A DNA stretch of 64,000 nt from Verrucomicrobiota bacterium. Lineage in GTDB: Bacteria > Verrucomicrobiota > Verrucomicrobiia > Limisphaerales > UBA8199. Below, one piece after another: positions 1 through 64,000 of the stretch (the first letter of the stretch is position 1; every line of letters starts with the position of its first letter). The notes below the pieces were generated by a model. The model saw nothing but the letters and a program-made list of their open reading frames with translations, made no database searches and had not been told where the DNA came from. The stretch covers positions 33,872 through 97,871 of the forward strand of contig JBDHQH010000002.1 of the NCBI GenBank assembly GCA_039806935.1. Reading direction: 5' to 3'. Position numbers and translations under genes: made by a program.

Positions 1-1810
1 GCTCGCGCGCGCTCAGGCGCCATTGTTGGCCAGGATGCTCCAGACGATGGCCGGCCCCTCGGGGATCCGCGAAGGAGGAGGTCTGCAAATGCTCGCGCAG
101 ATCAATCTCAAAGCGGCTGTGCCAGCGCACCAGCTTGCGCCAGAAAAGCACCGCGAGGGCCACGGCCGTCCCGAGCAAGGCGAGCACCCCCCAGCGCGAC
201 AGCCCCTCGAACGGAACGAACATCGAGAGCCACACCAACACCGCGACATAGGCGGCGCCCCGAAGCAGGGTTTCAAAAGCCGATTTTAATCGGGTCCGGT
301 GCCGGCGCCCGCGCGTGGCGGCCTCCGCACAGATCATCGCCACCGCCTCGATCATCCGCCAAAGGGCCACCAGCGGCATGATCAGCAAGCCCAGGTAAGC
401 GCCCCAGAACAACGCCGGCAGTCCCACAGGTCCGGCCCAGTCCGGCGAAAGCCACTTCTCAGCCAGCCGGTAGGCCGGCGGGGCAAGAATCAACAAGCCG
501 GAAATGAACAACACCTGGATCACGATTTGCGCCCAGCGCGGCCCGGTCAGTTTCCAGAACAGGCTGGAGCGTTGCCGATGCCGGAAGCTCTCGATCCAAT
601 CGTGATAAAAACGCGCCGCTTTCACCGCAAATTCGGGCTGGAGCCGCTCGAATTGGACGCTGAACCACTCCGGACGGCGGATGAGGACGGGCGTGGCGAC
701 GGTGCTGAGCAGGCAGAGCGCGATGGCCAGTGCGTAAAACCAATCCGGCACCAGGGCGGCCTGGACTGCCACCAGGGCGATCACGAGCGAGAACTCGCCG
801 ATTGGCGTCAGGCAAACGCTGGAGCGGACCGCGTCTCCCGCGCGACGTCCGATCAGCAGCAGAGCCAGGGTGGAGGAGAGGCTTCGCCCCGCCAACGCGA
901 GGCCAAACACCAACAGCGCCACGGGCCAGATGGTTCCCAGCAGCTTGAGATCCAGCAACATGCCGACGGCGACAAAGAAGAGCGCGCCAAACACTTCGCA
1001 CAGGCCGCCCAGGGAACGATCGATGCCGGCCTGGTGACCGGTGCTCGCAATCACGCTGCCCAGCAGGAATGCGCCAATCGCCGCGGGAAAGCCGTTCCGC
1101 GACGAGAGCCAGGCCATTGCCAGCAGCAGTCCGACAAGGAACAGCGGGCGCAACTCCCCCGGGGTGGGGCGATTCAGGCGTTTGAGCAGGGGAGGAACCA
1201 ACAACACCGCAATGATCAGCATCGCCGCCATGACCGCAACCAGGCGCAGGCTGGTCTCCACCAGCGCCGCGGCGCCCATGGACGCCGAGCGGTGGACCAG
1301 CGTCAGCACCGTCAACATGATCACCGCCACGAGATCGTCCAGGGCGGTCAGGCTCAGCGCCGCCTGGCCATAACCGCTGTGGATGGCGTTGTTCTCCCGC
1401 AGGGTTTTGCCGATGATGGCCGTGCTGGAGACCATCAGCATGCTCGCGAGCACCAGGCCGTAAATTGCGGGCCAGCCCAAGGCATGCCCGAGCAGGCGGC
1501 TGCCATTGAACACCAGTACGGCAATGACCAGGGCGGCCAACACCAGCGGCAAGCCGACGGACTTGAGCTTTTGCAGCGGGAGACCCTGGCCGATCTGAAA
1601 AACCAGAAAGACCAGACCCACCTGAGCCAGGGAATGAATCTGGCTGGTGTCTTTGATCAGCGCGAAAAGCGGCGTATGCGGGCCCAGCAGAATGCCGGCG
1701 GAAATATAACCGAGGAGAAGCGGCAGGCCCAACCGCCGGCAAATCCAGCCGGCAGCCGTGGCCGCCAGCATCACCAGCCCTAAATCCTGGATGAAATCGA
1801 TGCCAACCAT
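1..1810 (-). CDS. Cation:proton antiporter (CPA2/Kef-like), C-terminus runs off the left edge
   Basis: Missing from the ORF track because it is edge-truncated. The minus frame from ATG at 1810 (MVGIDFIQDLGLVMLAATAAGWICRRLGLPLLLGYISAGILLGPHTP...) stays open to position 2. It is a long multi-TM hydrophobic sequence. The listed 299..1783(+) and 459..1961(-) ORFs are R/G/P-rich shadows. Confidence 0.85.
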   Translation of the reverse strand, partial: MVGIDFIQDLGLVMLAATAAGWICRRLGLPLLLGYISAGILLGPHTPLFALIKDTSQIHSLAQVGLVFLVFQIGQGLPLQKLKSVGLPLVLAALVIAVLVFNGSRLLGHALGWPAIYGLVLASMLMVSSTAIIGKTLRENNAIHSGYGQAALSLTALDDLVAVIMLTVLTLVHRSASMGAAALVETSLRLVAVMAAMLIIAVLLVPPLLKRLNRPTPGELRPLFLVGLLLAMAWLSSRNGFPAAIGAFLLGSVIASTGHQAGIDRSLGGLCEVFGALFFVAVGMLLDLKLLGTIWPVALLVFGLALAGRSLSSTLALLLIGRRAGDAVRSSVCLTPIGEFSLVIALVAVQAALVPDWFYALAIALCLLSTVATPVLIRRPEWFSVQFERLQPEFAVKAARFYHDWIESFRHRQRSSLFWKLTGPRWAQIVIQVLFISGLLILAPPAYRLAEKWLSPDWAGPVGLPALFWGAYLGLLIMPLVALWRMIEAVAMICAEAATRGRRHRTRLKSAFETLLRGAAYVAVLVWLSMFVPFEGLSRWGVLALLGTAVALAVLFWRKLVRWHSRFEIDLREHLQTSSFADPRGAGHRLEHPGQQWRLSARE

Positions 1811-2034
1811 AATTGGAAGCAAGCCGTCGCCCCCTCACCTTAGCGAATGTGATGCCAATCGGCCAGTCCGCAGGAAACGTTCGGAAACCACAGCGACTCA
1901 GAGCTTTTATCGGCCGGCGGTGATTTCCAGCGGAATCTTTTATGCCGGCGTTGGTTAACATTGTGCCGTCCGGGAAGGGGTGATTACCGATAAGCCGAGG
2001 AAAAACAAGAGGGCAGGCCGTGATCAGTGAATCT

Positions 2035-2076
2035 CTTGACGCAAGTCAAGGATTCTGGCGCGGCGACCTCTACAGT
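2035..2076 (+). promoter_or_regulatory. FNR/CRP-family-type palindrome CTTGAC-N4-GTCAAG plus -10-like TACAGT upstream of the molybdoenzyme operon
   Basis: Perfect 6-bp inverted arms at 2035-2040 and 2045-2050, resembling the TTGAT-N4-ATCAA / TTGAC-N4-GTCAA class. TACAGT lies at 2071-2076. The palindrome centre is 41.5 bp upstream of the A of ATG 2084. Confidence 0.4.
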
Positions 2077-2083
2077 GGCGGGC

Positions 2084-3631
2084 ATGCGAACTCCGCGCCG
2101 ACTCATGGACTGGCTGAGCTTGACGGTGGTATGCGCCTCCGCGCCTGGTTTGATGGCGACGAGTGTGACGGCTGCGTCGCTCGAGGCTGGCAAAACGATT
2201 TATCTCCAGCACTGCGCCGCCTGTCACGGTGATGGCGGCGACGGCAACGGGCCGGCCTCGGTCTGGCTTTTTCCCCGGCCGCGCAACTTCAGCGCCGGCC
2301 TGTTCAAAATCAAATCAACACCCGGAATGGAGTTGCCGTCCGACCAGGACCTCCTGGATACGGTCACGCGCGGCATGCCGGGCAGTTCCATGCCGAGCTT
2401 CACCTATCTGGCCGAGCGCGAACGCCGGGATGCCGTGGAATACGTCAAATTTCTCACCGCTTACACCAATGACGCAGGCAACCGGGTGAATCGGTTCGAA
2501 CAGGCCCAGGCCGGCGGCGTCAGTTCGCAAGCGATCCAGATCCCGCCGGAACCGCCGGTAACGGTGCAATCGCTGGCCGACGGAGCCCACCTTTTTACCA
2601 AGCTGAATTGCGTGATGTGCCACGGCGAGACCGGCGCCGGCGATGGGCCCAATGCTTCGACCTTAAAAGACACTCAGGGCCTCTATTTGCCGCCGCGGGA
2701 CTTTAGCACCGGAGCGTTTCGTGGCGGCCATACCGGCCGGGATTTGTTCACGCGGATCGCGGTGGGTCTGCCGGGAACTCCGATGGTGGCTTTTGACAAT
2801 CAGGTCATGACAGATCGGGAGCGCTGGTCGCTGGTGCATTACATTCAATCCCTCCGGCGGAAGGACGTGGAAATCAACGACCTTTTGGCGCCCGTGGACG
2901 ACCGCATACGCGCCCCGCGAGTTCGGGGCAAGTTGCCGGTCGAGTTGACTGATCCGGCCTGGGAGCGGATGGATCCCGTTCGCGTGGCTCTGAATCCACT
3001 GTGGCCGGAAAAAGATACGATTTACGCGGTGGCGGTGCGCGCGGCGCATGACGGCAAGCGCCTGGCGGTGCTTTGCACGTGGAAAGATCCGATTCCCGAC
3101 GGGGCGCCGGTGCGAGTGCAGGATTTTCAGGATGCCATGGCATTGCAATTCGCGATGGATGGGAGCCCCTCGTTCCTGGGCATGGGGGACGCGACTCACC
3201 TGGTCAATATCTGGCAATGGAAAGCCGGATGGCAGCAGGAGGCGGACGGGAGGCGCGCGGACATGGCCGAGTTGTACCCCGCGATGCACACGGACACCTA
3301 TTTCGCCACCAGCTACCGGACGGCGCGTGACGCGGGAAACGCGGTTTCCCGCCCGCATCTCTCGCCGGTCGAGGATGCCAATGCGCGCGGCTTCGGCACC
3401 TTCAAATCCCAATCGCCCGCCGGGCAGAACGTCAGCGGGCGGGGTGTTTGGCGGGACGGCTCCTGGAGCGTGGTGTTTGTGCGGACGTTGAAGTCCCGGG
3501 AGGCGGAGGACGTGAAGCTCGCCATCGGCAAGCCGGTCCCCGTCGCTTTCGCCGTATGGGATGGACAAAACCGCGACCGTAATGGGCGCAAAGTCGTCAG
3601 CAACTGGCATCAACTTATTCTGGAACCCTGA
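2084..3631 (+). CDS. Gamma-type electron-transfer subunit: N-terminal dihaem cytochrome c fused to an EB_dh/DOMON-like haem-b domain
   Basis: Sec-type signal MRTPRRLMDWLSLTVVCASAPGLMATSVTAAS. Two CxxCH motifs: CAACH at 2213-2227 and CVMCH at 2609-2623. The C-terminal half (DFQDAMALQFAMDG...IWQWKAGW...VAFAVWDGQNRDRNGRKVVSNWHQL) looks like ethylbenzene-dehydrogenase gamma/NxrC-type domains. The ORF opens at GTG 2027, but ATG 2084 gives the better signal peptide. Confidence 0.8.
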   Translation: MRTPRRLMDWLSLTVVCASAPGLMATSVTAASLEAGKTIYLQHCAACHGDGGDGNGPASVWLFPRPRNFSAGLFKIKSTPGMELPSDQDLLDTVTRGMPGSSMPSFTYLAERERRDAVEYVKFLTAYTNDAGNRVNRFEQAQAGGVSSQAIQIPPEPPVTVQSLADGAHLFTKLNCVMCHGETGAGDGPNASTLKDTQGLYLPPRDFSTGAFRGGHTGRDLFTRIAVGLPGTPMVAFDNQVMTDRERWSLVHYIQSLRRKDVEINDLLAPVDDRIRAPRVRGKLPVELTDPAWERMDPVRVALNPLWPEKDTIYAVAVRAAHDGKRLAVLCTWKDPIPDGAPVRVQDFQDAMALQFAMDGSPSFLGMGDATHLVNIWQWKAGWQQEADGRRADMAELYPAMHTDTYFATSYRTARDAGNAVSRPHLSPVEDANARGFGTFKSQSPAGQNVSGRGVWRDGSWSVVFVRTLKSREAEDVKLAIGKPVPVAFAVWDGQNRDRNGRKVVSNWHQLILEP

Positions 3632-3647
3632 GAACTCCCCCCAAACC

Positions 3648-6600
3648 ATGAACCATAATCTTTCCCGCCGTGACTTCATCCAGCGCAGCGGCCTCGCGGG
3701 CGCCGGCATCGCCGCCGCGCAAATGCTGCCCCTTCGTTTTTTGCAGGCCCAGACGGCCGAAGAACTGGCGAACCCGCTGGCGCATTACCCCAGCCGGGAT
3801 TGGGAGAAGCTTTACCGGAACCAATACGCCTACGACCACACCTTCTCCTGGGTGTGCGCCCCCAACGACACGCATAATTGCCGCATCACGGCGCAGGTGC
3901 GGAACGGCGTCATCGTCCGGCTGGGCGAGGAGTACGACGTCGATACCTACTCGGACATTTATGGCAATCACGCCACAGCCAACTGGGGCAACCGGCATTG
4001 CGCCAAAGGCTATACTTTCCATCGCATTCTTTACGGTCCTTACCGGCTCAAGCACCCCATCGTGCGCCGGGGATGGAAGCGCTGGGCCGACGCGGGTTTT
4101 CCGGAACTGACCCCCGAGGTCAAGGCCAAGTACCTTTTTGATTCGCGGGGGACGGACAAATTTGAGCGGATTTCCTGGGACGACGCCCTCTCCTATATCG
4201 CCCGGGCCATGAAGGCCATCGCCGTGAGATACAGTGGCGAGGCGGGCGCCCAACGGCTTGAGGCGCAAGGCTACCCCAAGGAGATGATCGAAGACATGGG
4301 CGGGGCCGGCACCCGCACCATTAAAATGCGCGGCGGGATGGGATTGCTCGGCGTGCTGGGCAAATACGGCATGTACCGGCTCTGCAACTCGCTGGCGTTG
4401 CTGGACGTCCACGTCCGCGGGGTGAAACCGGAGGAGGCCAGGGCGGGCCGCATCTGGTCCAATTACACCTGGCATGGCGATCAGGCGCCCGGCCATCCCT
4501 GGGTGCATGGGCTGCAGAATAGCGAATGTGATTTCAATGATCTGCGCAACGCCAAGCTGATCATCATGAACGGCAAGAACCTGGTGGAGAACAAAATGGC
4601 GGATGCCCACTGGTTCATCGAGTGCATGGAGCGCGGGGCTAAAATTGTCGTGATCGCGCCTGAATATGGCGCCCCCTCCACCAAGGCCGATTACTGGATC
4701 CCGGTGCGGCCGTCCACCGATGCCGCGCTGTGGCTTGGAGTGACGCGTTTGATGATCGACAAGGGCTGGTATGACGCGGTGTTCGTGAAACAATTCACCG
4801 ATTTTCCGCTCCTGATCCGCACCGACAATCTTCAGCGGCTGCGCGCCGCCGAGGTGTTCCCGAACTACACCAGCCGACTGCCGGAGGACAGTCCCAGCAA
4901 GAAAGTCCAGGGATTGACGGATGAGCAGCATCAGAAGCTGGGAGATTTCGTGGTCTGGGATGCCGCCGAGGACGCGCCGAAGGCGTTGACTCGGGACATG
5001 GTCGGCAAGACCCTCGCGCAATCCGGCATTGATCCGAGGTTGGACTTCCGCGGCCGGGTGAAGCTGGCGGACGGCAGCGAGGTTGAGGCGGCCACAGCCT
5101 GGAGCTTGTATCAGGTGCATCTCAAAGATTACGATCTGGACACGGTTGCCGAGATCACCTCCGCGCCCAAAGAGTTGGTGGAACAACTGGCCCGGGATCT
5201 CGCCACCATCAAGCCGGCGGCGATTCACCAGGGGGAAGGCATTAATCACTGGTTCCATGCGACCGAGGCCAATCGTGCGGCTTATCTGCCGCTGATGCTG
5301 ACGGGGAACATCGGCAAACCCGGGACCGGCTGCCACGGGTGGGCAGGCAATTATAAGGCGGCGCTGTTCCAAGGCAGCAAACTGACCGGTTGGGGCTTCA
5401 AAGGCTGGGTGGCGGAGGATCCCTTCGAGCAAAATCTGGATCCGCGGGCGCATGGACGCGAGGTGAAAGCGCACGCTTACACGAAGGACGAGGAACCGGC
5501 CTACTGGAACCATGGCGACCGTCCGTTGATTGTGGATACGCCCAAGGAGGGACGGAAGTGTTTCACGGGCAAATCCCACATGCCCACGCCCACCAAGGCG
5601 ATTTTCACCACCAACGTGAATCTGATCAACAACGCCAAATGGGCGTATGGGATGATCAAAAACGTCAACCCCAACGTGGAACTGATTGTCACGATGGATA
5701 CTCAGATGACCGCGTCGGTGGAGTATTCCGATTTTGGTTTGCCGGCCAATTCCTGGGTGGAATTTCAGGACCTCGAGGTGACGGCGAGCTGCTCGAATCC
5801 GTTTCTGCAAATCTGGAAGGGCGGCATCAAGCCGCTTTACGATTCGCGGGATGACCTGTCGATTCTCGCGGGAATCGCGGCGGCTCTGGGCAAGCTGACC
5901 GGCGACAAGCGGTTCCACTCGCACTTCAAGTTCGAGCACGAAGGCAAGCGCGGGATATATATCCAGCGGCTGCTGGATACCTCGACGACGACCGCCGGCT
6001 ACCAGCTTGATGACATCATGGCAGGGAAGTATGGGCCGCCCGGCGGCGCCCTGATGCTTTTCCGCTCCTATCCGCGGATTCCCTTCTACGAGCAGGTCCA
6101 GGATGCGTATCCTTTCTATACCGACACCGGCCGGCTGCATTCGTACAGCGATGATCCAACGGCGCTTGCCTGCGGGGAAAACTTCATCGTTCATCGCGAA
6201 GGACCCGAGGCGACCCCGTATTTGCCAAATGTCATTATCAGCTCGAACCCGCTGGTGCGGCCCAATGATTACGGAATTCCTCTCGATGCCGAGCATTGGG
6301 ACGAGCGAACGGTGCGCAATGTGAAGCTGCCCTGGGCGGAGGCCAGGAAGACCACCAACTTCCTTTGGAAGGACGGCTATCAGTTCTATTGCCTGACCCC
6401 CAAATCACGCCATAGTGTTCACTCTTCCTGGGCGAATGTGGACTGGCATCTGATCTGGAACTCCAATTTCGGCGATCCGTATCGGTTGGACAAGCGCCTG
6501 CCGAATGTCGGCGAGCACCAGATCCATATGAACCCGCAGGCGGCTCGCGACCTGGGCATCAAAGATGGAGATTACGTATATGTGGACGCCAATCCGGCGG

Positions 6601-7121
6601 ATCGTCCCTACCTCGGCGCGACCCCTTCCGATCCGTTTTACAAGGTCAGCCGGCTGATGCTGCGCTGCACCTATAACTCGGCTTATCCGTATAACGTCGT
6701 GATGATGAAGCACGGTTCGTTCATCGCCACGGAGAAGACGGTGAAGGCGCAGCAGACGCGGCCGGACGGACTCTCCCTGACCGAAGAGGGCTACATCTCG
6801 AATTTTCGCTTCGGCTCCCAGCAGTCGGTTACCCGCAACTGGCACATGCCCATGCACCAAACCGATACCTTGTTTCACAAAACCAAGGCCATGATGGGCT
6901 TTATTTTCGGCGGGGAAGCCGATAACCACGCGGTAAACACAGTGCCCAAGGAATGTTTGATCAGCGTCACCAAGGCGGAGGATGGCGGCCTGGGCGGCAA
7001 AGGCCCCTGGAAACCCGGCCTGAACGGCATGGCTCCCGACGCCGAGAATGAAACCATGAAAAAGTACCTCGCGGGCGACTTCACCGGAACCGGCGGTCCC
7101 GCGGCGCAAGGTTTCGAGTAG
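3648..7121 (+). CDS. Molybdopterin (bis-MGD) oxidoreductase alpha subunit, type II DMSO reductase family, NarG/NxrA-like, Tat-exported
   Basis: Twin-arginine signal MNHNLSRRDFIQRSGLAGAGIAAA. The N-terminus aligns by eye with E. coli NarG (RDWE...; FS0 region; YTWHGDQAP matches WYCDLPPASP, with a conserved Asp at 4479-4481). Length is 1157 aa. The antisense 3615..6296 ORF is a shadow. Confidence 0.9.
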   Translation: MNHNLSRRDFIQRSGLAGAGIAAAQMLPLRFLQAQTAEELANPLAHYPSRDWEKLYRNQYAYDHTFSWVCAPNDTHNCRITAQVRNGVIVRLGEEYDVDTYSDIYGNHATANWGNRHCAKGYTFHRILYGPYRLKHPIVRRGWKRWADAGFPELTPEVKAKYLFDSRGTDKFERISWDDALSYIARAMKAIAVRYSGEAGAQRLEAQGYPKEMIEDMGGAGTRTIKMRGGMGLLGVLGKYGMYRLCNSLALLDVHVRGVKPEEARAGRIWSNYTWHGDQAPGHPWVHGLQNSECDFNDLRNAKLIIMNGKNLVENKMADAHWFIECMERGAKIVVIAPEYGAPSTKADYWIPVRPSTDAALWLGVTRLMIDKGWYDAVFVKQFTDFPLLIRTDNLQRLRAAEVFPNYTSRLPEDSPSKKVQGLTDEQHQKLGDFVVWDAAEDAPKALTRDMVGKTLAQSGIDPRLDFRGRVKLADGSEVEAATAWSLYQVHLKDYDLDTVAEITSAPKELVEQLARDLATIKPAAIHQGEGINHWFHATEANRAAYLPLMLTGNIGKPGTGCHGWAGNYKAALFQGSKLTGWGFKGWVAEDPFEQNLDPRAHGREVKAHAYTKDEEPAYWNHGDRPLIVDTPKEGRKCFTGKSHMPTPTKAIFTTNVNLINNAKWAYGMIKNVNPNVELIVTMDTQMTASVEYSDFGLPANSWVEFQDLEVTASCSNPFLQIWKGGIKPLYDSRDDLSILAGIAAALGKLTGDKRFHSHFKFEHEGKRGIYIQRLLDTSTTTAGYQLDDIMAGKYGPPGGALMLFRSYPRIPFYEQVQDAYPFYTDTGRLHSYSDDPTALACGENFIVHREGPEATPYLPNVIISSNPLVRPNDYGIPLDAEHWDERTVRNVKLPWAEARKTTNFLWKDGYQFYCLTPKSRHSVHSSWANVDWHLIWNSNFGDPYRLDKRLPNVGEHQIHMNPQAARDLGIKDGDYVYVDANPADRPYLGATPSDPFYKVSRLMLRCTYNSAYPYNVVMMKHGSFIATEKTVKAQQTRPDGLSLTEEGYISNFRFGSQQSVTRNWHMPMHQTDTLFHKTKAMMGFIFGGEADNHAVNTVPKECLISVTKAEDGGLGGKGPWKPGLNGMAPDAENETMKKYLAGDFTGTGGPAAQGFE

Positions 7122-7137
7122 CGCCGCCCAGCCCTGG

Positions 7138-7431
7138 ATGCTTATGCCCAAAGACGAATTTGATTTCGAGGATCCGCTGGAATTGAACGGCGTGGCGTTC
7201 CTGACCGGCGAGGATACCACGGATGCCATGTGCGAATGTTTCATCGAGGAATTCATGCGCCTGGGGCACAGTCCGGAGCAACTTCTGGCGCTCTTTCGCA
7301 ATCCATACTACCTCGGCCTGCACATGGTGCTGGAGCAGCGCGGCGAAGCGTTTGTCCGTGAGCGCATCACGGAAGTCTTCGCGCGATGGGGCAGGGCGCA
7401 CAGCAATCAGCAATCACAAAACAAAGCATGA
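7138..7431 (+). CDS. Small acidic hypothetical protein (97 aa) between the alpha and beta subunits
   Basis: ATG lies 16 nt after the alpha stop. Its stop overlaps the beta ATG as ATGA (7428-7431), implying translational coupling. Composition is unbiased and protein-like (MLMPKDEFDFEDPLELNGVAFLTGEDTTDAMCECFIEEF...). Confidence 0.6.
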   Translation: MLMPKDEFDFEDPLELNGVAFLTGEDTTDAMCECFIEEFMRLGHSPEQLLALFRNPYYLGLHMVLEQRGEAFVRERITEVFARWGRAHSNQQSQNKA

Positions 7432-8699
7432 GCAACGTACTCAACTGGCAACTGGGCCGCGACATGGACTATCCCTATGAGGCGGCCTACCCGGATCAGC
7501 AGTTTGCCTTTGTGTTCAACCTGAACCGCTGCATCGGTTGCCAGAGTTGCACAATGGCCTGCAAATCGACGTGGACCTTCTCCCGCGGGCAGGAGAACAT
7601 GTGGTGGAACAACGTCGAGACCAAACCCTACGGCGGCTATCCGCATCATTGGGATGTGAAGATCCTGGATCTTCTCGAACGGGCCAACCCGGGCGGCCAA
7701 ACCTGGGATCCGGACGCCAAAGACGCGAAAGGGCCTTACGGCAAATTCAACGGCAAGACGATTTTTGAAGCCGCCCGGATGAATGTCAGCCCCGAAGGCG
7801 CGCAGCGGGCGCTGGGGTACCTGCCCGCGGATGAAGAGTGGTCCGCACCGAATCGGTATGAGGATCATCCGGTCGGAGCGGAGAAGGGTGTGAAGGGGCA
7901 GGGCTTTAAAGGCGGCGAGGCGCTGCCGCAGCACAAGACCTGGTTTTTCTATCTGGCGCGCATTTGCAACCACTGCTCCTACCCCGCCTGCCTGGCGGCG
8001 TGTCCGCGGAACGCGATCTACAAGCGGCCCGAGGACGGCATTGTCTTGATCGATCAGGAGCGCTGTCGCGGCTATCGCAAGTGCATGGAGGCCTGCCCTT
8101 ATAAGAAAAGTCTTTACCGAGGCACCACTCGAACCAGCGAAAAGTGCATTGGTTGCTTCCCGCGGGTCGAGGGCCGGGATCAGCAGGGCGGCGGTTTGCC
8201 CATGCAGACCCGCTGCATGGCAGCTTGCATCGGCCACATCCGGCTCCAGGGGCTGGTGGAAATGAACCGGGATGGCACTTGGAAAGAGAATCGCCAAAGC
8301 CCGCTCTACTATCTGGTGCATGTGGCCAAGGTGGCCTTGCCCATCTATCCGCAGTTCGGCACCGAACCCAACGGTTATTACATTCCCCCGCGGTGGGTGC
8401 CGCGCGGGTATCTCCGGCAGATGTTCGGCCCGGGGGTGGATGCGGCCGTGGAGAAATACAGTGCGCCCGACCGCGAACTACTTGCGGTTTTGCAGCTTTT
8501 TGGCAAAGATCATCGCATCTGCCACCACTACGAAATCAAGGAGGGGCCGAAGGTGTTTGAAACCGAGATTCGCGGAAAGAAGTTCGAGATGTACAACGAC
8601 ACCATCATCGGCTACGCGAAAGATGGAACGAAAATCATTGAAACCACCGTGGAAGAACCCATCCACATTCGGCCGGATAAGCATGCGAACTCCATCTGA
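7428..8699 (+). CDS. Iron-sulfur beta subunit, NarH/NxrB-like (four Fe-S cluster motifs)
   Basis: CIGCQSCTMACK, CNHCSYPACLAACP, CRGYRKCMEACPY and CIGCFPR, plus a WWNNVETKP motif as in NarH. At about 423 aa it is shorter than the cytoplasmic 512-aa NarH. Confidence 0.9.
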   Translation: MSNVLNWQLGRDMDYPYEAAYPDQQFAFVFNLNRCIGCQSCTMACKSTWTFSRGQENMWWNNVETKPYGGYPHHWDVKILDLLERANPGGQTWDPDAKDAKGPYGKFNGKTIFEAARMNVSPEGAQRALGYLPADEEWSAPNRYEDHPVGAEKGVKGQGFKGGEALPQHKTWFFYLARICNHCSYPACLAACPRNAIYKRPEDGIVLIDQERCRGYRKCMEACPYKKSLYRGTTRTSEKCIGCFPRVEGRDQQGGGLPMQTRCMAACIGHIRLQGLVEMNRDGTWKENRQSPLYYLVHVAKVALPIYPQFGTEPNGYYIPPRWVPRGYLRQMFGPGVDAAVEKYSAPDRELLAVLQLFGKDHRICHHYEIKEGPKVFETEIRGKKFEMYNDTIIGYAKDGTKIIETTVEEPIHIRPDKHANSI

Positions 8700-8880
8700 G
8701 GAACCGGATCGCACAGTGGAAGGGCCAAGCCGCGAGTGGGCCGCGCGTCCGGCCAGGGCGGCGCGCTCCATCTTCGGAAATTACACCGCACCGGAGGAGA
8801 GTACCCAGGACGAATCGCCAGCGGCGCCGGCCAATCCCTTTCCGGGTTCAGGGCCGCTGCAAGCCGGTATTGATTCAGCG

Positions 8881-9624
8881 ATGGCTCGGGCGTTTATCTA
8901 TCGTTTTCTCGCCCAGGCCTTCGCCGACCCCACAGAGGGAAATTGGGCGTGGCTGAGTGCGACGGAGAACCGCCGCTCGCTCCAGAGCGCCGTTCGAGTT
9001 CTGGCCGGGGGCGCCCCAGCGCTGGCTGAGGCTGCGGACGCGTGGTTGGCCCGGCTGGAGCCGAAGGAGTTCGAGACGTTCCTGGAGTCCTACCTCGCGG
9101 CGTTCGGCCATGCGGCTCGGGGCCGCTGCCCGTTGAACGAAATCGAATACGGAGATATCAAGGCGGATCCGCTGTTTCAACCGCATCGGCTGGCGGATTT
9201 GGCCGCATTTTATCGGGCCTTTGGTCTCGAGGTGGCGGACGGGGCGGACGAACGCCAGGATCATCTCTGTCTCGAATTGGAGTTCATGTGCGTCCTGGCG
9301 GCCAAGGAGGCCTACGCGCTCGAGCATCAGCTCGAACCCGGCGAGTTGGCCACTTGCCACGATGCCCAAAGGAGATTCTTGCGGGAACATCTCGGCCGTT
9401 GGACGCCGGCGTTTTCGCGGCGCCTGGCGCGACTGGCCGGCGATAGCGCGCTGGGCAGCCTCGCGAATTTGCTGCAAGCGCTGATCGAGGCGGAATGCGA
9501 GCGTCAGGGAATTCCACCCGGCAGCGAGGATCTGCTGCTGCGACCGGTCGATGAGGCGGCCGAGAGCCTCTGCCAATCTTGCGGACTGGCCAACCTGCCG
9601 CCGGGAGCGGCGCCGACGGCCTAG
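8881..9624 (+). CDS. NarJ/TorD-family redox-enzyme maturation chaperone
   Basis: MARAFIYRFLAQAFADPTEGNWAWL...YLAAFGH...CPLNEIEYG...DHLCLELEFMCVLA is typical of the TorD/NarJ/DdhD-like delta subunit. An alternative ATG at 8683 overlaps the beta stop and would add a 66-aa low-complexity N-terminus. Confidence 0.75.
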   Translation: MARAFIYRFLAQAFADPTEGNWAWLSATENRRSLQSAVRVLAGGAPALAEAADAWLARLEPKEFETFLESYLAAFGHAARGRCPLNEIEYGDIKADPLFQPHRLADLAAFYRAFGLEVADGADERQDHLCLELEFMCVLAAKEAYALEHQLEPGELATCHDAQRRFLREHLGRWTPAFSRRLARLAGDSALGSLANLLQALIEAECERQGIPPGSEDLLLRPVDEAAESLCQSCGLANLPPGAAPTA

Positions 9625-9628
9625 CTAT

Positions 9629-10585
9629 ATGCGCCTGCGCTACGACGAAGATTTTGTGGAAGCGGTCGTTCTCGGCGCGGCGGGTGCCGGGCAGAGGAAC
9701 ATTCCGGCGCTCCAGATCAGCCGGTTCCACCGGCACCGGGAGCGGCTCTACACCATACTCGATCCAGACGAGCGCAACGCCGCTTTTTTCAAACTCCATC
9801 TGGAGTGGTTTCGCGAATGGGGATTGGAGCAGCGTTTGATTGGGCCTTTGCGGCATTTTCCTTTACTCGCCACCGGGCTGGCGGCGTTGGCGGTGCGTCA
9901 GGCGCGCGGTCGGGATGACGAGGGATCCGAACTCTACGTCAATGAGCAGGGCGTCCGGACCGGCGTTCTGGCCATGCGCCCGGAACGATTGATCCGCGAT
10001 CTGGAGCTGCCGACATTTTTGCGCCATGAGCTCACTCATCTGAACGATATGCTTGCCCCGGCCTTTGGTTATCGTCCTGAGCTGGCGGGAGCAGGCGAAT
10101 TTCTGGGATCCCAACGACTGGCGCGCGAGCGGTATCGCCTGCTGTGGGATGTGACCATCGACGGGCGCGCGGCGCGCGACGGCCATCCAACCCTCGCCAC
10201 CCGGGAGCAGCGCTGGGTGGCTTTCATCCGGGGTTTTCCTTTTTGGGACGATACTCAACAACGGGAAATTTTTGACTCGCTTTGGAGTGATCCCCGCCCC
10301 ACTCACGCGCGATTGGAGGAACTCGTTCGCGATCCGCGCCAATTGCTGCGCGCCGGACCCGGCCCGGGGTCGCCATGTCCTTTGTGCGGCTTCCCCAGTT
10401 TTGCCTGGGCGGAAGCGGCGAGTCTTGCGGACGAAACCCTGAAAGCCATCCAAGCCGAATTTCCGGCGTGGTCTCCGAGGCGGGGTGTTTGCCGCAGGTG
10501 CGCCGAGATCTATCGGCGCGGATCACCGGCCGTGGCCGGCGAATCGGTTCGCCGCCACAACGAGGTTCAGCCTTCGCTCCCATGA
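9629..10585 (+). CDS. Hypothetical protein with an HExxH motif and a C-terminal CxxC...CxxC pair
   Basis: ATG lies 4 nt after the chaperone stop, and its stop overlaps the next ATG (ATGA). HELTH is at 10025-10039. CPLC...CRRC sits near the C-terminus. No family recognised. Confidence 0.65.
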   Translation: MRLRYDEDFVEAVVLGAAGAGQRNIPALQISRFHRHRERLYTILDPDERNAAFFKLHLEWFREWGLEQRLIGPLRHFPLLATGLAALAVRQARGRDDEGSELYVNEQGVRTGVLAMRPERLIRDLELPTFLRHELTHLNDMLAPAFGYRPELAGAGEFLGSQRLARERYRLLWDVTIDGRAARDGHPTLATREQRWVAFIRGFPFWDDTQQREIFDSLWSDPRPTHARLEELVRDPRQLLRAGPGPGSPCPLCGFPSFAWAEAASLADETLKAIQAEFPAWSPRRGVCRRCAEIYRRGSPAVAGESVRRHNEVQPSLP

Positions 10586-11043
10586 TTGCGATCCGCCAGC
10601 TTTTTCTTTCTCCCGGCCACAATTTTTTCGGGCATCACGGCCAACCCGCAGGACAACATCCGGCCTTGGAAGTGGATGAACTGGACTGCCGCGCCAACCG
10701 CGGCATCCGTGGCGACCGCTTTTTCGATTACCAGCCGGATTATAAGGGGCAGATCACGTTTTTTTCCGAGGAGATCTTCGACGCCATGCGGCGTGAGCTT
10801 GGCCTGGCGGACGCGCAACCGGTCGCGGCCCGGCGCAATGTGCTGGTTCGGGGGGTGGACCTGGACACCCTGATCGGAAAGGAATTTGAGATTCAAGGGG
10901 TGCGGTTCGCCGGGGTGGAGCAGTGCAAGCCTTGTTACTGGATGAACTCCGCCCTGGGCCCCGGAGCGGAGGATTGGATGCAAGGGCGGGGCGGCTTGCG
11001 GGCGCGGATTCTGACCGATGGGATTTTAAGGCGCACGGCATGA
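10582..11043 (+). CDS. MOSC domain-containing protein (YiiM-like)
   Basis: MIAIRQLFLSPGHNFFGHHG...RGDRFFD...RRNVLVRGVDL...FEIQGVRFAGVEQCKPCYWM...GGLRARILTDG matches the MOSC beta-barrel pattern with its conserved Cys. ATGA overlaps at both ends. Confidence 0.8.
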   Translation: MIAIRQLFLSPGHNFFGHHGQPAGQHPALEVDELDCRANRGIRGDRFFDYQPDYKGQITFFSEEIFDAMRRELGLADAQPVAARRNVLVRGVDLDTLIGKEFEIQGVRFAGVEQCKPCYWMNSALGPGAEDWMQGRGGLRARILTDGILRRTA

Positions 11044-11639
11044 ACCTGGGCGCAGTCATCCTGGCGGGCGGTGAATCAAGCCGGATGGGGCGAGATAAGG
11101 CTTGGGTGACGGTGGCGGGCCAGCCGTTGATGGTCCGGGCCAACCGGGCCATTCGCGAGGCGGGTGTCTGTGAAGTCTATATCTCCGGCCATGGCGGACG
11201 GGACTATTCGTCGCTGGGCTGCCCGGTGTTGGTGGATCGGGAACCCGGTTTCGGTCCGCTGGCCGGAATGGATCGCGCGCTGGAAGAGGTGCGGGCGCCG
11301 TTGTTATTGGTGCTGGCGGTGGATTTGCCGCGTCTGGATGCCGAATTCATCCGCCTGCTGGCCGCGCAGTGCGATCCGCTCACGGGCGCCATTCCCAGAG
11401 TGCGCGGCCAATTAGAGCCATTGGCGGCGATTTACCCCAAACGTTGCCGGTATTTGGCCCGGGATTGCCTGTTGCGACGCCAGTTGGCGGCGCGCGAATT
11501 TGCCAATGCCTGCCTGCGCGAGCGCGCCGTCAAGGCCTTTCCGGTGGGGCGTCGGCATGTCCGCTGCTTTGACAATTGCAACACGCCTGCCGATCTCGCC
11601 GCTGTCGGAATTGGAGCCGGAGCCGGCGAGTACCCTTAA
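11040..11639 (+). CDS. mobA: Molybdenum cofactor guanylyltransferase
   Basis: MNLGAVILAGGESSRMGRDKAWV...GPLAGM...LVLAVDLP matches the MobA signature. This fits a bis-MGD enzyme encoded upstream. Confidence 0.85.
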   Translation: MNLGAVILAGGESSRMGRDKAWVTVAGQPLMVRANRAIREAGVCEVYISGHGGRDYSSLGCPVLVDREPGFGPLAGMDRALEEVRAPLLLVLAVDLPRLDAEFIRLLAAQCDPLTGAIPRVRGQLEPLAAIYPKRCRYLARDCLLRRQLAAREFANACLRERAVKAFPVGRRHVRCFDNCNTPADLAAVGIGAGAGEYP

Positions 11640-11715
11640 TCAAATCTGGGCATTCCACCCCACGCCGGCGACGCGGCGCCGCGCGGCGTTTCGTGGTAGG
11701 TTCAACTCGCAGAGT

Positions 11716-12498
11716 ATGAACATCCAACTTACCGGACGTCGGGCGCTGGTCACTGGCGGCAACTCAGGCATAGGCGCGGCCATTGCGCTGGGTTTAGCGG
11801 AAGCGGGCGCCAAGGTAGCCGTCAACTATCTCACGCATCCCGAAGCAGCCCAAGACCTCGTCAAGAAAATCCAGGAACGTCAAACCGACGCCTTGGCGTA
11901 TGAGGCGGACATCGCCAATCCGGAAGCGGTGCGCGCCATGTTTGCCAGGTTGGATGAGGCGTGGGGCGGCGTGGACATCCTGGTGAACAACGCTGGTGTT
12001 GATGGAGCGCGCCAACTGGGCTGGGAAGCCGATCCGGTTGCCTGGCGGCGGGTCATCGAGATCAACCTGTTCGGCGCTTTCTACTGCGCGCGCGAAGCCT
12101 TGCGGCGCATGATTCCGCAAAAAATGGGCGTGGTGCTTAGCATCAGTTCGGTCCACGAGGTAATCGCCTGGTCCGGCTACAGCGCCTACACCGCCAGCAA
12201 GGCCGCGGTGGGGATGATGACCAAGACCCTCGCCCAGGAGGCGGCGCCTTTCGGCGTGCGCGTGCTGGCCCTCGGCCCAGGCGCCATCCAAACCCCGATT
12301 AATCAGAGCGTCTGGAGCAATCCCGCCAGTCTGAAAGACTTGCTGGACAAAATCCCACTGAATCGGCTGGGCCGCCCCGAAGACATCGCCCGGATGGCCG
12401 TAGTGCTGGTGTCGGATGCCGCCTCCTATGTTACCGCCCGCACGATCTACGTGGACGGCGGGATGACGAACTATCCCAGCTTCGCCCACGGCGGCTGA
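11716..12498 (+). CDS. SDR family oxidoreductase (glucose 1-dehydrogenase-like)
   Basis: TGGNSGIG Rossmann motif, NNAG, and the S...YxxxK catalytic pattern (YSAYTASK). Confidence 0.85.
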   Translation: MNIQLTGRRALVTGGNSGIGAAIALGLAEAGAKVAVNYLTHPEAAQDLVKKIQERQTDALAYEADIANPEAVRAMFARLDEAWGGVDILVNNAGVDGARQLGWEADPVAWRRVIEINLFGAFYCAREALRRMIPQKMGVVLSISSVHEVIAWSGYSAYTASKAAVGMMTKTLAQEAAPFGVRVLALGPGAIQTPINQSVWSNPASLKDLLDKIPLNRLGRPEDIARMAVVLVSDAASYVTARTIYVDGGMTNYPSFAHGG

Positions 12499-12554
12499 AG
12501 CACGGACGGGCCTTCCAGCGAGAACCGATCCGATGGCCGTTTCCGGCCGGGCGG

Positions 12555-13133
12555 CTATTTTGCGATGGGTTCGATGACGCCGCAGGCCACGCGCGCGCCC
12601 GCGTTGCCGGTGGGCTGCGTCGCCAGATCGTCCGGTTGCGCGTGAACGATGACCGATCTCCCGAGAATCGAGTTTGGCCCCTGGAAAGCCATGCGGGTAT
12701 CGACAAAGTCCAGCCGGGCATGGCCAGATTTGTCGGCCACCAGATTCCCCATGTCGCCCACGTGCGATTGCGGAGAGTTCGGCGCGCCATGCGGCATGCC
12801 GGTGGGATTAAAATGTCCACCCGCTGAACTGGCATCCGGGGCGGAGCAATCACCATGCTCGTGAATATGGAATCCGTGCTGGCCGGGAGTGAGATCCCTG
12901 ACGTCAGCGACGATTCGGAGCCCGCCGGCCACGCGCGTGAATTTCACCGTGCCATTGGCCTGGTTGCCTTGAGTTGGTTTGAGCACCGCGATGGCACGCT
13001 TAGGCGCGGTCTCTGGCGAGCCCGACCGCTCATGAGTCGCGCAACCCGACATCCCCATGATCAACGCCGCCAGTGGCAGCACCGTGCCGCCGTTCCATCC
13101 TTTCGCCTCGTTCCGAACCTTTTGCTCCCGCAT
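12555..13133 (-). CDS. sodC: Cu/Zn superoxide dismutase, lipoprotein-type signal
   Basis: GFHIHEHGDCS, GGHFNP, HVGDMGN and GARVACGVI motifs. N-terminal lipobox-like MSGC. Confidence 0.9.
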   Translation of the reverse strand: MREQKVRNEAKGWNGGTVLPLAALIMGMSGCATHERSGSPETAPKRAIAVLKPTQGNQANGTVKFTRVAGGLRIVADVRDLTPGQHGFHIHEHGDCSAPDASSAGGHFNPTGMPHGAPNSPQSHVGDMGNLVADKSGHARLDFVDTRMAFQGPNSILGRSVIVHAQPDDLATQPTGNAGARVACGVIEPIAK

Positions 13134-13242
13134 ATTGTATATCCCTCGGTTGACCCATCCATTGGGTGCGGGCCGAATCTAGGCCGGATCTCCGCCGAAT
13201 GCAACCCGGCGCGCGCGCGGGCGCGCGGAAATCCACCCTCGA

Positions 13243-14148
13243 TCACACTTTGCCGACTTTGGCCATCCGGGCGAGGGTATCATCTACTTCCTCCGTCGAG
13301 AGCATTCCGACGGTGATGGCATCGACCAGATCATTTTTAAAAACGAAGTTCAGGGATTGGTCTTTTTCTTCGGGTTGGCGCAGTTTGCCCGCGCCAAAGA
13401 TTTTCATGCCGACCACGGCCTTTCCGTTTTTGCGGGCCGTCTTGAGCACCTCGGAAACCTCTTCGACCGGGCCGTCCATGCTGTATTGCGAGCCGCCTTT
13501 GTGGTTGATCCGGGCAAAAATGACATCCACCCAAGGATGGGTGGAGGCAGTTTTGAGCGCGCCGAGGCTGTGGCAGGAAACACCCACAGCCCGGATGGCG
13601 CCCTTTTGCTTCAGGCTGGAAAGCTCGTCACGCACGCGTTTTTGAGCCTCGGTCCACCGCGGGTCGGTCATGCAATGTATCAGGCAGATGTCAATCACCT
13701 CCACCCCTAATTCGGCGCGAAAACGATCCACTTCCTCGACCGCGCCACCGGATGGCTGGTTCCAATCCTCCTTGCCCACCCAGATTTTGCTGAGCAGGGT
13801 GCAGCGATCACGCGCGATGCCTCTGATCGCTTCCCGAACGTAAGGATGTGTGCCATACAGGTCGGCCATATCGAAAAATCGGATTCCTTCATCCAACCCG
13901 CGGCGTACTAACCGGTCGAAGGCCTCATGCCCCAGCCGGGTATGATCGGAGGCGCGGCGGCTGCCGTTGAAGCCGGTGCCCTGGGCCAGTCGTGATGTTT
14001 TGATGCCGGTTTTTCCGAGCGCGACGGTATCGGAGCCCTTCCAGGACCGCGTCGTCGGTTCACCGCCAAAGAGGCCGGGGGTCGCGGCCAAAGCTCCGGC
14101 GCCAGCCAGGGAGTAGTAGAGGAAGTCACGTCGATTGCAGTTCTTCAT
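13243..14148 (-). CDS. Aldo/keto reductase with Tat-type signal
   Basis: MKNCNRRDFLYYSLAGAGALAA signal. The AKR-like body includes FFDMADLYG and the conserved C-terminal region. Confidence 0.8.
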   Translation of the reverse strand: MKNCNRRDFLYYSLAGAGALAATPGLFGGEPTTRSWKGSDTVALGKTGIKTSRLAQGTGFNGSRRASDHTRLGHEAFDRLVRRGLDEGIRFFDMADLYGTHPYVREAIRGIARDRCTLLSKIWVGKEDWNQPSGGAVEEVDRFRAELGVEVIDICLIHCMTDPRWTEAQKRVRDELSSLKQKGAIRAVGVSCHSLGALKTASTHPWVDVIFARINHKGGSQYSMDGPVEEVSEVLKTARKNGKAVVGMKIFGAGKLRQPEEKDQSLNFVFKNDLVDAITVGMLSTEEVDDTLARMAKVGKV

Positions 14149-14345
14149 ATAGGTTGATTTGAATTTGCGCCGCGTCGATTCTCAGGCAGCAGCATAGCTT
14201 ACCCGGGTGCGCGTTCAAGCAACGTTTGCGCTGAGGAACTTTGTTCGGGTTGGTCAAAAATCGACAACGTCAACCACGCGGCCGGGTAGCTGTTCTAATA
14301 TGCAAGTGACTGATAATGTGGGAGCTACATCGGTGTGGCGGACAA

Positions 14346-14361
14346 TGGCATCTAGGCTGCT
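14346..14361 (+). promoter_or_regulatory. Sigma54 (-24/-12) promoter upstream of the PII-amt genes
   Basis: TGGCATCTAGGCTGCT matches the TGGCACG-N4-TTGCW consensus. GG is at 14347-48 and GC at 14359-60 with canonical 12-nt register. It lies about 60 nt upstream of ATG 14422. Confidence 0.55.
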
Positions 14362-14415
14362 TAGAGTTCGCAGCGACGTGACGTGCAATCGAAAAATGCG
14401 GCGCGCAGATGCTGA

Positions 14416-14760
<345 letters not shown>

Positions 14761-14793
14761 GGCCGAGCGCGTTTGGCTGCCAGGAATTCTCGT

Positions 14794-16248
14794 ATGCGAA
14801 CCGTCGTTTTATGGGTCGCGCTGCTGATGGCGACAGGACTGAGTCAGCCGGTGGTGGCGGCGGAAGCCACGCTGGTTCCGGAGCGCACCGTTGAGGAACG
14901 GCTGGATGATCTGGAGGCCTACTTTCACAACGCTCCCCGTCATGCCGACCCGAGCGCGACCAGCCGGATTTTCGTCGCCGGCCCCGGGCATAACAGTTGG
15001 ATGATGACTGCGTCCGGCCTGGTGCTTTTCATGACCCTGCCCGGACTCGCGCTGTTTTATGGCGGTCTGGTGCGGCGGAAAAATGTTTTGTCCGTTCTGG
15101 CCCAATGTTTGGGCATTGCCGGGCTGGTCACCATCCTTTGGTGGGCGGTGGGCTATAGCATCGCTTTTCATCCGGGCCGTCCCGCCTGGGGATCACTGGC
15201 GTGGGCATTTCTCGGGCATGTGGGCGGCGCGCCGAACCCTGATTACGGAGCGTGGGTTTCGCAGAGCGTGTTTGCCATGTACCAGCTTATGTTCGCGATC
15301 ATTACCCCGGCCTTGATCGTCGGGTCGGTCGCTGAACGGATGAAGTTTTCGGCCCTGCTGTTATTCATCACTCTCTGGATGTTTGTGGTGTATTTTCCAC
15401 TGGCGCACATGGTGTGGGGGGTGGATGGGCTGATGAACGGCGCGGGCAACGCCCACGCGAGGATCAAGGCAATTGATTTCGCGGGGGGCACGGTGGTTCA
15501 CATGTCCTCGGGGTGGTCGGCGTTGATTCTCTGCCTGCTGCTGGGCAAGCGCCTCGGCTTTGGGCGGGAGCCGATGCGCCCGCACAACATGGTGCTCTGC
15601 ATGGTGGGCACGGGCATGCTTTGGGTGGGTTGGTATGGTTTCAACGCCGGCAGCGCCATGGCGGCTGATGGGATTGCCGCCAACGCGTTCATGACCACCA
15701 CGCTGGCCGCCGCCACGGGCTCGATTGTTTGGGCGCTGGCGGAATACGCTTTCCGTGGCAAGCCCAGCACGCTGGGATTTTGCTCGGGGGCGGTGGCAGG
15801 TCTGGTAACCATTACGCCGGCCTGCGGGTTTGTCACTGCCAATGGCGCCATGGCAATTGGTGTCGCGGCGGGCCTGGTGCCCTTTTTTGCCTGCTGGAAG
15901 CTCAAGAACTGGATTGGTTATGATGACGCTCTGGATACGTTCGGGATTCATGCAATTGGCGGGACTCTGGGCGCGCTCCTGACGGGATGCCTGGCGCGGA
16001 CGACGGCAAACCCAAATCTCGAGTTGAACCTCAGGGCTTATGTCACCAATTCCTTTTTCCAACCGCTGGTGCTGGAGCAGCTCAAGGCGATTGCGCTCAC
16101 CTTGCTGCTGGCGACCCTTTCCACGGCTATCCTGGCGATGCTCGTCCGCGCCTTCGTTGGCTTGCGGGTTTCGGCGGAGGTGGAGACTTCGGGCCTGGAT
16201 CTGGCTGAGCACGGAGAAGAAGGCTATCATGCGCAAGCGCATTTATGA
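14794..16248 (+). CDS. amtB: Ammonium transporter (Amt family)
   Basis: Signal peptide followed by a multi-TM Amt pattern (FAGGTVVHMSSGWSAL, WVGWYGFNAGSA, DDALDTFGIHAIGG). The track ORF opens at TTG 14773; the first ATG is 14794. Confidence 0.92.
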   Translation: MRTVVLWVALLMATGLSQPVVAAEATLVPERTVEERLDDLEAYFHNAPRHADPSATSRIFVAGPGHNSWMMTASGLVLFMTLPGLALFYGGLVRRKNVLSVLAQCLGIAGLVTILWWAVGYSIAFHPGRPAWGSLAWAFLGHVGGAPNPDYGAWVSQSVFAMYQLMFAIITPALIVGSVAERMKFSALLLFITLWMFVVYFPLAHMVWGVDGLMNGAGNAHARIKAIDFAGGTVVHMSSGWSALILCLLLGKRLGFGREPMRPHNMVLCMVGTGMLWVGWYGFNAGSAMAADGIAANAFMTTTLAAATGSIVWALAEYAFRGKPSTLGFCSGAVAGLVTITPACGFVTANGAMAIGVAAGLVPFFACWKLKNWIGYDDALDTFGIHAIGGTLGALLTGCLARTTANPNLELNLRAYVTNSFFQPLVLEQLKAIALTLLLATLSTAILAMLVRAFVGLRVSAEVETSGLDLAEHGEEGYHAQAHL

Positions 16249-16259
16249 TTTCGATCGCC

Positions 16260-16275
16260 GGGCACGTTGTTGGCA
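16260..16275 (+). promoter_or_regulatory. Sigma54 (-24/-12) promoter upstream of glnA
   Basis: GGGCACGTTGTTGGCA. GGCACG is at 16261-66 and the -12 GC at 16273-74, 12 nt from the -24 GG. It lies about 70 nt upstream of ATG 16344. Confidence 0.55.
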
Positions 16276-16324
16276 AGGGGCCGAGAACAGGCCAGGCTGG
16301 ACATTGCTAAAACAAAACATCTGA

Positions 16325-16344
16325 TAGACCCAAATAGACCCAAA
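16325..16344 (+). repeat. Perfect 10-bp tandem duplication TAGACCCAAA x2 abutting the glnA start codon
   Basis: Read directly: ...ctgaTAGACCCAAATAGACCCAAAtg... Confidence 0.9.
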
Positions 16345-17756
16345 TGAACACACCCAAGAGCGTAATCGATCTGGCCAAAAAAACCGGGGCCCGCATGGTC
16401 GATCTCAAATTTGTGGATACCTTCGGCGCCTGGCAGCATTTCAGTTGCCCCATTCGAGAGTTGACGGAGGAGGTTTTTGAAGAGGGCTTCGGCTTTGATG
16501 GCTCGAGCATTCGCGGCTGGAAGAGCGTGGAAGCTTCGGACATGCTGGCGATTCCTGATCCGACGACCGCCTTTCTGGATCCGTTCTGCGCCGAGCCCAC
16601 GCTGTCCCTGACCTGTGCGATCGCGGAAACCGGCGCGAAAGTGGCCTATATCCGGGATCCCCGCGGAATCGCGCAGAAGGCGGAGAGATATCTGGCCGGC
16701 ACCGGCCAGGCGGACACGGCTTATTTCGGCCCGGAAGCCGAATTCTTCGTGTTCGACAATGTCCAGTACGACAACAAGAGCAACGGCGCGTTTTACAGTG
16801 TCGAATCCGAGGAGGGAATCTGGAACAGCGGACGCGAGGAAATGCCAAATCTTGGCTACAAGATTCGGCACAAGGAGGGCTACTTTCCCGTCGCTCCGAC
16901 GGATCAGCAACAGGATCTGCGCACCGAGATGAGCCTGGTGATGGAGCGCCTCGGTCTGGTCATCGAGCGCCAACACCACGAGGTGGCGACGGCCGGGCAG
17001 GCGGAAATTGATTATCGCTATGACACGCTCGTCAGGGCGGCGGATGCCATGATGGTGTTCAAATATGTGGTCAAGAACGTCGCTCGCCGCCACGGCAAAA
17101 CGGCCTGTTTCATGCCCAAGCCGCTTTTCGGCGACAATGGCTCCGGCATGCACACGCACATCAGCTTGTGGAAAAAGGGCAAGCCGCTATTCGCGGGAAA
17201 CGAGTACGCCGGCCTTTCCCGGATGGCGTTGTATTTTATCGGCGGGCTGCTGAAACATGCCCGGGCGCTGTGCGCAATCTGCAATCCCACAACGAACAGC
17301 TACAAGCGGCTTGTGCCGGGCTACGAAGCGCCGGTGAACCTCGCGTATTCCGGGCGGAATCGCTCGGCGGCGGTGCGCATTCCGATGTACAGCGAGAATC
17401 CGAAATCCAAGCGTATCGAGTACCGCCCGCCCGATCCGGCCGCGAATCCGTACTTGGCGTTCGCCGCGCTTTTGATGGCGGGCCTGGACGGAGTGCTGAA
17501 CAAAATCGATCCCGGCGAGCCGCTGGACAAAAACATCTACGAATTGCCGCCCGAAGAGCTGAAGAAAGTGCCGAGTGCCGCCGGCAGCCTGGCCGAGGCG
17601 CTCGATGCGCTCGAAAAGGACCATGAGTTTCTGCTCAAGGGCGACGTCTTCACCATGGACTTTCTCGACATGTGGATGGCGAGCAAGCGCAAAGAGCAGG
17701 ACGCCCTGCGGTTGCGGCCGCATCCCTACGAGTTCTTCCTCTACTATGATGTTTGA
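16344..17756 (+). CDS. glnA: Glutamine synthetase type I
   Basis: 470 aa. The N-terminal beta-grasp ([23 protein letters not shown]) and the catalytic region ([35 protein letters not shown]) are classic GSI motifs. Confidence 0.95.
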
Positions 17757-17811
17757 AACGTAAATTTTGATGGTTGCCCCGGGCGGCTCCGGCTATGCTG
17801 CGGGCCGCACG

Positions 17812-18576
17812 ATGCGATCGATACACGTATTCCAATCGGGGCGCCCGTTGAGGCGCGCTACAGCCCGCGCAGCGGCAGGTATTCTTCTCCTCGCCTTTTG
17901 CGGGGCCGTTCTGGCCGGAGAGACATACCTTCGCCCGGGGCGTCCGGATGGCATCGCCCTGCTGCCGCCGCCTCCGGCCGCGGGATCGGCCTGGGAAAAG
18001 GCGGATTTGAATACCGTTCGCGAGGTGTTGAAGGCGCGCACCCCGGCGCAGGAGGAGAGGGCGTTTCGGAGCGCGAGCCTGCGTTTTGAATATTTCACCA
18101 ACGCCGTCGGCCCGGTGCTCGATCTTTCCCGTTTGCCACGCACGGACGCGCTGCTCAAGGCGGTCAAAAAGGAGACGGGCGAGGTTATCAATATCCCGAA
18201 GGATCATTGGGAACGAAATCGTCCTTACGTGCTGGATCCCGAGTTGAACGTTGGCCGCCCCGAACGCAGCTTCAGTTATCCCAGCGGGCACTCGACCCGC
18301 GGCACGCTGTATTCCCTGGTCATGGCGGAACTCTTTCCCGAGCAGCGCGAAGCGGTGCTGGAAATCGGGCGGAACATTGGCTGGGACCGCATCGTCATTG
18401 GCAAGCATTTTCCGACCGATGTGTTCGCGGGACGGGTTCTCGGAAAGGCGATTTTCCGGGAGTTCATGGCCAATCCGGACTTCCAGCGAGATTTGAAGGA
18501 GGCCCGGGAGGAGATCGCCGCCGCTCGCCGCCGCGCCGCCGCTCAATCGGTAACGGAGGAGGCGGCTCTCCGGTAG
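17812..18576 (+). CDS. Class A acid phosphatase / PAP2 family, secreted
   Basis: Signal peptide, then LLPPPPAAGS, and the PAP2 motifs PSGHSTRG and GKHFPTDV. Alternative starts at TTG 17767 and ATG 17770. Confidence 0.8.
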   Translation: MRSIHVFQSGRPLRRATARAAAGILLLAFCGAVLAGETYLRPGRPDGIALLPPPPAAGSAWEKADLNTVREVLKARTPAQEERAFRSASLRFEYFTNAVGPVLDLSRLPRTDALLKAVKKETGEVINIPKDHWERNRPYVLDPELNVGRPERSFSYPSGHSTRGTLYSLVMAELFPEQREAVLEIGRNIGWDRIVIGKHFPTDVFAGRVLGKAIFREFMANPDFQRDLKEAREEIAAARRRAAAQSVTEEAALR

Positions 18577-18862
18577 CAATCGTGCTCGCGGATCACGCGG
18601 GCTGGCAGCTACTCGCTGCCTTGAACTTCGCTTTGTTGTTCGCAGGCGCCGCGCGGTCCGGGCACCTTGCTGCCCGCCAACTTGCGGCTGTAGTTTTGCC
18701 GGCATCGCAACCGGCGCCGTTTCGCCTCGGCGTCCGGTTTTGTGACTCGCAATCGAACCGCGGACTGGTCCGGCGCGCTTGAATTTCTCATCCGGCAAAT
18801 TCGTCTCGGCCCGGCCAGTGGACAACCGGGGAAAAAGCAGCGCCGAGTTCCGTCCGGCTAGC

Positions 18863-19786
18863 TCACAAGCGGAAGACCTTGCGCACGTACTCCCGGCTCA
18901 GGCGGTGGTTCTCCGCCATGGATCGGGTGACCGCAGTGCCAGGCTCGAAGGCGAGTTCCACGACGAAGCGCCGGGACAGCTTGTGTTTGCGCGCGTAGCG
19001 TGCAATGGCGGGATAGTCGATGTCTCCTTCCTCAAGGCTCTCCACCCAGACGCCTTTCCGGCTTTGCCGCAGGTGCCAGGTGACGATCCGCTCCCCGTAC
19101 TGCTGGAGCGCTTCCAGCGGCGGCAGGCCGCCCTTCCAAACCCAGTGTACGTCGTAGCAAAAGCCTACCCACTCGGGGCGGGTACGCTGAAAATTGGAAT
19201 GAAATTCCCTGGCCTGGCTCGCCATTTCCGGCAAATGTTGGTGGACACCCAATTGCAGTCCCAGGCGCCGCAGGCCTTTCCCCAGATCCGACAAGGATTC
19301 GGCCTGGGACTTGAGTTCTTCGTCTGTCTTCTCGCGTCCGATCGGGTCGGCATTGCAGTTGATGATTTCAAAGCCTGCTTTGGCGCACACCTCCGCCGCG
19401 GCAAGAATTTTCTCGATCCGGGCCTTCGCTTTCTCCCGCTCGTGCAATTGGGCGCCCACATACAGGCTGACCGGACGCAGGCCTTGGGCGCGGAGCTGAT
19501 CAGCGAAACGGGCGTTTTCCGCGGGCTGGTCCACATTCAAAAAATTTTCGAGATAGTCATAGCCGCAATCGCCCAAGGACTTGATGACGGCGGCCACCTC
19601 CAGCGGCTTCCGCTCCCGCGCGGCGGATTGCATCCAGCCGTAGATGTTGGAACCGACCAGTCCGCCGGATTTTGCTGCGCCAAGGGCCTGGGGGGGTAAG
19701 GAACCGAGCGTCGCCCCGGCGAGCAGGGCAGCCTGGCGGATGAATTGGCGGCGTGGAAATTTTCTGGAAAAAAGCGGGCTGGGCAT
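18863..19786 (-). CDS. Sugar phosphate isomerase/epimerase (xylose isomerase-like TIM barrel), Tat signal
   Basis: The signal SRKFPRRQFIRQAALLAGATLG is followed by a TIM-barrel-like body. Confidence 0.7.
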   Translation of the reverse strand: MPSPLFSRKFPRRQFIRQAALLAGATLGSLPPQALGAAKSGGLVGSNIYGWMQSAARERKPLEVAAVIKSLGDCGYDYLENFLNVDQPAENARFADQLRAQGLRPVSLYVGAQLHEREKAKARIEKILAAAEVCAKAGFEIINCNADPIGREKTDEELKSQAESLSDLGKGLRRLGLQLGVHQHLPEMASQAREFHSNFQRTRPEWVGFCYDVHWVWKGGLPPLEALQQYGERIVTWHLRQSRKGVWVESLEEGDIDYPAIARYARKHKLSRRFVVELAFEPGTAVTRSMAENHRLSREYVRKVFRL

Positions 19787-19806
19787 GGTGGTTCGTTTCC
19801 GCTGGG

Positions 19807-21234
19807 CTAAATGTTGGGCGGCACCAGGGCGCCCTGGCCATTGAAGTACGGGAAATGATCCCAGTGATCATCATCCCGGACCGCGCGGGGATCCGCGGTT
19901 TCCTTCATCCAGGCGTCCAGCCGCTGGCGCAATTCCCGCCGGGTTGTAGCATACGCGGGGTCGTCCGCGACGTTGTGCATTTGCTGGGGGTCGCGCCGCA
20001 GATCGTAGAGCTCCTCGGCCGGGCGCTTGCCGAAACAGAGCTCGAAACTCCGGCTAACGGACGGATCGGCACGGCGCGCCAGGATGTCGCGTTTGGTGGG
20101 GCCGTCGTCGCAATCGCCGAAGATGCGGGGTGGATCGGTCTCGATAGCCGGGGCGCCCGCCGGCCAGCGATCCGCTCGCAAATTGCGAATATAGAGGAAA
20201 CCGGGGGTGCGAATGGCGCGCATGGGATAGCTGGTGTTGCCCGGCCGCACGTAGGCGTGGCGCTCCCGTTCGAGAAACACCGTGTCGCGCAATCCGGATT
20301 TTTCCGCGCCTGTCAATAAACCGAAAAAGCTTTTGCCGGTCATGGCGGCGGGAGGTCGCAGGCCGGCGGCTTCGAGGAACGTCGGGGCGAGATCCATCAA
20401 GTTGATAAAGTCCTCGCTGACCTGGCCGGGTTTGATTTTCGCCGGCCAACAGGCCGCCAACGGCTGGCGGGTTCCGCCGTCGTAAAGGTTGGCCTTGCCG
20501 CGGGGGAAAGGCCAGCCGTTGTCGCCCGTCATCACCACCAAGGTGTTGGTCCGGCGGCCGTTTTCATCAAGCTGCCTCAAGAGTTCGCCGACCTCGCGGT
20601 CAAATCGCTCGACCTCGTGGTAATAATCGAGGATATCCGCCCGGGTGGTCGCCGTATCCGGCCAGTAGGGGGGCACCTTGATCTGCTCCGCTTTATCCGG
20701 ACGGGCGCCGGAACCTGGCTTGTAAGGGCGGTGGGGATCATGGCTGCCGAACCAGAAGCAGAACGGCTGGGAGGCGGGAACCGTCTTCAGAAACTCGGCG
20801 AAATTCGGGAAGGCCGGGCCCGCCGGGTTGCGCGTAAATCCGCCGGCCTGGAAATTGCCAGGAGCCCAACCCTTCCGGGTGCAGCCGACGGCGTAGCCCG
20901 CTTTCTCCAATAGATCCGGATAGACGGGGAAGTCGCTGGGCAAAAGCCCCCAGAGGCAACTGCCTTCCCGAAGCCGGTGGGGATATTGGCCAGTCAGCAT
21001 GGCAGCTCGCGAGGGAGTGCAGCTCGGGGCTGCGCTGAACGCGTGATGAAAGAGGATGCCCTCTCGGGCGAGGCGATCAAAAGTGGGCGTGCGAACCACC
21101 GCATCGCCATAAGCGCCCGCATGCGGCCAGGCCCAATCATCCGCCACACAATAGAGAATATTGGGGCGGCCTTCCGCACCATTCGCGGCCAGGGCAAGCG
21201 TCCAGGCGAAGATCCAACCGAGCCGGCTCTTCAT
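19807..21234 (-). CDS. Sulfatase (formylglycine-dependent)
   Basis: Signal peptide. NILYCVADDW...SCTPSRAAMLTG contains the C-x-P-x-R formylglycine motif. Confidence 0.9.
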   Translation of the reverse strand: MKSRLGWIFAWTLALAANGAEGRPNILYCVADDWAWPHAGAYGDAVVRTPTFDRLAREGILFHHAFSAAPSCTPSRAAMLTGQYPHRLREGSCLWGLLPSDFPVYPDLLEKAGYAVGCTRKGWAPGNFQAGGFTRNPAGPAFPNFAEFLKTVPASQPFCFWFGSHDPHRPYKPGSGARPDKAEQIKVPPYWPDTATTRADILDYYHEVERFDREVGELLRQLDENGRRTNTLVVMTGDNGWPFPRGKANLYDGGTRQPLAACWPAKIKPGQVSEDFINLMDLAPTFLEAAGLRPPAAMTGKSFFGLLTGAEKSGLRDTVFLERERHAYVRPGNTSYPMRAIRTPGFLYIRNLRADRWPAGAPAIETDPPRIFGDCDDGPTKRDILARRADPSVSRSFELCFGKRPAEELYDLRRDPQQMHNVADDPAYATTRRELRQRLDAWMKETADPRAVRDDDHWDHFPYFNGQGALVPPNI

Positions 21235-21321
21235 GATCCCAGTAAAGCAAACGACGCCAGAGAAGAAATCACTATTTTGGGGTTTTTTCCTCGTCTTGGC
21301 CCGTGGGTTATGTTTGTCTTC

Positions 21322-24306
21322 ATGGAGGACATGCGCTGGCGAAGCTTCACTTGGCTGCTGGTTGGCCTGGCCTGGCTGGCAAGGACGTCAGCGGCGGAGT
21401 TCGCCGCAGTCACCGAGCTGGCCAACATCTTGCCGGGCACGGATCAGGTTGGGGCGCTGGCTGCCGGCGAAACGTTCGCGCCCTTCCGCTCCTACGAGAC
21501 CAACACCGTGGCGCTCGCTGCCCAGACCTTTCTCACGCGGGGAGATCCGGAGCAGTGGCGTTTCTTTTCTTTTTCAAACTCGCTTCCCCTGAGCTATCTG
21601 GTATTTGCCACGTTTCCGGCCGGGCGCATCCCGCCCAAGGGGCCGCCTTTGAACTGCCCGGGTCTCGAACCGGAACCGGATTTGGATCTGTACGTCTCCA
21701 CGGATCCGGGGTTGACGAATCTGGAGGCTGGCGCTCTCGTCGAGGCCGGCCGGTCCACCAGCCGGGGTGGAACGGAATTGGTCCTTTTGACCAATGTCCA
21801 GCCCGGGCAATTTTACCTTGCGATCAAATGCGAGTCGCCGGAAGGGGCGGAGTTCGGCGTGCTGGCGTATGGACGCAACGCGCCCTTCACTACCGCGGAT
21901 CCCGAGGGGCCGCTGAATGCGGAAGGATTTGTGATCTCGCCCGAGGCCGCGCCCAGCGGGCAGGCCACGGTGGCGTATGCTTTCGCGGTCGTGCCGGAAC
22001 CGGGGCTGATCCGGCGGCTGGTCGTCTCGAACACGGTTTCCGGGACCGGGGAGGGATTGACGCTTTCCCTCGTCCATGGCCCGCGGTGTGTGGTGTTAAA
22101 GGATCGCACCGGGGTGGGTGAATGGATCCACGAAGCGCTGGTCTTTGACGATTCCCCGGAAGCGGATCTTTCATCCGCAGCGCGCGCAGACGGCCCTGGC
22201 TCGTTGCGCGATCTGGGGGGAAGGGAGGGGCAAGGTCTGTGGGTGGCGGCGTTATCGACGACCAACCTGCCAGCCCGGTTGGAGCGATTCAGTTTCCAGC
22301 TCCAACCCCAAGCGCCACTGGATGGCGCCACCGTCATCGTGCCAGCTCACGGGTGCAGGGAAGACTTTTTCAAAATCTCGCCGGAGAGCGCGGGTCTTCT
22401 GATGGACTTCTGGCTTTGCCCCGGCCCCGGCCCGGTGACAGTTCAGCTTTGCCGCCCCGGGTGGGCGGGGCAAAGCCAATGGTTGGGACTGGACGAGGCG
22501 CGCAGCCGAGGCGCGCTTGAGCTCAGTCCGTCCTCTTACCCGCCGTTGAATCCAGGCATCTGGTCGATTATACTGACCAACTCCGGAGCTGAAGACGGAC
22601 AGATCTCGCTCTCCATCTCGAGGCATCCGGGCGAGGCGGTGTTGCCATCCGTTGCCGTTCAAACGATGGCGCCGGCGGTAATTTCTGATAACGCGGTTTC
22701 CTCGGCAGTTCTCGAGGTGAGCCAAACCGGGACCGTGGCGTCGGCCCAAGTGGCGGTGCTCATCCATCATCCCCGACCGAACGATCTGGAGCTGCGTCTC
22801 GTCAGCCCCTCGGGCCGGAGTGGTCTCTTGTCGGCTCAACGCGGCGGCAGTGCCTCAGGTGGGCTGGGCTGCGATCTGCTGGTCACGAATCCAGTCCCCG
22901 TGTTCACGTCCGGCGGCCCTGAGGCTTCCACCAATCTCGTCGAAACCGGGCGGCCCTCCGGGACACTGCTCATCGATTACGATTTTCTCGGCGAAGCGGA
23001 CCGCATGACGATTTATCACGATGGCCGGTTGATTCTCGACACCGGCCCGGTCAGCGGCGCGGGACACACCAACGTGGATTATGGGCCGGGAGGCTCGACG
23101 GCGGTCTTGATCGTGATGAATGAAGGAGGCGCCGTGAGCGAAGATACGGTCTGGCTCTACACGGCGCGCTCCGTTTACACCATCCCAATTCCGCTGCGTT
23201 TCACCGACCAGCCGCTGCTCGCCGAGCCGGTCAAGTTCGCCGGCCCGCGTTTGACCAATATTACATGGTCCCTGGACGACGGGACGGCGCAGGGCATTTG
23301 TTATCTGCCGGAGCAGTCGCTGAGCGCCTTTCACGGTGAGCCGTCGGCGGGTTCCTGGCGCCTGGAGATTCAGGACACCCGCGCGGGTCCCGCGGGGGCT
23401 GCCCCGGCGCTGGCCGCCGCGGAGTTGAGCTTGTGCCTGGAGCGGGCGAATCCGGCGCCGTCGGTGGTGACGCTGACCAACTGGATCGCTTTCCAGCCGC
23501 AAGCGGTCCTGGCGCCCGGGGGGGTGAACTACTACCGTTTCGAGGTTCCGGAGGGGTCCGTTCGCGCCCAGTTTGAGGTTGAGCAACCCACCTCAGATCT
23601 GACTTTAGCCGTCCGGCGTGGGTTGCCTTTGCCGACGATTGAAAACTGGGATTACCTCAGCTCCAACGCGAGTTCTAACTCCGAGCTGACGGTAGTTTAT
23701 GATTTTTCGCGACCCGTGCCTCTGACCAGCGGGGAATGGTATCTGGCGGTGCTGAATGAATCCGCCTCGCCGGCCCTTTACAGCGTCAGGGCCGGAGTTG
23801 GTGTCGAGTACGGGACGAACACGGAAATCGTCGATCTCGAGATCGTCAACTCGAATTTATGCCTCACTTGGGCCTCGCTGCCGGGGGCGCATTATTACGT
23901 GCTGGGACGAGCGGATGGTGAGGTCGGCGATTGGCTTCCCATTAGCGCGGAGATCATCGCCGAGGGGCTGACGACTCGGTGGTGCGGTCCGCTCAGCGGC
24001 GGCTCAGGCTTTTTCCGCGTAGTCGAGGGGCTGTTGCTTTTTCCGCCGCCGTTGATGATCACCAGGGTGGGGGAGACAGAGAACGGGCCGCAACTGGCGT
24101 GGAACGCGCCCGCCAACACCCGTTTTCGAGTCGAGTGGTCGCCGAGTCTGGAAGCTCCGCGCTGGCAAACTTTTACCAACCCCATTCCGAGCACGGGCAC
24201 AAATTATTTGTTTCTGGATGACGGCCTGGGCGCCGGCGGTTTCGAGGCGCAACGGTTTTATCGCCTTCGCTGGCTCCCGGGACCGGCGGCGCTGGACGCG
24301 CGTTGA
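21322..24306 (+). CDS. Large secreted protein with PPC-like and proprotein-convertase P-domain-like modules and two C-terminal ...FYR beta-sandwich modules; no protease domain seen
   Basis: Signal MRWRSFTWLLVGLAWLARTSAAE. P-domain-like VSSAVLEVSQTGTVASAQVAVLIHHPRPNDLELRLVSPSGRS...GSWRLEIQDTRAG. PPC-like YYRFEVPEG...GEWYLAVLN. The track ORF start at 20977 overlaps the sulfatase gene, so it is unlikely; candidate ATGs are 21310, 21322 and 21331. Confidence 0.8.
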   Translation: MEDMRWRSFTWLLVGLAWLARTSAAEFAAVTELANILPGTDQVGALAAGETFAPFRSYETNTVALAAQTFLTRGDPEQWRFFSFSNSLPLSYLVFATFPAGRIPPKGPPLNCPGLEPEPDLDLYVSTDPGLTNLEAGALVEAGRSTSRGGTELVLLTNVQPGQFYLAIKCESPEGAEFGVLAYGRNAPFTTADPEGPLNAEGFVISPEAAPSGQATVAYAFAVVPEPGLIRRLVVSNTVSGTGEGLTLSLVHGPRCVVLKDRTGVGEWIHEALVFDDSPEADLSSAARADGPGSLRDLGGREGQGLWVAALSTTNLPARLERFSFQLQPQAPLDGATVIVPAHGCREDFFKISPESAGLLMDFWLCPGPGPVTVQLCRPGWAGQSQWLGLDEARSRGALELSPSSYPPLNPGIWSIILTNSGAEDGQISLSISRHPGEAVLPSVAVQTMAPAVISDNAVSSAVLEVSQTGTVASAQVAVLIHHPRPNDLELRLVSPSGRSGLLSAQRGGSASGGLGCDLLVTNPVPVFTSGGPEASTNLVETGRPSGTLLIDYDFLGEADRMTIYHDGRLILDTGPVSGAGHTNVDYGPGGSTAVLIVMNEGGAVSEDTVWLYTARSVYTIPIPLRFTDQPLLAEPVKFAGPRLTNITWSLDDGTAQGICYLPEQSLSAFHGEPSAGSWRLEIQDTRAGPAGAAPALAAAELSLCLERANPAPSVVTLTNWIAFQPQAVLAPGGVNYYRFEVPEGSVRAQFEVEQPTSDLTLAVRRGLPLPTIENWDYLSSNASSNSELTVVYDFSRPVPLTSGEWYLAVLNESASPALYSVRAGVGVEYGTNTEIVDLEIVNSNLCLTWASLPGAHYYVLGRADGEVGDWLPISAEIIAEGLTTRWCGPLSGGSGFFRVVEGLLLFPPPLMITRVGETENGPQLAWNAPANTRFRVEWSPSLEAPRWQTFTNPIPSTGTNYLFLDDGLGAGGFEAQRFYRLRWLPGPAALDAR

Positions 24307-24415
24307 TCGAATGTTTGCTGGGCAAACGAATCAGCCGCCTTCCGGGGTTATTTGCGCCGGATCGATTTAGGATTTACATTGGCGCCCATGGGAATTTTCC
24401 CGGGAGGGCACGATA

Positions 24416-25960
24416 ATGGGAACGGGCATGACGACGAAGGATCATCCGGAGCCGACGGTATTTATCATTTTTGGCGGTGGAGGCGATTTGACCTGGCGCA
24501 AATTGGTGCCGGCACTCTTCAGCCTCCATCTGGAGAAGAGCCTGCCGGAGCAGGTGGCCATTCTCGCAGTGGACGCGGCCGAACTTACGGATGCGGCGTT
24601 GCGTCACCGGTTGCACGACGGGGCGAAACAGTTTGGCCGCGCCCAAGGCTGGAAGGCTGCCGATTGGGCTGCTTTCGCCGAGGACATCCACTATTGTCAT
24701 GGGGATTTTAACAATCCCAAGACTTACGCGGCCTTGGCGAAGCGGTTGGAGGAAATCGACCGCGACTGGGGGAAGCGAGCCGAGCATATTTTTTATCTGG
24801 CCACGCCGCCCGCCTTTTTTGGGGTGATTCCCGATCGGCTGGGGGAGGCCGGATTGGCGCGGGAACGGGAACGCGCTCGAATTGTCATCGAAAAGCCGAT
24901 CGGCCGCGATCTGGAATCGGCGCGGGCGCTGAATGCTACCCTGGGCGGAAACTTTCATGAAACGCAAATTTTTCGCATCGACCATTACCTGGGCAAGGAG
25001 ACGGTGCGGAACATTCTGGCTTTTCGATTTGCCAACCCGCTGTTCGAGCCGATCTGGAATCGACGTTACGTAGATCATGTCGCCATTACGGTGGCCGAAG
25101 AGGTGGGCGTGGAACATCGCGGGAGTTATTACGAGCATGCCGGAGCCTTGCGGGACATGGTGCAGAATCACCTCCTCCAGTTGCTTTGCCTGGTTGCCAT
25201 GGAGCCCCCGGTCTCGTTTCAACCCGATGAAATTCGCAACCGCAAAGTCGATGTGCAGCACGCCATCCGTCCCATCCGCCATGAAGAGGTGCATGAAACC
25301 ACCGTGCGCGGGCAATACGGCGCTGGTTGGATTCGCGGCCAGCGCGTCCGAGCTTATCGCGAGGAGGTTGGCGTTTCCCACGACTCCATCACTCCCACTT
25401 TTGCCGCCATCAAGCTCTTCGTGGACAACTGGCGCTGGCAGGGAGTTCCTTTTTATCTGCGCACCGGCAAGCGCTTGGGCCGGCATGTGTCAGAAATCTC
25501 GATCCGCTTCCGCGCCGTGCCGCATCAAGCCTTTCCTCCCGAGGCCACCTTCAATTGGCAACCGGCGCGCCTGGTGATCTGCATCCAGCCGGATGAGGGC
25601 ATCGTGCTCAAGTTTCAAGCTAAGCAGCCGGGCCCCAAGATTCGCCTGCGGCCCGTGGACATGCGTTTCAGCTACCAGGAGTCATTCAAGGCCCCGTCAC
25701 CGGACGCGTACGAAACCCTGCTGTGGGACGTGATGGCTCGCGACACGACGCTGTTCATGCGCGTGGACCAGGTGGAGGCTGCCTGGTCGTTATTGGCGCC
25801 CGTGCTGGAAGTGTGGGCGGCCAGTTCACCGAATGATTTTCCCAATTATGCTTCGGGTTCCTGGGGGCCGGAGACCGCCGAGGGGCTCATTGCGCGGGAT
25901 GGCCGGACTTGGACCCTGCCGACCTTGTTGCATGAGCCTCCCATTGACGAGAAGATGTGA
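24416..25960 (+). CDS. zwf: Glucose-6-phosphate dehydrogenase
   Basis: FIIFGGGGDLTWRKL, RIDHYLGKE and the EKP motif region. 514 aa. Confidence 0.95.
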   Translation: MGTGMTTKDHPEPTVFIIFGGGGDLTWRKLVPALFSLHLEKSLPEQVAILAVDAAELTDAALRHRLHDGAKQFGRAQGWKAADWAAFAEDIHYCHGDFNNPKTYAALAKRLEEIDRDWGKRAEHIFYLATPPAFFGVIPDRLGEAGLARERERARIVIEKPIGRDLESARALNATLGGNFHETQIFRIDHYLGKETVRNILAFRFANPLFEPIWNRRYVDHVAITVAEEVGVEHRGSYYEHAGALRDMVQNHLLQLLCLVAMEPPVSFQPDEIRNRKVDVQHAIRPIRHEEVHETTVRGQYGAGWIRGQRVRAYREEVGVSHDSITPTFAAIKLFVDNWRWQGVPFYLRTGKRLGRHVSEISIRFRAVPHQAFPPEATFNWQPARLVICIQPDEGIVLKFQAKQPGPKIRLRPVDMRFSYQESFKAPSPDAYETLLWDVMARDTTLFMRVDQVEAAWSLLAPVLEVWAASSPNDFPNYASGSWGPETAEGLIARDGRTWTLPTLLHEPPIDEKM

Positions 25961-26556
25961 CTACCGCCCGAAGATCCCGGCGAACCGCCAAGCCGAAGTC
26001 CGCCCGATCAGGGCCGGTGATTTTCACGGTGGGGCATTCGACGCGCTCGATTGAGGATTTCATTCACCTGCTTCAGGCCCACGCGGTGACCCGGGTCGTG
26101 GACGTGCGAACCGTCCCACGCTCCCGGCATAACCCGCAGTTCAATCGCGAGTTTCTGCCGGAATCGTTGAAAACCGCCGGTATCGGCTACACTCACGATC
26201 CCGCCTTGGGGGGACTGCGACGCACCTCGAGCGCGTCGATCAACACTGGGTGGAGAAACAGTTCCTTTCGCGGATTCGCCGATTACATGCAAACGCCCGA
26301 GTTTGGGGCCGCCCTGACTGAGCTGATTGCGCTGGCGCAAAAGGATCAGCTCGCGCTGATGTGCGCCGAGGCGGTGCCCTGGCGCTGCCATCGTTCGCTG
26401 ATCGCTGACGCCCTGCTGGCGCGCGGCCTGCGCGCGGAACATATCATGAGCCCGACCAGTCGCCGCGCCCACACTCTGACGCCGTTTGCCCGGGTGCGGG
26501 GCGTCCAGGTAACCTATCCAGCCCCGGAACCCATCGCGCTTTCCTATGAACAATGA
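25957..26556 (+). CDS. DUF488 family protein
   Basis: The GTG start overlaps the zwf stop (GTGA). IFTVGHSTRS...VVDVRTVPRSRHNPQFN...MCAEAVPWRCHRSLIAD is the DUF488 pattern. Confidence 0.75.
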   Translation: MTTARRSRRTAKPKSARSGPVIFTVGHSTRSIEDFIHLLQAHAVTRVVDVRTVPRSRHNPQFNREFLPESLKTAGIGYTHDPALGGLRRTSSASINTGWRNSSFRGFADYMQTPEFGAALTELIALAQKDQLALMCAEAVPWRCHRSLIADALLARGLRAEHIMSPTSRRAHTLTPFARVRGVQVTYPAPEPIALSYEQ

Positions 26557-27283
26557 TTATTCTTACGCGCGTTGCCTCGCCTATCTGGACAACCAGAAGC
26601 GCCTTCAAGATCAACCGGCGGCAGTCCCTGGCCCCCCGCCTCCGGCGGTGGCTATATCCCGTCAGAGCGGTTCGGGCGCGATTATCATCGCCGACAAACT
26701 GGCGGAATACCTGAAGGCTCGCGGCCCCTCCAGCGATCGGCCCTGGACGGTTTTTGATAAAAATCTGCTGGCCAGGGTATTGGAGGACCATCACTTGCCC
26801 GCGCGGCTCCAAAAGTTTTTGCCAGAGGATAAAGTGAATGCCATCAGCGACACGGTGGATGAGATTTTAGGCCTGCATCCGCCCTCGTGGCTCATTGTCC
26901 GGCAATCCACGGAGACCATTCTGCGCCTCGCCGAGCTGGGCAATGTGATTCTCGTCGGACGGGGGGCCAACGCCATCACCAGCGGGCTGCCGAATGTTTT
27001 GCGCGTTCGGTTGATCGGATCGGTGGAACGACGCCTGGAACGGTTGCGGCAAAGGGAGAGCCTGGATCATGCGCGGGCACTGGAGCTGCTTCAACGCACC
27101 GACCGTGGGCGGGCCCGATACGTCCGAACCTACTTTCACCGAAACATCGCCGATCCGCTCCATTACGATCTGACGGTAAACACCGATCATCTGGCTGAAG
27201 AGGAGGTGGCGCGTTTGTTGGGGGAGGCGCTGCTGGCGCGCCTTGATTGGATTCGCCGCGAACCCGAGCGGCAGGTTGCCTGA
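26546..27283 (+). CDS. Cytidylate kinase-like family protein
   Basis: P-loop-like ISRQSGSGA...IADKLA, followed by GNVILVGRGAN and a C-terminal helical region. Confidence 0.55.
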   Translation: MNNDYSYARCLAYLDNQKRLQDQPAAVPGPPPPAVAISRQSGSGAIIIADKLAEYLKARGPSSDRPWTVFDKNLLARVLEDHHLPARLQKFLPEDKVNAISDTVDEILGLHPPSWLIVRQSTETILRLAELGNVILVGRGANAITSGLPNVLRVRLIGSVERRLERLRQRESLDHARALELLQRTDRGRARYVRTYFHRNIADPLHYDLTVNTDHLAEEEVARLLGEALLARLDWIRREPERQVA

Positions 27284-27285
27284 TT

Positions 27286-27945
27286 TCAGGAAGCGGGCGA
27301 AGCGCCCGCATGCCGGGAAAGCGCGGCCTCGAGCTCATCCGCCAGGCCGCCCACGGCCCGGCTCAACGCGTGGGCGAGAGCTCCATAATCCTCCCCGCTC
27401 CAAGCCGCGGATCTCGGCGAAAAGCGGCCTCGTTCAAGAACCCGGCCAGCCACGCTCAACCGCCAAATGGCGGCGAATTCCGCGGCGCCGCCGCCGGGCC
27501 CGCGCGCGCCCTGGCAGGCCAACACCCGAATGGAAATCACCAAGGCTGGCGGTGAACCCTGCGGAATGGGGCTCGTCACCACCTCCGGTCTGCCCGGAAG
27601 AGCGCGCAAGTTCTCGGCCAGGACGCGACGCAGGCCATCGCTCAACGGTTCCGCCCATTGATGGAATTCAGCGAACCTTACCTCATTGGTTCCGGTGCGT
27701 ACCACCATCTTTCGGGTATTGAGGAATTCCGCGAGTTCGATGGGCTCCAGCCGCACTCGCATGCCGCGCCGGGAGACCGCTCCTGCCGGGTGGGCGGCGA
27801 TTGGGGTGAGAAAATAATAGCGCCCAGTGCTGCGGACCGGTTGGAAGGGCGCGCAGCCGTCGCCCAGCAATAAAATCGCCGTGAGCAACCCTACGAGCGA
27901 GCGGGCGCCGGACCAGAGAAAAAGCTGAGTTTTCATGAAGGTCAT
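27286..27945 (-). CDS. ABC-transport auxiliary lipoprotein (PqiC/YmbA, DUF330-like)
   Basis: Signal with Cys (LLLGDGC). It is the last gene of the MlaE-MlaF-MCE operon, and its 4-nt start overlaps the MCE gene stop. Confidence 0.6.
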   Translation of the reverse strand: MTFMKTQLFLWSGARSLVGLLTAILLLGDGCAPFQPVRSTGRYYFLTPIAAHPAGAVSRRGMRVRLEPIELAEFLNTRKMVVRTGTNEVRFAEFHQWAEPLSDGLRRVLAENLRALPGRPEVVTSPIPQGSPPALVISIRVLACQGARGPGGGAAEFAAIWRLSVAGRVLERGRFSPRSAAWSGEDYGALAHALSRAVGGLADELEAALSRHAGASPAS

Positions 27946-28949
27946 TGTGCTGAGGGCGGCTGCTGCCGTCCGCTGAGCAGCGCCTTGGGATGGCGCTCCA
28001 GATAATCAGCCAGGCTTTCGATCGTCCGCGCGGTCCGAGTGAGTTGTTGCACCAGGTCCCGAGTGTCCTCGCCCAATTGGTTGCGCAACGCGAGAAAATC
28101 CCGCACTTCCAAAGCGGTCTGGTTCACCGAGCTGAGAGCGATTTTCCCTTGCGCCACGGTCGTTTCAAATTGTCCGCTCAAAGGAACCACCTGCGCGTTC
28201 AAATTGGTTAACAGACCGTCCAGGGACACGGCGGCGCCTTCTATTCCAGCAATGGCCGATTGCAAATTCGTCGAGGCGGCCAGTCGTTCGATCGAACCAG
28301 CGGCGGCCGAGAGGTGATCGGTCAGCCGGTTGGTTTGGAGCTGGCTGACCTGCCGGTCCACCTTTGCGATCACCTCGCCGACCTGGCGGCCGATTCCCGC
28401 CAGATCCAACTGGCGAAGCTCGTCCAAAATCCGCGAGCCCGCTTTGGTGAGCTCGGCCATGGTCGAAGGGACGGTCGGCACGACGGGGTAGGGGGAGGCT
28501 GGCAGATTCGTGGCGGGCGGATGCTCGCGCGGGTTGTAAAAGTCCAGTTCCACAAATTTTGATCCCACGATGCCGGCGGTTTGAATTTGCGCCCGCAACC
28601 CCTCCGTGACCAACTGGGAAATTACCCGATCATCGTTCAGGTGAATCGGTTTGCCGTCCGGGGTCGAGACGCGGCCGCGGCTTACCTGGCAAAGCGCGCG
28701 CACCAGGGATTCATGGCTTCGGCGATCGTAGAGGACGCCGACCTCGACAATCTGGCCAACCCGGACTCCATTGAGGCTGACCGTGGTGCCCTTGTCCAGG
28801 CCCTGGGCCGAGCCGGACAGATAAAACACGAAGTGACCGGAGGGCCGGAACCCATTGCCGGACGCCAGGGTCAGCAAGGCAATCACCGCTAAAATGAGGG
28901 CGCCCAGAATGAAAGCGCCCAGCAGCAGAGGGTTGAGCCGCACTCTCAT
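27942..28949 (-). CDS. MCE/MlaD family substrate-binding protein
   Basis: N-terminal TM helix, an MCE-domain pattern (VSLNGVRVGQIVEV), and a C-terminal helical extension. Confidence 0.8.
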   Translation of the reverse strand: MRVRLNPLLLGAFILGALILAVIALLTLASGNGFRPSGHFVFYLSGSAQGLDKGTTVSLNGVRVGQIVEVGVLYDRRSHESLVRALCQVSRGRVSTPDGKPIHLNDDRVISQLVTEGLRAQIQTAGIVGSKFVELDFYNPREHPPATNLPASPYPVVPTVPSTMAELTKAGSRILDELRQLDLAGIGRQVGEVIAKVDRQVSQLQTNRLTDHLSAAAGSIERLAASTNLQSAIAGIEGAAVSLDGLLTNLNAQVVPLSGQFETTVAQGKIALSSVNQTALEVRDFLALRNQLGEDTRDLVQQLTRTARTIESLADYLERHPKALLSGRQQPPSAQ

Positions 28950-29735
28950 TTAAGCTCCGCTCTCCGTGGTCCGGCGGATGGAGTCGGCGTGGAAAAACTC
29001 CCTCGCTAACGGTGGTTCCGTTTGGCGCGCGATTTCGTCGGGGGGGCCCATAGCGACAATGCCTTTGATGTCCGCGTCCAAAAGGATCATGCGGTCCGCG
29101 ATGCTGAAAATGCTTGGCAATCGGTGGGAGACGACCACCACGGTGGCGCCGACGGTTTGCCGAATCCGGAGGATCAACTGGTTGATCTGGCGGGCGGTGA
29201 TCGGGTCGAGGCCCGCGGTGGGTTCATCGAAAAACAGGATTTGGGGATCGAGCGCCAGCGCCCGCGCCAGGGCGGCCCGTTTCTGCATTCCGCCACTCAG
29301 TTCCCCTGGGTAGCGGTCTTGGCAGCCCGCCAGGCCGACCTGGGCCAGTTTCAGCGCGACAATTTCGGCGCGCGTCGCCCTCGGCAGCCTCGTGTACAGC
29401 ACCAGCGGCAGGCTGATATTTTCAAACAGCGACATGTCGCTCCACAAAGCGTGATCCTGGAATAAAACTCCGAACGCCTCAAAAAACTCGCGCCGATCAA
29501 ACGATTCGGCTCCGGGGAACGGTTTGCCGAAGTATTTGATTGCACCTCCGGCGGGCATCTGCAGCCCGACCAGGTGGCGCAACAGAGTGCTCTTGCCGCA
29601 CCCGCTGCGCCCGGCCACAAAGAAAATCTCGTTGCGGCGCACGGAAAAGGAGACCTCGCGCAGCACCACATGGCCACCGTAACGGCATTCGAGGCGCTCG
29701 ACTTGGATGATTTCCTCGCTCCGGGCCGGTGTCAT
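28950..29735 (-). CDS. ABC transporter ATP-binding protein (MlaF-like)
   Basis: Walker A GRSGCGKST, signature LSGGMQKRAALARAL and Walker B ILFFDEP. ATG 29735 lies 4 nt after the permease stop. Confidence 0.9.
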   Translation of the reverse strand: MTPARSEEIIQVERLECRYGGHVVLREVSFSVRRNEIFFVAGRSGCGKSTLLRHLVGLQMPAGGAIKYFGKPFPGAESFDRREFFEAFGVLFQDHALWSDMSLFENISLPLVLYTRLPRATRAEIVALKLAQVGLAGCQDRYPGELSGGMQKRAALARALALDPQILFFDEPTAGLDPITARQINQLILRIRQTVGATVVVVSHRLPSIFSIADRMILLDADIKGIVAMGPPDEIARQTEPPLAREFFHADSIRRTTESGA

Positions 29736-29739
29736 GATT

Positions 29740-30858
29740 TTAGAATCCGAGATTATCCAGGATGGGGGCAAACAAGGTGTCCGCAACAATGATAGCGGTG
29801 ATGCCGGTCACCACCGCCGAGGTCGCGGCTCGCCCCACTCCGGCGGACGATCGCTCGCATTGCAATCCGCGCAAGGTGCCCGCAAGGCCAATCAGCACAC
29901 CAAACACCGCGCCCTTCACCACGCCGACAATGACGTCCGCCAGCGACACCGCCGCTTGCAGCCGCACCCAGAATTCCGTGCTCGAGATATCGATCGAGGA
30001 AAGCGTGACCATGAACCCGCCCAGGATGCCGAGCAGATCCGAGTACAGGGTGATCAACGGCATCATGCAGAAAAGCGCGCCCAATCGGGGCAGCACCAGA
30101 AAAGAGATCGGGGAGACCCCCAGCACCTCCAGCGCGTCAATTTCGCCGCTCAAACGCATGTTCCCGAGGTGAGCCGCAAACGCCGCGCCGGTGCGCCCGG
30201 CCAGAATCACGGCGGCCAGCACCGGGCCGATTTGTCGGACCACCGCCTGACCCAGACCGTTGATGACATACATTTCGGCGCCGAACTGCCGGAGCTGGGA
30301 TACGGTTTCGTAAGCAAACACCACTCCGATTAAAAAGCTGAGCAACCCCACGATCGGCAGCGCCTTGGGCCCCGCCTGAACCATTTCCCCCACAAAATCC
30401 CGCCAGTGAACCTGGCGCGGATCCGCCGGAGCCTCAACGGTTCCCACGGCGCATTCACCGATGAAACGGATCGAGTTTTTCAGCCGGTCGGCGGTGCGCT
30501 TGCCCCACCGTCGGAGGATGCGCCCGAGGCGTTCCGGCGTTCGGGGCGGGGGCGCGCTCTCCTCGCTTTCCCGCAGGTGACGCAAGAGCGCCTGGAGAGG
30601 CTCTGGAAGCGCTTCCAGACTAAGCGAGGTCTGGTGCTCGGCGCACCAGTTGCGCAAATGCAGGAGAAAGAGCGGGAGCGAACTGTCCCATGCCATCAAG
30701 TTCCGAGGGATTACGCGGATTCGGCGCGTGGCCGGGTGAGCTGCCATCAGCTCGCCGGGTCCCGGCAAAACTTCCGTGAGACGCCAGCATCCGCCCACGC
30801 GCAGCACCACGTCATGATTGTTCGGTTCGATTTCAGCTACTGGGCTTGCTGGTTCCAT
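29740..30858 (-). CDS. MlaE-family ABC permease with N-terminal STAS-like extension
   Basis: The C-terminal 250 aa are typical MlaE (GPKALPIVGLLSFLIGVVFAY...IDALEVLGVSP...). The track start at 31161 overlaps parE, so ATG 30858 (MEPASPVAE...) is preferred. Confidence 0.85.
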   Translation of the reverse strand: MEPASPVAEIEPNNHDVVLRVGGCWRLTEVLPGPGELMAAHPATRRIRVIPRNLMAWDSSLPLFLLHLRNWCAEHQTSLSLEALPEPLQALLRHLRESEESAPPPRTPERLGRILRRWGKRTADRLKNSIRFIGECAVGTVEAPADPRQVHWRDFVGEMVQAGPKALPIVGLLSFLIGVVFAYETVSQLRQFGAEMYVINGLGQAVVRQIGPVLAAVILAGRTGAAFAAHLGNMRLSGEIDALEVLGVSPISFLVLPRLGALFCMMPLITLYSDLLGILGGFMVTLSSIDISSTEFWVRLQAAVSLADVIVGVVKGAVFGVLIGLAGTLRGLQCERSSAGVGRAATSAVVTGITAIIVADTLFAPILDNLGF

Positions 30859-31147
30859 ACGAGTCGCGCTCAGGGTGAGGCGCCCGGCAGCCCCGGCTCC
30901 GAGGCCAGGGTTGGATGGCGCACATCCGCCGGTGTGTCCCTTGTTCCCGCGTATACATCTTTCCCCGTCCCCGCTTTTGCGGCTTTCGGAAACGGGTCGT
31001 TTTTGCCAGCCGCCGCCGGTTGACATGACAGCTTCCACCGGCTTGAGCGGGCCGCAATTGGGGTCTTGACCTTCCCTCGAGAATTGGATCCGGGCGAGTA
31101 CAAAGGTTGATCCGGATCGCGCCGCTCCAGTAGGTTGTTCATCGAGT

Positions 31148-32974
31148 ATGGCAGAGACCAAGCACGTTTACGATGAGAGCAAGATCAAGACGCTCTCCTC
31201 GCTGGAGCATATCCGACTGCGCACCGGCATGTACATCGGGCGCATCGGCGATGGATCCCATTATGACGACGGCTGTTATATATTATTGAAAGAGGTGATC
31301 GACAACGCCATTGATGAGTTCATCATGGGCGCTGGACGCGAAGTGCGGGTGACCCTTCAGGACCAGGCGGTCACGGTGCGGGATTTTGGCCGTGGAATCC
31401 CGCTGGGCAAGGTCATCGAGTGCGTTTCGCAGATCAATACCGGCGCGAAATACAACGATGACGTCTTCCAGTTCAGTGTGGGATTAAACGGCGTTGGCAC
31501 GAAAGCGGTCAACGCCCTCTCGCGCGAGTTTTTGGTCCGCAGCCATCGGGAAGGCCAATTCGTTGAGGCGATTTTTAAACAGGGCAAGCTCAAAGGGGAA
31601 AAGAAAGGCAAAACCAGCGAACCGGATGGCACCCTCATTCGTTTCGAGCCGGACCCCGCCATTTTCAAGTCCTACGGCTATCGGCCTGAGCATATTGAAC
31701 GGCGGTTGCGGCATTATAGTTATCTCAATTCGGGGTTGAAATTGTTCTTCAACGACCAGGTGTTTCAATCCCGCAACGGCTTGCTGGATCTGGTGATGGA
31801 GGACCTTCGCGCCGACGGCAGCGAGCCGATCTACGCTCCACTGCACTACGGGGAAAAGACCCTCGAATTCTGCTTTACGCACAGCAACAGCCGCTATGGC
31901 GAGACGTTTTACTCGTTCGTGAACGGACAATTCACCAGCGACGGCGGCACGCATTTGAGCGCCTTTCGCGAGGGCCTGCTCAAGGCGGTCAATGAACACG
32001 GCCGGGAAAAGTTCGAGGGCGACGACGTGCGCGAGAGCATGGTCGGCGCGGTCGCGATTCGATTGAAAGAGCCGGTTTTTGAGTCCCAAACCAAGAACAA
32101 GTTGGGCAACACCGAAATTCGCGCCGACCTCGTGAATCGCGTCCGCGAGGAATTGTTGCATTTTTTCAACCGAAACAAAGAGGTGGCCGATCGGATTATC
32201 GCCAAGGTTCAGGACACCCGGCAGTTGCGCAAGGAATTGCAGGAGGTGAAGAAGCTTGCGCGGGAGCGAGCCAAGGCCATTACCATCCGCATCCCGCAGC
32301 TCAAGGATTGCAAGGAACATTTCAACCGAGCTCGCGGCAAAGGCAAGGGCACCATGATTTTCATCACCGAAGGCCAGTCCGCCGCCGGCTCGATCGTAAG
32401 CTGCCGCGAGGTGGCCACCCAGGCGATTTTCGTGCTGAAGGGCAAGCCCTTGAACGTCTGGGATCTCAAGCGGGACATCGTTTATAAAAATGATGAGATG
32501 TACAATCTCATGCGCAGTCTCGATATCGAAGACACCCTCGAGAATCTCCGCTATGAAAAAGTGATTTTGGCCACCGACGCGGACGTGGACGGCCTTCACA
32601 TCCGCAATCTGATGATCACCTATTTCTACAAATTCTTTGATCAGTTGATCCATGACGGACATTTGTACGTGCTCGAAACCCCGTTGTTCCGGGTGCGCAA
32701 CAAGGAGCAAACTTGTTACTGTTATTCCGAGTTCGAGCGCGACGAAGCGGCGCGGAAACTGGGCAAAAATTGCGAGATCACCCGGTTCAAGGGGCTGGGA
32801 GAAATCTCCCCCGCCGAATTCAAGCAGTTTATTGGCAAAGAAATGCGGCTGAGCAAAGTCGAGTACGCGCCGCGTCCGGACGCGGCGGGAATCCTTGGGT
32901 TTTACATGGGCAAAAATACTCCCGAGCGGAAAGATTACATCATGGAAAACCTGGTGGTCGCGATGGAGGAGTAA
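31148..32974 (+). CDS. parE: Type IIA topoisomerase subunit B (short ParE-type)
   Basis: GHKL ATPase motifs (LEHIRLRTGMYIG, EVIDNAIDE, GLNGVG), the Toprim region and the TEGQSAAG motif. 608 aa. Confidence 0.9.
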   Translation: MAETKHVYDESKIKTLSSLEHIRLRTGMYIGRIGDGSHYDDGCYILLKEVIDNAIDEFIMGAGREVRVTLQDQAVTVRDFGRGIPLGKVIECVSQINTGAKYNDDVFQFSVGLNGVGTKAVNALSREFLVRSHREGQFVEAIFKQGKLKGEKKGKTSEPDGTLIRFEPDPAIFKSYGYRPEHIERRLRHYSYLNSGLKLFFNDQVFQSRNGLLDLVMEDLRADGSEPIYAPLHYGEKTLEFCFTHSNSRYGETFYSFVNGQFTSDGGTHLSAFREGLLKAVNEHGREKFEGDDVRESMVGAVAIRLKEPVFESQTKNKLGNTEIRADLVNRVREELLHFFNRNKEVADRIIAKVQDTRQLRKELQEVKKLARERAKAITIRIPQLKDCKEHFNRARGKGKGTMIFITEGQSAAGSIVSCREVATQAIFVLKGKPLNVWDLKRDIVYKNDEMYNLMRSLDIEDTLENLRYEKVILATDADVDGLHIRNLMITYFYKFFDQLIHDGHLYVLETPLFRVRNKEQTCYCYSEFERDEAARKLGKNCEITRFKGLGEISPAEFKQFIGKEMRLSKVEYAPRPDAAGILGFYMGKNTPERKDYIMENLVVAMEE

Positions 32975-33040
32975 GCCTCCATGACCGGCTGTGGTTCCAC
33001 CCGCCGAAAAATCGCGCTTCCAGTTTGACGCAAATTTCAC

Positions 33041-35158
33041 ATGGCTCGCAAACGCAAAATCCAGCCGGCTCAGCCGGAATTACCCATGAGCGAATCGCCG
33101 GGCACGGCGGGATCGGCGCCTGCCGCGCCGGCTCCGAACAATGGCAATGGCATTGTCCACGTCCACGATGAACCGCAGGCGCTTCCGGCGGCGCGCCGCC
33201 CGTTTGCGCCGGGGAAAATCGAATTACCCCTGCACTCGCGGGTCAACCGCGGCTTCCTGGACTACGCTTCCTACGTCATCCGTGACCGGGCCATCCCCAA
33301 TTTAGCGGATGGTCTCAAGCCAGTGCAGCGCCGGATTTTATGGGCTCTGCATGAGAAAGATGACGGGCGGTTCATCAAGGTCGCCAACATCGTCGGCCAC
33401 GCCATGCAGTATCATCCGCACGGCGATGCCTCGATCGGCGACGCGCTGGTGGTGCTGGCCAACAAACGGTATCTGATCGAAGGACAGGGGAATTTCGGGA
33501 ATCTCTTCACCGGCGACGTGGCTGCCGCGCCGCGCTACATTGAATGCCGCCTGACGCCGCTCGCGCGCGAAGAGATTTTTCATGATGAGATCACGGAGTT
33601 TGTGCCCAGCTACGACAGCCGCAACCGGGAGCCGATCGTCCTGCCCTCGAAATTGCCGCTGTTGTTGATGCTCGGCACCGAAGGCATCGCCGTGGGCATG
33701 GCCTCGCGCATTCTGCCCCATAATTTCCCGGAGTTGCTCGAGGCGCAGATTGCCATCCTGAAAAATCAACCTTTTAAGTGCCTCCCGGATTTTCCCACCG
33801 GCGGGCTTATGGACGCCCGCAGTTACCAGGATGGCGCGGGCGAAATCAAAGTTCGCGCCCGGATCAAGGCGAAGGATGAATCCACCGTCCTGATCAAGGA
33901 AATCCCGCCCACGACGACGACGGACGCGTTGATTGGCTCGATCGAGAACGCCTCCCGCAAAGGCAAGATCAAGGTGAAGAGCATCAACGATTTCACCGCG
34001 GAGGAGGTGGAGATCGAGGTGAAAGCGCCCGCGGGAGTGAGCGCCGCGCAACTCATCGACGCGCTTTACGCTTTCACCGATTGTGAGGTCACTATTGTCA
34101 GTCGGATCATTGTCATCAAGAACAACCGACCGGTGGAGATGACCGTGTCGGAAGTGCTGCGAGAGAACACCGCGCAGCTCACCCGGATCATTCAGCGCGA
34201 GCTCGAGCTTCAGGCCGCCAAACTTCAGGACGAACTGCACTTCCGCACCCTGGAGCGCATCTTTATCGAGGAGCGCCTTTACAAGCGCATCGAGCAGTGC
34301 AAAACCAACGAGGCGGTGATGGCGGCGGTTTACGACAGTTTCCAACCCTTCCGCAAACAGCTTGTCCGCGAACTGGCTGATCCGGACATCGAGCGTTTGT
34401 TGCAGGTGCGCATTCGCCGGATTTCGCTGTTCGACATCCAGAAGCACCGGGAAGAGATGGAGAAGGCCAGAGCCGAGTTGGGGGCGGTGCGCCAGAGCCT
34501 CAAAAACCTGTCTGCCTATGTTATCCGCCATCTTCAAGGTTTGCTCGCCAAGTACGGTCCGCAATATCCGCGGCTGACCAAATCCAGCCGTTATGACGAG
34601 GTGGATGCCCGGGAAGTCGCCTTCAAGGCTTTCAAAGTCGCTTACGACCGGGGATCAGGTTATCTCGGGCACAAGATCTCGGGGGAGGAATTCCGGATCG
34701 ATTGTACGAAGTTTGACAAGCTGCTGGTGCTCTTCCGTGACGGGCACTATCAGGTCCTGGAGCTGCCGGAAAAGCAATTCGTCGGCCCGGATGTGATCTT
34801 TTGCGGATTACCCGAGCGCGACCGGGTTTTCACGCTCGCCTACACCAACCGGGAGGCCACTTATCTGAAACGGTTCACTTTCGGAGGAACCATTCTCAAC
34901 AAGATCTATCATTGCATCCCGCCGAAATCGAAGATCTTGTTTTTTGAGCCGGACACACCGGCGGAAATCTTTATCAAATATAAGCCGGCCCCCTACCAAA
35001 AGGTCAATCAGCAGACCTGTCAACCGTCGCAAGTCGAGGTGAAAGGGCCGAAAACCCGGGGCCGTCAGATCTCGATCAAGGACGTCTCGACGATCAACAG
35101 CAAACCGCCGCGCGGTTGGGACGCCGAAGCGCCCACTACCCGGCTTCAGTTCGCCTGA
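33041..35158 (+). CDS. parC: Type IIA topoisomerase subunit A (ParC-type, short C-terminal domain)
   Basis: AIPNLADGLKPVQRRILWAL, YHPHGD, and an active-site region containing APRYIECRL. 705 aa. Confidence 0.9.
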   Translation: MARKRKIQPAQPELPMSESPGTAGSAPAAPAPNNGNGIVHVHDEPQALPAARRPFAPGKIELPLHSRVNRGFLDYASYVIRDRAIPNLADGLKPVQRRILWALHEKDDGRFIKVANIVGHAMQYHPHGDASIGDALVVLANKRYLIEGQGNFGNLFTGDVAAAPRYIECRLTPLAREEIFHDEITEFVPSYDSRNREPIVLPSKLPLLLMLGTEGIAVGMASRILPHNFPELLEAQIAILKNQPFKCLPDFPTGGLMDARSYQDGAGEIKVRARIKAKDESTVLIKEIPPTTTTDALIGSIENASRKGKIKVKSINDFTAEEVEIEVKAPAGVSAAQLIDALYAFTDCEVTIVSRIIVIKNNRPVEMTVSEVLRENTAQLTRIIQRELELQAAKLQDELHFRTLERIFIEERLYKRIEQCKTNEAVMAAVYDSFQPFRKQLVRELADPDIERLLQVRIRRISLFDIQKHREEMEKARAELGAVRQSLKNLSAYVIRHLQGLLAKYGPQYPRLTKSSRYDEVDAREVAFKAFKVAYDRGSGYLGHKISGEEFRIDCTKFDKLLVLFRDGHYQVLELPEKQFVGPDVIFCGLPERDRVFTLAYTNREATYLKRFTFGGTILNKIYHCIPPKSKILFFEPDTPAEIFIKYKPAPYQKVNQQTCQPSQVEVKGPKTRGRQISIKDVSTINSKPPRGWDAEAPTTRLQFA

Positions 35159-35208
35159 GAGCGGCTTTGGCATTGCCCCGCCCCCTGGCCGCAAACTACG
35201 CTGGCGCG

Positions 35209-36084
35209 ATGAATGGCTTGCGGATTTGGCTGCTATTGGGCTTGTGCGCGCCCGTGGCGTGGGCCGGCACACTCGCTCAGATACGAACCGTTTACGGCAC
35301 ACTCGAGGTGGAACTCTATGATCACGAAAAGCCTGCGACGGTGGCTAATTTCAAGAAGTTGGCGCAAGCCGGCGCCTGGCAGAATTCATTTTTCCACCGG
35401 TTGGTGCCGGGCTTCGTGCTGCAAGGCGGCGGGTTTGTCGGCTATAGCCCACAGGCGACCAATGAACTGGCACCCCCATGGTATGGCCTGGGGGCGGCCA
35501 TCAGCTTTGGGAGCGTGACCAACGAGTACGCCGTCGGCCCGCGGCTCAGCAACACCAATGGCACCCTGGCCATGGCCAAGGTGGGGAGCGACCCCGATTC
35601 CGCCTCGAATCAATGGTTCATCAACCTCGGCAATAATGCCGCAAATCTGGACAACCAGAATGGGGGCTTCACCGTGTTCGGGCGCGTCATCCATGACCCG
35701 GATGGGGTGCTGCCGTTTCTCAATACTCTTCGGCCCGGTTACGGCCAGGTGAACATGGGCTACTGGTACCCGGGCGATTCGGTGGCCACGGGGCTGTTCA
35801 GCGAGCTGCCCGTCACCTACGCGGGCAATGTCCCGCCGCGGCACCGGGATCTGCTTTACTTCGACGTCTCCTTTCTTTCGGTGCAAGTCAGCGCCGCCAA
35901 TCACCAGCCGTTGATTTCATGGAATTCGGTGGCTGGCCGCGCGAACGTGATCGAGTTCACCACGAACTTTCCCCCGATTTGGAGGACGCTGGTTTCCACC
36001 AATGGCAACGGCCAGCGACTGGCCGTCGCCGATCCCGCCGCCACCAACGGGTTCCGATTCTATCGCGCGCGCGTACTTTATTGA
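35209..36084 (+). CDS. Secreted cyclophilin-type peptidyl-prolyl isomerase fused to a C-terminal ...FYR module
   Basis: Signal MNGLRIWLLLGLCAPVAWA. Cyclophilin motifs FHRLVPGFVLQGGG, GTLAMAK and NQWFINL. The tail is ISWNSVAGRANVIEF...WRTL...FRFYRARVLY. Confidence 0.85.
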   Translation: MNGLRIWLLLGLCAPVAWAGTLAQIRTVYGTLEVELYDHEKPATVANFKKLAQAGAWQNSFFHRLVPGFVLQGGGFVGYSPQATNELAPPWYGLGAAISFGSVTNEYAVGPRLSNTNGTLAMAKVGSDPDSASNQWFINLGNNAANLDNQNGGFTVFGRVIHDPDGVLPFLNTLRPGYGQVNMGYWYPGDSVATGLFSELPVTYAGNVPPRHRDLLYFDVSFLSVQVSAANHQPLISWNSVAGRANVIEFTTNFPPIWRTLVSTNGNGQRLAVADPAATNGFRFYRARVLY

Positions 36085-36119
36085 TTGAGCGCAGTCGGGG
36101 GGTGATTAAAATCGCCTTT

Positions 36120-37757
36120 ATGAAACGGAACTCGACCGCGTCACTTAAACCGAAACAAGTCTATCTGGTTTCCAGTGGAGATCTGCGCCTCTCCGCCAAT
36201 CAGCAGTGTTGGCCTGAGCAGGCTAAAATGGAGGCCGCGCTGGCGAAGGCCCTCCAGGCGCAGGGCTGGAAGCCGGTCCGCGCCCATCCTTACGACAGGG
36301 CGAAGAAGCACGGCTTCATCGATTCCCAGAAAATGGGCCTCGCGGTGTTCCGCCAAATGGATCCGCGCGCTCCGGTCATTGTGGCCGAGAGTGTCTGGCA
36401 ATATAGCCATCATGTGCTCGCCGGGTTGACGACTCACCAGGGACCAATTCTCACCCTCGCCAATTGGAGCGGCACCTGGCCGGGACTGGTCGGATTGTTG
36501 AATCTGAATGCCTCCCTCACCAAAGCCGGCGTCCACTACAGCACCCTCTGGAGCGAGGATTTTCAGGACTCGTTTTTCAAGGCCGGGCTGAGCGAATGGC
36601 TGACCACTGGCGAGTTGCGGCATGATCTGAGCCACGTCCGGGATTTCAAACGCTTGAAGATCGCCGCGGAAGACGAGGCTCTGGGGCGGGAGGCAGGACG
36701 CCGGTTACGCCAGGAGAAGGCCATCATCGGAGTGTTCGATGAAGGCTGCATGGGGATGTTTAACGCCATCATTCCCGATGATCTTTTGCATGCCACCGGG
36801 GTTTTCAAAGAGCGCCTGAGCCAATCCACTCTGTACGCGGCCATGCGGGAGGTCCGTGACGAGGAGGCGCGCGGGGTTCTCGAGTGGCTGCGGCGGAAAG
36901 GGATGCAATTTGATTGGGGCAGGGATGAGGCCAGTGAGCTGACCGAGAGCCAGACCTTGGATCAATGCAAGATGTACGTGGCGGCGGTGCGCTTGGCGGC
37001 TGAATTCGGCTGCGCCGCCATTGGCATCCAGTATCAACAAGGATTGAAGGATCTTGCCCCGGCCAGCGACCTGGCCGAAGGCTTGCTCAATAACGTGGAT
37101 CGTCCTCCGGTGCGCTGCCCGCAAAGCGGCAGAGTATTGTTTGAAGGCGAAGCCGTGCCGCATTTCAACGAAGTGGACGAGTGCGCCGGCTTGGACGGAT
37201 TGGTAACCTATCGGTTATGGCGTGAATTGGGCTTTGCCCCCGAGAACACGCTTCACGATCTGCGGTGGGGCCAGAGTTTTCGCGCTAACGGACGCGAGGA
37301 TTATGTCTGGGTTTTGCTCATCTCGGGTGCGGTCCCGCCAGCGCATCTTGCCGGCGGGTACAAGGGCGCCCGCAGCCAAAGGCAGCCGCCCATGTTCTTC
37401 CGGCTTGGCGGCGGCACCATCAAGGGCATCTCCAAGCCCGGCCATGTCGTCTGGAGCCGTGTTTTCGTGGGTGGCGGGAAACTTCACTGCGACCTCGGGG
37501 TGCTCGAGTCGGTTAAGTTGCCCGAGGCTGAAACCGAGCGACGCTGGCGGGCCACCACGCCACAATGGCCCATGATGCACGCGGTTTTTGACGGCATCAC
37601 TCGGGACCAGATGATGGCTCGGCATCAGGCCAATCATATTCAGGTGGCCTACGCCCCCAATCGCGCGCAGGCGCATCGCGCTTGCCGCATCAAAGCCGCC
37701 ATGCTCGAGGCCATGGGGGTCGAGACGCATTTTTGCGGCCGCGTGGACTTGAAGTAG
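36120..37757 (+). CDS. L-fucose isomerase family protein
   Basis: The N-terminal and C-terminal regions align by eye with FucI-type isomerases (WPMMHAVF...ANHIQVAY versus WPTTWFAP...ANHGVLTIG). The specific substrate is not inferable. Confidence 0.6.
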   Translation: MKRNSTASLKPKQVYLVSSGDLRLSANQQCWPEQAKMEAALAKALQAQGWKPVRAHPYDRAKKHGFIDSQKMGLAVFRQMDPRAPVIVAESVWQYSHHVLAGLTTHQGPILTLANWSGTWPGLVGLLNLNASLTKAGVHYSTLWSEDFQDSFFKAGLSEWLTTGELRHDLSHVRDFKRLKIAAEDEALGREAGRRLRQEKAIIGVFDEGCMGMFNAIIPDDLLHATGVFKERLSQSTLYAAMREVRDEEARGVLEWLRRKGMQFDWGRDEASELTESQTLDQCKMYVAAVRLAAEFGCAAIGIQYQQGLKDLAPASDLAEGLLNNVDRPPVRCPQSGRVLFEGEAVPHFNEVDECAGLDGLVTYRLWRELGFAPENTLHDLRWGQSFRANGREDYVWVLLISGAVPPAHLAGGYKGARSQRQPPMFFRLGGGTIKGISKPGHVVWSRVFVGGGKLHCDLGVLESVKLPEAETERRWRATTPQWPMMHAVFDGITRDQMMARHQANHIQVAYAPNRAQAHRACRIKAAMLEAMGVETHFCGRVDLK

Positions 37758-37867
37758 GTGGGAGATCACCCGCGCCAAAACGAGAACAACACCCTACGCC
37801 GGGACGGTTCAACCGCCTGCTCAGGACACTTGTTTTTTGTGAGGCACGGCCATAAAGTGTACTGGTT

Positions 37868-38323
37868 ATGAAGAACGATCTGGTGTCTGTTCAGATCCGC
37901 GGGATTCTGCCCGCGAACAGCGGCTGCGCGCTGTTTGTGGGGAATGACGACAAGGTCTTCGTCATCAACGTGGAACCGAATATGGGCGCCATCATCGGCA
38001 TGTTTCTGCGCGACACTCCCAAGGAACGTCCGTTGACCCACGATCTCATCCAGAGCATTTTCAAGGGGTTCAGCATTAGCGTCGAGCGGGTCGTCATCAC
38101 CGAATTGCGTAATTCCACCTACTTCGCCCGGCTGGTGCTCCAGCAGCAGAACGAGATCGCGCGCAAAATTGTCGAAATTGATGCCCGGCCCAGCGATTGC
38201 CTGGCGCTGGCCACCGCGCAAAAGCGCCCCATCTACGTGGCCAACGCGCTCTTTGACCAGGTCGAGGACATGAGCGAAGTCCTTGATCGCATCAACGAGG
38301 GCGGCACGAGCGAGCTCGAGTAA
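37868..38323 (+). CDS. Bifunctional nuclease (BFN/DUF151) family protein
   Basis: VFVINVEPNMGAIIGMFL...RPLTHDL...ITEL...TYFARLVL...IDARPSDCLALA is the BFN pattern. Confidence 0.75.
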   Translation: MKNDLVSVQIRGILPANSGCALFVGNDDKVFVINVEPNMGAIIGMFLRDTPKERPLTHDLIQSIFKGFSISVERVVITELRNSTYFARLVLQQQNEIARKIVEIDARPSDCLALATAQKRPIYVANALFDQVEDMSEVLDRINEGGTSELE

Positions 38324-39472
38324 ATGCCCCGTGCCGACTCCAGCCGGCCTGCCGCTCCCCTGTTTTTGATTTGCGGGGAGGACGAATTCGCCGTTCAACA
38401 ACGGACGCGGCGGCTGTATGGTGAATGGACGGAGGAGGTGGGGGGCGCAGATCACGAAATCATCGACGCCGCGGTCACCAACAGCGGCGAGGCGATCAAG
38501 GCCATTTCACGGCTGCAAGAGGCGCTGCAGACTCTGCCTTTCTTCGGCTCCGGCAAGGTCATCTGGTTCAAGAACTGCTCTTTTCTGGGGGACGAACGCG
38601 CTGCCGATACCCAGGCGGTGACGGACTCCCTGGCAGCACTGGCCCAGGAGTTGAAAGATTTTTCATGGGGGAATGTGCGGCTGCTGATCAGCGCCGGGAA
38701 GGTCGATAAACGAAAGACATTTTTCAAAACCCTCGACAAGCTGGGCACGGTCGAGACGTTGAATGGTTGGAGCGCCGAGACCAGGGACTGGGCCACCCAG
38801 GCGCAGGCATGGGTCTTGCAGGCAATCCGAGAGCGCGGGAAAGCAATCGCGCGCGATGCTGCGGCCGAGTTGGTAGAGCGCGTGGGGCCGAATGCGCGCC
38901 AATTGGACAGCGAGCTGGAAAAACTGGCTCTTTACGCGGAAGGCCCGATCGTCGAGCGGGAGGACGTCGAGGCGGTGTGCGTCCGGAATAAGACCGCGCG
39001 GGCTTTCGCCTTGGGCGAGGCGTTGGGGAATCGAGATCTGCCCGAACTCCTGCGGCGTTTGGATGAGGAGCTCTGGGACCAGGCGAGTTCGCAAAAATCG
39101 GGCATCCGTGTGTTGTACGGCCTGATTTCTAAAATCCGCGCTCTCTTGTTGCTCAAGGAGATGCTACGCGAAGGCTGGGTGCAGCCGACGGGGTCTTTCC
39201 CAGGCTTCAAAGGGCAACTGGAGCGAGTGCCCGTCGCCCGACTTCCCGCGGATCGCCGCTACAACCCCCTGACGATCAATGCCTATGTTTTGTTCAAGGC
39301 CTTGGGTCAGGCGGGGCGTTATACGGAAGCGGAGCTGATTCGCGCCATGGAACTCCTTTTGGAATGTAATCTGCGGCTCGTTACCAGCGCCTTGGATGAG
39401 ACCCTGGTATTGCAGCAAGCTTTGGTGCAGATTGTCGGAGAAGCCGGTCCATCCGCGGGCAGGGCGGGGTGA
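38324..39472 (+). CDS. holA: DNA polymerase III delta subunit
   Basis: The N-terminal PLFLICGEDEF motif, the length, and the helical C-terminal domain. It starts immediately after the BFN stop. Confidence 0.65.
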   Translation: MPRADSSRPAAPLFLICGEDEFAVQQRTRRLYGEWTEEVGGADHEIIDAAVTNSGEAIKAISRLQEALQTLPFFGSGKVIWFKNCSFLGDERAADTQAVTDSLAALAQELKDFSWGNVRLLISAGKVDKRKTFFKTLDKLGTVETLNGWSAETRDWATQAQAWVLQAIRERGKAIARDAAAELVERVGPNARQLDSELEKLALYAEGPIVEREDVEAVCVRNKTARAFALGEALGNRDLPELLRRLDEELWDQASSQKSGIRVLYGLISKIRALLLLKEMLREGWVQPTGSFPGFKGQLERVPVARLPADRRYNPLTINAYVLFKALGQAGRYTEAELIRAMELLLECNLRLVTSALDETLVLQQALVQIVGEAGPSAGRAG

Positions 39473-39491
39473 TTGATTCCGGCCACATGAT

Positions 39492-40025
39492 ATGAAGCGC
39501 CCCGTGATCAATTCGTCGGCCAGAATGTGGGTTCTGGCGGGCGATCGCTTTGCCTCGATCAAGATCAGCGGGCGGGCCAATTTCTCCTCGAGCATCGATT
39601 TTCGAACGGTGTTGAACGAACTCGCGGTCAAAGGATACCGCTACTTTGTGGTCGATCTTTCTGAGTGTCTGTTAATGGATAGCACGTTTTTGGGCGTGCT
39701 GGCGGGTTTCGGATTGAAGATGAATCCGCAAAAGCCGGGCGGGAGCAGCCAGGCGATCGAGTTGCACAATCCCAACGAGCGCATTCTGGACCTGTTGGAA
39801 AATCTCGGGGTGTTGCATCTGTTCCACATCAGCCAGGGCACGCCCGCCCAACGGCATTTAGTCGAGGCCATCCCGGGCGCCCCTGATACCAAAGAGGAAC
39901 TGGCGCAGGCCTGCCTCGAGGCGCACCATGCCTTGATGGAGGCGAATCCACAGAACGTATCGCGCTTCAAGGATCTCACGCGATTTCTGGCCGAGGATTT
40001 GAAGCATCTGAAATCTCAGCCGTAG
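39492..40025 (+). CDS. STAS domain protein (anti-sigma-factor antagonist-like)
   Basis: RYFVVDLSECLLMDSTFLGVLAG...IELHNPNERILDLLENLGV is the SpoIIAA/STAS pattern. Its 3' end overlaps the convergent uvrD gene by 10 nt. Confidence 0.7.
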   Translation: MKRPVINSSARMWVLAGDRFASIKISGRANFSSSIDFRTVLNELAVKGYRYFVVDLSECLLMDSTFLGVLAGFGLKMNPQKPGGSSQAIELHNPNERILDLLENLGVLHLFHISQGTPAQRHLVEAIPGAPDTKEELAQACLEAHHALMEANPQNVSRFKDLTRFLAEDLKHLKSQP

Positions 40026-42055
40026 CCGCGCAAGTTCCACTCCTCGAGCAACTCGCCCGGAATTTCCCGCAGGAACCTCGAGGGATGCTGCATCGCGTCC
40101 TGGCCGCCGGTGAATTGCGCGCGGAGCAGGGGAAAGGCCAGGTACAGCTCGTTGCGCGCGCGAGTAATCGCCACGTACAATAATCGTCGTTCCTCCTCGA
40201 TGGCGTCCGGCTGTTCCAAGGACCGTTGCGAGGGGAACAGCCCGTCGCAGAGCATGATGAGGAAGACCACGTCGAACTCCAACCCTTTGGCCTGATGGAT
40301 GGTGGAGAGGCGCATCTGCTCGTCATCTCTCCCCGCCCCCGGCTGGCCATCCTCAGCCTCGACATTGGTCAGCAGCGCCAATTGCGCCAGGAACTCATCC
40401 AGGGCGGAGAATTGCCGGGCAAACACCCCGAGTTGCTCCAGATCCTCCAGGCGCGAGCGGTGGTTCGCGTAGTTCTCCCTTAAATGCTCGTCATACCCGG
40501 CCTCGAGCACGATCCGGATCATCTCGGCGGCGTTGCTTCGGGTCGAGGGCGCCTCAAGCTGGGCCACGGTAGCCGCCATTTGCGCCCATGCGACCGCTGT
40601 CTTTCTGCTCACCGAACCGGCGCAGGCTTGCAGCGCCGTGGCCACCGGATTCTTCGCCTCGCGGGCGGGCGCTTCCCCCGCCGGGGGGCGGGGCGGCAGA
40701 TACTCCGAGTAAATCTTCCAGAGCTTGCCGGCTCCCTTGTCGCCCACACCGGGCAGGAGTTGAGCCAGACGCTTGAACGAGAGTTCATCCCGGGAATTAA
40801 GCACCAATTTGAGATAAGCGGTCACATCCTTGATGTGTGCCTGTTCAAAAAAACGGATGCCGCTGGTGATCGAGAATGGGATGTTGCGCCGCGTCAGCTC
40901 GAGTTGCAGCTCGAGCGCGTGAAAATGCGAGCGATACAGCACCGCCATTTGGCGAAGCGGCACCCCTTCCTCCCGCAATTCCAGCACGCGTTGGGCCACG
41001 AACGACGCCTGTTCACCGGCATCATGGCAGGCGAGCAAGACTGGCTTGGAGCCGGATTTTCGGTCCGGCGCGAGCCGTTTCTCGTATTGCGAGAGATTGG
41101 CCTGGATGGCCGCGTTGGCCACGCTCAGGATTTCGGGCGTGCTGCGGTAATTCGTCTCGATCTTGTACACCCGGGCGCCTGGGTAACGCTCGGGAAAGCG
41201 AATGATGTTTTGGTAATTGGCGCCGCGCCAGGCATAAATGCTTTGCGCATCATCGCCGACCACCATCACATTTTTGTGCCGCTCGGCTAACCGGTCAATC
41301 AATTCCCCCTGGAGCTGGTTGGTGTCCTGGTATTCATCGACCAGGATGAACTGAAATCGGCGCTGGTATGATTCGCGCGCCTCCTCGTGCTCCCGCAACA
41401 GCTTCAGCCAAAGCGCCAATAAATCATCGAAATCCATGGCGTTGCTCGCCCGTTTCCGCTCGGCGTAGCTTTCCCACAGAGCGGTGATCTCGCGGGTCTG
41501 CTCGGCGAAATACGGGAATTGCTGGTCGATCACCCGCGCCGCCGGCTGGCCGGTATTCAAGGCCAGCGAAAAAATCTCGCCCAGCACCTCTGGTTTGGGA
41601 AAGCGCCGGGACTTGATGTCGATGCCGGAATCGGCCACGCAGGTGGCTACCAGATGCCGGGCGTCCTCGCGATCCATGATCGTAAAGTCACGTTGAAAAC
41701 CCAGCCGCGGCGCATGCTGGCGCAAAATCCGGTTTCCGATCGCGTGAAAGGTGCCGCCCCAGAGTTCCGAGAGCCCTTGTCCCAGCAAATCAGCCACTCG
41801 GCGCATCATTTCCCGGGCGGCCTTGTTGGTGAAGGTCAACAGCAACATGCGCTCGGGAGGGATTCCCTGCTCGAGCAAAAAGGCCACACGGTAAGTAAGC
41901 GTGCGCGTTTTGCCCGAGCCCGCCCCCGCCAGTACGAGCGCAGGACCAGGGGGCGCAGTCACCGCCTCGAGTTGTTGTTCATTCAGCTCGCGCGCGTAAT
42001 CGATCTGGAGGTGGACTGGCGCCCGGAAAGGCTGCAACACGTAATCCCGCGACAT
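40016..42055 (-). CDS. ATP-dependent DNA helicase, UvrD/PcrA/Rep family
   Basis: LNEQQLEAV, AGAGSGKT, VDEYQDTN, and the QGLEFD-type motif (AKGLEFDVVF). The track ORF opens at GTG 42103; ATG 42055 is preferred. Confidence 0.92.
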   Translation of the reverse strand: MSRDYVLQPFRAPVHLQIDYARELNEQQLEAVTAPPGPALVLAGAGSGKTRTLTYRVAFLLEQGIPPERMLLLTFTNKAAREMMRRVADLLGQGLSELWGGTFHAIGNRILRQHAPRLGFQRDFTIMDREDARHLVATCVADSGIDIKSRRFPKPEVLGEIFSLALNTGQPAARVIDQQFPYFAEQTREITALWESYAERKRASNAMDFDDLLALWLKLLREHEEARESYQRRFQFILVDEYQDTNQLQGELIDRLAERHKNVMVVGDDAQSIYAWRGANYQNIIRFPERYPGARVYKIETNYRSTPEILSVANAAIQANLSQYEKRLAPDRKSGSKPVLLACHDAGEQASFVAQRVLELREEGVPLRQMAVLYRSHFHALELQLELTRRNIPFSITSGIRFFEQAHIKDVTAYLKLVLNSRDELSFKRLAQLLPGVGDKGAGKLWKIYSEYLPPRPPAGEAPAREAKNPVATALQACAGSVSRKTAVAWAQMAATVAQLEAPSTRSNAAEMIRIVLEAGYDEHLRENYANHRSRLEDLEQLGVFARQFSALDEFLAQLALLTNVEAEDGQPGAGRDDEQMRLSTIHQAKGLEFDVVFLIMLCDGLFPSQRSLEQPDAIEEERRLLYVAITRARNELYLAFPLLRAQFTGGQDAMQHPSRFLREIPGELLEEWNLRGYG

Positions 42056-42196
42056 CCCCGCCACCCTATTACGCAACTCGCGTGATGGCAATCGAGCCGT
42101 CACGTCGTCAACAAAACAAGTTGCTTTCTTTGCGCGAGGCCGGTATTGCTCTGAGCGGTTCGTGAATTATTAAATCTTTGTATATCCTCAACGAAT

Positions 42197-43228
42197 ATGG
42201 CTGAAAATTGTTTCCATCCCAGCATCGAAGGGGCGCAGCACGGCGCCAAGAGCCTTCCGGAATTCCTGAGCTATGCCAAGCGCTCCGGCGCTCGCGGAGC
42301 ACAACCCTCAAACTTCATGCTTCAGGGGGACAAGGGCCTCAAGAGCGCGAAAGAAATCAAAGCCGCCTTCGCCAGGGCCAAATTGTCGCTCGACGGCGTT
42401 TCCGCCCACTGTCCGTTCTGGGTGCATACCACCGCCTGGACCGGCAGTCCGACAGTCCGACCTTTCATCCCGGGCGACGTGGCCAAGAAATCGCTGTCGG
42501 ACATCGAGAAGTGGGCGGAGGACTACATTCTTCGGCTGCTGGATTTATGCGCCGAGCTGAAGGTGAAAATTGTCCCGATGTTCTGGGGGGTGGCCTTTGG
42601 GTGGGAAGCCGCGACCGGGTATCCCTGGGGATTCTGGGCCGGTCCGAATTATGATTTGATCAAGGAAGGACAGGAGCGGTTTGTAACCAAAACGGCCAGG
42701 ATCCGCCAGCACGCCAATAAGCTGGGCATCTATCTCGCCCATGAAATTCACCCCGGCACCGGAGCCATGTGCGCGGATGATTTCAACCTGCTCGTCAAGA
42801 TTTGCGACGGGGACAAATGCCTCACCGTCAACGCGGATCCGTCGCATTGCTGGGAGGGCGAGAATTGGGAGACGCGGTTTCTCAAGGTGGCCTCGCGCAT
42901 TTACGCCTGCCATGTGAAGAATTACGTGATCCGCCCTGGCTTGCCGCTGCGCATGATGGAGCCGTCCTGGCAAAAGCGCGCTATGCAATTTGTGGACATT
43001 CCCACGGGCGACCTGAACATGACCCGCTACGTCGAATTGCTGATTCACACTGGGTTTCCCAAACGATATTGCGAGATCATGGGCGCCAAGAGCGCTCCAT
43101 TAGTCGTCGAGGCGGAGAGCGCTTACCGGGATCTCGATGCCACCAGCGCCAACGCCATCCAGTACGTTCGCGATCACCTCTGCTTCCCTCTGGCCTCCGG
43201 CTCATTCGAAGAGGGAATGGGCGAGTAA
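42197..43228 (+). CDS. Sugar phosphate isomerase/epimerase (xylose isomerase-like TIM barrel)
   Basis: AHEIHPGTGA...NADPSH is a metal-ligand-like pattern typical of this fold. Confidence 0.65.
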   Translation: MAENCFHPSIEGAQHGAKSLPEFLSYAKRSGARGAQPSNFMLQGDKGLKSAKEIKAAFARAKLSLDGVSAHCPFWVHTTAWTGSPTVRPFIPGDVAKKSLSDIEKWAEDYILRLLDLCAELKVKIVPMFWGVAFGWEAATGYPWGFWAGPNYDLIKEGQERFVTKTARIRQHANKLGIYLAHEIHPGTGAMCADDFNLLVKICDGDKCLTVNADPSHCWEGENWETRFLKVASRIYACHVKNYVIRPGLPLRMMEPSWQKRAMQFVDIPTGDLNMTRYVELLIHTGFPKRYCEIMGAKSAPLVVEAESAYRDLDATSANAIQYVRDHLCFPLASGSFEEGMGE

Positions 43229-43256
43229 AAACGGCTTAAGCCTTAGATTTGGCAGC

Positions 43257-43296
43257 GGGCAGCCAGTCTTTTGGGGCTGGTTGCCCGTTTGATTTC
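43257..43296 (+). terminator. Rho-independent-type terminator hairpin
   Basis: A 10-bp stem of GGGCAGCCAG (43257-66) and CTGGTTGCCC (43277-86) with one G-U pair and a 10-nt loop. It is followed by GTTTGATTTC and sits between convergent genes. Confidence 0.5.
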
Positions 43297-43322
43297 GGAT
43301 GCGAAGCCGCGCCTCGACACAG

Positions 43323-44408
43323 TCAATCTCGTGTCGTGGCGGGCAGCTTGCCTGCCTTGTAACTCTCCAAAACTTTTCGCAACTCCTTTTTCAGGCTCTC
43401 ATCCTGCGCCACTTCGATTGCGGCCTCTTGCGTGGAGACCGCTTCGGTTGCCTTGCCTAGCAGGAACTGGAGCCGCGCGAGCGTATCCAGAATGGCGGAT
43501 TCCTTCCGCCCGGAAAGTTCGTTGGCGCGTTCAGCGGCTTTGATCGCCGCGGCCACCGCCTCCTTTTTGGCGCCTTCGTGCGTGGCCACCATCCAGGCAA
43601 TCTGATTCTGCACCTGGGCATTATCTTTGTACTCCTCGCCCAATTTATCAATTAATTGGGCGGCTTGGGGAGCGTCTCCCTTCCCGAGCAGCACCTGCAA
43701 GCGGGCAGGCTCGAGACCCCGCTGATGTGGCTCCGGAATGGCCCGGGTCAGTTCGTCCAACACCTTTTCGGCTTCGTCCCAATGCTTGCCCTGTATCGCC
43801 TCGCCCAGTTTTTTTCCCAAGGCCGAGAGTTTCTCCTCCTGTTCGCGGTCCTTGGCGGCCTCGGCGGATGCCTTTTGCACGTCGTAGGTTCCGGCCAGTA
43901 CCTCATCAATCGTCTGGGTTTTGAGGCTCAGGGGATGTCCGATCCAGGCAATGCGCCCCTTCTTGTCCACTAAAAAGGCGGTGGGAATGCCGTTTTGATC
44001 TGCGGCTTCCATCCAAGTGGTGGCCATGGCGCCCTTTTTGTCTTTGGATTTGTCATCCAGCGCGACCCGGTAAGTCATCTTGTCGCCCATTTTTTTGACG
44101 AAGGGGGTGACTTCCGCCTCGTCTCGTTCCCAGACATCCTGTCCGATGATGATCAGGTCTTTGGCTTTGTACTTTTGCCAGAGTTCGTTCAAATGGGGAA
44201 TGGTTTGGCGGCATGGGCCGCACCAAGTCGCCCAAAACTCGACCAGGTAAGCTTTGTTGGCTGCGAATTCTTTCACCGGTTCGCCTTGCACCCATTTGCC
44301 CGTTTGGAGTTTGGGCGCCGGATCACCCACTTTTAGAGTCGCGGCCGACAGCCAGGACGTCGAGGCGGCGAGCGCGGTGATCAGGCAGGATACCATCAGT
44401 TTTTTCAT
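43323..44408 (-). CDS. Secreted thioredoxin-like (TlpA/ResA-type) protein with C-terminal helical/TPR-like region
   Basis: Signal MKKLMVSCLITALAASTSWLSA. Thioredoxin active site FWATWCGPC. Confidence 0.85.
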   Translation of the reverse strand: MKKLMVSCLITALAASTSWLSAATLKVGDPAPKLQTGKWVQGEPVKEFAANKAYLVEFWATWCGPCRQTIPHLNELWQKYKAKDLIIIGQDVWERDEAEVTPFVKKMGDKMTYRVALDDKSKDKKGAMATTWMEAADQNGIPTAFLVDKKGRIAWIGHPLSLKTQTIDEVLAGTYDVQKASAEAAKDREQEEKLSALGKKLGEAIQGKHWDEAEKVLDELTRAIPEPHQRGLEPARLQVLLGKGDAPQAAQLIDKLGEEYKDNAQVQNQIAWMVATHEGAKKEAVAAAIKAAERANELSGRKESAILDTLARLQFLLGKATEAVSTQEAAIEVAQDESLKKELRKVLESYKAGKLPATTRD

Positions 44409-44516
44409 AAGCAGTGATTTTTCCCAATGTAACCATAAATGCCGACCGCGCCAGCAACAAAAAAACGCCCCGAGCAAGCGGAGCGTTCGCGATCAGCGGG
44501 CGGGTGCGCCGGGTGG

Positions 44517-44768
44517 CTAGCCGATCCGGCTGCGGCGGTTGAGCCGGGAAAGCATGACGTTCCGGACGGTCCGCTTCAGAATGCGGTGAGCCCGAGCCAG
44601 GGCATCGTCCAGGCGGGCGCACTCTTCGAGCTCATTTTCATCTAGAGGCTTTTTATTGGCGATGATCTGGGCGGCGCGGCTGCAAGCGGCGCGCATGGCG
44701 TCAATTTCATAAGCAATCCGGGCAGTGCGCCCGATTGGCAGAGCTGCGTTGCGTTTGGTTGATCTCAC
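44517..44768 (-). CDS. Small helical hypothetical protein (83 aa)
   Basis: GTG-initiated ORF with unbiased helical composition, upstream of and co-oriented with the thioredoxin-like gene. No family recognised. Confidence 0.3.
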   Translation of the reverse strand: MRSTKRNAALPIGRTARIAYEIDAMRAACSRAAQIIANKKPLDENELEECARLDDALARAHRILKRTVRNVMLSRLNRRSRIG

Positions 44769-44858
44769 GCTTACAGGATGCCGCCGCGCGGCTCGGGGGA
44801 CATTCGGCGGGTGTCCGAATGTGTTATCCGTGTTTGTCTGACAAGCACCCCAGGCGGT

Positions 44859-45107
44859 TTACGATTTTTTCTGAAGCTTATGGCCGTACTTCCGGCTGAA
44901 GCGATGGCAATCGGCGAATTTGCTCCGGCCTTCGTCATTTTCCCAGACTTCGTCGTAGCCGGGGGTGGTGGGCGCCGCCCGCAACGGCTTTTCGCTCAAG
45001 ACGGTGCCCTGTTCGTCGCACTGGATTTCCAGATGCCGCGCTTTGGCGGCGCGGTTCCATCGGTTCGACAAAATAATCAGCACTTTGCGCGTGGTCTTCG
45101 TTTTCAA
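44859..45107 (-). CDS. Small basic hypothetical protein (about 82 aa)
   Basis: This is the 3' end of the otherwise spurious 603-aa track ORF. From TTG 45107: KTKTTRKVLIILSNRWNRAAKARHLEIQCDEQGTVLSEKP...HRFSRKYGHKLQKKS. It has lower GC and is K-rich and protein-like, and it is divergent from the Gfo/Idh/MocA gene. Confidence 0.4.
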   Translation of the reverse strand: MKTKTTRKVLIILSNRWNRAAKARHLEIQCDEQGTVLSEKPLRAAPTTPGYDEVWENDEGRSKFADCHRFSRKYGHKLQKKS

Positions 45108-45230
45108 CGCCCCAGCATTTCGAACTTCCGCCCCGGGCGTCAATACGGTTTCAAAAGATCGATTTGCGTTTGAATGCTGAAGTTGCCGCGTCGTCTGTAT
45201 AATTGTAAAGTCGTGCTGGTTGCAGTGCTT

Positions 45231-46589
45231 ATGAATGATGTGAATGCGTCCGTCCCCGGTCAAACCCGTCGTGTCTTCATCAAGAACGCCGCCACCGCCG
45301 CAGTCGCGGTGGGCGCTTCCGGCGTGTCGAGAACACCCGTGTACGGCCAAACCCAGGCCCCTGCCGCCGGTCCGGTGCCGGGCGCCAATGACCGCCTCAC
45401 GGTCGCCTATATCGGCACCGGACACCAGGGGATGAATCACATCAAGATCCAGAAGAAATTCGCGGCTGACAACAACATCGCGCAGGCGGCGGCCTGCGAT
45501 GTGTATCAACCGCGGCTGGAGCAGGCGCGCGCGTTCATGGGTTTGGCGGCGGGCGACACCTACCGGGACCATCGAAAGCTGCTCGAGCGAAAAGATATCG
45601 ATGCGGTCGTGATTTCGACCGTGGACAACTGGCATGCGCAGATCTCGATCGATGCCATGGAGGCGGGGAAGCATGTTTTTTGCGAGAAGCCCATGAGCCG
45701 TTATTTCGCGGAGGCATTTGGGGTCTACGATACCGCGAAACGGACTAAAAGGACCTACGTCGTCGGATCCCAGGGTTGCATGGATCCGAAGTGGCACAAA
45801 GCCGCCGAGTGGATTAGAGCGGGAAAGCTCGGTCCGCTGGTTTGGGGGCAGGGTTCGTATTGCCGGAATAATCCGAAGAACAGCGAATGGACGTTCCCGA
45901 TCGATCCGGCCGCGAACGAAGGCAACCTGGATTGGAACCGTTGGCTCGGGCGGGCGCCCCGGATTCCTTTCAACCCTGAGCATTTTTGCAGTTGGCACAA
46001 GTATTACGCCTATAACTCGGGGATCATTGGGAATCTGCTGCCGCACCGCTTCATGCCCATGATGCTGGGCACCGGGAATCCGGAGTTCCCCCGCCGGGTC
46101 GTCTGCACCGGAACCCGCAAAGTATCCACCGACCGCGAAATCACCGACACCACGCACCTGCTTGTGGAATTTCCGAGCGGATTGACACTGGTGATGGCGG
46201 GCACAACCGTGAACGAGCAAGGCCTGCCGGAGGTGTTGCGCGGGCGCAAGGCGACTCTGCATTTCGCCTCGAGCCAAAACCGCGTGGAACTCCATCCCGA
46301 GGCCCTCTTTGCGGACGAACTCGACGCCGACACTTTCAACGAGGGCCAGCCGACCGAGCGGATTGAGTTTCTGGAAAAGGACTTCTTTGACTGCATCCGC
46401 AGCGGGCGGGAGCCCGTTGCCAACGTCGATTTGGCGTTGCGTGCGCAAACCTGCCTCAGCCTGGCCGAGATGTCCGAGCGAATGGGTTTGGCGCTCTTTT
46501 TCGACGAGTCGCAAAGGCTTCTCAGGACAGGCGACGGACGGGCCATCACGCCCTTGAGCTACGACACGGTGATTCCGAAGCTGAGTTAA
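45231..46589 (+). CDS. Gfo/Idh/MocA family oxidoreductase with Tat signal
   Basis: TRRVFIKNAATAAVAVGASG, followed by the Rossmann motif VAYIGTGHQG and the EKP motif (FCEKPM). Confidence 0.88.
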   Translation: MNDVNASVPGQTRRVFIKNAATAAVAVGASGVSRTPVYGQTQAPAAGPVPGANDRLTVAYIGTGHQGMNHIKIQKKFAADNNIAQAAACDVYQPRLEQARAFMGLAAGDTYRDHRKLLERKDIDAVVISTVDNWHAQISIDAMEAGKHVFCEKPMSRYFAEAFGVYDTAKRTKRTYVVGSQGCMDPKWHKAAEWIRAGKLGPLVWGQGSYCRNNPKNSEWTFPIDPAANEGNLDWNRWLGRAPRIPFNPEHFCSWHKYYAYNSGIIGNLLPHRFMPMMLGTGNPEFPRRVVCTGTRKVSTDREITDTTHLLVEFPSGLTLVMAGTTVNEQGLPEVLRGRKATLHFASSQNRVELHPEALFADELDADTFNEGQPTERIEFLEKDFFDCIRSGREPVANVDLALRAQTCLSLAEMSERMGLALFFDESQRLLRTGDGRAITPLSYDTVIPKLS

Positions 46590-46608
46590 GGAGGCCGGCC
46601 GCCAACGC

Positions 46609-48813
46609 TCAAGGGGAACGGAACGCGAAAGTCCAGCCGTGGCTGTCCTGGCCGGCGAGCGACGATCCATCTACCGCCAGCGTGAGAGTGTCCCGCCCCC
46701 CCTTGAACCAGGGTTCAATCGCGGTGCGCGCGACTCCGTACGTGTTCGGCCGGATATCGAAAACCAAGCTGATCACACCCGCTTCAGGATAAATTTTTCC
46801 GGCGAGTTGGCGGTAGAGCGTCGGGGCGGCGGCGGACTCCAGCCGGGCCTCGAGCGTGTTTGCGCCGGACTCGACCTTCAGCAAGAGCAGGCGCAGTTGA
46901 CTGCGCTGGGACCGAGCGGCGTCCACGGCATCCCCGGAGGCCACCACTCCAGCCCGGAGCAGCGATTGCAACACCTGCTGGCGCATCGCGCCCATTTGGC
47001 GACGTCTCGTGGTCTCTTCAAGGGAAAGAGGCTCGAAACGAAATGTTTGTCCGCGGTAATCACCCATCAGCGTGTCATTTTCCATGTGCAAGGCCAGCGA
47101 CGAAAGTCTCGGCAGGAAGGCTTTCGGAGGAATGCCGGGTGGAACAGAGTCGCGGATCTGCGTCAGGCGGAGGGGCCAGTGGGCCTCGCGATAGCGGTTG
47201 CCGATTAAGGGACCGGCCAATTGGAACTGCCAGGCAGGATGTGAGGGATCCTCGAGCACCGCCTGGACAGGCGATCCCGCATCGGGGACGCCTCCAAACC
47301 GCAACAGTATTTGTTCGCTCCCGGTCGCGCTGGTTTTCACCACTCCCGAGTAGATAGCCGCCGGTTGCAGCGCATCCAACATGGCAAAATAATCAGGGCT
47401 GGCGGCGCGTTTGACGTGTTCGGTTTCCTCGTCCGGCACCCGGGACCACTCGCTGGCCGTCCCCGCGAGACTGCCGATCAACCGTTCCCCTTTCACGGCA
47501 AGCAAAAGATGGATCATCTGCGGGTTGTCCAGCACCGGACCTCCCGAGCGAATTACTTGATCAGAAAGCGAAGTGAGCGCCACCTGAAAGCCCTCGGTGG
47601 CGGAATCGTATTTCCATTCCCCCTCGAATAACCGGCCATCTCCCCAGCCGCCGTCGTTGTGAAACATCGCTTTCAGAGTATGTATGTCAGAGTTGGCGGA
47701 GGATTCGATTATTTCCAGATACACCGGACGGCTCTCCTTGCGCACGGCCACGGTGCTGGTGAAGATCGCGCCCGGGCGGAAAAAGCCGGTAAGCGCCTGC
47801 TCTTCGCTCCGGTGGCCGGCCATCGCTTCCGCGAGGAGCTTTTGGCGCGCCTCTTGAAGTTTCGCCAGCGTCCCGGTTTGCTCGCCCGCGAGGGCGCGCA
47901 ATCGCGCGAGATCTTCAGGGCGTCCGACGTCAAAGGCTTCACCTTCGAGTTGTCCGCGAGGGCGCTGGTCCTGAGGAAAGGCCCCGATCGAGAGATTATC
48001 CAAGCTCACCTGCCAGGAACCACCCCGCCTCACGGCGCGAAGCCCTGCCGAACCGTCAAAGGCCTTGCCGGGGGGCGTGGCTAGCTTGACGAGCGCGATG
48101 CGCGTCAAATCCGGTGGGCGAACCGAAAAGCCGGCGATTTGCAGCAGCCGCGGCCCTTCTTTGGCGCTGAGCAGCTCAGTGATTTGCCGGTTTGCGCCCA
48201 GATCCATTTTCATTTCCTCCTCGAGATACCGGGCAGCGGGAAGCGGAGCGTACAAGGGCTGAATCAACGTGGCGGTGAAGGTGGCAGAGATGCCGGCTAC
48301 ACCCCGATACTGCGGGCCGGCTCGAAAAGAAAGCGATTTCAACGCGAGTCCTCGCTGGGCAAGCGCCGGGGCCAGAGCATTCTCAAGGGCAGAGCGAGGG
48401 AGGGCGGGAGGACGCCGTTGCCAGTGGATGTATGCGGGGATCGCGAGGATCGCCGCCGCGACCACCGCCACCGTTGCCCAGCGGATTACTCGCTGGCGAG
48501 CGGCGGCGGTTTCGGCGGCTTGCTTTTCGTCGCGCAGCCGCTCGAGTCGTGCGCGGAGTTGCGCTCCCTGTTGTTCTCGGAGGCGAAGGTGAGCCAGGGT
48601 CTTTCGTTCCTCGGCCAGCCGGTTTAACGCCCATTGGCAGCGCTGGGCTGCCGGTCGTGAAGCCACCTCGGGCGGCAAGGGAGCCGGGTTGGCGATGGAT
48701 TCGCCGACGCCGGAGTGTCCGAGATGGGCTTCGAGTTCCCGGCGCGCGGTGGTGGCCGCGGTCCACTTGGAGAGGCATGCCCGAAAGAGGATGGGTTCAA
48801 AATCTTTTCCCAT
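46609..48813 (-). CDS. Single-pass membrane protein (734 aa), last gene of the FtsK/WXG-like operon
   Basis: The cytoplasmic N-terminus has a coiled-coil-like stretch (LRLREQQGAQLRARLERLRDEKQAAE). One TM segment, WATVAVVAAAILAIPAYIHW, is encoded at 48421-48480, followed by a C-terminal domain of about 600 aa. No family recognised. Confidence 0.8.
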   Translation of the reverse strand: MGKDFEPILFRACLSKWTAATTARRELEAHLGHSGVGESIANPAPLPPEVASRPAAQRCQWALNRLAEERKTLAHLRLREQQGAQLRARLERLRDEKQAAETAAARQRVIRWATVAVVAAAILAIPAYIHWQRRPPALPRSALENALAPALAQRGLALKSLSFRAGPQYRGVAGISATFTATLIQPLYAPLPAARYLEEEMKMDLGANRQITELLSAKEGPRLLQIAGFSVRPPDLTRIALVKLATPPGKAFDGSAGLRAVRRGGSWQVSLDNLSIGAFPQDQRPRGQLEGEAFDVGRPEDLARLRALAGEQTGTLAKLQEARQKLLAEAMAGHRSEEQALTGFFRPGAIFTSTVAVRKESRPVYLEIIESSANSDIHTLKAMFHNDGGWGDGRLFEGEWKYDSATEGFQVALTSLSDQVIRSGGPVLDNPQMIHLLLAVKGERLIGSLAGTASEWSRVPDEETEHVKRAASPDYFAMLDALQPAAIYSGVVKTSATGSEQILLRFGGVPDAGSPVQAVLEDPSHPAWQFQLAGPLIGNRYREAHWPLRLTQIRDSVPPGIPPKAFLPRLSSLALHMENDTLMGDYRGQTFRFEPLSLEETTRRRQMGAMRQQVLQSLLRAGVVASGDAVDAARSQRSQLRLLLLKVESGANTLEARLESAAAPTLYRQLAGKIYPEAGVISLVFDIRPNTYGVARTAIEPWFKGGRDTLTLAVDGSSLAGQDSHGWTFAFRSP

Positions 48814-48829
48814 AAACGAAATTGTGGTG

Positions 48830-49237
48830 TCAGTCGCTTCCGGCGGCGGTCGCCTGGGCGATCAGGCCTCTCACGCCCGCGGCTAGATGATCGGTTTGAT
48901 CCGCCTGGGCCAAGGCGGTTGACGCTTCGCGGAGCGCGGCCTGGGCGCTCTGGTCGGACGCGGCGGCATTCCGCGCGGCTTCGGCGGATTCAGCGGCGCA
49001 CTGGCGGTGCTTCTCTTCCGCAAGCAGGCCTGCCTGCGCCGCCGATGCCAATTCGCGGTGCTGGGCTGCCACGGCGGCCAGGACCGTGGATTCCGCCGCG
49101 GCTCGAGGCTGAAGAAATTTTTGTTCCGCGGCGCGCGCGTTGGCGTCCCGCCAGAGGATCCGGGCCTCGGCCAGGACGTCCGCCAGCGAGCGGGCTTGCC
49201 GCTCGAGCGCCCAAAGCAGATCTTCCCGTTCACTCAT
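48830..49237 (-). CDS. Ala-rich helical protein (135 aa) with a W-R-D motif
   Basis: ATGA overlap with the upstream gene. ILWRDANARAAEQKF at residues 27-41. Composition predicts an all-helical protein. Confidence 0.7.
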   Translation of the reverse strand: MSEREDLLWALERQARSLADVLAEARILWRDANARAAEQKFLQPRAAAESTVLAAVAAQHRELASAAQAGLLAEEKHRQCAAESAEAARNAAASDQSAQAALREASTALAQADQTDHLAAGVRGLIAQATAAGSD

Positions 49238-50187
49238 GGCAAAACCCCCGGGCGGTTGAGTTCTTGCAAGGCTTCGATGGCGCGATCGATTTCTCCGCGT
49301 CCGGTGTCTTCGTAAATGGTGATTTCCGAAGCTGAATGTTCAGCCAGCCGGAGCTGGGCGGCCGCGTCTCTGATGCGGATGCCCGCAAGCTGAGCGGCTC
49401 CCGTTAGTTCCTCACTCGCGGAGTGTTCGCGATTCACTGCCGCGCGGGCCTCGTTGGATGCCTGTCGCGCCGCCGCGGCCAGGCGCAGTGCGCCATGCGC
49501 GGCGCTCACGGCGGCATGGCCGGACGCCACTGCGCGAGTGGCGGCCCCCAGCGCCGCTTCGGCATGTTCCACCGCGTGGGAACAGGCGGCCACTCGAGAC
49601 TCGGCGCGGCTGACTTCCCGTCGCGCGGTCTCGACTTGTCCTCGAGCCGCAGTCACGGCGCGTTCGGCGCTGGCCAGGGCGGCATACAGACTCGAGCAGT
49701 CACGCGCCGGGCCGTTCGGGTCGCGTGGCGCGGAGGCGCACGCGCGATACGCGCTGGCGGCGGCGGCGCAACGCCGTTCACATTCCGCAAGCACGCTCAG
49801 GGCAGCGGCCAAATCGCGCCGCGCGGTTTCGAGCCTCTCGCGGGCCTTTGCCAGATTGCCTCGCCAGAGCGCCACGGCCGCGTGGGCCTCCCGCAAGGCT
49901 GCTTGCGCATTGGCCAGTGCCTGGCCGCCACGCTCCTGGCTTCGCCGCGCGGAGGCTTCAGCCTGGCCGGCGAGATGCTCCGCTTCCCGGACGCGCCGTT
50001 CGTCTTCTCGCGCAGCCTCCGTCGCCAGAGCGGCCAGGCCCTGGACTCGGCGGGCGTGCTCCTCGGAGTGCCATTGCTCGCGGGCAGTGTCCTCCATTCC
50101 TGAACGCAGCACGGAACCACTGCGCCGAAGCTCGTAAGCCACGGATTCCAAAGCGTTGATTAAGGCGGTGGGATTATGCTGGGTCAT
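49234..50187 (-). CDS. Ala-rich long helical-hairpin protein (317 aa) with a canonical W-x-G motif
   Basis: 4-nt overlaps at both ends. ALWRGNLAKA (W108-R-G110, encoded at 49858-49866). Central Cys/Pro turn ECERRCAAAASAYRACASAPRDPNGPARDC. Confidence 0.75.
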   Translation of the reverse strand: MTQHNPTALINALESVAYELRRSGSVLRSGMEDTAREQWHSEEHARRVQGLAALATEAAREDERRVREAEHLAGQAEASARRSQERGGQALANAQAALREAHAAVALWRGNLAKARERLETARRDLAAALSVLAECERRCAAAASAYRACASAPRDPNGPARDCSSLYAALASAERAVTAARGQVETARREVSRAESRVAACSHAVEHAEAALGAATRAVASGHAAVSAAHGALRLAAAARQASNEARAAVNREHSASEELTGAAQLAGIRIRDAAAQLRLAEHSASEITIYEDTGRGEIDRAIEALQELNRPGVLP

Positions 50188-50477
50188 GGCAAGTCCGGAT
50201 GGGTGCGATTAGCCTCCCGTAAAGCGTCGAGGCGTTGACCAAGCAATGGGCGCAGACGCTCGATGGCGCCGAGGTAATCCTCGAACAGGCGCTCGGTGCG
50301 GAGCCACCCGGCGCGGAACTGTTCCGCCGCCTCGCCCTCGTAAACCTCGGAAAGCGCCCGCCAGGAGCTTTGTAGTGGCGGCAATTCCGATCGCAAAAGG
50401 CCAGTCTGCCGGGTGAGAGCCGCCTGATAATCCTCCAACGCCGCCGCCAGATATTTCAGATTTTCGGCCGTGCTCAT
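50184..50477 (-). CDS. WXG100-like small helical hairpin protein (97 aa, Y-E-G variant)
   Basis: The length and the central motif EVYEGEAAEQFRAGW (residues 44-58) mirror the ESAT-6-type pattern W-x-G-x4-A-[YF]. It immediately follows a second small helical protein. Confidence 0.7.
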   Translation of the reverse strand: MSTAENLKYLAAALEDYQAALTRQTGLLRSELPPLQSSWRALSEVYEGEAAEQFRAGWLRTERLFEDYLGAIERLRPLLGQRLDALREANRTHPDLP

Positions 50478-50480
50478 GAT

Positions 50481-50753
50481 TTAGGAACCAAGGAGATACC
50501 GGCGCAGGGCGGCGGATTTTTCGCGCAGAAAAAGTTCGAACGCGGGCGCTTCGCGCGCGCGGTACCGTTCCAACTGCTGGGCGAGTGGCTGATAAAGAGC
50601 GTCATAATCGCGCCGGAAAGAATCCTTCCAAAGCGGCGCCAGCCGGTCATGCGCCGACGCCAGTTCGCGGGCGGCGATGCTGAGCCGCTCGTGAAAGGCG
50701 CGTAAATCCCGGTGGAAACGCTCGAGGCGGGCCAATTGATCGTCCATGCTCAT
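50481..50753 (-). CDS. WXG100-like small helical hairpin protein (90 aa, W-K-D variant)
   Basis: Central motif PLWKDSFRRDY (W42). Its start overlaps the ATPase stop by 4 nt. It is predicted all-helical. Confidence 0.65.
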   Translation of the reverse strand: MSMDDQLARLERFHRDLRAFHERLSIAARELASAHDRLAPLWKDSFRRDYDALYQPLAQQLERYRAREAPAFELFLREKSAALRRYLLGS

Positions 50754-53700
50754 GTGGAGTGGGCGGACCGGCGGGCGAGGATTTGCGCGAGCGCCGGCAA
50801 CTCGGCCAGCGCGCCGTGGTTCGAGTCATCGCCACTTTCCAGTCGCGCGGCTACCGGCGGTTTGAAACGGACCAGACTCCCGGTATCCGCGTTGAAAATG
50901 AGAGCGCAGATGGGAAGATCGCCATCCGCTTGCAAGGTGGCCGCCACACGTTTGCCGGTCAGATCACCGGATTCGTCCTCGGGCATTTGCAAAAGCAGAC
51001 GGTGGTCAAAATGGGAGACACCTTTGCGCAGGTCAATGAGCGCGCAGAGCGCCCGGCCGCTTCCAGTGCTCAGAATCACATGAATGCCGAGCGCCGGCCC
51101 CTCGGTAAACAACCGGCGGAGCCTTGCGCCGGCGGGCGATTCGATGGGGGTTCCGTAAGGATCCGGTTGGCGCGCCAGGCTCTCGAATCGTTCGGGCTCC
51201 AGCAGGACAACAAAGAGACTGGGGCAGGCGCCGCGAGCCAGGTCGTCGAGGCCTTTCCGAGTGTCGAGTTCCGTCTCCAACTCCCGCAACACGGCTTCGA
51301 CCTCGCCGGGGTCGGTTACCACCCGACAAGCAGAGCGTGTGCTCCTCGCGACGTGTTCGTTCCAGGCGGGGGCCACCCGCGCCCAGGGCGAGCCGCGCGG
51401 TGTGCGATCCAGCAAAACAAAACGATTGAACCGTCCCTCGAGGTTCAGCGCGAAGCTGGTTAGCACACTCAGCAATAACCCGTGCCGGGCATTCGCGTGG
51501 TTGCCAACGATCAGGAGATTGTCGTGTCGTTTGCGCTTCAGTCTCAGGTCGGCATACCCGCGCACGTTAAATTCCTGGCCGACCCAGGCGATGCGCGGAT
51601 GCTCGGCCGGGTACCATTCAGCAGCGCCCACGCCGCCCTCCGCGAGGGGGCGTTTCACCCAATGCTCGAGCTCTTCTGGTTGGGGCGCGGAGGGGAGCGC
51701 TGCCAAGGCTGCCAGCCGCGGATTATCCAGCAGCTTGGGCTGGGCCAGACCCTCGAAAACCAGCGGCGCGCGCAATTGGGGAAATCGCACGGCGGCGTGC
51801 GCGGCGAGCCCCTCGACCAGGTGTTCGCGCTCGGTCGCTCGGAGCAGCGCGATGATCCCTGAGACATTGAAGCCGTCTTGTCCGCTGCGATCGTTGAGCA
51901 CCACCTTGCCGGGGCCGTCCAGGGCATTGATGGCCTCTTTGCCAGCGCGCTGGAACTCGGTCAAGGTGGCCACTTCCGCCTGGGCAATTTTCATCGCGAC
52001 ACGCAGCGCAATCTGGCTGAAGATCTCGTCCCGGCGCAGCATGCCGCTGGCTCCGAAGCGCTGGGAAGCCAGCAGCATGTGCAGGCCGGCGCTGCGCCCC
52101 TGGGCGCCCAGCAGCGCCAGATATTTCGAGGCTTCTCCCTCCCGATCGCCTTCGAACAACTCCTGATATTCATCGACCACCAGCACCAATCGGGGCAGGG
52201 GAGGCAAATCCGGCTGAGCTTGCCGCAGCCGCGCGTAATCCTTGAAGCCGGACACCTGATATTTGCGGAAGATCCCGTTGCGCCGCTCCATTTCCTGCGC
52301 CAGATCCGCCAGCAAGCTGCGAGCGAGTTGCGGCGAGGTGTTCAAGGATAACACCTCCGAGTGCGGCAGCCGGCGGTAGGTTCGGAACTCGACTCCATCC
52401 TTGCCGTCCACGAGATAGAATTTCAACTGCTCGGGCGAATAGCGCTGCGCGAGTCCGAGGATGAACACATGGAAGAGATTCGATTTCCCCATGCCGGTGC
52501 CGGCGCCAATCACCCCATGCACACAGGGCTGACCATCCTCGCTTTCCCCAAGCAGAATGCGCAGGGCGTCCTGCTCGCTGCCGCGGGCGCCGACGGGCGT
52601 AACCACCCGTTCCACGGACGACTCCCGCCACCACGCCTCCTCCGGCAGGCCCACCAACCCGGTGAAAGAGAGTTCGGAGCGAATCGCTTCGGCCTGGCTC
52701 AACTTGGTGAGCAAGGCTGATTGCAAAGCCGCCGCCGGGGGCGCATCAAGGGCCAGCCGCCAACCCGCGCCCGCTAATTCCTCGGCCTTGGCCAGCGGGT
52801 ACCAGGCGTGAGGAAAGGCCTTGATGCCGGATTGATCCATGTCGAATCCGCGCGGGAATTCCGCTGTCGTGTCCCAATGGAGCACCAAGTAGGTGCCGCC
52901 CTCCATGCCATTGTTGGCGATGCGGCGCAACAACTCGAGGCTGCGGCTGTCCATTTCAAATCCGCGTGGAAAATCCGCCACCACAACCAATTGCAGCTTT
53001 TCGCGACGCCGTTGGTTGGTTGGAATCTGCTCAAACGAACGGACCGAACCTCCCAAATGGTTGCGAGCCACCCGCACAAAGTTTCGCTCGGCGGATTCCA
53101 GGTCCTGAAAGAGGTCGGTGTTCTCGATGCGGCCCGGCAGGCGATTGGCCCAGCGGAAGGAGTTGCCGCTGTTGTGGGGATCAAGAAAAAGAAATCGCAC
53201 CTGATTGGGTAACGCCAGGGCGATCCGCCAAATCAGGGATTGAATGGCGTCGAGCACCGGCTGGCGGCGGGCGGGCTCGCTGGCCAACACCAGGGTCCGT
53301 TGCTGCCCGACAAATGGCGCCAGGAAGGGGGATGCCGGCCCTGAACCTTGCGCGGCCTGAATTTGGCCGAGGCATAGTGAATCGGGCAAATCGGTGACTC
53401 TCTGTTGCTCGGCCGGGTTGTAGCCGGCCCAGACGGATTCGTTCCAGCCAGGCCGCAAAAGCGGCGGCACGCGGCTCCAGGCGACCCCGCATTCCTTGTC
53501 AGCCGCCTCGGAAACGGCGGCGAATTCTTTCATCGCCCCGCGCCCCTCAAGCAGCGCCCGGGCCGCCAAGACGGGCAGGAGTCGTTCCGTTGCTGATTTT
53601 AGAGCCGCAGTTTCGCCGGCCAAAGCGTCCATTTCAGCCAGCCAGGGCTCGATGCCCCGAGCCTTGCCGCGGGAGCACCGCGCCTCGAGCTCGGTGATGG

Positions 53701-53776
53701 CCGACGGCTCGCCCGCGCAGGCTCGCTCGGCTAACGCTCTCGTCTGGCTTTGTCCCGCTGTGGAAGAATCACCCAT
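50750..53776 (-). CDS. FtsK/SpoIIIE-family ATPase with three P-loop-type modules (EssC/EccC-like architecture), no TM segment
   Basis: Middle module: Walker A GAGTGMGKS (52481-52507), Walker B LVLVVDEYQ, and GRSAGLHMLLASQR (FtsK RAAGIH..ATQRP-like). The flanking modules repeat the fold pattern with degenerate P-loops: LASEPARRQPV...LQLVVVADFPRG, and VGNHANARHG...LFVVLLEPERF...ALGIHVILSTG. ATG 53776 is preferred; the track ORF opens at TTG 53914. Confidence 0.85.
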   Translation of the reverse strand: MGDSSTAGQSQTRALAERACAGEPSAITELEARCSRGKARGIEPWLAEMDALAGETAALKSATERLLPVLAARALLEGRGAMKEFAAVSEAADKECGVAWSRVPPLLRPGWNESVWAGYNPAEQQRVTDLPDSLCLGQIQAAQGSGPASPFLAPFVGQQRTLVLASEPARRQPVLDAIQSLIWRIALALPNQVRFLFLDPHNSGNSFRWANRLPGRIENTDLFQDLESAERNFVRVARNHLGGSVRSFEQIPTNQRRREKLQLVVVADFPRGFEMDSRSLELLRRIANNGMEGGTYLVLHWDTTAEFPRGFDMDQSGIKAFPHAWYPLAKAEELAGAGWRLALDAPPAAALQSALLTKLSQAEAIRSELSFTGLVGLPEEAWWRESSVERVVTPVGARGSEQDALRILLGESEDGQPCVHGVIGAGTGMGKSNLFHVFILGLAQRYSPEQLKFYLVDGKDGVEFRTYRRLPHSEVLSLNTSPQLARSLLADLAQEMERRNGIFRKYQVSGFKDYARLRQAQPDLPPLPRLVLVVDEYQELFEGDREGEASKYLALLGAQGRSAGLHMLLASQRFGASGMLRRDEIFSQIALRVAMKIAQAEVATLTEFQRAGKEAINALDGPGKVVLNDRSGQDGFNVSGIIALLRATEREHLVEGLAAHAAVRFPQLRAPLVFEGLAQPKLLDNPRLAALAALPSAPQPEELEHWVKRPLAEGGVGAAEWYPAEHPRIAWVGQEFNVRGYADLRLKRKRHDNLLIVGNHANARHGLLLSVLTSFALNLEGRFNRFVLLDRTPRGSPWARVAPAWNEHVARSTRSACRVVTDPGEVEAVLRELETELDTRKGLDDLARGACPSLFVVLLEPERFESLARQPDPYGTPIESPAGARLRRLFTEGPALGIHVILSTGSGRALCALIDLRKGVSHFDHRLLLQMPEDESGDLTGKRVAATLQADGDLPICALIFNADTGSLVRFKPPVAARLESGDDSNHGALAELPALAQILARRSAHST

Positions 53777-54360
53777 AAATACAATAGTTCGCCGCTCGAA
53801 GTCCGGTTTGCTGATCGCCCGAGTCGGTCCGCGGGGGTGTGAGCCAGCACCGGGAAACAAAACTGCGCCATCAGTTACGCGCAATACTCTTATACTGGAT
53901 TCTGATCCAGTCAACGGAAGAATGGCGTGACTGGGGCGCCGGCGGGCGCCGCAAACGCTCCGGCGTTGCGTATCGCCGATCTCTGCGATGGCCGGGGGTC
54001 CCGCACCGCCACCGCGCGGGTCAGGCTGAATGAAAACAGGGCTCTGTAGCAGCCGAAGAAAGCAATGCCAACCCCAAGGGGTTCGGGGGAAAGGGAACGG
54101 GGGAGACTGCGATGGGTTGTGCGCCCCACCGAGAAAAACGGAATGTCGAGGGTCAGTTCGAGTTCCCAGCAGGTTCGGATTTTTCCCCCGCCAGCGGAGC
54201 CAATTTGCTTTAAATCCGATTCCAAGGTGTTACTCTGCGTCCTGGGCGGAAGGCGCGGAAGGCGGTTTGTTTCAAAATTGGCTTGAGCTTCCGGGTCTCC
54301 CGCCTTAGATGATCGTGGCAAGCCGCATTCCGCGGCCACGCCCAACGACTGCCCTGAATC

Positions 54361-55449
54361 ATGACTGTTCAAAGCCTGTTTACGACCCCGTCCGCCGGCG
54401 CGCTCGACCTGTTGTCGCTGGGAGCCCTAGTGCATCGGCTGGATCCCGGAGTGATCCCGTTTCGCAAAGCCGCCGCGTGCGAGATCCACGTCAGCGGCGG
54501 TGAGTTTAATGTGGCTGCGAACCTGGCGGACTGTTTTCGGCTGCGCACAGGGATCGTCAGCGCGATGGTGGATTATCCGTTGGGCGACCTGATCGCCGAG
54601 CGGGTGCGAGCCATGGGGGTGCGGCCTTTTTACAAGCACTTTCAGCACGATGGAGTGCGCGGACCCAACATGGCGGCAGTTTACAGCGACCGCGGGCAGG
54701 GCGTACGCGCTCCAGTAGTGTTTTACAACCGGTGCGACGAGGCCGCGGCGCGGTTGAAGCCCGGAGATTTCGATTGGAAGGGAATTTTTAGCGAGGGCGT
54801 CCGGTGGTTCCATAGCGGAGGCATCTTTGCCGCGCTTTCGCCGACGACCGCCGAGTTGATCATCGAAGCCATGCAGGCGGCTCGGCAAGCGGGCGCGGTG
54901 GTTTCCTTCGATTTAAACTACCGGGCCAAGCTTTGGAACAGCTCAGGCGGCCATGAGCGGGCGGTTGCCATCCTCGATCGCATCGTCAGGCAGGTGGATG
55001 TGCTGGTGGGGAACGAGGAGGATTTGCAAATGGGCCTGGGGATTCCGGGGCCTGAGGTGGCGGCCAAATCGAAGCTGGATCCGAGCGCGTTTCTGGCCAT
55101 GATCGGCCAGGTGACCCGGAAGCACCCGCATTTGAAGGTGCTGGCCACTACCCTGCGGGAAGTGCATTCCACCAATCGGCATAGTTGGAGCGCCGTGGCC
55201 TGGATCTGCGGCCGCACCCACGTGGCGCCCACCTGCGAATTGGACGTTCTGGACCGCGTGGGCGGCGGGGATGGATTTGCCTCGGGTTTGTTTTACGGTT
55301 TGTTGCAGGGGTTGCCGGAGGAGGAAGCGGTCAAGCTGGGCTGGGCGCATGGCGCGCTGCTGACCACTTTCCCGGGGGATACCACGATGGCGACGCTGGA
55401 GCAGGTCGCGGCGTTTGCCCAAGGCGGTTCCGCGCGGATTCAACGGTAA
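54361..55449 (+). CDS. PfkB-family sugar kinase (2-dehydro-3-deoxygluconokinase-like)
   Basis: GGEFNVAANLA near the N-terminus, and the C-terminal GGGDGFASGLFYGLL anion-hole motif. Confidence 0.8.
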   Translation: MTVQSLFTTPSAGALDLLSLGALVHRLDPGVIPFRKAAACEIHVSGGEFNVAANLADCFRLRTGIVSAMVDYPLGDLIAERVRAMGVRPFYKHFQHDGVRGPNMAAVYSDRGQGVRAPVVFYNRCDEAAARLKPGDFDWKGIFSEGVRWFHSGGIFAALSPTTAELIIEAMQAARQAGAVVSFDLNYRAKLWNSSGGHERAVAILDRIVRQVDVLVGNEEDLQMGLGIPGPEVAAKSKLDPSAFLAMIGQVTRKHPHLKVLATTLREVHSTNRHSWSAVAWICGRTHVAPTCELDVLDRVGGGDGFASGLFYGLLQGLPEEEAVKLGWAHGALLTTFPGDTTMATLEQVAAFAQGGSARIQR

Positions 55450-55450
55450 A

Positions 55451-55485
55451 TGACACAAAAAGAGCGGCGCCTCCCGGAGCCGCTC
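55451..55485 (-). terminator. Rho-independent-type terminator downstream of the wbp-like operon
   Basis: A 7-bp stem of GAGCGGC (55462-68) and GCCGCTC (55479-85). On the minus strand it is followed by TTTTTGTGTCA (55451-61). Confidence 0.45.
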
Positions 55486-55635
55486 CTGCCTTGAACGTTC
55501 TTCGCCCCATGACGAACGAAGAACTGGCTCAGGATACCCTGCGGCGTGTCTTCGGACTATTGGGGTGTTGCGCCTATTTTCCGGTCCGCGAGACCCCGGG
55601 TGAGCGGCGGTCGCACGGCGCGGCCCCATCCCGGT

Positions 55636-56943
55636 TCAGGCTTTCCACAATTGTCCGGGGCGGGTGGCGATGCCCGCCATGGCGTTCCGCGTGTCCACGA
55701 TGCACGGCGCCCAATCCGCCAACTCCTGATAATTCACGTTCGCGTGGTTGGTGGATATCAACACCAGATCGTAGCCGCTGATCGTCTCCTTGCTCCAGGC
55801 GACCGATTTGGTTCCTGCCCAATGGGGGTGTTCTCGGGTCGGCCGGATGACCGGGACGTAGGGGTCGTGGTAATCGATCCGGGCGCCGCGATTCTTGAGC
55901 ATCTCCATGAGCACATAGCTGGGAGATTCGCGCTCGTCATCCACGTTGGGCTTGTAAGCCAGTCCCAGCACCAGAATCGAGCTGCCATTGACCGACTTTT
56001 TCCGGTCGTTGAGCGCGTCGGCAACGCGATGCACCACGTATTCCGGCATCGCGGTGTTCACTTCCCCCGCCAACTCGATGAACCGGGTATGCTGACCATA
56101 CTCGCGGGCCTTCCAGGTCAGGTAAAACGGGTCGATAGGGATGCAATGCCCGCCCAGGCCGGGGCCCGGATAAAAGGCCATGAACCCGAACGGCTTGGTT
56201 TTGGCCGCCGCGATCACTTCCCAGACATCGATGCCCATCGCGCTATACACCACCTTCAACTCATTCACCAGCGCGATGTTTACGCTCCGAAACGTGTTCT
56301 CGAGCAACTTGGTCGCCTCGGCCACGCGGCAGGAAGTGACCGGCACCACCACCTTGACCGCGCGCGAGTAGAGTTCGGTGGCGCGTTGCAGGCAGGCGGG
56401 GGTGAGGCCGCCAACCACCTTGGGAATCAAGGAAACCTTGCTGTCCGGGTTGCCCGGATCTTCCCGCTCGGGCGAAAAAGCCAGGCAGAAATCGCGCCCC
56501 GCCTCCAGGCCGGAGCCAATCTCCAACACCTCGCGCAAATCCTCCTCGGTGGTGCCCGGGAAAGTCGTGGACTCGAGCACCACCAGCATGCCCTTGCGCA
56601 GATGCCGGGCAATGCTCTTGCCGGTATCCAGAATAAATGAAAGATCCGGCTCGCGGTTGGCGTTCAACGGCGTCGGCACGCAAATCACTACCGCGCTCAC
56701 ATCCTGGATCCGGCTGAAATCCGTCGAAGCCGAAAAGGCACCGGATTTGACCACCTCGCTGACCGTCTCCGGCGCGATGTGCTTGATGTAGCTGCGGCCC
56801 TGGTTCAAGGCGTCCACCTTCGAGGTGTCAATGTCCAGTCCGAGCACCGTGGCGCCCGAGCGGGCGAATTGAAACGACAACGGCAGCCCGACATAGCCGA
56901 GCCCGACAATGGCAATTTTCAGAGGTTCCTGTGTTTGTCCCAT
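55636..56943 (-). CDS. Nucleotide-sugar 6-dehydrogenase (UDP-GlcNAc/ManNAc dehydrogenase, WbpA/WecC-like)
   Basis: KIAIVGLGYVGLPL Rossmann motif, and the catalytic Cys region GPGLGGHCIPIDP. ATG 56943 is preferred over the track start at 57207, which overlaps the upstream gene. Confidence 0.9.
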   Translation of the reverse strand: MGQTQEPLKIAIVGLGYVGLPLSFQFARSGATVLGLDIDTSKVDALNQGRSYIKHIAPETVSEVVKSGAFSASTDFSRIQDVSAVVICVPTPLNANREPDLSFILDTGKSIARHLRKGMLVVLESTTFPGTTEEDLREVLEIGSGLEAGRDFCLAFSPEREDPGNPDSKVSLIPKVVGGLTPACLQRATELYSRAVKVVVPVTSCRVAEATKLLENTFRSVNIALVNELKVVYSAMGIDVWEVIAAAKTKPFGFMAFYPGPGLGGHCIPIDPFYLTWKAREYGQHTRFIELAGEVNTAMPEYVVHRVADALNDRKKSVNGSSILVLGLAYKPNVDDERESPSYVLMEMLKNRGARIDYHDPYVPVIRPTREHPHWAGTKSVAWSKETISGYDLVLISTNHANVNYQELADWAPCIVDTRNAMAGIATRPGQLWKA

Positions 56944-57017
56944 AAAGTGAGCGCAATAAGTAATCGTTCCGACGCGCGACATCAAGAGGCGGGAGGCATA
57001 CGGGGGCGTTTTCGCGG

Positions 57018-58136
57018 CTACCGCCCGAGGCTGGCTTTCAACGTCTCCGCCACAAACCGGATCTGGTCGGGCGTCAGCTCGGGATACATCGGCAGCGACA
57101 AAAACTCGCGGGCGCAGCGCTCGGCCACGGGGAAAGAGCCGGGGCCATAGCCGAGAAAAGCATAAGCCTTTTGCAGGTGGATGGGGACCGGGTAATGAAT
57201 CGAGCAATTCACGCCCCGGGCGGCCATGCGTTGCAGCACCCGGTCGCGGTGGGGCACCCGCACCGCGTAAATGTGATAGACGTGGGTGTTAAATTCACCC
57301 ACCGCCGGGCGGATGACGCGCGGTTCGTCCGCCAGCGCCTCGTCGTACAGGCGGGCGGCGGCGCGCCGGGCGGCATTGGCGGCCTGCAGGCGGCCGAGCT
57401 TCAGGCGCAGCACCGCGCCCTGGATGCCATCCATGCGCGAATTCCAGCCGATGGCGGTATGCGTGTATTTGGCGGCCCGCCCGTGATTGCGCAGCATCTC
57501 GATTTTGCTGTGCAATTCCCCGTCATTGGTGACCACCGCGCCGGCCTCGCCGAACGCGCCGAGATTGTTGCCCGGATAAAAGCTGAAACAACCCGTCGCC
57601 CCCAGGCTGCCGGCCAGCCGGGCTTTGTAATCCGCGCCGTGGGCGTGGCTGGCCTCCTCGACCACCGGCGTGCCGTGATGGCGCGCCACGGCGAGCAGCG
57701 AATCCATCTCGGCCATTTGTCCAAAGATATGCACGGGCACGATCGCCTGAGTGCGCAGGGTGATGGCTTGCTCCACCCGCGCCGGGTCGATCGTGTAGGT
57801 TCGCTCGTCGATGTCGGCAAAGACCGGTCGGGCGCCGCACAGGCTGATGGCCTCGGCAATCCCCATAAACCCGTTCGGCGCGGTGACCACCTCATCTCCC
57901 GGGCCAATCCCCAACGCCAGCAGGCTTAACCAAAGCGCCTCGGTGCCGCTGCCTACCCCGATCGCGTGCCGAGTTCCGCAAAACCGGCCAAAGGCCTCCT
58001 CGAACTCCCGCACAAACGGCCCGCCGGCAAAGGCGCCCGCCTCGGTCACCTGCTTGATCGCCTCCATGAGTTCCCCCATGATCGGCTGGTGTTGCACTCG
58101 CAGGTCTATGAACGGGACTTGCACGGCGGAGTTCAT
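57018..58136 (-). CDS. DegT/DnrJ/EryC1/StrS family aminotransferase (WbpE-like)
   Basis: VPFIDLRVQH, GVGSGTEAL, and a PLP-Lys-region pattern. Confidence 0.9.
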   Translation of the reverse strand: MNSAVQVPFIDLRVQHQPIMGELMEAIKQVTEAGAFAGGPFVREFEEAFGRFCGTRHAIGVGSGTEALWLSLLALGIGPGDEVVTAPNGFMGIAEAISLCGARPVFADIDERTYTIDPARVEQAITLRTQAIVPVHIFGQMAEMDSLLAVARHHGTPVVEEASHAHGADYKARLAGSLGATGCFSFYPGNNLGAFGEAGAVVTNDGELHSKIEMLRNHGRAAKYTHTAIGWNSRMDGIQGAVLRLKLGRLQAANAARRAAARLYDEALADEPRVIRPAVGEFNTHVYHIYAVRVPHRDRVLQRMAARGVNCSIHYPVPIHLQKAYAFLGYGPGSFPVAERCAREFLSLPMYPELTPDQIRFVAETLKASLGR

Positions 58137-58625
58137 CTACGCGGAAATCGGCCGTCTCAGCGGACGCGCCGGGTTGCCCGCGACGGTTGCCTCATCTGGA
58201 ACATCCTTGGTGACCACGCTCCCGGCGCCGATGATCGCCCTGCGCCCGATGGTCACTCCACACAAAATCGTGGCCCCCGAGCCAATGGACGCACCCTCCT
58301 TGACCAGGGTAGGAACACACCGCCAATCCGCCTCGGTCTGCAGGCGCCCATCCGGGTTGGTCGCGCGCGGGAAACGATCGTTGATAAACGTCACTCCGTG
58401 CCCCACGAAAACCTCGTCCTCGATCCGGACGCCCTCGCAAATAAACGTGTGGCTCGAAATTTTGCAGCGCCGGCCCACGCTGGCCCCTTTTTGGATCTCG
58501 ACAAAGGTGCCGATCTTGGAATCGTCCCCGACCGCGCAGCCGTAGAGATTCGTAAAGGCGTGGACCTTGACGCGCTCGCCCAGCTTGACGTCCGGGGCGA
58601 TCCTTTGGAAAAGCTGCTCGCTCAT
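58137..58625 (-). CDS. Left-handed beta-helix (hexapeptide) N-acetyltransferase (WbpD-like)
   Basis: Hexapeptide repeats (IGTFVEIQKGASVGRRCKISSHTFICEGVRIEDEVFVGHGV...). It abuts the aminotransferase start. Confidence 0.85.
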   Translation of the reverse strand: MSEQLFQRIAPDVKLGERVKVHAFTNLYGCAVGDDSKIGTFVEIQKGASVGRRCKISSHTFICEGVRIEDEVFVGHGVTFINDRFPRATNPDGRLQTEADWRCVPTLVKEGASIGSGATILCGVTIGRRAIIGAGSVVTKDVPDEATVAGNPARPLRRPISA

Positions 58626-58708
58626 GTCTGAATGACTCTGGTTGGACCCGCGCCAGGTCGCGTCACCTTTTCGACCGGCAGTCGCTCCGCGCGCATGCCA
58701 GGCCTCGG

Positions 58709-59851
58709 TCAGACGGAAACGATTCCGGGCTTTTCAGCCGCGCGGCTGCTTTCCGGTCCGTGCCCGTTGTGCCCATGGCCGTTGCCGTTTTGGCTGCGTC
58801 CATGGCCATTCCGAAAAACCGGCTGAGTCATGTCGATGGCCGCTCCCTTCAGCTTGAGCGACTCGCCCGACGCCTCCAGAATCCGCACGACCTCCAGACC
58901 CAGTTTTCCGCCGGTAATCGGTTCGGCGCCGTTCCGCGCGCATTCCAGAAAGTGATGCACCTCCAGCTTCAGCGGCTCGTCTTGCTTGATATACGGGACG
59001 TAAGCGTCGCCGTAATGATAGGAATATGTGAACTCGGCGAAGGTGTCGTAATGCGGCGGCACCTCGACCCGGGCATCATAAATTTTCAACTTTTCCAGCG
59101 GCTCGGTGTCATCATAGACGATCATTCGCTGCGACCCCACAATCGTCATCTGGCGAACCTTCTTCGGATCCAGCCAGCTATTGTGAATAAACGCGCAGCG
59201 ATTCTTGCGGAATTCCAGATGCATCATGGTGACATCCTCGATCCCGCGGCTCACATGGCTGCTCCCCTGGCAGGACACTTTCGCCGGCAACTCATCCAGC
59301 AAATAAAGCAAAATGGAAATGTCGTGCGGGGCTAAATCCCAGGCCACATTGATGTCTTTTTGAAACAGCCCGAGATTCAAGCGCCGCGCCGAGACGTACT
59401 GCACCTCGCCGATGTCGCCGGCGTCCACAATCTCCTTCATGCGGCGCACTGCCGGGGAAAACAGGAAGGTGTGCCCCACCATGAGCGTGAGGCCCTTTTC
59501 CCGCGCGAGAGCGACCAACTCCTCCGATTCGGCAGCCGTGCGCGTCATGGGTTTCTCGACGAACACATGTTTGCCGGCCAGCAGCGCGGCTTTGGCCATG
59601 TCAAAGTGAAACCGAACCGGCGTCGCCACGAAAATGGCGTCCAGCTCGGGGCGGCTCAGCACCTCCTGGAAATCCCGGGTCATGGCGACCTGCGGGTACA
59701 GGCGCTTCATGTGTTGGAGGCGCTGCTCGCTGGTGTCGCAAAGCACTTGCAGACGGCAATCTTGCGATTGGCTCAGGTTGCGGATCAGGTTCGGACCCCA
59801 ATACCCGCAGCCGACCACGCCGACATTTAAGATCTGTTTCTTTGTCATCAT
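58709..59851 (-). CDS. Gfo/Idh/MocA oxidoreductase (WbpB-like) with a His/Gly/Asn-rich C-terminal tail
   Basis: VGVVGCGYWGPN and EKPM motifs. The tail is FRNGHGRSQNGNGHGHNGHGPESS. The start overlaps the stop of the upstream transferase. Confidence 0.85.
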   Translation of the reverse strand: MMTKKQILNVGVVGCGYWGPNLIRNLSQSQDCRLQVLCDTSEQRLQHMKRLYPQVAMTRDFQEVLSRPELDAIFVATPVRFHFDMAKAALLAGKHVFVEKPMTRTAAESEELVALAREKGLTLMVGHTFLFSPAVRRMKEIVDAGDIGEVQYVSARRLNLGLFQKDINVAWDLAPHDISILLYLLDELPAKVSCQGSSHVSRGIEDVTMMHLEFRKNRCAFIHNSWLDPKKVRQMTIVGSQRMIVYDDTEPLEKLKIYDARVEVPPHYDTFAEFTYSYHYGDAYVPYIKQDEPLKLEVHHFLECARNGAEPITGGKLGLEVVRILEASGESLKLKGAAIDMTQPVFRNGHGRSQNGNGHGHNGHGPESSRAAEKPGIVSV

Positions 59852-60867
59852 AGGTTGGTGCTGCTCGGAATGGATTTGGCGATGGAAGCGACGGCGGACT
59901 CCTGGCTCTCCCCCCGCCGGCCGCGCAGTTTGCGGCACTGCCGGTACAGGGCTGGGAAGGTGCGGAACAGGATGGCAATATCCAACCAGACGCTCTGGCG
60001 TCGGCTGTACTCGATGTCCAATTCCACCATCCGCCGAAAAGTGGTTTCGTTCTTGCCGTTGACCTGCCAGAGACCGGTCAACCCGGGGACGGCGTCAAGC
60101 CGGCGACGCTGCCAGGGTTCGTATTGCTCGTATTCATACCGCAGGCATGGGCGCGGGCCCACCAAGCTCATTTCTCCACGGATGATGTTGATCAACTGCG
60201 GCAGCTCGTCCAGCCCGGTCGCCCGCAGCAGGCCGGCCAGCGGCGCCAACCGCGGATCCTGCCGGGCGTCCAGCTTCTCCATCGGTTGGTTGGACGTGAT
60301 CAGATGCCGGGTGTGCGCTTCGTGCGAGCGAGTCTCGGCGTCCACTTTCATGGTGCGAAACTTGAAGAGGGTGAACTCCGCGCCGCGATGGCCGATCCGC
60401 TTCTGGCGGAAGAACACTGGCCCTTTGGAGCCGAGCTTCACGATCAACGCCACCATGCCGCAAATGAGCAGCCAACCTGGAAAAATCAGCGCGATCAGCG
60501 CCAGATCCAATACTCGTTTGGAGGCGGGAAGCCGACCTGGCCGGCTGGCACTGATCCCCGCTCTCTCGATCCCTAGACTCACGACTTCGTTCATCAATTC
60601 AATTCCACGCACCCACCAGGCTTCGGCCATTTCCCCGCGGTGAGTCTCTGCCCATCCGCTCAGTGTTCTCTCGGGCCACTGAACCCTCGCCAAACCTGGC
60701 GCGTGATTACGTGCGTTTATGATCGTGCGGTCGTGAAATAGTGCAACTCCGCTCATTACGGAAACCGTGTCGGTGAAATTACGGAGCCGCTTCCCGAGGC
60801 AAGTACCCGGGTGCGCCAGTCGTCCGAAAAGCCAATCGAAGCCCGATATTTCCCCGAGGAATGCCAT
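59848..60867 (-). CDS. Polyprenyl-phosphate glycosyl-1-phosphate transferase (bacterial sugar transferase, WbaP/PglC family)
   Basis: KRVLDLALIAL...GPVFFRQKRIG...FKFRTM...DELPQLINIIRGEMSLVGPRP are hallmark motifs. ATG 60867 has a purine-rich AAGAG stretch upstream. Internal ATGs at 60630 and 60594 would give a more typical short form. Confidence 0.85.
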   Translation of the reverse strand: MAFLGEISGFDWLFGRLAHPGTCLGKRLRNFTDTVSVMSGVALFHDRTIINARNHAPGLARVQWPERTLSGWAETHRGEMAEAWWVRGIELMNEVVSLGIERAGISASRPGRLPASKRVLDLALIALIFPGWLLICGMVALIVKLGSKGPVFFRQKRIGHRGAEFTLFKFRTMKVDAETRSHEAHTRHLITSNQPMEKLDARQDPRLAPLAGLLRATGLDELPQLINIIRGEMSLVGPRPCLRYEYEQYEPWQRRRLDAVPGLTGLWQVNGKNETTFRRMVELDIEYSRRQSVWLDIAILFRTFPALYRQCRKLRGRRGESQESAVASIAKSIPSSTNL

Positions 60868-60887
60868 GATTCTCTTTCAGGCGGTCG

Positions 60888-61121
60888 CTAACACCCCGGC
60901 GACCCAATCATCGCCGGCCGTCCCTCTCCGGCGCTTAGCATGGCTTTCGCCCGAGGTTTGCCGCCGGTTTTATCGCCGGGTTGGGACACCCTTGATTGTT
61001 GCTCCTGTTTGGATAAGAATCGCTCATTATGCGCGGCGAAGCCGCTGCCAGCGGCGGCGGCCAGCGCCAGAGTGCAAACCAGGCTCAACCCGACCCAGCT
61101 TAATAATAACGTGATTAGCAC
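60888..61121 (-). CDS. Possible small membrane protein (77 aa)
   Basis: N-terminal hydrophobic helix MLITLLLSWVGLSLVCTLALAAAAG. It sits between the NusG-like gene and the transferase. No family recognised. Confidence 0.3.
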   Translation of the reverse strand: MLITLLLSWVGLSLVCTLALAAAAGSGFAAHNERFLSKQEQQSRVSQPGDKTGGKPRAKAMLSAGEGRPAMIGSPGC

Positions 61122-61164
61122 GCCGTTTATCCAAGCAAAACGTATGCCTGAAATCAGGTTTGCC

Positions 61165-61758
61165 TTAGATTAATTCCAAAAGATCCGCCTCGACCCGCAC
61201 CGCCGCAGCCTGATTGATGAAATCCAGGCGCAATATCACCGTCGTCATGCCCGAGCGCCGCTCCACATAGCCTTCAATGCCTTGCAACGGACCTCCCTTG
61301 ATCCGGACCCGCACCCCTTCCTCGACCGCAGGCGCCAAGCGAATCCCGACTCCAGCCTCCAAGGCCAATAAAATATCTTCCAATTGACTGCTAAACTTCT
61401 CTTGGTCAGATACTTCCAAAAGGCGCACCAGATGGTCGTTCAGCGCCGCCTCCCTCCGCGCGGGATCCAATCGCAAGAAAACGTAGCCCGGGAATAGCGG
61501 CTTCCGGAAGATCGCGGTTTTGCCGCGATATTTTTTCACGGAATCGTAGCACGGCAGCGTCACGGAGAGAGCGTTTCGGGAACAGGTTTCCGCGAATTTT
61601 TTTTCCCGGCGAGGCTTCGTGTGAGCAACAAACCAGCAGGTTTCCGACACTCGCAAAGCATTCAAACCACTCCGCCTTGTGTCAATGCGGCATATTTTGT
61701 CGGCGGTTGAGGCCCATACCTGCCTACTTATCAAGCACGCTGCCCAATTTGAGATCAT
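61165..61758 (-). CDS. NusG-family transcription antiterminator paralogue (RfaH/UpxY-like)
   Basis: WFVAHTKPRREKKF...FPGYVFL (NGN domain) and a KOW-like VRIKGGPLQGIEGYV. The true start is probably internal (GTG 61650, giving VSETCWFVAHTKP...). Confidence 0.75.
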   Translation of the reverse strand: MISNWAACLISRQVWASTADKICRIDTRRSGLNALRVSETCWFVAHTKPRREKKFAETCSRNALSVTLPCYDSVKKYRGKTAIFRKPLFPGYVFLRLDPARREAALNDHLVRLLEVSDQEKFSSQLEDILLALEAGVGIRLAPAVEEGVRVRIKGGPLQGIEGYVERRSGMTTVILRLDFINQAAAVRVEADLLELI

Positions 61759-61932
61759 CTGTGTCCCCTCCTGGGATAGATCAAAAACGGCTTCGGGGGA
61801 TCGCTTGGAATAAATTGCAATTTGTAAGAGCCTGTGGAGAAGCAGGTTATTACAAAAATCACCAACCTGATCGGCGCGTTACCATGTCCGTTGTGAGAAG
61901 TGGCAATCATTTTCCTATATCGCGGTCAGGTT

Positions 61933-64000
61933 ATGTCGATTGTGGTTGTTTTTGGCAGGGTGAGACGCACGGCTCATCTGGTTTTGATAGCGGCTTTCCT
62001 CAGCGCAAGTCTCAGCGGCTACGCGGGGACGAGCGTAATACTATCCTGGGGTGCGAGTCCGTCTCCAGGGGTCAGCGGGTATAAGCTCTATCAAGGCGGG
62101 GCGAGCCGGCATTACGGCACTGTGGTGGATGTGGGGCAGACCATGCGCCAAGGGGTCAGCGGCCTGGTTTCCGACGCGGTTTATTATTTCGCAGTGAGCG
62201 CTTACGACACCAACGGCTTGGAAAGCGTCCTTTCCTCCGAGTTGGTGTTCACCAACAGCCCGAATAATCCTCCGGTTATTTCCACGCTCCTCGACGTCGT
62301 CACCACTCCCGGCGCGCCGGCGGGCCCGCTTCTGTTCACCATCGGGGATGCGGAAACCGCCGCCTCCAACCTGACGGTTTACGCGGAAAGCTCGGATCCG
62401 GTTCTGATGCCCACCAATCAAATCGTGTTCGGCGGTTCGGAATCGGACCGGACCGTGACGTTGACGCCCGTCACCGACCGGACTGGAGTTGCTCAAATCA
62501 CGATATCGGTATCGGACGGCGTGGATGCCTCGAGCACGGCCTTTTACCTCGTGGTGCAACCTACGGGTGGCCGCCCGGGTGGAGATACCAATCAACCGGC
62601 GGTGACGATGCAGCCGAAGGGATCCGGTAAAATTCAAACCTCCGCCGTGCGGCCGATGGTGGCGGGGCGCAAGTACACCGCTACCGCTGTGCCGGATCCC
62701 GGCCACGTTTTCGGCGGCTGGACGGGAGATCTCTCGGCCAGCACGAAACTCATTAACTTCACTGCTACGAAAGGCATGGTGCTCGAGGCCAACTTTTATC
62801 CCGTCACCGTGGCTGTGAATGGTCGGGGACAGATCACGCCGAATCTCGCCAAGGCCAAGGGGCTGGTGGCCGGAAAGCGATATACGATAACCGCAATTCC
62901 AGGGGTGGACCAGGTGTTCAGTGGCTGGAGCGGCTCGTTCGATTCCATGGCGCCCAAGCTGGTTTTTACTTTGGGCACGAACACGGTGCTCCAGGCCAAT
63001 TTTATTCCCAATCCATTCCTGCCCGTGAAGGGCATTTATCAAGGCCTGTTTTTCGAAACGGCGAAATTAGAGCAGACGAGCGCCGGGCTCTATACCATTC
63101 AGGTCACCCGGCGCGGCACCTACTCAGGGGCGCTGTGGATTGGCGCGAACCGCTATCCGCTCAGCGGGAGCCTCGATCTCGACCTCAACGGGCAAAAGCA
63201 AATTGCGCGGCGCGGCGCCTCGGCGCTGCGCCTGGCCTTCCAGATTTCGTCTGGCGGTGGCGCGCCACGGCTTTCGGGAACGCTCAGTGACGGTGATTGG
63301 GTGGCGGCGTTGGCCGGGGAACGGGCGGCGGCCAGCGCGCTGGCTGGCAAATCCATTCCGCAAGGCAAATACACGCTGCGATTCCCCGGAGTTTCCGGCT
63401 CGGAAGTGCTGCCTGGTGGTGATGGCTTGGCCACCGCCAAGGTGGCCGCCTCCGGCACCATCACCATCAGCGCGATCCTGGCTGACGGGACGAAATTCAC
63501 CAAAGCGGCGTGGCTCTCGGAAAGCGGCCTCTGGCCCCTGTACTCCTCGCTTTATCAGGGTGGCGGCTCGGTGCTGAGTTGGCTGAGGTTTGGCGGCGAG
63601 CGGGAGGTGATCTCGGGTGAAGCTAGCTGGATCAAGCCGGCGAAGCCAAAAGAGCAGTATTATCGCGGAGGATTCACCAATCGTCTGGCGATCGCTGGCT
63701 GGCGTTATCAAGCGCCCGGCGTGGCAAAGCCGGTGCTGAATCTGGCTTCCGCCACCATCTCCTTTGAAAATGGCAATCTGGAGTCTTCGTTTGCTAATTT
63801 GATCGCCATTGGGCCCAAAGGCGGAGTTACGAACCTCGGCACGAATGGCCTCTCGCTCGCCTTTACCCGCCCGGACGGAATGTTCACCGGCAAGGTGGTA
63901 CAGCCGGATACCGGCCGACGTTTCACCTTTTACGGAATTGTGTCGCAACCGCTGGATGCCGGCTTTGGTTTCCTGCTGGGCGTCGATCAGACCAGTCGGG
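61933..64000 (+). CDS. Large secreted protein with an FN3 domain and InlB-B-repeat-like modules; runs off the right edge
   Basis: Missing from the track because it is edge-truncated. Signal MSIVVVFGRVRRTAHLVLIAAFLSASLSGYAG. FN3-like ILSWGASPSPGVSGYKLYQG...YYFAVSAYDTNGLES. Two GxG...AxP..G..F.GWxG...ANF modules. The antisense ORFs 62041..63042 and 63124..63948 are shadows. Confidence 0.85.
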   Translation, partial: MSIVVVFGRVRRTAHLVLIAAFLSASLSGYAGTSVILSWGASPSPGVSGYKLYQGGASRHYGTVVDVGQTMRQGVSGLVSDAVYYFAVSAYDTNGLESVLSSELVFTNSPNNPPVISTLLDVVTTPGAPAGPLLFTIGDAETAASNLTVYAESSDPVLMPTNQIVFGGSESDRTVTLTPVTDRTGVAQITISVSDGVDASSTAFYLVVQPTGGRPGGDTNQPAVTMQPKGSGKIQTSAVRPMVAGRKYTATAVPDPGHVFGGWTGDLSASTKLINFTATKGMVLEANFYPVTVAVNGRGQITPNLAKAKGLVAGKRYTITAIPGVDQVFSGWSGSFDSMAPKLVFTLGTNTVLQANFIPNPFLPVKGIYQGLFFETAKLEQTSAGLYTIQVTRRGTYSGALWIGANRYPLSGSLDLDLNGQKQIARRGASALRLAFQISSGGGAPRLSGTLSDGDWVAALAGERAAASALAGKSIPQGKYTLRFPGVSGSEVLPGGDGLATAKVAASGTITISAILADGTKFTKAAWLSESGLWPLYSSLYQGGGSVLSWLRFGGEREVISGEASWIKPAKPKEQYYRGGFTNRLAIAGWRYQAPGVAKPVLNLASATISFENGNLESSFANLIAIGPKGGVTNLGTNGLSLAFTRPDGMFTGKVVQPDTGRRFTFYGIVSQPLDAGFGFLLGVDQTSR

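Follow-up and report, generated by a model that had tools for sequence, protein, structure and literature searches.

[quoted passage not shown] The Kuenenia enzyme works in both directions, with a higher Vmax for nitrate reduction (PMC8387239), and published NxrA identities are 62% between Nitrospina and Kuenenia and 54-55% between Nitrospina and Nitrospira (PMC3578206). NXR-like gene clusters have also been reported from the Armatimonadetes 'ATM' bin, a non-nitrifying metagenome-assembled genome (MAG) (Speth et al. 2016, PMC4821891), and from groundwater Elusimicrobia MAGs (bioRxiv 765248), the authors having either left the direction of catalysis open or assumed nitrate respiration. The role of such genes in heterotrophs has been in question since at least 2016, and metagenome surveys routinely score genes of this clade as 'nitrite oxidation'. 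The operon described here, from a Verrucomicrobiota bacterium, encodes a known kind of enzyme, the direction of use of which is now testable.

Gene order and distribution of the operon

The window, by which we mean the whole 64,000-nucleotide stretch of DNA that was analysed, had been proposed in a first-pass annotation to carry an eight-gene operon at positions 2084-11639 on the + strand. All eight genes were recovered in place, with the domains that had been ascribed to them:

2084..3631, + strand: gamma subunit of the 'alternative NxrC' type (Pfam Cytochrom_C/CBB3 twice, plus EB_dh)
3648..7121, + strand: catalytic Mo-bis-MGD alpha subunit of 1157 aa, exported by Tat (Molybdopterin domain, TIGR01409, match to 7b04_B)
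7144..7431 (alternative start 7138), + strand: small acidic helical protein, 95 aa (orthologues, gene calls)
7428..8699, + strand: beta subunit with three [4Fe-4S] and one [3Fe-4S], 423 aa (Fer4_11; match to 7b04_A)
8683..9624, + strand: NarJ/TorD-family assembly chaperone, 313 aa (PF02613, TIGR03482)
9629..10585, + strand: HExxH protein with a C-terminal CxxC...CxxC zinc ribbon, candidate maturation factor (conservation)
10582..11043, + strand: MOSC-domain protein (PF03473)
11040..11639, + strand: MobA, molybdenum cofactor guanylyltransferase leading to the MGD cofactor (PF12804 and NCBIfam MobA models)

The genes are separated by gaps or ATGA overlaps as had been described, except that the supposed 181-nt gap between the beta and chaperone genes is in fact coding. 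This view is based on independent gene calls, which start the chaperone at 8683 so that it overlaps beta by 17 nt, and on an in-frame upstream motif, M[PR]TPSE..EW.A[RK]..P[RK]RS[VI]FGNY, that is conserved among verrucomicrobial orthologues. The conserved core of the chaperone begins at 8881 and is preceded by a clade-specific N-terminal extension. The small ORF between alpha and beta is present, but it had been given 97 aa from a start at 7138, and according to orthologues and gene calls it probably starts at 7144 (MPKD). For gamma, the proposed ATG at 2084 was preferred over the GTG at 2027 chosen by gene callers, because the longer ORF would contain the conserved promoter box described below. 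The proposed MOSC start at 10582 was likewise retained, with the motif LF.SPGHN..GHHGQPAG being conserved upstream of the gene callers' start. The surroundings of the operon had been called sulfatase-rich, which was not borne out, as a single sulfatase (19807-21234) was found in the 64 kb. No autotrophy or nitrification genes were found in the window, Rfam and tRNA scans of the window returned no matches, and a generic scan of the operon for sigma-70 promoters and terminators was uninformative.

Homologous loci were defined as the best 80 from a genome scan, all with at least 70% identity. The core gamma-alpha-small ORF-beta-chaperone-HExxH was collinear in at least about 80 loci, which represent more than 10 phyla. 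The arrangement of the ORFs is far from chance, because the same six-gene core is retained in this order in these loci. MOSC and MobA are joined to the operon in Verrucomicrobiota loci only, and beyond these two no shared flanking genes hinting at an electron donor or regulator were found in the loci searched. In a neighbour-joining (NJ) tree of alpha subunits, in which Kuenenia, its sequence rebuilt from PDB alignments, was the sole characterised reference, Kuenenia branched directly outside a clade of several phyla to which the window belongs. Groups with 42-47% identity fell far outside this clade. The verrucomicrobial alphas formed one clade with a bootstrap of 100, which includes the window and the cultured Limisphaera sp. 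VF-2 (locus L015; alpha 84% identical). The 'deep-lineage Nar' of Thermogutta terrifontis is a candidate for a second cultured example.

Identity of the complex and its accessory proteins

In a PDB sequence search, the alpha subunit matched Kuenenia NxrA (7b04_B) with 1715 bits over residues 5-1145 at 61.5% identity, which is about equal to the published Nitrospina-Kuenenia value. The next matches were PcrA (190 bits), EbdA (149 bits) and E. coli NarG (101 bits). A word-indexed protein search listed close relatives only, and in a 50%-cluster search the whole NXR family fell under one representative, with members that bear MAG names. The beta subunit matched NxrB (7b04_A) with 598 bits and carries cysteine groups at 35/38/41/45, 180/183/188/192, 213/219/223 and 240/243/263/267. 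Gamma combines a Sec signal peptide, two CxxCH cytochrome c domains, with both motifs found in nearly all orthologues, and an EB_dh haem-b domain. Its N-terminal half matches a dihaem cytochrome c of Kuenenia (6h5l_B, 3.5e-44) and its C-terminal half NxrC (7b04_C, 1.9e-25; 92 bits), with the equivalents of the haem-b ligands Met155 and Lys305 conserved.

Inspection of the active site showed that the Mo-ligand Asp of alpha (WHGDQ) is conserved and aligns with Asp275 of KsNxrA, and that the FS0 motif C-x2-N-D-x3-C (C-A-P-N-D-T-H-N-C) aligns with the substrate-facing Asn70, Asp71 and Cys67/75. The Tat signal of alpha scored 19.7 bits with TIGR01409 (cutoff 16.7), and its motif, SRRDFIQ, follows a pattern, [ST]RR.F[LI][KQ], conserved in essentially all of about 75 orthologues. 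The first-pass annotation had raised the concerns that alpha might belong to a family with a known non-nitrogen substrate and that the Tat signal might be an artefact of start-codon choice. Both are dispelled by the full-length NxrA match and by the conservation of the Tat motif. The proposed periplasmic NXR/pNar type, as distinct from NarGH, agrees with the finding that the best match is in each case a chain of the Kuenenia 7b04 structure, for alpha (B), beta (A) and the haem-b domain of gamma (C). As judged from sequence, these comparisons support the assignment of the predicted enzyme to the periplasmic NXR/pNar-type complexes of the type II DMSO reductases.

Cytoplasmic NarGHI was ruled out by sub-cutoff scores of alpha with the NarG equivalog TIGR01580 (133.7, cutoff 1084) and of beta with the narH model (180.7, cutoff 524), by the presence of a Tat signal, and by the absence of a NarI-like gene from the operon and from all 32 verrucomicrobial loci. 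Similarly, PcrAB, ClrABC, SerABC, EbdABC and DdhABC were rejected on the basis of sub-cutoff scores with the generic type II model TIGR03479 (348 bits, cutoff 985, so that the family score is not reached) and the EbdA equivalog (157, cutoff 2000), with NxrA remaining the best match among PDB sequences. The alpha subunit also scored far under the equivalog cutoffs for selenate and DMSO reductases.

Across all phyla, 67 loci have the 95-aa protein between alpha and beta, with identities of 33-80%. Its 776 database homologues are all annotated as 'hypothetical'. An AF2 model shows a small helical bundle (core pLDDT >95), for which a fold search of the PDB gave no significant match, and a Pfam scan of the homologues identified no credible family. 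The HExxH gene stands downstream of the chaperone gene in 56 loci, which span all phyla, and invariant residues of the protein include H133, E134, H137, D140 and C250/C253/C288/C291. Its AF2 model (pLDDT 90) gave weak zincin-like PDB hits and no significant fold match, and neither the protein itself (Pfam/NCBIfam) nor its homologue set (Pfam) matched a family. The HExxH protein is predicted to be cytoplasmic and is a candidate maturation factor. Together with the 95-aa protein, it is a candidate for a new step in molybdoenzyme maturation.

Promoter and direction of catalysis

Two elements precede the gamma gene:

2036..2049, + strand: box TTGACGCAAGTCAA of the FNR/CRP family, with its centre 41.5 nt ahead of the gamma ATG
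2071..2076, + strand: -10-like hexamer TACAGT, with spacings of 21 nt to the box upstream and 7 nt to the ATG downstream

Within the 64 kb, TTGAYNNNNRTCAA matches at this box and nowhere else, with 0.22 matches expected by chance. A strict form of the box (TTGAY-N4-RTCAA; background 0.036 per kb over 1.35 Mb) was found 46-75 nt before gamma in 25 of the 32 verrucomicrobial loci, including that of Limisphaera sp. VF-2 (at -46), and in none of the 33 loci from other phyla. TAnnnT followed the box by 21-23 nt in 16 of the 25 boxed loci (about 9% expected by chance), and an ATG at an offset of 34-38 from the box was present in nearly all of them. The geometry of a class II FNR/CRP-dependent promoter, with a site near -41.5 and a spaced -10, is thus seen in the window and in 16-25 of the 32 loci. 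Since TACAGT lies 7 nt from the ATG, we infer a transcription start that would make the gamma mRNA leaderless or near-leaderless. In sister loci, this box also stands in front of hemN (L024), scdA/ytfE and the qNOR gene norB (L029), a DUF1858 gene (L034), moeA (L007) and MOSC/mobA (L028), which make up an anaerobic/N-oxide gene set. The box is a putative FNR-type site, with the proviso that the FNR/CRP consensus may differ from the specificity of Verrucomicrobiota regulators; neither the window nor the loci yielded a gene for an FNR/DNR-family regulator.

The cultured relatives bear on the use of this enzyme. Of the Limisphaera strains described, VF2 and 4302-co can use nitrate and nitrite for respiration, and only these two possess 'distant homologs of NarGHI'; the homologs are absent from L. 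ngatamarikiensis, a strict aerobe. These Limisphaera are all heterotrophs with MK-7, ACIII and NrfAH, and cbb3 and caa3 oxidases are present (PMC13608581). The 'distant homologs' are putatively the operon that we found in VF-2. The first-pass annotation had left substrate and direction open. The substrate can now be narrowed to nitrate/nitrite, with nitrate reduction under anoxia favoured, because the FNR-type promoter is conserved and a cultured member of the clade respires nitrate. We therefore regard the predicted complex as a periplasmic nitrate/nitrite oxidoreductase of the NXR structural type, which in this host probably serves mainly to respire nitrate under low oxygen. Against a firm reading of this kind stands the reversibility of the enzyme family.

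The same genes could also serve mainly to oxidise nitrite, with electrons from periplasmic nitrite passing via the gamma cytochrome c to a cbb3 or caa3 oxidase, which would mean extra energy for a lithoheterotroph or nitrite detoxification at low oxygen. All characterised members of the structural type (Nitrospira, Nitrospina, anammox bacteria) oxidise nitrite in vivo, the exit route through a high-potential Met/Lys haem b and cytochrome c is conserved, and true nitrite oxidisers have the 'alternative NxrC' with haem c and haem b in their conserved set of genes (PMC3578206). The oxidases required are encoded in Limisphaera (PMC13608581), and an FNR-type box would also fit microaerobic expression coupled to a high-affinity oxidase. 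However, the co-regulated neighbours are anaerobic/N-oxide genes (hemN, norB, ytfE), and the cultured carriers take nitrate as electron acceptor while the non-carrier is a strict aerobe (PMC13608581). Moreover, no bd-like oxidase, cupredoxin or other gene of the nitrite-oxidiser set is linked in the 32 verrucomicrobial loci, and the window is devoid of autotrophy genes. We consider a main role in nitrite oxidation to be unlikely.

Chlorate reduction is a common side activity of Nar/Nxr enzymes. Since this family is diverse in its substrates and alpha scored above noise with TIGR03479, a role in the conversion of chlorate/perchlorate, selenate, DMS or a hydrocarbon was also weighed. It appears very improbable in view of the full-length identity of alpha to a nitrite:nitrate oxidoreductase of known crystal structure, its retention of every active-site residue named for that enzyme, its far lower scores with PcrA and EbdA, its position far under the EbdA, selenate and DMSO reductase cutoffs, and the lack of selenate respiration in Limisphaera VF2 and 4302-co (PMC13608581). 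Lastly, the cluster might be a remnant, either non-functional or transferred recently, that serves no physiological purpose in its host. The genomic context of the operon does differ in every locus, and in a close relative (L035) the operon is cut after the small ORF. Nevertheless, the eight ORFs are intact with a host-like GC3, ligands and signal motifs are conserved, and selection acts on the promoter box throughout a clade whose alphas are 76-92% identical. In addition, the same contig was recovered in several independent sequencing runs. A remnant is the least probable explanation that we considered.

If the complex does respire nitrate, an FNR/DNR-family regulator would bind the box at -41.5 and switch on the putatively leaderless transcript. 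Mo-bis-MGD would be supplied by MobA, possibly with the MOSC protein, and placed by the NarJ-type chaperone into alpha while still in the cytoplasm, a step in which the 95-aa and HExxH/zinc-ribbon proteins would probably help with cofactor loading. The alpha-beta pair would then be exported by Tat and gamma by Sec, to form a complex that is soluble or membrane-associated in the periplasm. Electrons from menaquinol would presumably reach the gamma dihaem cytochrome c through a quinol:cytochrome c oxidoreductase encoded elsewhere, and would pass via the gamma haem b, the four beta FeS clusters and the alpha FS0 to the Mo centre, where nitrate would be reduced to nitrite.

The direction of catalysis is experimentally tractable because the clade includes the culturable, nitrate-respiring Limisphaera sibirica VF2 and has a conserved FNR-type promoter. 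Our findings suggest that at least the verrucomicrobial branch takes part in the loss of nitrate, by way of nitrite to ammonium, and not in its production. A wider proposal, which we put forward tentatively and hold to be somewhat doubtful, is that the six-gene module, which is conserved across more than 10 phyla, most of them uncultured, may be a widespread and overlooked respiratory nitrate reductase instead of a nitrite oxidase, with the 95-aa and HExxH proteins as universal maturation factors. If so, many metagenomic 'nxr' calls would stand for nitrate reduction, and the 95-aa and HExxH/zinc-ribbon proteins would be two previously unrecognised maturation factors of the NXR type.

Comparison with known systems

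With NarGHI (E. coli, 1Q16), the window operon shares the superfamily, the probable reaction from nitrate to nitrite and a NarJ-type chaperone, as well as the FNR-type control seen for NarGHI in many bacteria. It differs in lacking NarI, in the smaller size of alpha and beta, and in a gamma subunit that is a cytochrome c/haem-b protein and not a dihaem-b quinol oxidase. Tat export is shared with the periplasm-facing pNar of archaea, but a haloarchaeal pNar representative is just 34% identical.

The similarity to Kuenenia stuttgartiensis NXR-ABC (PDB 7B04; kustd1700/1703/1704) includes the Tat-exported alpha with its Asp Mo ligand, Asn70 and 3Cys/1Asp FS0, the four-FeS beta, the soluble haem-b gamma domain with Met/Lys ligation, and small ORF(s) between the alpha and beta genes (kustd1701/1702). 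Nonetheless, the window belongs to a heterotrophic Verrucomicrobium that has no anammoxosome. Its operon is not linked to an NXR-T tubule subunit, a bd-like oxidase, cupredoxins or extra cytochromes; the gene order starts with gamma, which carries a fused dihaem cytochrome c, the MOSC and MobA genes are added at the end, and the promoter is of the FNR type.

The periplasmic NXR of Nitrospira and Nitrospina (Lucker et al. 2010, 2013), compared by published description, is of the same enzyme type and orientation. The 'alt_NxrC' of these bacteria (1-3 haem c plus a haem-b domain) has the same architecture as the window gamma, and their conserved set includes a TorD-like chaperone and a 'putative zinc finger' protein, the latter possibly corresponding to the HExxH/zinc-ribbon protein. 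The hosts there, however, are chemolithoautotrophic nitrite oxidisers. The NXR-like clusters of 'ATM' and Elusimicrobia likewise consist of pNXR-clade genes in hosts without genes for chemolithoautotrophy. What sets the window clade apart from these clusters is a cultured nitrate-respiring member and a conserved promoter of the anaerobic type.

Enzyme identity and operon anatomy

In a sequence search against solved structures, the nitrite oxidoreductase (NXR) of Kuenenia stuttgartiensis was the top match for all three subunits, with 1715 bits for alpha (end to end), 598 for beta and 92 for the haem-b half of gamma. The alpha subunit scored only 190 bits against perchlorate reductase, 149 against ethylbenzene dehydrogenase and about 100 against E. 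coli NarG. Its identity to Kuenenia NxrA, the sequence of which was rebuilt from printed alignments for this figure, is 61.5%. [quoted passage not shown] The crystal structure paper (PMC8387239) singles out the Mo ligand Asp275, Asn70, the unusual 3Cys/1Asp FS0 cluster and the gamma-haem ligands Met155 and Lys305, and all of these are conserved in the aligned window proteins. For the N-terminal half of gamma, the match is a dihaem cytochrome c of Kuenenia (6h5l_B, 3.5e-44). We take this structure to be Kustc0457, the partner of an HAO-like enzyme; kustc0457 is annotated as a dihaem cytochrome c. A gamma subunit combining haem c and haem b corresponds to the ‘alternative NxrC’ of Lucker et al. 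(PMC3578206). The periplasmic NXR-type enzyme proposed in the first-pass annotation is thus borne out. Since Kuenenia NXR is the top match and the twin-arginine motif is kept in essentially all 75 alpha orthologues, alpha does not fall among enzymes acting on non-nitrogen substrates, nor is its Tat signal an artefact of start-codon choice.

The ORF listing and domain scans agree with the co-directional operon that had been described, and the same gene set was obtained independently by gene calling on identical contigs recovered in several sequencing runs:

2084-11639 (+): operon of eight genes
from 2084 (+): gamma, two cytochrome c domains plus an EB_dh haem-b domain
after gamma (+): alpha, 1157 aa, Molybdopterin domain and a Tat signal above the TIGR01409 cutoff
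7144-7431 (+): small ORF directly after alpha, 95 aa
after the small ORF (+): beta, 423 aa, four cysteine groups typical of 3x[4Fe-4S] plus [3Fe-4S]
from 8683 (+): chaperone, Nitrate_red_del/TIGR03482
9629-10585 (+): HExxH protein, 318 aa, between chaperone and MOSC, no family assigned
last two genes (+): MOSC protein and MobA

Two gene starts were revised. What had been read as a 181-nt gap between beta and the chaperone is coding: the in-frame motif M[PR]TPSE..EW.A[RK]..P[RK]RS[VI]FGNY is conserved in verrucomicrobial orthologues, and the chaperone therefore starts at 8683, with a 17-nt overlap with beta. The small ORF probably starts at MPKD (7144), as in all orthologues. For gamma, the original ATG at 2084 is preferred over the gene callers' GTG at 2027 on the basis of promoter geometry. 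The N-terminal chaperone extension (66 aa, 8683-8880) is present in most verrucomicrobial loci and absent from the deepest-branching ones (L029, L031, L034). Its RRS[VI]F resembles a twin-arginine motif, but no hydrophobic region follows; speculatively, the extension could be a pseudo-signal filling the chaperone's own binding groove. In L035, the closest relative (92% alpha identity), the operon ends after the small ORF (13,780 onward). No beta, chaperone or later gene was found over 10 kb, nor is the sequence interrupted by a run of N; the early end is either a real truncation or the result of a chimeric contig.

Distribution and promoter of the gene cluster

More than 590 relatives emerged from a scan that took one genome per species, and the best 80 were fetched. 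Of these best 80, 33 are Verrucomicrobiota with alpha identities of 76-92% (84% for the cultured Limisphaera sp. VF-2, L015), several of them under plainly mistaken bin labels; the remainder (70-74%) belong to Binatia, Methylomirabilota, Omnitrophota, Phycisphaerae, Planctomycetales, Acidobacteria, Eiseniibacteriota, Sumerlaeota and others. In tblastn searches of the same 80 with the eight window proteins, the order gamma-alpha-small ORF-beta-chaperone-HExxH was found in every locus long enough to judge, and linkage to MOSC and MobA in Verrucomicrobiota only. No other flanking genes are conserved even among verrucomicrobial loci, and the window's flanks match no locus. It is thus a module complete in itself, with surroundings that vary from locus to locus, that the operon represents.

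In a neighbour-joining tree of alpha sequences (1145 columns, 100 bootstraps), the verrucomicrobial alphas are monophyletic with a support of 100, the window copy standing beside L001, L026 and L035. Kuenenia NxrA lies just outside the multi-phylum clade, whereas SAR202 and Gaiellaceae groups (42-47% identity) and a haloarchaeal representative (34%) branch at a far greater distance from it. Kuenenia is the one characterised reference in this tree, and placement against Nitrospira and Nitrospina is by published identities. Among the MAGs L001, L005, L013, L017, L027, L033, L036, L061 and L062, labels such as Bifidobacterium, Akkermansia muciniphila, Limnocylindrales, Myxococcales and Pseudomonadales clash with the tree positions of the NXR-like operons, which suggests mis-binned contigs or wrong labels.

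Across the 64 kb of the window there is a single copy of the strict palindromic box TTGAY-N4-RTCAA, at 2036-2049 (chance expectation 0.22). Among 32 verrucomicrobial loci, 25, Limisphaera VF-2 included, have this box 46-75 nt (mostly 48-52) ahead of gamma; none of 33 loci from other phyla has it there. Its background is 0.036 per kb, and the sequence around it is not conserved. A TAnnnT hexamer follows 21-23 nt past the box in 16 of the 25 boxed loci, and an ATG 34-38 nt past it in nearly all of them. With this spacing, the centre of the box would lie at -41.5 relative to a transcription start on or beside the start codon. With the start so inferred, the promoter is of the class II FNR type and the mRNA apparently leaderless.

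Further copies of the box lie directly upstream of hemN (L024), scdA/ytfE plus a quinol-type nitric oxide reductase (L029), a DUF1858 gene (L034), tauE-moeA (L007), and MOSC-mobA where these are separated (L028). In other bacteria, such gene sets are under FNR/ANR/DNR regulators. The deep-branching verrucomicrobial L029 (16,540-20,071), with its NXR-type operon followed directly by the boxed scdA/ytfE and nitric oxide reductase genes, looks like a compact island for N-oxide respiration and defence.

Two accessory proteins

The 95-aa protein is acidic, lacks a signal peptide and is conserved across all phyla of the loci set, with the consensus MP.DE.DP.DP.EL.G...ED....MA.CF.EEF.R.G......LF.NP.Y.G. 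All of its 776 database homologues are ‘hypothetical’. The predicted structure is a small bundle of helices, confident in its core, and a PDB fold search with it found no match. A weak match to PF05213 (Coronavirus NS2A) in 37 of 52 homologues (alignment A1; best E 2e-5), absent from the window copy, is almost certainly a chance local resemblance. In the 318-aa protein the motif RHE..H..DM.DP.F.Y is invariant, and a CxxC...CxxC pair lies in the C-terminal part. A Pfam scan assigned it to no family; its model (pLDDT 90) has a sheet-then-helix arrangement around HExxH, and the fold search gave nothing stronger than weak matches to zincin-type metallopeptidases and an HExxH oxygenase domain.

Genes common to the NXR regions of Kuenenia, Nitrospira and Nitrospina include ‘one putative zinc finger’ protein (Lucker et al., PMC3578206), and in Kuenenia two small ORFs, kustd1701/1702, lie between nxrA and nxrB. 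By this putative equivalence, the 95-aa and 318-aa proteins would probably be accessory factors that go back to the ancestor of the NXR enzyme type. Their cytoplasmic location and position around the chaperone suggest putative roles in maturation or export proofreading.

Direction of use and relation to known systems

The remaining window genes are ordinary for a heterotroph, and within the 64 kb neither a terminal oxidase nor a nitrite reductase or a carbon-fixation gene was found. A Na+/H+ exchanger lies upstream of the operon on the opposite strand, and the window also encodes an SDR, an aldo-keto reductase, one sulfatase, glucose-6-phosphate dehydrogenase, Mla transport, topoisomerase IV, UvrD, FtsK, and sugar-nucleotide and glycosyl-transfer genes. 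Further features are:

12555-13133 (-): periplasmic superoxide dismutase of the Cu/Zn type, its signal lipoprotein-like (…GMSGC…), next to the operon region on the downstream side
14422-17756 (+): P-II (glnB/K), ammonium transporter (Amt) and glutamine synthetase (GlnA), 2.8 kb downstream of the operon; a nitrogen-assimilation island beside a nitrogen-respiration operon, the linkage not being conserved in other loci
21235-24306 (+): about 1000 aa with a P-domain of the proprotein-convertase type and PPC domains; a probable protease or adhesin, secreted
46609-48813 (-) and 49234-50187 (-): ORFs of 734 and 317 aa without a Pfam match, the stretch having 68% GC

The first-pass annotation had left direction and substrate open. 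The conservation of the box, the other boxed genes, Limisphaera physiology and Kuenenia kinetics together make anaerobically induced periplasmic nitrate reduction the most likely role, and we regard it as probable. Nitrate and nitrite are respired by the facultative anaerobes Limisphaera VF2 and 4302-co, and ‘distant homologs of NarGHI’ are confined to this pair, the strictly aerobic Limisphaera type species having none; NrfAH, MK-7, alternative complex III and cytochrome oxidases are shared by the two strains and the type species (PMC13608581). VF2 and 4302-co showed no autotrophic growth on H2/CO2 (PMC13608581). The purified Kuenenia enzyme works in both directions, nitrate reduction being the faster (PMC8387239). 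Nitrite oxidation at low oxygen is possible but less likely. A different substrate is very improbable; selenate, for one, was not respired by either strain (PMC13608581). For nitrate reduction, menaquinol electrons would pass via a quinol:cytochrome c oxidoreductase to the cytochrome c domain of gamma, and the nitrite formed would probably be converted to ammonium via Nrf in relatives.

NXR-clade clusters in non-nitrifying organisms have been reported repeatedly. Speth et al. doubted nitrite oxidation by one such cluster (PMC4821891), and groundwater and soil surveys count these genes, from many phyla, as NxrA. Our findings overturn none of this. They tie the enzyme, at the level of its clade, to a cultured nitrate respirer, and add a conserved and apparently leaderless promoter of the FNR type, corrected gene starts, and a defined six-gene core that includes two uncharacterised universal accessory proteins. 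The role of periplasmic NXR-like enzymes in heterotrophs is now directly testable in an available isolate.

Follow-up and report, generated by a model that had tools for sequence, protein, structure and literature searches.

The alpha subunit encoded in the window, i.e., the whole 64,000-nucleotide stretch of verrucomicrobial DNA that was analysed, carries a C-x3-D-x3-C...C motif in which Cys70, Asp74, Cys78 and Cys118 are very probably the four ligands of the FS0 cluster of a nitrite oxidoreductase (NXR) of the periplasmic Kuenenia/Nitrospira type. This 3Cys/1Asp arrangement is a published family trait and not a new one, because the same ligands have been described in a crystal structure and the Asp was noted in 2010. 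The motif itself therefore adds no novelty, and its value is small and lies in annotation and ecology. An alpha subunit that has it can be reliably placed in the periplasmic NXR clade, but not labelled a "nitrite oxidiser": what the motif shows is membership of an enzyme clade that is full of non-nitrifiers, not nitrite oxidation.

The alpha gene (3648..7121, on the + strand like all features described below) encodes 1157 aa, with residue 1 at the ATG at 3648. Its product was recognized as the catalytic Mo-bisMGD subunit of an NXR-type member of the type II DMSO-reductase family by its match to 7B04_B, the Kuenenia NXR-A chain, by the Pfam Molybdopterin domain PF00384 and by TIGR01409. The match to 7B04_B amounts to 1715 bits (60.7% identity over 956 aa), is gap-free around the motif and places C70/D74/C78/C118 on C67/D71/C75/C115 and Asp278 on D275. 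In the crystal structure of the Kuenenia enzyme, FS0 is held by three Cys and Asp71 (C67/D71/C75/C115), and D275 is the molybdenum ligand (Chicano et al., 2021, PMC8387239). The FS0 ligation proposed for the window's protein is thus carried over from the structure, at 3.0 Å resolution, of a protein with 61% identity. An earlier note on this DNA had mentioned a Cys-to-Asp replacement in periplasmic NxrA, and this is borne out by the same paper, which names Asp71 as a ligand and credits the earlier remark on the Asp to the Nitrospira metagenome paper of Lücker et al. (2010).

The codons of the four FS0 ligands and of the molybdenum ligand could be located exactly, the residues being assigned from the alignments and the published ligands. 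Cys70 (TGC, 3855..3857), the first ligand, corresponds to NarG His49 and Kuenenia Cys67; Asp74 (GAC, 3867..3869), the carboxylate ligand, to NarG Cys53 and Kuenenia Asp71; Cys78 (TGC, 3879..3881), the third, to NarG Cys57 and Kuenenia Cys75; and Cys118 (TGC, 3999..4001), the fourth, to NarG Cys92 and Kuenenia Cys115, which gives a full spacing of C-x3-D-x3-C-x39-C. Asn73 (AAC, 3864..3866), beside the FS0 Asp, is the substrate-coordinating Asn by alignment and the published site, equivalent to Kuenenia Asn70 and NarG Asn52, and Asp278 (GAT, 4479..4481) is the equivalent of Kuenenia Asp275. The earlier note had put the four motif residues within 3855-4001, where their codons indeed lie, and Cys118, which it had offered as a candidate fourth ligand, falls on a ligand in both reference enzymes. 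The alpha subunit also has N315, E530 and K919, second-shell residues of the NXR type drawn from a review, and its close homologues keep them without exception. An AlphaFold2 model of the subunit, built on a 24-sequence alignment, had a mean pLDDT of 46.7, with values below 50 for residues 11-133, which span the whole FS0 region, and was too poor to inform on the cluster.

The register, which had been set by eye in the earlier note (Cys70 on His49, Asp74 on Cys53, Cys78 on Cys57), was reproduced by three independent alignments, with Cys118 on Cys92. With phmmer, Cys70 falls on the His of PcrA (4YDD), and Asp74 and Cys78 fall on its first and second Cys; a second phmmer alignment, restricted to the N-terminal domain and comprising E. 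coli NarG plus 55 further sequences, yields the identical register; and so does a global alignment by MAFFT of 41 alpha subunits, covering NarG and the Kuenenia NxrA. No canonical H/C-x3-C-x3-C register emerged, and the Asp is kept in the closest homologues. The motif C-x3-D-x3-C is found in 120 of 120 close homologues, and the full C-x3-D-x3-C...C in all 78 loci with an N-terminus among the best 80 genomic loci, all of which have at least 70% identity to the alpha subunit. Moreover, C70, N73, D74, C78, C118 and D278 form invariant columns in a 24-sequence alignment (72-90% identity), in agreement with the conservation that had been claimed for the molybdenum-ligand Asp. Judged by these alignments, the conservation of the motif is not due to chance.

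How far the Asp can serve as a lineage signature was addressed with a quick maximum-likelihood tree of 41 alpha subunits, in which Kuenenia NxrA was represented by its PDB sequence (957 residues) and from which named Nitrospira and Nitrospina sequences are absent. In this tree the Cys-Asp-Cys-Cys state marks a clade of 29 sequences (SH-aLRT 100) with the window's alpha subunit and Kuenenia NxrA; outside it, the NarG-type proteins have His-Cys-Cys-Cys and intermediate clades have Cys-Cys-Cys-Cys. Three members of the 29-sequence clade deviate at the Asp position, two having Cys and one Glu. As the state marks a supported clade and the other states lie outside, the Asp is a usable, though not an absolute, sequence signature of the enzyme clade. 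The suggestion that it is a lineage signature supporting NXR affiliation consequently holds for phylogeny; it does not hold as evidence of nitrite oxidation, given the non-nitrifiers in the clade and a genomic context that leans to nitrate reduction.

The surrounding operon resembles that of Kuenenia stuttgartiensis NXR-ABC (NxrA Kustd1700; PDB 7B04) in several respects. Both alpha subunits, that of Kuenenia being about 1150 aa long as well, share the C/D/C/C ligands, the substrate Asn, the Mo-ligand Asp and N315/E530/K919, and both carry Tat signals. The window's subunit has a twin-arginine signal (SRRDF, residues 6-10) that aligns with the Kuenenia signal peptide, and with 19.7 bits it exceeds the cut-off (16.7) of the Tat signal model TIGR01409; from its sequence, the subunit is predicted to be Tat-exported and periplasmically oriented. 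The beta subunit with four Fe-S clusters (7428..8699) matches 7B04_A, NXR-B, with 598 bits, its best NCBIfam model being TIGR03478, below cut-off. A 97-aa ORF without family match (7138..7431) lies between alpha and beta, as a small ORF does in Kuenenia, and its position is conserved in orthologous operons of many phyla. The gamma gene (2084..3631) combines a dihaem cytochrome c domain with an EB_dh/NxrC-type haem b domain (Pfam EB_dh and two cytochrome c domains). Its haem b part matches 7B04_C with 92 bits and keeps the Met/Lys ligand positions, Met155 and Lys305, while its cytochrome c part matches 6H5L_B with 154 bits. The N-terminal dihaem fusion distinguishes this gamma subunit from that of Kuenenia, as do, at the level of the operon, an FNR/Dnr-type box, MOSC and MobA genes of its own and a direction of catalysis that is likely nitrate reduction.

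On this basis, a path for the electrons can be proposed. By homology to the solved structure, FS0 would be a [4Fe-4S] cluster of the alpha subunit that adjoins the proximal pterin, and one iron of this cluster would be bound by the Asp74 carboxylate in place of a thiolate. Asn73, just before it, is expected to point at the molybdenum site, so that the Asn-Asp dipeptide would form a direct link between the active site and the first electron relay. The path would then connect Mo-bisMGD (Asp278), FS0, the four beta clusters, the Met/Lys haem b and the two gamma c haems, in that order.

As to direction, the enzyme of the window is probably for the most part a respiratory nitrate reductase under FNR/Dnr control that feeds NirK, rather than a nitrite oxidase. 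This reading is favoured because RuBisCO was not found, NirK is present, the alpha gene is the sole NarG-family gene, the FNR/Dnr box is conserved and a Limisphaera orthologue points the same way. The host is described as a heterotrophic Limisphaerales-like verrucomicrobium, an anammox planctomycete being the host of the Kuenenia enzyme, and RuBisCO, the sole carbon-fixation marker searched, was not found in its 95%-complete genome. A second, canonical nitrate reductase in this genome was considered and rejected, as no other NarG-family match was found. A search of the genome for NirS gave weak matches only.

Regulatory evidence comes from a palindrome of the FNR/Dnr type, TTGACGCAAGTCAA (2036..2049), whose first base lies 48 bp before the start codon of gamma. 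Genes under the control of FNR/Dnr-type boxes are typically those of anaerobic respiration. The window has no other box of this type, and the 3.88-Mb genome, which also encodes a Crp/Fnr-family regulator, has 23 in all. Of 31 verrucomicrobial orthologous loci, 24 have a perfect TTGA-N6-TCAA at 14-74 bp before gamma, vs none of 33 from other phyla. Elsewhere in the genome, an FNR-type box at C133:8440 was considered as an element in front of norCB and rejected, since what follows it is a DUF2249 protein and a divergent COX1-like protein.

The second line of evidence is provided by Limisphaera. Limisphaera sp. VF-2 grows by nitrate respiration, and a 'distant NarGHI homolog' was reported only in two nitrate-respiring Limisphaera strains and same-species MAGs (PMC13608581). 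The homolog of L. sibirica VF2 and L. vallis 4302-co has the same motif and the same gene order (gamma, alpha, orf97, beta, chaperone, HExxH, MOSC, MobA); in VF-2 the alpha orthologue is 84% identical, an identical TTGACGCAAGTCAA box lies 46 bp upstream, and no other NarG-family gene is present. The window comes from an uncultured relative in a different genus, with the phylum and probably the order in common. The link to nitrate respiration in Limisphaera is a correlation across strains. The downstream pathway differs between the two: VF-2 has NrfA, which would provide a DNRA route, whereas the window's genome has NirK and only weak multihaem matches in place of a clear NrfA, and an NrfA-based DNRA as in Limisphaera was therefore rejected for it. 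More broadly, but somewhat more tentatively, a Kuenenia-type NXR with an Asp-ligated FS0 may well be the only dissimilatory nitrate reductase of the Limisphaerales, induced through FNR/Dnr and feeding NirK, or NrfA in Limisphaera. In that case, the oxidative direction of NXR would not be set by the 3Cys/1Asp FS0, and nxrA-based surveys would count such nitrate reducers among nitrite oxidisers. The verrucomicrobial subgroup offers a tractable test of the direction of NXR-like enzymes in non-nitrifiers and of the tuning of that direction by the Asp, because a nitrate-respiring Limisphaera, VF2, can be cultured and the FNR-type box is conserved.

It is possible, but rather unlikely, that the enzyme works as a physiological nitrite oxidoreductase, which would oxidize nitrite aerobically for supplementary energy or detoxification without autotrophy and pass electrons from the gamma c haems to a haem-copper oxidase. 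The alpha subunit does sit in the clade of the anammox NXR and, according to the literature, of the Nitrospira and Nitrospina NXRs, with all NXR-type active-site residues present, and the dihaem c extension of gamma would be well suited to passing electrons to cytochromes that are soluble or bound to an oxidase. The genome contains at least three genes of the haem-copper oxidase family, and its several oxidases of this kind would be possible electron acceptors for nitrite oxidation. In vitro, the Kuenenia enzyme works in both directions, and the direction of NXR-like genes in non-nitrifiers has been left open (PMC9306079). However, the lack of a detectable RuBisCO, the box in 24 of the 31 verrucomicrobial operons and the nitrate respiration of the cultured carrier of the 84% orthologue, which has no other candidate nitrate reductase, all speak against nitrite oxidation, as does the genome's NirK, which requires a source of nitrite.

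A different substrate, such as chlorate/perchlorate, selenate or, as in ethylbenzene dehydrogenase (EBDH), a hydrocarbon, is very improbable. Members of the type II DMSO-reductase family with a like subunit plan do use such substrates; PcrAB (4YDD) and EbdABC (2IVF) are likewise periplasmic, EBDH shares an EB_dh-type gamma with Met/Lys haem b, and among the PDB matches to alpha, PcrA (191 bits) and EbdA (149 bits) come next after the Kuenenia chain. Yet the match to the nitrite/nitrate enzyme is far stronger (1715 bits vs at most 191), and both of these proteins differ at the cluster as well as in substrate, PcrA having His-x3-Cys-x3-Cys and EBDH an FS0 held by 3Cys/1His (PMC8387239). The window's alpha keeps the NXR-type residues and the substrate Asn, a position that is Ile in EBDH (PMC8387239), and VF-2 respires nitrate but not selenate or arsenate (PMC13608581). 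A wrong register, or an Asp74 that is a mere neighbour of an FS0 held by canonical ligands (all Cys, or His and Cys) at another place in the N-terminal domain, is scarcely credible: nothing in the analyses favours it, except that a structure at 3.0 Å of a protein with 61% identity is, in principle, no proof here, and against it stand the single register of the three alignments, the invariance of Asp74 in close homologues, the explicit naming of the Asp as ligand (PMC8387239) and the composition of residues 45-175, which hold only three Cys (C70, C78 and C118) and thus offer no further thiolate to a cluster that needs four ligands.

The remaining genes of the operon concern, in part, assembly and cofactor maturation. 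A NarJ/TorD-type assembly chaperone (8881..9624; PF02613, TIGR03482) is followed by a 318-aa HExxH protein whose family was not recognised (9629..10585) and which is co-conserved 3' of the chaperone in most orthologous operons. Domain matches identify a MOSC-domain protein (10582-11043) and a MobA guanylyltransferase (11040-11639) for cofactor maturation, together covering 10582..11639. A scan of operon proteins turned up no NarI-like ORF, the operon having the soluble-type cytochrome c/EB_dh gamma instead.

E. coli NarGHI (1Q16) is a more distant relative, with a Mo-bisMGD alpha containing FS0, a four-cluster beta, a haem subunit and the Mo-ligand Asp in common, although it faces the cytoplasm and is anchored in the membrane by the dihaem b protein NarI. 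The window's alpha matches E. coli NarG with about 96 bits only, and the narG equivalog TIGR01580 scores 133.7 bits on it vs a cut-off of 1084; a search of the genome with this model gave no match above cut-off. The NarG-type His-x3-Cys-x3-Cys...Cys is absent from the subunit, which has Cys for the His and Asp for the first Cys. For His49 variants of NarG, a role of this residue in maturation has been reported. In both enzymes an Asn precedes the second FS0 ligand, but in NarG (His49/Cys53/Cys57/Cys92) the non-thiolate ligand occupies position 1, whereas in the window's alpha it would occupy position 2.

The 3Cys/1Asp motif at FS0, the [4Fe-4S] cluster of the alpha subunit, is an already published and structurally confirmed feature. 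By far the best PDB match of the window's alpha subunit is 7B04 chain B, the "Nitrite oxidoreductase subunit A" of Kuenenia stuttgartiensis (1715 bits, residues 5-1145), with 60.7% identity across the 956 aligned residues shown and an alignment that is gap-free around the motif. With a three-residue offset, C70, D74, C78 and C118 correspond to C67, D71, C75 and C115 of Kuenenia, while N73 equals N70 and D278 equals D275. C67, D71, C75 and C115 are the residues marked as FS0 ligands in Extended Data Fig. 1 of the Kuenenia study (Chicano et al., 2021; PMC8387239), so that the Cys-to-Asp replacement that the earlier note attributed to periplasmic NxrA is correct. For an earlier mention of the Asp, that study cites its reference 3, the Nitrospira metagenome paper of Lücker et al. 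(2010), and a 2025 review restates the point on the NXR FS0 Asp (PMC12300631). The same review contrasts the active sites of NXR and NAR at Asn70-Asp71/Asn52-Cys53, Glu527/Ala542, Asn312/Thr259 and Lys917/His1092 (PMC12300631). At all these positions the window's alpha subunit has the NXR residue, i.e., N73-D74, E530, N315 and K919, and these are invariant among relatives in a 24-sequence alignment. An AlphaFold2 model from this alignment reached a mean pLDDT of only 46.7, with values below 50 in the FS0 region; for the ligand question, the alignment to the crystallised homologue and its published ligands suffice.

The alpha gene was read as an ORF of 1157 amino acids on the forward strand, from the ATG at 3648 to the TAG at 7121. 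There is no need to invoke the longer ORF that begins at 3561, since its Met30 precedes the SRRDF twin-arginine motif and the NCBIfam Tat-signal model scores above its cut-off. Numbered from 3648, the forward-strand codons are TGC for Cys70 (3855-3857), AAC for Asn73 (3864-3866), GAC for Asp74 (3867-3869), TGC for Cys78 (3879-3881), TGC for Cys118 (3999-4001) and GAT for Asp278 (4479-4481); the coordinates and residue numbers given for the motif in the earlier note are exact. The motif's register against E. coli NarG, initially drawn by eye, is upheld by three alignments. In a phmmer search of PDB sequences, alpha residues 50-153 aligned to the perchlorate reductase PcrA (4YDD), with Cys70 at a His, Asp74 at the first Cys, Cys78 at the second Cys and NRHC at PRGC. 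A second phmmer comparison, of the N-terminal domain with 150 family representatives and E. coli NarG (K-12 record), gave identical columns, the NarG motif lying under WVCAPNDTHNC and the NarG PRGC under NRHC, and a global MAFFT alignment of 41 alpha subunits did so once more. In the literature numbering of NarG, with the initiator Met removed, the aligned residues are His49, Cys53, Cys57 and Cys92. Cys118, proposed before as the fourth ligand, aligns with the Cys of PRGC and matches the Kuenenia ligand C115.

C-x3-D-x3-C is kept in 120 of 120 close homologues (72-90% identity). The motif including the fourth Cys is found in all 78 genomic loci that cover the N-terminus. Sampling was deepened with representatives of 50%-identity clusters and with a rapid maximum-likelihood phylogeny of 41 alpha subunits; only the well-supported splits of this tree are to be trusted, as the search was short, used no mixture model and included several long branches. 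In this tree, NarG-type sequences have His/Cys/Cys/Cys, and two clades in between, made up of uncharacterised type II enzymes, have Cys/Cys/Cys/Cys, with Asp/Cys/Cys/Cys in one member. In addition to the window's alpha subunit and Kuenenia NxrA, the Cys/Asp/Cys/Cys clade (29 rows, SH-aLRT 100) includes SAR202/Chloroflexota and Gaiellaceae MAG sequences. Within this clade, Cys replaces Asp in P0127 (from a Tectomicrobia MAG) and P0312, giving an all-Cys FS0, and P0137 has Glu at the Asp position and Pro instead of the substrate Asn. The state of the second ligand requires a minimum of four changes on the tree. Judged from these sequences, Asp at the second FS0 position marks the clade well, though with exceptions. 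The earlier suggestion of a lineage signature supporting NXR affiliation therefore stands as far as membership of the clade is concerned, which is what NXR affiliation means here, but nitrite oxidation does not follow from it and the Cys and Glu exceptions weaken the signature. In another member, P0143, the Asp is retained and the Mo ligand is replaced by Ser.

The direction of the reaction is addressed by two more pieces of evidence, an upstream FNR/Dnr-type box and the comparison with Limisphaera sp. VF-2. This organism has an alpha subunit with 84% identity, the same operon and a box identical to that of the window, and the NXR-type gene is the only NarG-family match in its genome. A 2026 paper (PMC13608581) shows that nitrate respiration supports growth of the Limisphaera strains VF2 and 4302-co. 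We consider it moderately likely that the window's enzyme physiologically reduces nitrate. Nitrite oxidation is the less likely physiological direction, and the small remaining probability falls to both directions or neither. The Kuenenia NXR catalyses both reactions in vitro, and the literature leaves the direction of NXR-like genes in non-nitrifiers open (PMC9306079). Electrons would pass along the chain of Mo-bisMGD, FS0, FS1-FS4, haem b and the c haems, in this order or the reverse.

The box, a perfect palindrome (TTGACGCAAGTCAA) at 2036-2049, begins 48 bp 5′ of the gamma start codon. No other TTGA-N6-TCAA occurs within the 64-kb window, and the genome has 23 in all. In 24 of the 31 orthologous loci from Verrucomicrobiota, gamma is preceded by a perfect box at a distance of 14-74 bp; the 33 orthologous loci of other phyla have none, at a background density of 0.05 per kb over all loci; among loci the half-sites are kept and the six central bases vary. 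In the window's own genome (G000), one regulator belongs clearly to the Crp/Fnr family (G000:C122:35895-36110 region; L106:1384-2259, minus strand). This regulator has no N-terminal Cys cluster and ends in a four-Cys tail (HCLPTDC...CKDC), which resembles the Fe-S site at the C-terminus of Bacillus-type Fnr. Another FNR-type box, TTGATCTAAATCAA, is located at G000:C133:8440 (L086:870), 48 bp ahead of a DUF2249 gene, 3′ of which a divergent COX1-like membrane protein of 495 amino acids is encoded. These genes may belong to the same regulon as the operon.

G000 (3.88 Mb, 95% complete) contains a single copy of the NXR-type alpha gene, and neither a second NarG-family gene nor a RuBisCO match was found in it. 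Besides several haem-copper oxidase-family genes, it encodes NirK, with a score at the model's cut-off, and a sulfite/nitrite-reductase domain protein; NrfA and NirS gave no clear match in this genome. The closest alpha subunits are labelled Verrucomicrobiota, and the window's topoisomerase IV subunit A has about 80% identity to proteins labelled Limisphaerales or Verrucomicrobiota. The enzyme is patchy among 40 relatives: within the family, 4 of 24 other genera have it, and within the order, 2 of 16 other families. Verrucomicrobia-type nxrA, 81-92% identical, is also present in MAGs labelled Limnocylindrales, Bifidobacteriaceae, Bifidobacterium, Akkermansia muciniphila and Myxococcales (L001, L005, L016, L026 and L012). 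These cases probably reflect mistakes in binning or labelling, not transfer.

The gene order gamma, alpha, orf97, beta, chaperone, HExxH is shared by about 70 loci from many phyla. The gamma gene (2084-3631) lies upstream of alpha, and the C-terminal half of its product matches NxrC of 7B04, with the haem b ligands Met155 and Lys305 retained. For the N-terminal half, a dihaem cytochrome c domain (2084-2860), PDB 6H5L chain B, a 'conserved hypothetical cytochrome protein', is closest (154 bits), so the fused gamma module has a structural homologue that stands alone. The beta subunit, encoded at 7428-8699, aligns with 7B04 chain A at 598 bits. A 97-amino-acid ORF without family match (7138-7431) separates alpha from beta. 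By tblastn it recurs there in almost every one of the approximately 70 orthologous loci, across many phyla and with 33-80% identity, and is therefore a real, conserved and unnamed part of NXR-type operons. Downstream follow genes for a NarJ/TorD-type chaperone, a 318-amino-acid HExxH protein (9629-10585), a MOSC protein and MobA. The HExxH protein has no Pfam or NCBIfam match; in most of the orthologous operons its gene (27-63% identity at the protein level) is conserved too and follows immediately on that of the chaperone. Close 3′ of the operon, a gene for a periplasmic Cu/Zn superoxide dismutase lies on the opposite strand (12555-13133, minus strand), and is followed by a PII/ammonium transporter/glutamine synthetase cluster (14422-17756, plus strand).

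Follow-up and report, generated by a model that had tools for sequence, protein, structure and literature searches.

Two kinds of type VII secretion system (T7SS), T7SSa (ESX, Actinomycetota) and T7SSb (Ess/Yuk, Bacillota), share a homologous motor with three FtsK-type domains and a WXG100 hairpin pair encoded beside it. A 64,000-nucleotide stretch of Verrucomicrobiota DNA (hereafter, the window) contains a comparable arrangement, raising the question of whether it encodes such a system and how the encoded proteins might work. The original prediction described six co-directional, closely packed genes forming a candidate type VII or WXG100-like module in a probable diderm, PVC-type genome. All six genes were located on the minus strand (Table 1). 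The ATPase gene overlaps that of the 90-aa protein by 4 nt, a 3-nt gap separates the latter from the 97-aa gene, the 97-aa/317-aa and 317-aa/135-aa junctions are 4-nt overlaps, and 16 nt lie between the 135-aa and 734-aa genes. Only the predicted ATPase start needed revision: the long ORF (50750-53914) begins at a TTG, but judging by homology translation almost certainly starts at the ATG at 53776, because P0001, a 100%-identical database protein, and all homologues begin there. The host genome is of the PVC, Verrucomicrobiota type as predicted, since the nearest relative is a Limisphaerales MAG.

Table 1. Features of the six-gene locus, with positions in the window
Feature	Position	Strand	Remarks
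Six-gene operon	46609-53776	minus	Packed tightly
ATPase gene	50750-53776	minus	1008 aa; ORF open upstream to TTG at 53914
ATPase N-terminal region	53474-53776	minus	aa 1-101; helical/coiled-coil
N module	52748-53380	minus	aa ~133-343; degenerate P-loop-like alpha/beta domain
Middle module	51851-52609	minus	aa ~390-642; sole predicted active ATPase domain
Walker A GAGTGMGKS	52481-52507	minus	aa 424-432, middle module
Walker B LVLVVDE	52169-52189	minus	Middle module
C module	50861-51595	minus	aa ~728-972; FtsK-type domain, degenerate Walker A VGNHANARHG
90-aa protein gene	50481-50753	minus	WXG100-superfamily hairpin
WKD turn of 90-aa protein	50622-50630	minus	
97-aa protein gene	50184-50477	minus	WXG100 protein
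YEG turn of 97-aa protein	50334-50342	minus	In centre Y-E-G-x-A-A-x-Q-F
NRTHPDLP tail of 97-aa protein	50187-50210	minus	C-terminal
317-aa protein gene	49234-50187	minus	All-helical, core-only form of ~320-aa family
NRPGVLP tail of 317-aa protein	49237-49257	minus	C-terminal; common to 97-aa protein
135-aa protein gene	48830-49237	minus	Acidic helical protein
WRD of 135-aa protein	49145-49153	minus	
734-aa protein gene	46609-48813	minus	Single-pass membrane protein
TM segment of 734-aa protein	48421-48489	minus	aa 109-131; one hydrophobic segment

The same gene order is found in dozens of unrelated genomes, so the operon is not a product of chance. In particular, the first five genes are complete and in order at 39 of 59 related loci from at least 10 phyla, confirming that the arrangement is conserved, and the WXG100 genes are strictly co-inherited with the ATPase gene across phyla. 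The carriers belong mostly to diderm phyla and are patchily distributed. Surroundings are unrelated between genomes, even in a relative with 70% identity, and some include IS elements, an integrase or a plasmid. The cassette is a rare, horizontally mobile, self-contained unit. At three loci, genes for WXG-AHH or WXG-Tox-REase-2 nuclease toxins are inserted, with no obvious immunity gene before the adjoining homologue of the 135-aa protein. A missing immunity gene is unusual for secreted interbacterial toxins.

The ATPase and the WXG100 pair

On sequence and structural comparison, the ATPase is an EssC/EccC-like member of the FtsK family, nearest to T7SS motors and not to FtsK itself. PF01580 matches it at 1e-29 over aa 465-621 of the long ORF, corresponding to the middle module, and profile searches gave 2.6e-38 (132 bits) for TIGR03924 (EccCa) versus 3.5e-6 (25 bits) for FtsK. 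Its top PDB sequence match is EccC (4NH0), and T. curvata EccC is its closest T7SS motor by both sequence and Foldseek. The structural model aligns with the three-domain structure of 4NH0 over 984 columns (E = 1.5e-32), whereas FtsK (2e-15) and TcpA (7e-13) each match one module. The grouping with EccC/EssC, rather than with chromosome-segregation FtsK or TcpA, was therefore upheld.

The predicted three P-loop-type modules were likewise recovered by hhalign, by AlphaFold and in the alignment to 4NH0, and the reading that Walker A and B are kept in the middle one only is supported. In the family alignment, G428, G430, K431, S432, D535 and E536 are invariant. The C module matches the middle one (hhalign, 97.2%, E = 4.4e-11) and pairs with the D2-D3 structures of EccC and EssC in the Foldseek alignment; by analogy with EccC D3, it is a candidate receptor for substrate tails. 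The N module lacks a Walker A motif, reading FLDPHNSGNSF, and has VVVADFP at the Walker B position. Its match to the C module is weak by sequence, though in register (hhalign, 42%, E = 2.7e-4), and in the AlphaFold model it forms a third alpha/beta module with the secondary-structure pattern of the other two. Hydrophobicity along the whole protein revealed no membrane segment; the ATPase is soluble. Its N-terminus is modeled as helices 6-20 and 24-35 followed by a long helix, 43-101. This coiled coil sits where EssC has its FHA/TM region and fits the description in the relevant passage of Bell et al. (2024; PMC11090510).

Both small proteins, of 90 and 97 aa, are WXG100-superfamily hairpins, as had been proposed, with WKD and YEG, respectively, at their turns. 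The 90-aa protein is an HP0062-like "W-x-D" variant: W42 and D44 are invariant in its family, and its AlphaFold model (pLDDT 94.1) has helices 3-41 and 45-88 with WKD at the hairpin turn. The model's top structural matches in Foldseek are CFP-10 (TM 0.82), EsxA, EsxB and HP0062. PF06013 covers the full length of the 97-aa protein (profile positions 2-84 of 86; E = 2.4e-5), with a score of 25.0 bits, slightly short of the 27.3-bit cut-off; 26 of 31 family members match this profile, and TIGR03930 matches the protein at 4.6e-4. The two families are paralogous (hhalign, 89%, E = 2e-6), and the profiles of both match the structures of EsxB (3e-4 for the 97-aa family), ESAT-6 and HP0062. For both, the best solved structure is Helicobacter pylori HP0062 (PDB 3FX7/2GTS), at 4e-5 for the 90-aa and 8e-5 for the 97-aa family. 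Sequence identity to HP0062 is ~19-21%, and its hairpin turn, WRD, is the same W-x-D variant as WKD. The HP0062 gene is clustered with an FtsK/SpoIIIE gene in H. pylori. HP0062 is a homodimer (PMC3397514), whereas the window's cassette encodes two paralogues.

The helical proteins and the membrane-protein slot

The ~320-aa helical family, represented here by the 317-aa protein, is present at 54 of 59 loci, and the 135-aa family at 48 of 59, each time after the ~320-aa gene. Profile comparisons gave no support for WXG100 or LXG membership of these two proteins. The prediction had also assigned a [W/Y]-x-[G/D] motif to all four helical proteins. The motifs are literally there (WKD, YEG, WRG in the 317-aa and WRD in the 135-aa protein), but as a turn they are kept family-wide only in the 90-aa (W-x-D), 97-aa (Y-E-G) and 135-aa (W-x-D) families; in the 317-aa family alignment, the Trp alone is conserved.

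The ~320-aa family has a near-invariant W108 and conserved C150, C164 and C202. None of 29 members matched the LXG profile, and searches of PDB and Pfam gave coiled-coil matches only. Elsewhere, the core bears C-terminal GNAT (five loci) or uncharacterised domains; the window's protein is the core alone, and its cassette holds no recognisable enzymatic effector. The C-terminal tails of the 97-aa and 317-aa families share the pattern L-x-x-[FLA]-[ND]-R-P-x-x-L, align as profiles (hhalign, 84.5%, E = 7e-6) and are ~10-fold enriched over background. The presence of such tails on helical proteins of the same cassette hints at a mode of substrate recognition akin to that of EsxB by EccC D3. The 135-aa family is acidic (median pI 4.9) and conserves W-x-D-x-A-A-R-E-x-N-x-R-Y-L-x-P-H. 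Comparison with WXG100 families by hhalign (1-20% only) does not support membership, and its PDB matches are coiled coils only. It is possibly an adaptor, chaperone or inhibitor.

The 734-aa protein consists of an N-terminal coiled coil, the one TM segment expected of it and a ~600-aa C-terminal domain. It has no Pfam match and just four homologues among 5.8 billion proteins. Rather than belonging to the conserved core, it is a lineage-specific filler of a variable slot that adjoins the five-gene core and is occupied by some membrane protein at every locus. For example, the slot holds a ~130-aa tail-anchored protein at 30 loci, a TM2-domain protein at L064 and, at L065, a 742-aa protein not related to the window's. 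The membrane partner's sequence is not conserved from locus to locus.

A proposed mechanism and its rivals

The cassette must differ in mechanism from canonical T7SSs. Unlike T7SSa and T7SSb, it has an ATPase that is free of TM helices and has its active domain in the middle, not at D1; YEG and WxD turns instead of WxG; no LXG domain; and mostly diderm carriers. As predicted, profile searches at the locus found none of EccB/D/E, MycP, EssA/B, EsaA or YukD. The locus encodes no polytopic membrane protein either. Because the ATPase is soluble, there is no evident translocation channel, and no outer-membrane component is encoded at the locus.

The locus is nevertheless best read, with a probability of roughly 0.55, as a stand-alone copy of a mobile T7SS-related cassette that would work by ATPase-driven export or insertion. 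By analogy with FtsK, EccC and EssC, the ATPase would form a hexamer and could be brought to the inner membrane when its coiled coil contacts that of the single-pass partner on the cytoplasmic side. The 90-aa and 97-aa proteins would pair as an EsxA/EsxB-like four-helix heterodimer, which a degenerate ATPase module might recognise, together with the 317-aa protein, via the common C-terminal tail, as in EccC D3/EsxB. ATP hydrolysis in the middle module would then power their passage across the cytoplasmic membrane or their insertion into it, and in relatives the GNAT, AHH and Tox-REase-2 toxin domains may be carried by the same route. In favour of this reading are the T7SS-nearest, TM-less ATPase with its N-terminal coiled coil and three modules, the middle one active, the WXG100 folds, the shared tail, the membrane protein in the adjoining slot at every locus, the mobility, the conserved gene order, the toxin-like architecture of relatives (GNAT fusions, WXG-AHH, WXG-Tox-REase-2) and the wording of the passages concerned in PMC3482391 and PMC11090510. 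Against it stand the lack of canonical T7SS membrane parts, of an evident channel or outer-membrane component, of a conserved membrane-partner sequence and, beside the relatives' toxin fusions, of an obvious immunity gene, and the embedding of the same ATPase family in TerY-P/CoCoNuT-type defence operons.

This last observation leads to a possible, if unlikely, alternative: an intracellular defence or conflict module, in which the soluble ATPase senses or remodels an invader cue, or unfolds and releases the helical proteins. These and the WXG-like proteins, or the relatives' GNAT or nuclease fusions, would act in the producer or, through the single-pass partner, on its membrane, leading to abortive infection or dormancy, with the acidic 135-aa protein as a silencing inhibitor. 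The missing TM segment and channel component agree with such a module, as do a 135-aa homologue directly following nuclease-fused WXG genes that have no separate immunity gene and a patchy, horizontally transferred distribution typical of defence genes. At L040 and L047, moreover, the ATPase gene has PP2C and Ser/Thr kinase genes on one side and, on the other, a Replic_Relax gene with a restriction-endonuclease fold; TIR_2 and DO-GTPase2 genes precede L003; and some flanks contain TIR, JAB, HEC-02, Mza, Iet or AriA homologues. [quoted passage not shown] Conversely, the cassette's neighbours in the window and several relatives are housekeeping, not defence, genes, and flanks of related loci contain no consistent defence partner. 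A membrane protein is encoded alongside at every locus, and WXG100 N-termini on AHH or Tox-REase-2 domains are a hallmark of exported polymorphic toxins in the pertinent part of PMC3482391.

The two remaining readings are far less probable. A canonical T7SSa or T7SSb that has diverged strongly and whose membrane components lie elsewhere in the genome would account for an EccC/EssC-like ATPase gene adjoining a WXG100 pair, and distant genes are possible because the search covered the 64-kb window. It is very improbable: EccC and EssC are anchored by TM helices and an FHA or DUF N-terminal part, which this ATPase lacks; no EccB/D/E-, EssA/B-, EsaA- or YukD-like gene recurs in the 10-kb flanks of the 59 loci (at least 10 phyla); and the cassette is transferred as one self-contained block. 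The other, a DNA translocase of the chromosome-segregation FtsK/SpoIIIE or conjugative TraB/TcpA type with the small genes as passengers, could draw on the PF01580 domain, the significant FtsK and TcpA structures in Foldseek, the GenBank label "DNA translocase FtsK" on a Deinococcus plasmid homologue, and integrases, IS elements or Replic_Relax genes near some loci. It is largely refuted by the FtsK score of 25 bits, the one-module structural matches, the absence of an N-terminal TM domain and of any match outside the motor domain, the loss of catalytic motifs from two of three modules and the strict co-inheritance of the WXG100 genes.

Published precedents for the cassette

The degree of novelty in the original prediction was overestimated: this cassette type has already been described in passing, from comparative genomics only, and the window holds a further member. 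A footnote of Zhang et al. (2012, Biol Direct 7:18; PMC3482391; Table 1, footnote 6) mentions "mobile versions of T7SS" in a range including verrucomicrobia, planctomycetes, cyanobacteria, bacteroidetes and proteobacteria. It shares with the present loci a three-module ATPase with the middle one active, adjacent WXG genes, phyletic range and signs of mobility. The relevant passage of Bell et al. (2024, eLife 13:RP94800; PMC11090510) speaks of a "stand-alone secretion system" and cites Anantharaman et al. (2012) for such a cassette. That footnote and this second-hand citation do not describe the ~320-aa and ~135-aa families, the membrane slot, the shared tail or the GNAT, AHH and Tox-REase-2 variants.

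The variety in that passage of Bell et al. is built alike: its EssC homologue lacks TM helices, begins with a coiled coil and has three ATPase domains, of which just the central one is active. A WXG100 pair follows, in which one member carries the classical WxG and the other does not, and then come a coiled-coil protein and a small protein. The same make-up, flanked by PP2C and kinase genes upstream and an REase-fold gene downstream, is seen at L040 and L047, where the ATPase shares 34% identity with that of the window. For the 135-aa protein, a PDB search gave no support for a likeness to HU-binding DNA mimics. Unlike the variety so described, the window's cassette stands on its own: its surroundings hold no genes of VWA, PP2C, kinase or McrBC-like type. 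Pfam and PDB profile searches gave no restriction-endonuclease-like domain in its coiled-coil protein, and the cassette includes the 734-aa membrane protein as an extra component.

Operon layout and the ATPase

In the window, the cassette consists of six minus-strand ORFs encoding an ATPase (1054 aa) and proteins of 90, 97, 317, 135 and 734 aa. Read from the ATPase to the 734-aa gene, the first junction is a 4-nt overlap, the next a 3-nt gap, the third and fourth again 4-nt overlaps and the last a 16-nt gap, which confirms the co-directional set of six genes with overlaps or gaps of at most 16 nt described in the original prediction. The ATPase ORF is open up to a TTG at 53914; the database protein P0001 (1008 aa), which is 100% identical, and all homologues begin at an ATG at position 53776, so the 1008-aa form was adopted. 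This cassette, with these neighbors, also occurs on seven metagenomic contigs. The neighbors in the window are housekeeping and envelope-sugar genes, with a PfkB kinase, a UDP-sugar dehydrogenase, DegT and a sugar transferase on one flank and Gfo/Idh/MocA, a thioredoxin-like protein and UvrD on the other. No sigma-70-like promoter was detected in the intergenic region upstream of the ATPase (Table), and scanning the operon for promoter and terminator consensus sequences was uninformative, giving no more sites than shuffled sequence. A 153-aa ORF in this region looks spurious and has no homologue among the upstream genes of related loci; small upstream ORFs were also considered as a shared gene, and those of the window (153 aa) and of the related loci L065 (175 aa) and L064 (191 aa) have no mutual similarity. 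In tRNA and Rfam scans, the 64-kb window yielded no tRNA, tmRNA or Rfam family. A local rise in G+C content within the cassette (Table) is explained by the Ala/Arg-rich composition of the helical 317-aa and 135-aa proteins.

A Pfam search of the ATPase returned one FtsK_SpoIIIE domain (1e-29). Among NCBIfam models, EccCa ranked at the top (2.6e-38, 132 bits), followed by EssC (1e-27) and EccCb (6e-21), with FtsK far below (3.5e-6, 25 bits). The EssC model matches the ATPase domain only (96 bits vs. a cut-off of 778), and the best sequence match among solved structures is domain D1 of EccC from T. curvata (4NH0). In a 12-sequence alignment of the family, three conserved modules are apparent, marked by ‘LDPxxxGxxF’ and ‘VVADFP’ (N module), by invariant GxxGxGKS and hhhhDE motifs (middle module), and by ‘IVGxxNxARYG’ and ‘EP[DE]’ (C module). 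The Walker A and B motifs are confined to the middle module, where they are invariant across the family, and the P-loop of the C module is degenerate. In hhalign comparisons, the C module matched the middle module at 97.2% (E 4e-11) and the N module at 42% (E 2.7e-4, in register); N vs. middle reached 7%.

The AlphaFold model of the ATPase (pLDDT 78, pTM 0.62) places three alpha/beta modules with the same order of strands and helices after N-terminal helices, including a 59-residue helix (aa 43-101) in the N-terminal coiled-coil region. With Foldseek, the model aligned to the three-domain cytoplasmic structure of EccC over 984 columns (E 1.5e-32), covering D1-D3; lower-ranked matches were D2-D3 of EccC and EssC (1e-21 to 7e-24), the FtsK motor (2e-15) and TcpA (7e-13). 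The three P-loop-type modules originally proposed are therefore correct, the C module by hhalign and all three by the model and its alignment to EccC D1-D3, and in both rankings EccC/EssC stands above FtsK, and with Foldseek also above TcpA. No FHA domain was detected in the ATPase by Pfam and no transmembrane (TM) segment by a Kyte-Doolittle hydrophobicity scan. The proposal can thus be refined: the middle module alone is catalytically intact, and the ATPase is soluble.

Helical proteins, shared tail and membrane slot

A [W/Y]-x-[G/D] motif had been noted in all four of the smaller proteins; it is literally present in each, but WXG100 membership is demonstrable for two only. The 97-aa protein matches PF06013 (WXG100) at E 2.4e-5 over profile positions 2-84 of 86, with a score of 25.0 bits, below the gathering cut-off of 27.3. 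PF06013 also matches 26 of the 31 family members (E<=0.01; best 1.2e-9), and the family profile matches the structures of HP0062, EsxB and ESAT-6-like proteins. The center of this family is an invariant Y-E-G-x-A-A-x-Q-F (31 orthologues), in which Tyr replaces the Trp of the WXG100 turn and the G, A and F of WxGxAAxxF are invariant. The 90-aa protein had no match in a Pfam search. Its family carries an invariant W42-x-D44, and the family profile matches Helicobacter pylori HP0062 (4e-5; ‘WRD’ aligned with W-x-D) and Staphylococcus aureus EsxA; when the 90-aa family profile was searched for ties to the gene cluster of HP0062 in H. pylori, it returned unnamed family members only. HP0062 itself has been noted to resemble ESAT-6, to carry WRD at its bend and to have FtsK/SpoIIIE as a neighbor (PMC3397514).

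The AlphaFold model of the 90-aa protein (pLDDT 94) is a hairpin of helices 3-41 and 45-88 joined by a turn at 42-44 (WKD). Its nearest structures are CFP-10 (TM 0.82), T. curvata EsxA/B, Bacillus anthracis EsxB, HP0062 and S. aureus EsxA; almost all of these are WXG100 proteins, and the shortness of the hairpin fold accounts for their weak E-values. Over their full length, the 90-aa and 97-aa families align in hhalign at 89% (E 2e-6) and are paralogues. The cassette thus holds two adjacent solo WXG100-fold genes, as anticipated: a near-canonical 97-aa protein, recognized by its full-length PF06013 match, and a 90-aa protein without WxG, recognized by its modeled hairpin and Foldseek matches. 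The turn motifs, Y-E-G and W-K-D, are in neither case a literal WxG.

The 317-aa and 135-aa proteins each define a conserved family without a Pfam model. Members of the former family (alignment A4) are helical throughout; W108 is near-invariant, and Cys is conserved in three columns (C150, C164 and C202 in the window). Assignment as LXG, EspB or PE/PPE-like was rejected: PDB and Pfam comparisons gave coiled-coil noise only and no nuclease domain, the LXG profile matched 0 of 29 members, and its N-terminal portion bears no relation to the WXG families. The latter family (A5) is acidic (median pI 4.9) and conserves W-x-D-x-A-A-R-E-x-N-x-R-Y-L-x-P-H. Despite the W-x-D-x-A-A, a third WXG100 paralogue is unproven (hhalign 1% and 20%), and the window protein has no detectable similarity to DNA mimics.

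In longer relatives, the ~320-aa protein forms an N-terminal core. At least five loci (L011, L013, L014, L015 and L024) append a C-terminal GNAT acetyltransferase domain to it, and others append 100-300 residues without a recognized fold. Three cyanobacterial cassettes have an extra gene between the ~320-aa and 135-aa genes, with a WXG-like N-terminus and a nuclease domain (Table). Tox-REase-2 and AHH/HNH nucleases are classic polymorphic-toxin modules. In L024, the 135-aa homologue lies directly 3' of the toxin-fused gene, so that a separate immunity gene would not fit between them.

The 97-aa and ~320-aa families have a C-terminal tail in common, E-R-I-x-x-L-x-x-[FLA]-[ND]-R-P-x-x-L; in the window the two proteins end with ‘...RLDALREANRTHPDLP’ and ‘...AIEALQELNRPGVLP’, respectively. 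The tail was also located in L012, L014, L011, L003, L006 and L037. A loose form of the motif is present in 18 of 31 members of the 97-aa family and 15 of 29 of the ~320-aa family vs. 5.5% of 2989 background ORFs, an enrichment of about 10-fold, and profile alignment of the two C-termini gave 84.5% (E 7e-6). In long ~320-aa variants, the motif ends the core, just before the GNAT or other added domain. The tail may serve as a recognition signal common to the two proteins, or as a processing site.

In the hydrophobicity scan, aa 109-131 of the 734-aa protein stood out as its sole hydrophobic segment, in line with its prediction as a single-pass membrane protein, and the four smaller proteins had none. 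Only four homologues, all in close relatives, exist among 5.8 billion proteins; its slot in the operon is a conserved position for a membrane protein. Its occupant at 30 loci is a ~130-aa tail-anchored protein with a coiled coil, ‘TPPxE’ and a C-terminal TM helix, whose gene lies immediately 3' of that for the 135-aa protein or immediately 5' of the ATPase gene; L064 has a TM2-domain protein and L065 a 742-aa protein with a like layout of coiled coil, TM segment and large domain. The latter has no significant similarity to the 734-aa protein. Homology of the 734-aa N-terminus to the tail-anchored family, which shares the order of coiled coil and TM segment, is unsupported because the HMM score was only 1.7 bits.

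Coordinates of features in the window and in related loci of other genomes (L numbers)
Position	Strand	Feature	Remark
Window 46609-53914	minus	Six-ORF cassette	
Window 50187-50210		C-terminal tail motif	97-aa protein
Window 49237-49257		C-terminal tail motif	317-aa protein
Window 48001-50000		G+C 0.68	317-aa and 135-aa genes; about 0.61 in whole window
Window 53777-54360		Intergenic region, ~585 nt	ATPase start to divergent PfkB kinase gene
Window 53911-54372	minus	153-aa ORF	Looks spurious
L014:13257-14003		Extra gene	WXG-like N-terminus + Tox-REase-2
L024:6797-7663		Extra gene	WXG-like N-terminus + AHH/HNH nuclease
L056:14701-15378		Extra gene	WXG-like N-terminus + AHH/HNH nuclease
L003:1-9910		Co-directional genes directly 5' of cassette	Aggregatilineales MAG
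L001:3256-5008		PycTM-domain gene adjoining a 405-aa gene	~5 kb upstream of cassette
L063:8971-13894		Sister-group locus	
L057:7266-12415		Sister-group locus	

Distribution and genomic settings

A scan of one genome per species recovered 58 related loci from at least 10 phyla. The carriers belong to the Verrucomicrobiota, Acidobacteriota, Chloroflexota, Cyanobacteria, Bacteroidota, Actinomycetota, Alpha-, Beta- and Gammaproteobacteria, Planctomycetota and Armatimonadota, with Deinococcus found separately. Among the culturable carriers are Chitinophaga agrisoli, Marinifilum, Herpetosiphon llansteffanensis and Deinococcus actinosclerus. Iterative HMM searches were run over all ORFs of the loci, and 59 unique loci were counted; since many are cut by contig ends, the counts are lower bounds. 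At least two small WXG-like genes are present in at least 46 of the 59, the ~320-aa family in at least 54, the ~135-aa family in at least 48 and the complete five-gene order in at least 39, again across at least 10 phyla, so that the gene order is conserved well outside the window. The ATPase family is rare but recurrent: a search with the N module, which is specific to this family, retrieved 373 representatives (E<=1e-3), mostly of 920-1110 aa, among 1.84 billion 50%-identity clusters.

The closest relative of the window cassette, at 70% identity, is in a Limisphaerales MAG, where it is flanked by a peptidase S9 gene on one side and holin, rhodanese and NifU genes on the other. In L065 a phage-type integrase adjoins the cassette, and in Deinococcus the cassette is carried on a 188-kb plasmid beside three IS transposase genes, annotated there as ‘DNA translocase FtsK’ and hypotheticals. 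The distribution across diderm phyla is patchy, with signs of mobility in the flanks of the 70%-identical relative, which are unlike those of the window, in the integrase and in the plasmid copy next to IS elements. A phage collection contained no cassette, only single-domain FtsK matches. No fixed genomic partner emerged: clustering of flank ORFs gave antisense ATPase shadows and the small TM family only, and Pfam and PADLOC scans of 120 pooled flank proteins showed a heterogeneous, mostly housekeeping mix with a minority of defense-type genes.

Several loci depart from the common arrangement. In L003, the genes directly upstream encode TIR_2, a 1691-aa protein without a Pfam match and two DO-GTPase2-type proteins, a setting that resembles a conflict system. 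The 70%-identical relative (L001) has a PycTM-domain gene, a Pycsar-type effector, upstream, and the window flanks hold nothing comparable. Eight loci of Actinomycetota/Acidimicrobiia (L028, L033, L034, L038, L039, L043, L048 and L052) are without the two small WXG genes, a longer ATPase ORF of 1085-1170 aa being followed directly by the genes of the ~320-aa and ~135-aa families; two cassette copies lie within 10 kb in L028 and likewise in L039. In L053, L055, L056, L058 and L060 (Chloroflexota, Cyanobacteria, Actinomycetota), the ATPase gene is broken up into 3-5 ORFs, through either pseudogene decay or errors of MAG assembly.

Relation to known systems and possible function

[quoted passage not shown] Its architecture comprises a soluble, three-module ATPase active in the middle module, a conserved five-gene core and a variable membrane slot, and the cassette is mobile. 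A cassette of this type is already known, from brief computational remarks only, and the literature contains no experimental work on it. As in the published cassette (Zhang, 2012; Bell et al., 2024), the window ATPase has three FtsK/HerA domains with intact Walker motifs in the middle one alone, lacks TM segments and begins with a coiled coil; two adjacent WXG100-fold genes, one without WxG, and a patchy, apparently mobile occurrence in diderm phyla including Verrucomicrobiota are likewise shared. Bell et al. described a TM-less EssC homologue within some Type III-A CoCoNuT operons, with an N-terminal coiled coil and an active central domain only, after which come two WXG100 genes (one of them lacking WxG), a fusion of a coiled coil to a D-ExK nuclease and a DNA-mimic-like protein, and considered ‘a different mechanism’ likely given the missing TM helices (PMC11090510). 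They also cite Anantharaman et al.; the eLife supplement text has no EssC or WXG100 entries. The window differs from this variety in that its 317-aa protein is helical only and its acidic 135-aa protein lacks mimic similarity. With no nuclease domain and no DNA-mimic similarity, it is a stand-alone cassette rather than the CoCoNuT-linked variety. REase-fold genes were found in L040 and L047 only, in the order PP2C, Ser/Thr kinase, ATPase, two WXG genes and a Replic_Relax REase-fold gene. These two loci represent the variety of Bell et al., so the published and window cassettes share one ATPase family. As far as could be verified, the ~320-aa and ~135-aa families, the membrane-protein slot, the tail motif and the catalog of effector-domain variants are new here.

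The differences from established T7SSs are considerable. T7SSa (ESX) combines a membrane-anchored EccC with EccB, EccD, EccE and MycP, and T7SSb (Ess/Yuk) an EssC bearing FHA domains and TM helices with EssA, EssB/YukC, EsaA/YueB, EsaB/YukD and LXG substrates, whereas the window ATPase has neither FHA nor TM segments and the 317-aa family is not LXG. The parts originally reported as not visible were indeed absent: in the six window proteins, Pfam and NCBIfam gave no match to EccB, EccD, EccE, MycP, EssB, EsaA or YukD, and no EccB, EccD, EccE or MycP family recurs in the flanks of the 59 loci. A canonical T7SS with remote parts, compatible with the homology of motor and WXG100 pair, is unlikely. 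A DNA translocase, the function named in public annotation and echoed by the lower-ranked Foldseek matches, is also unlikely; FtsK/SpoIIIE and TraB/TcpA have a single active motor with an N-terminal membrane anchor, whereas the window ATPase has no TM segment and is nearer EccC. Overall, these results favor the cautious initial view of a T7SS-related but divergent or minimal system.

In the favored reading, the ATPase would form a hexamer that is brought to the membrane via coiled coils. It would recognize a 90/97 heterodimer and the 317-aa protein by their common tail and drive them into or across the inner membrane; in relatives, GNAT or nuclease domains would be delivered by an equivalent route. 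A bolder reading, with a probability of roughly 0.3, is that the cassette is a functional, self-contained export machine of diderms, unlike T7SSa and T7SSb in principle and in effect a ‘type VIIc’. Here, a soluble EssC-like hexamer with one active ring would be anchored through coiled-coil contacts to a single-pass membrane protein that is interchangeable. Its cargo, driven into or across the inner membrane, would be WXG100 and long-helix bundles tagged by ...[ND]-R-P-x-x-L, in some hosts bearing GNAT or nuclease toxins, and the five- or six-gene unit would travel between phyla. The main rival of the favored reading, and less probable than it, is an intracellular defense or abortive-infection module. 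The missing channel, the embedding in TerY-P/CoCoNuT operons, occasional defense-island contexts and toxin genes without immunity genes speak for it, but the settings among housekeeping genes, a membrane partner that is consistently present and a toxin architecture of the export type point the other way.

According to the general T7SS literature, only Actinomycetota, Bacillota and a few Chloroflexi have the system (PMC3935865, PMC13492133), and a 2026 review still presents it as an Actinomycetota/Bacillota system (PMC13492133). The cassette shows a stripped-down version of the motor, together with its WXG100 pair, to be circulating in Verrucomicrobiota, Cyanobacteria, Chloroflexota, Bacteroidota, Acidobacteriota, Proteobacteria and Deinococcota as well. 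If the export reading is true, the cassette would show the minimum number of parts for a T7SS-like machine and the handling of WXG100 substrates without EccD- or EssB-type channels in two-membrane bacteria; if the defense reading is true, it would exemplify the reuse of secretion-system parts for immunity. Four of the six proteins are without a family assignment, public annotation reading ‘DNA translocase FtsK’ and ‘hypothetical protein’, and the family alignments and common tail motif offer concrete experimental handles.

A sister group was also observed in L063 and L057, with EssC-like ATPases of ~1300 aa that are 27-28% identical to that of the window and have TM-like segments at about aa 208-250, as in EssC. 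The L063 ATPase adjoins a solid PF06013 WXG100 gene and genes for 185-aa and 68-aa proteins. One member is from a Tepidisphaerales (Planctomycetota) MAG, and the group resembles a further T7SS-like arrangement of PVC bacteria, closer to the canonical one.
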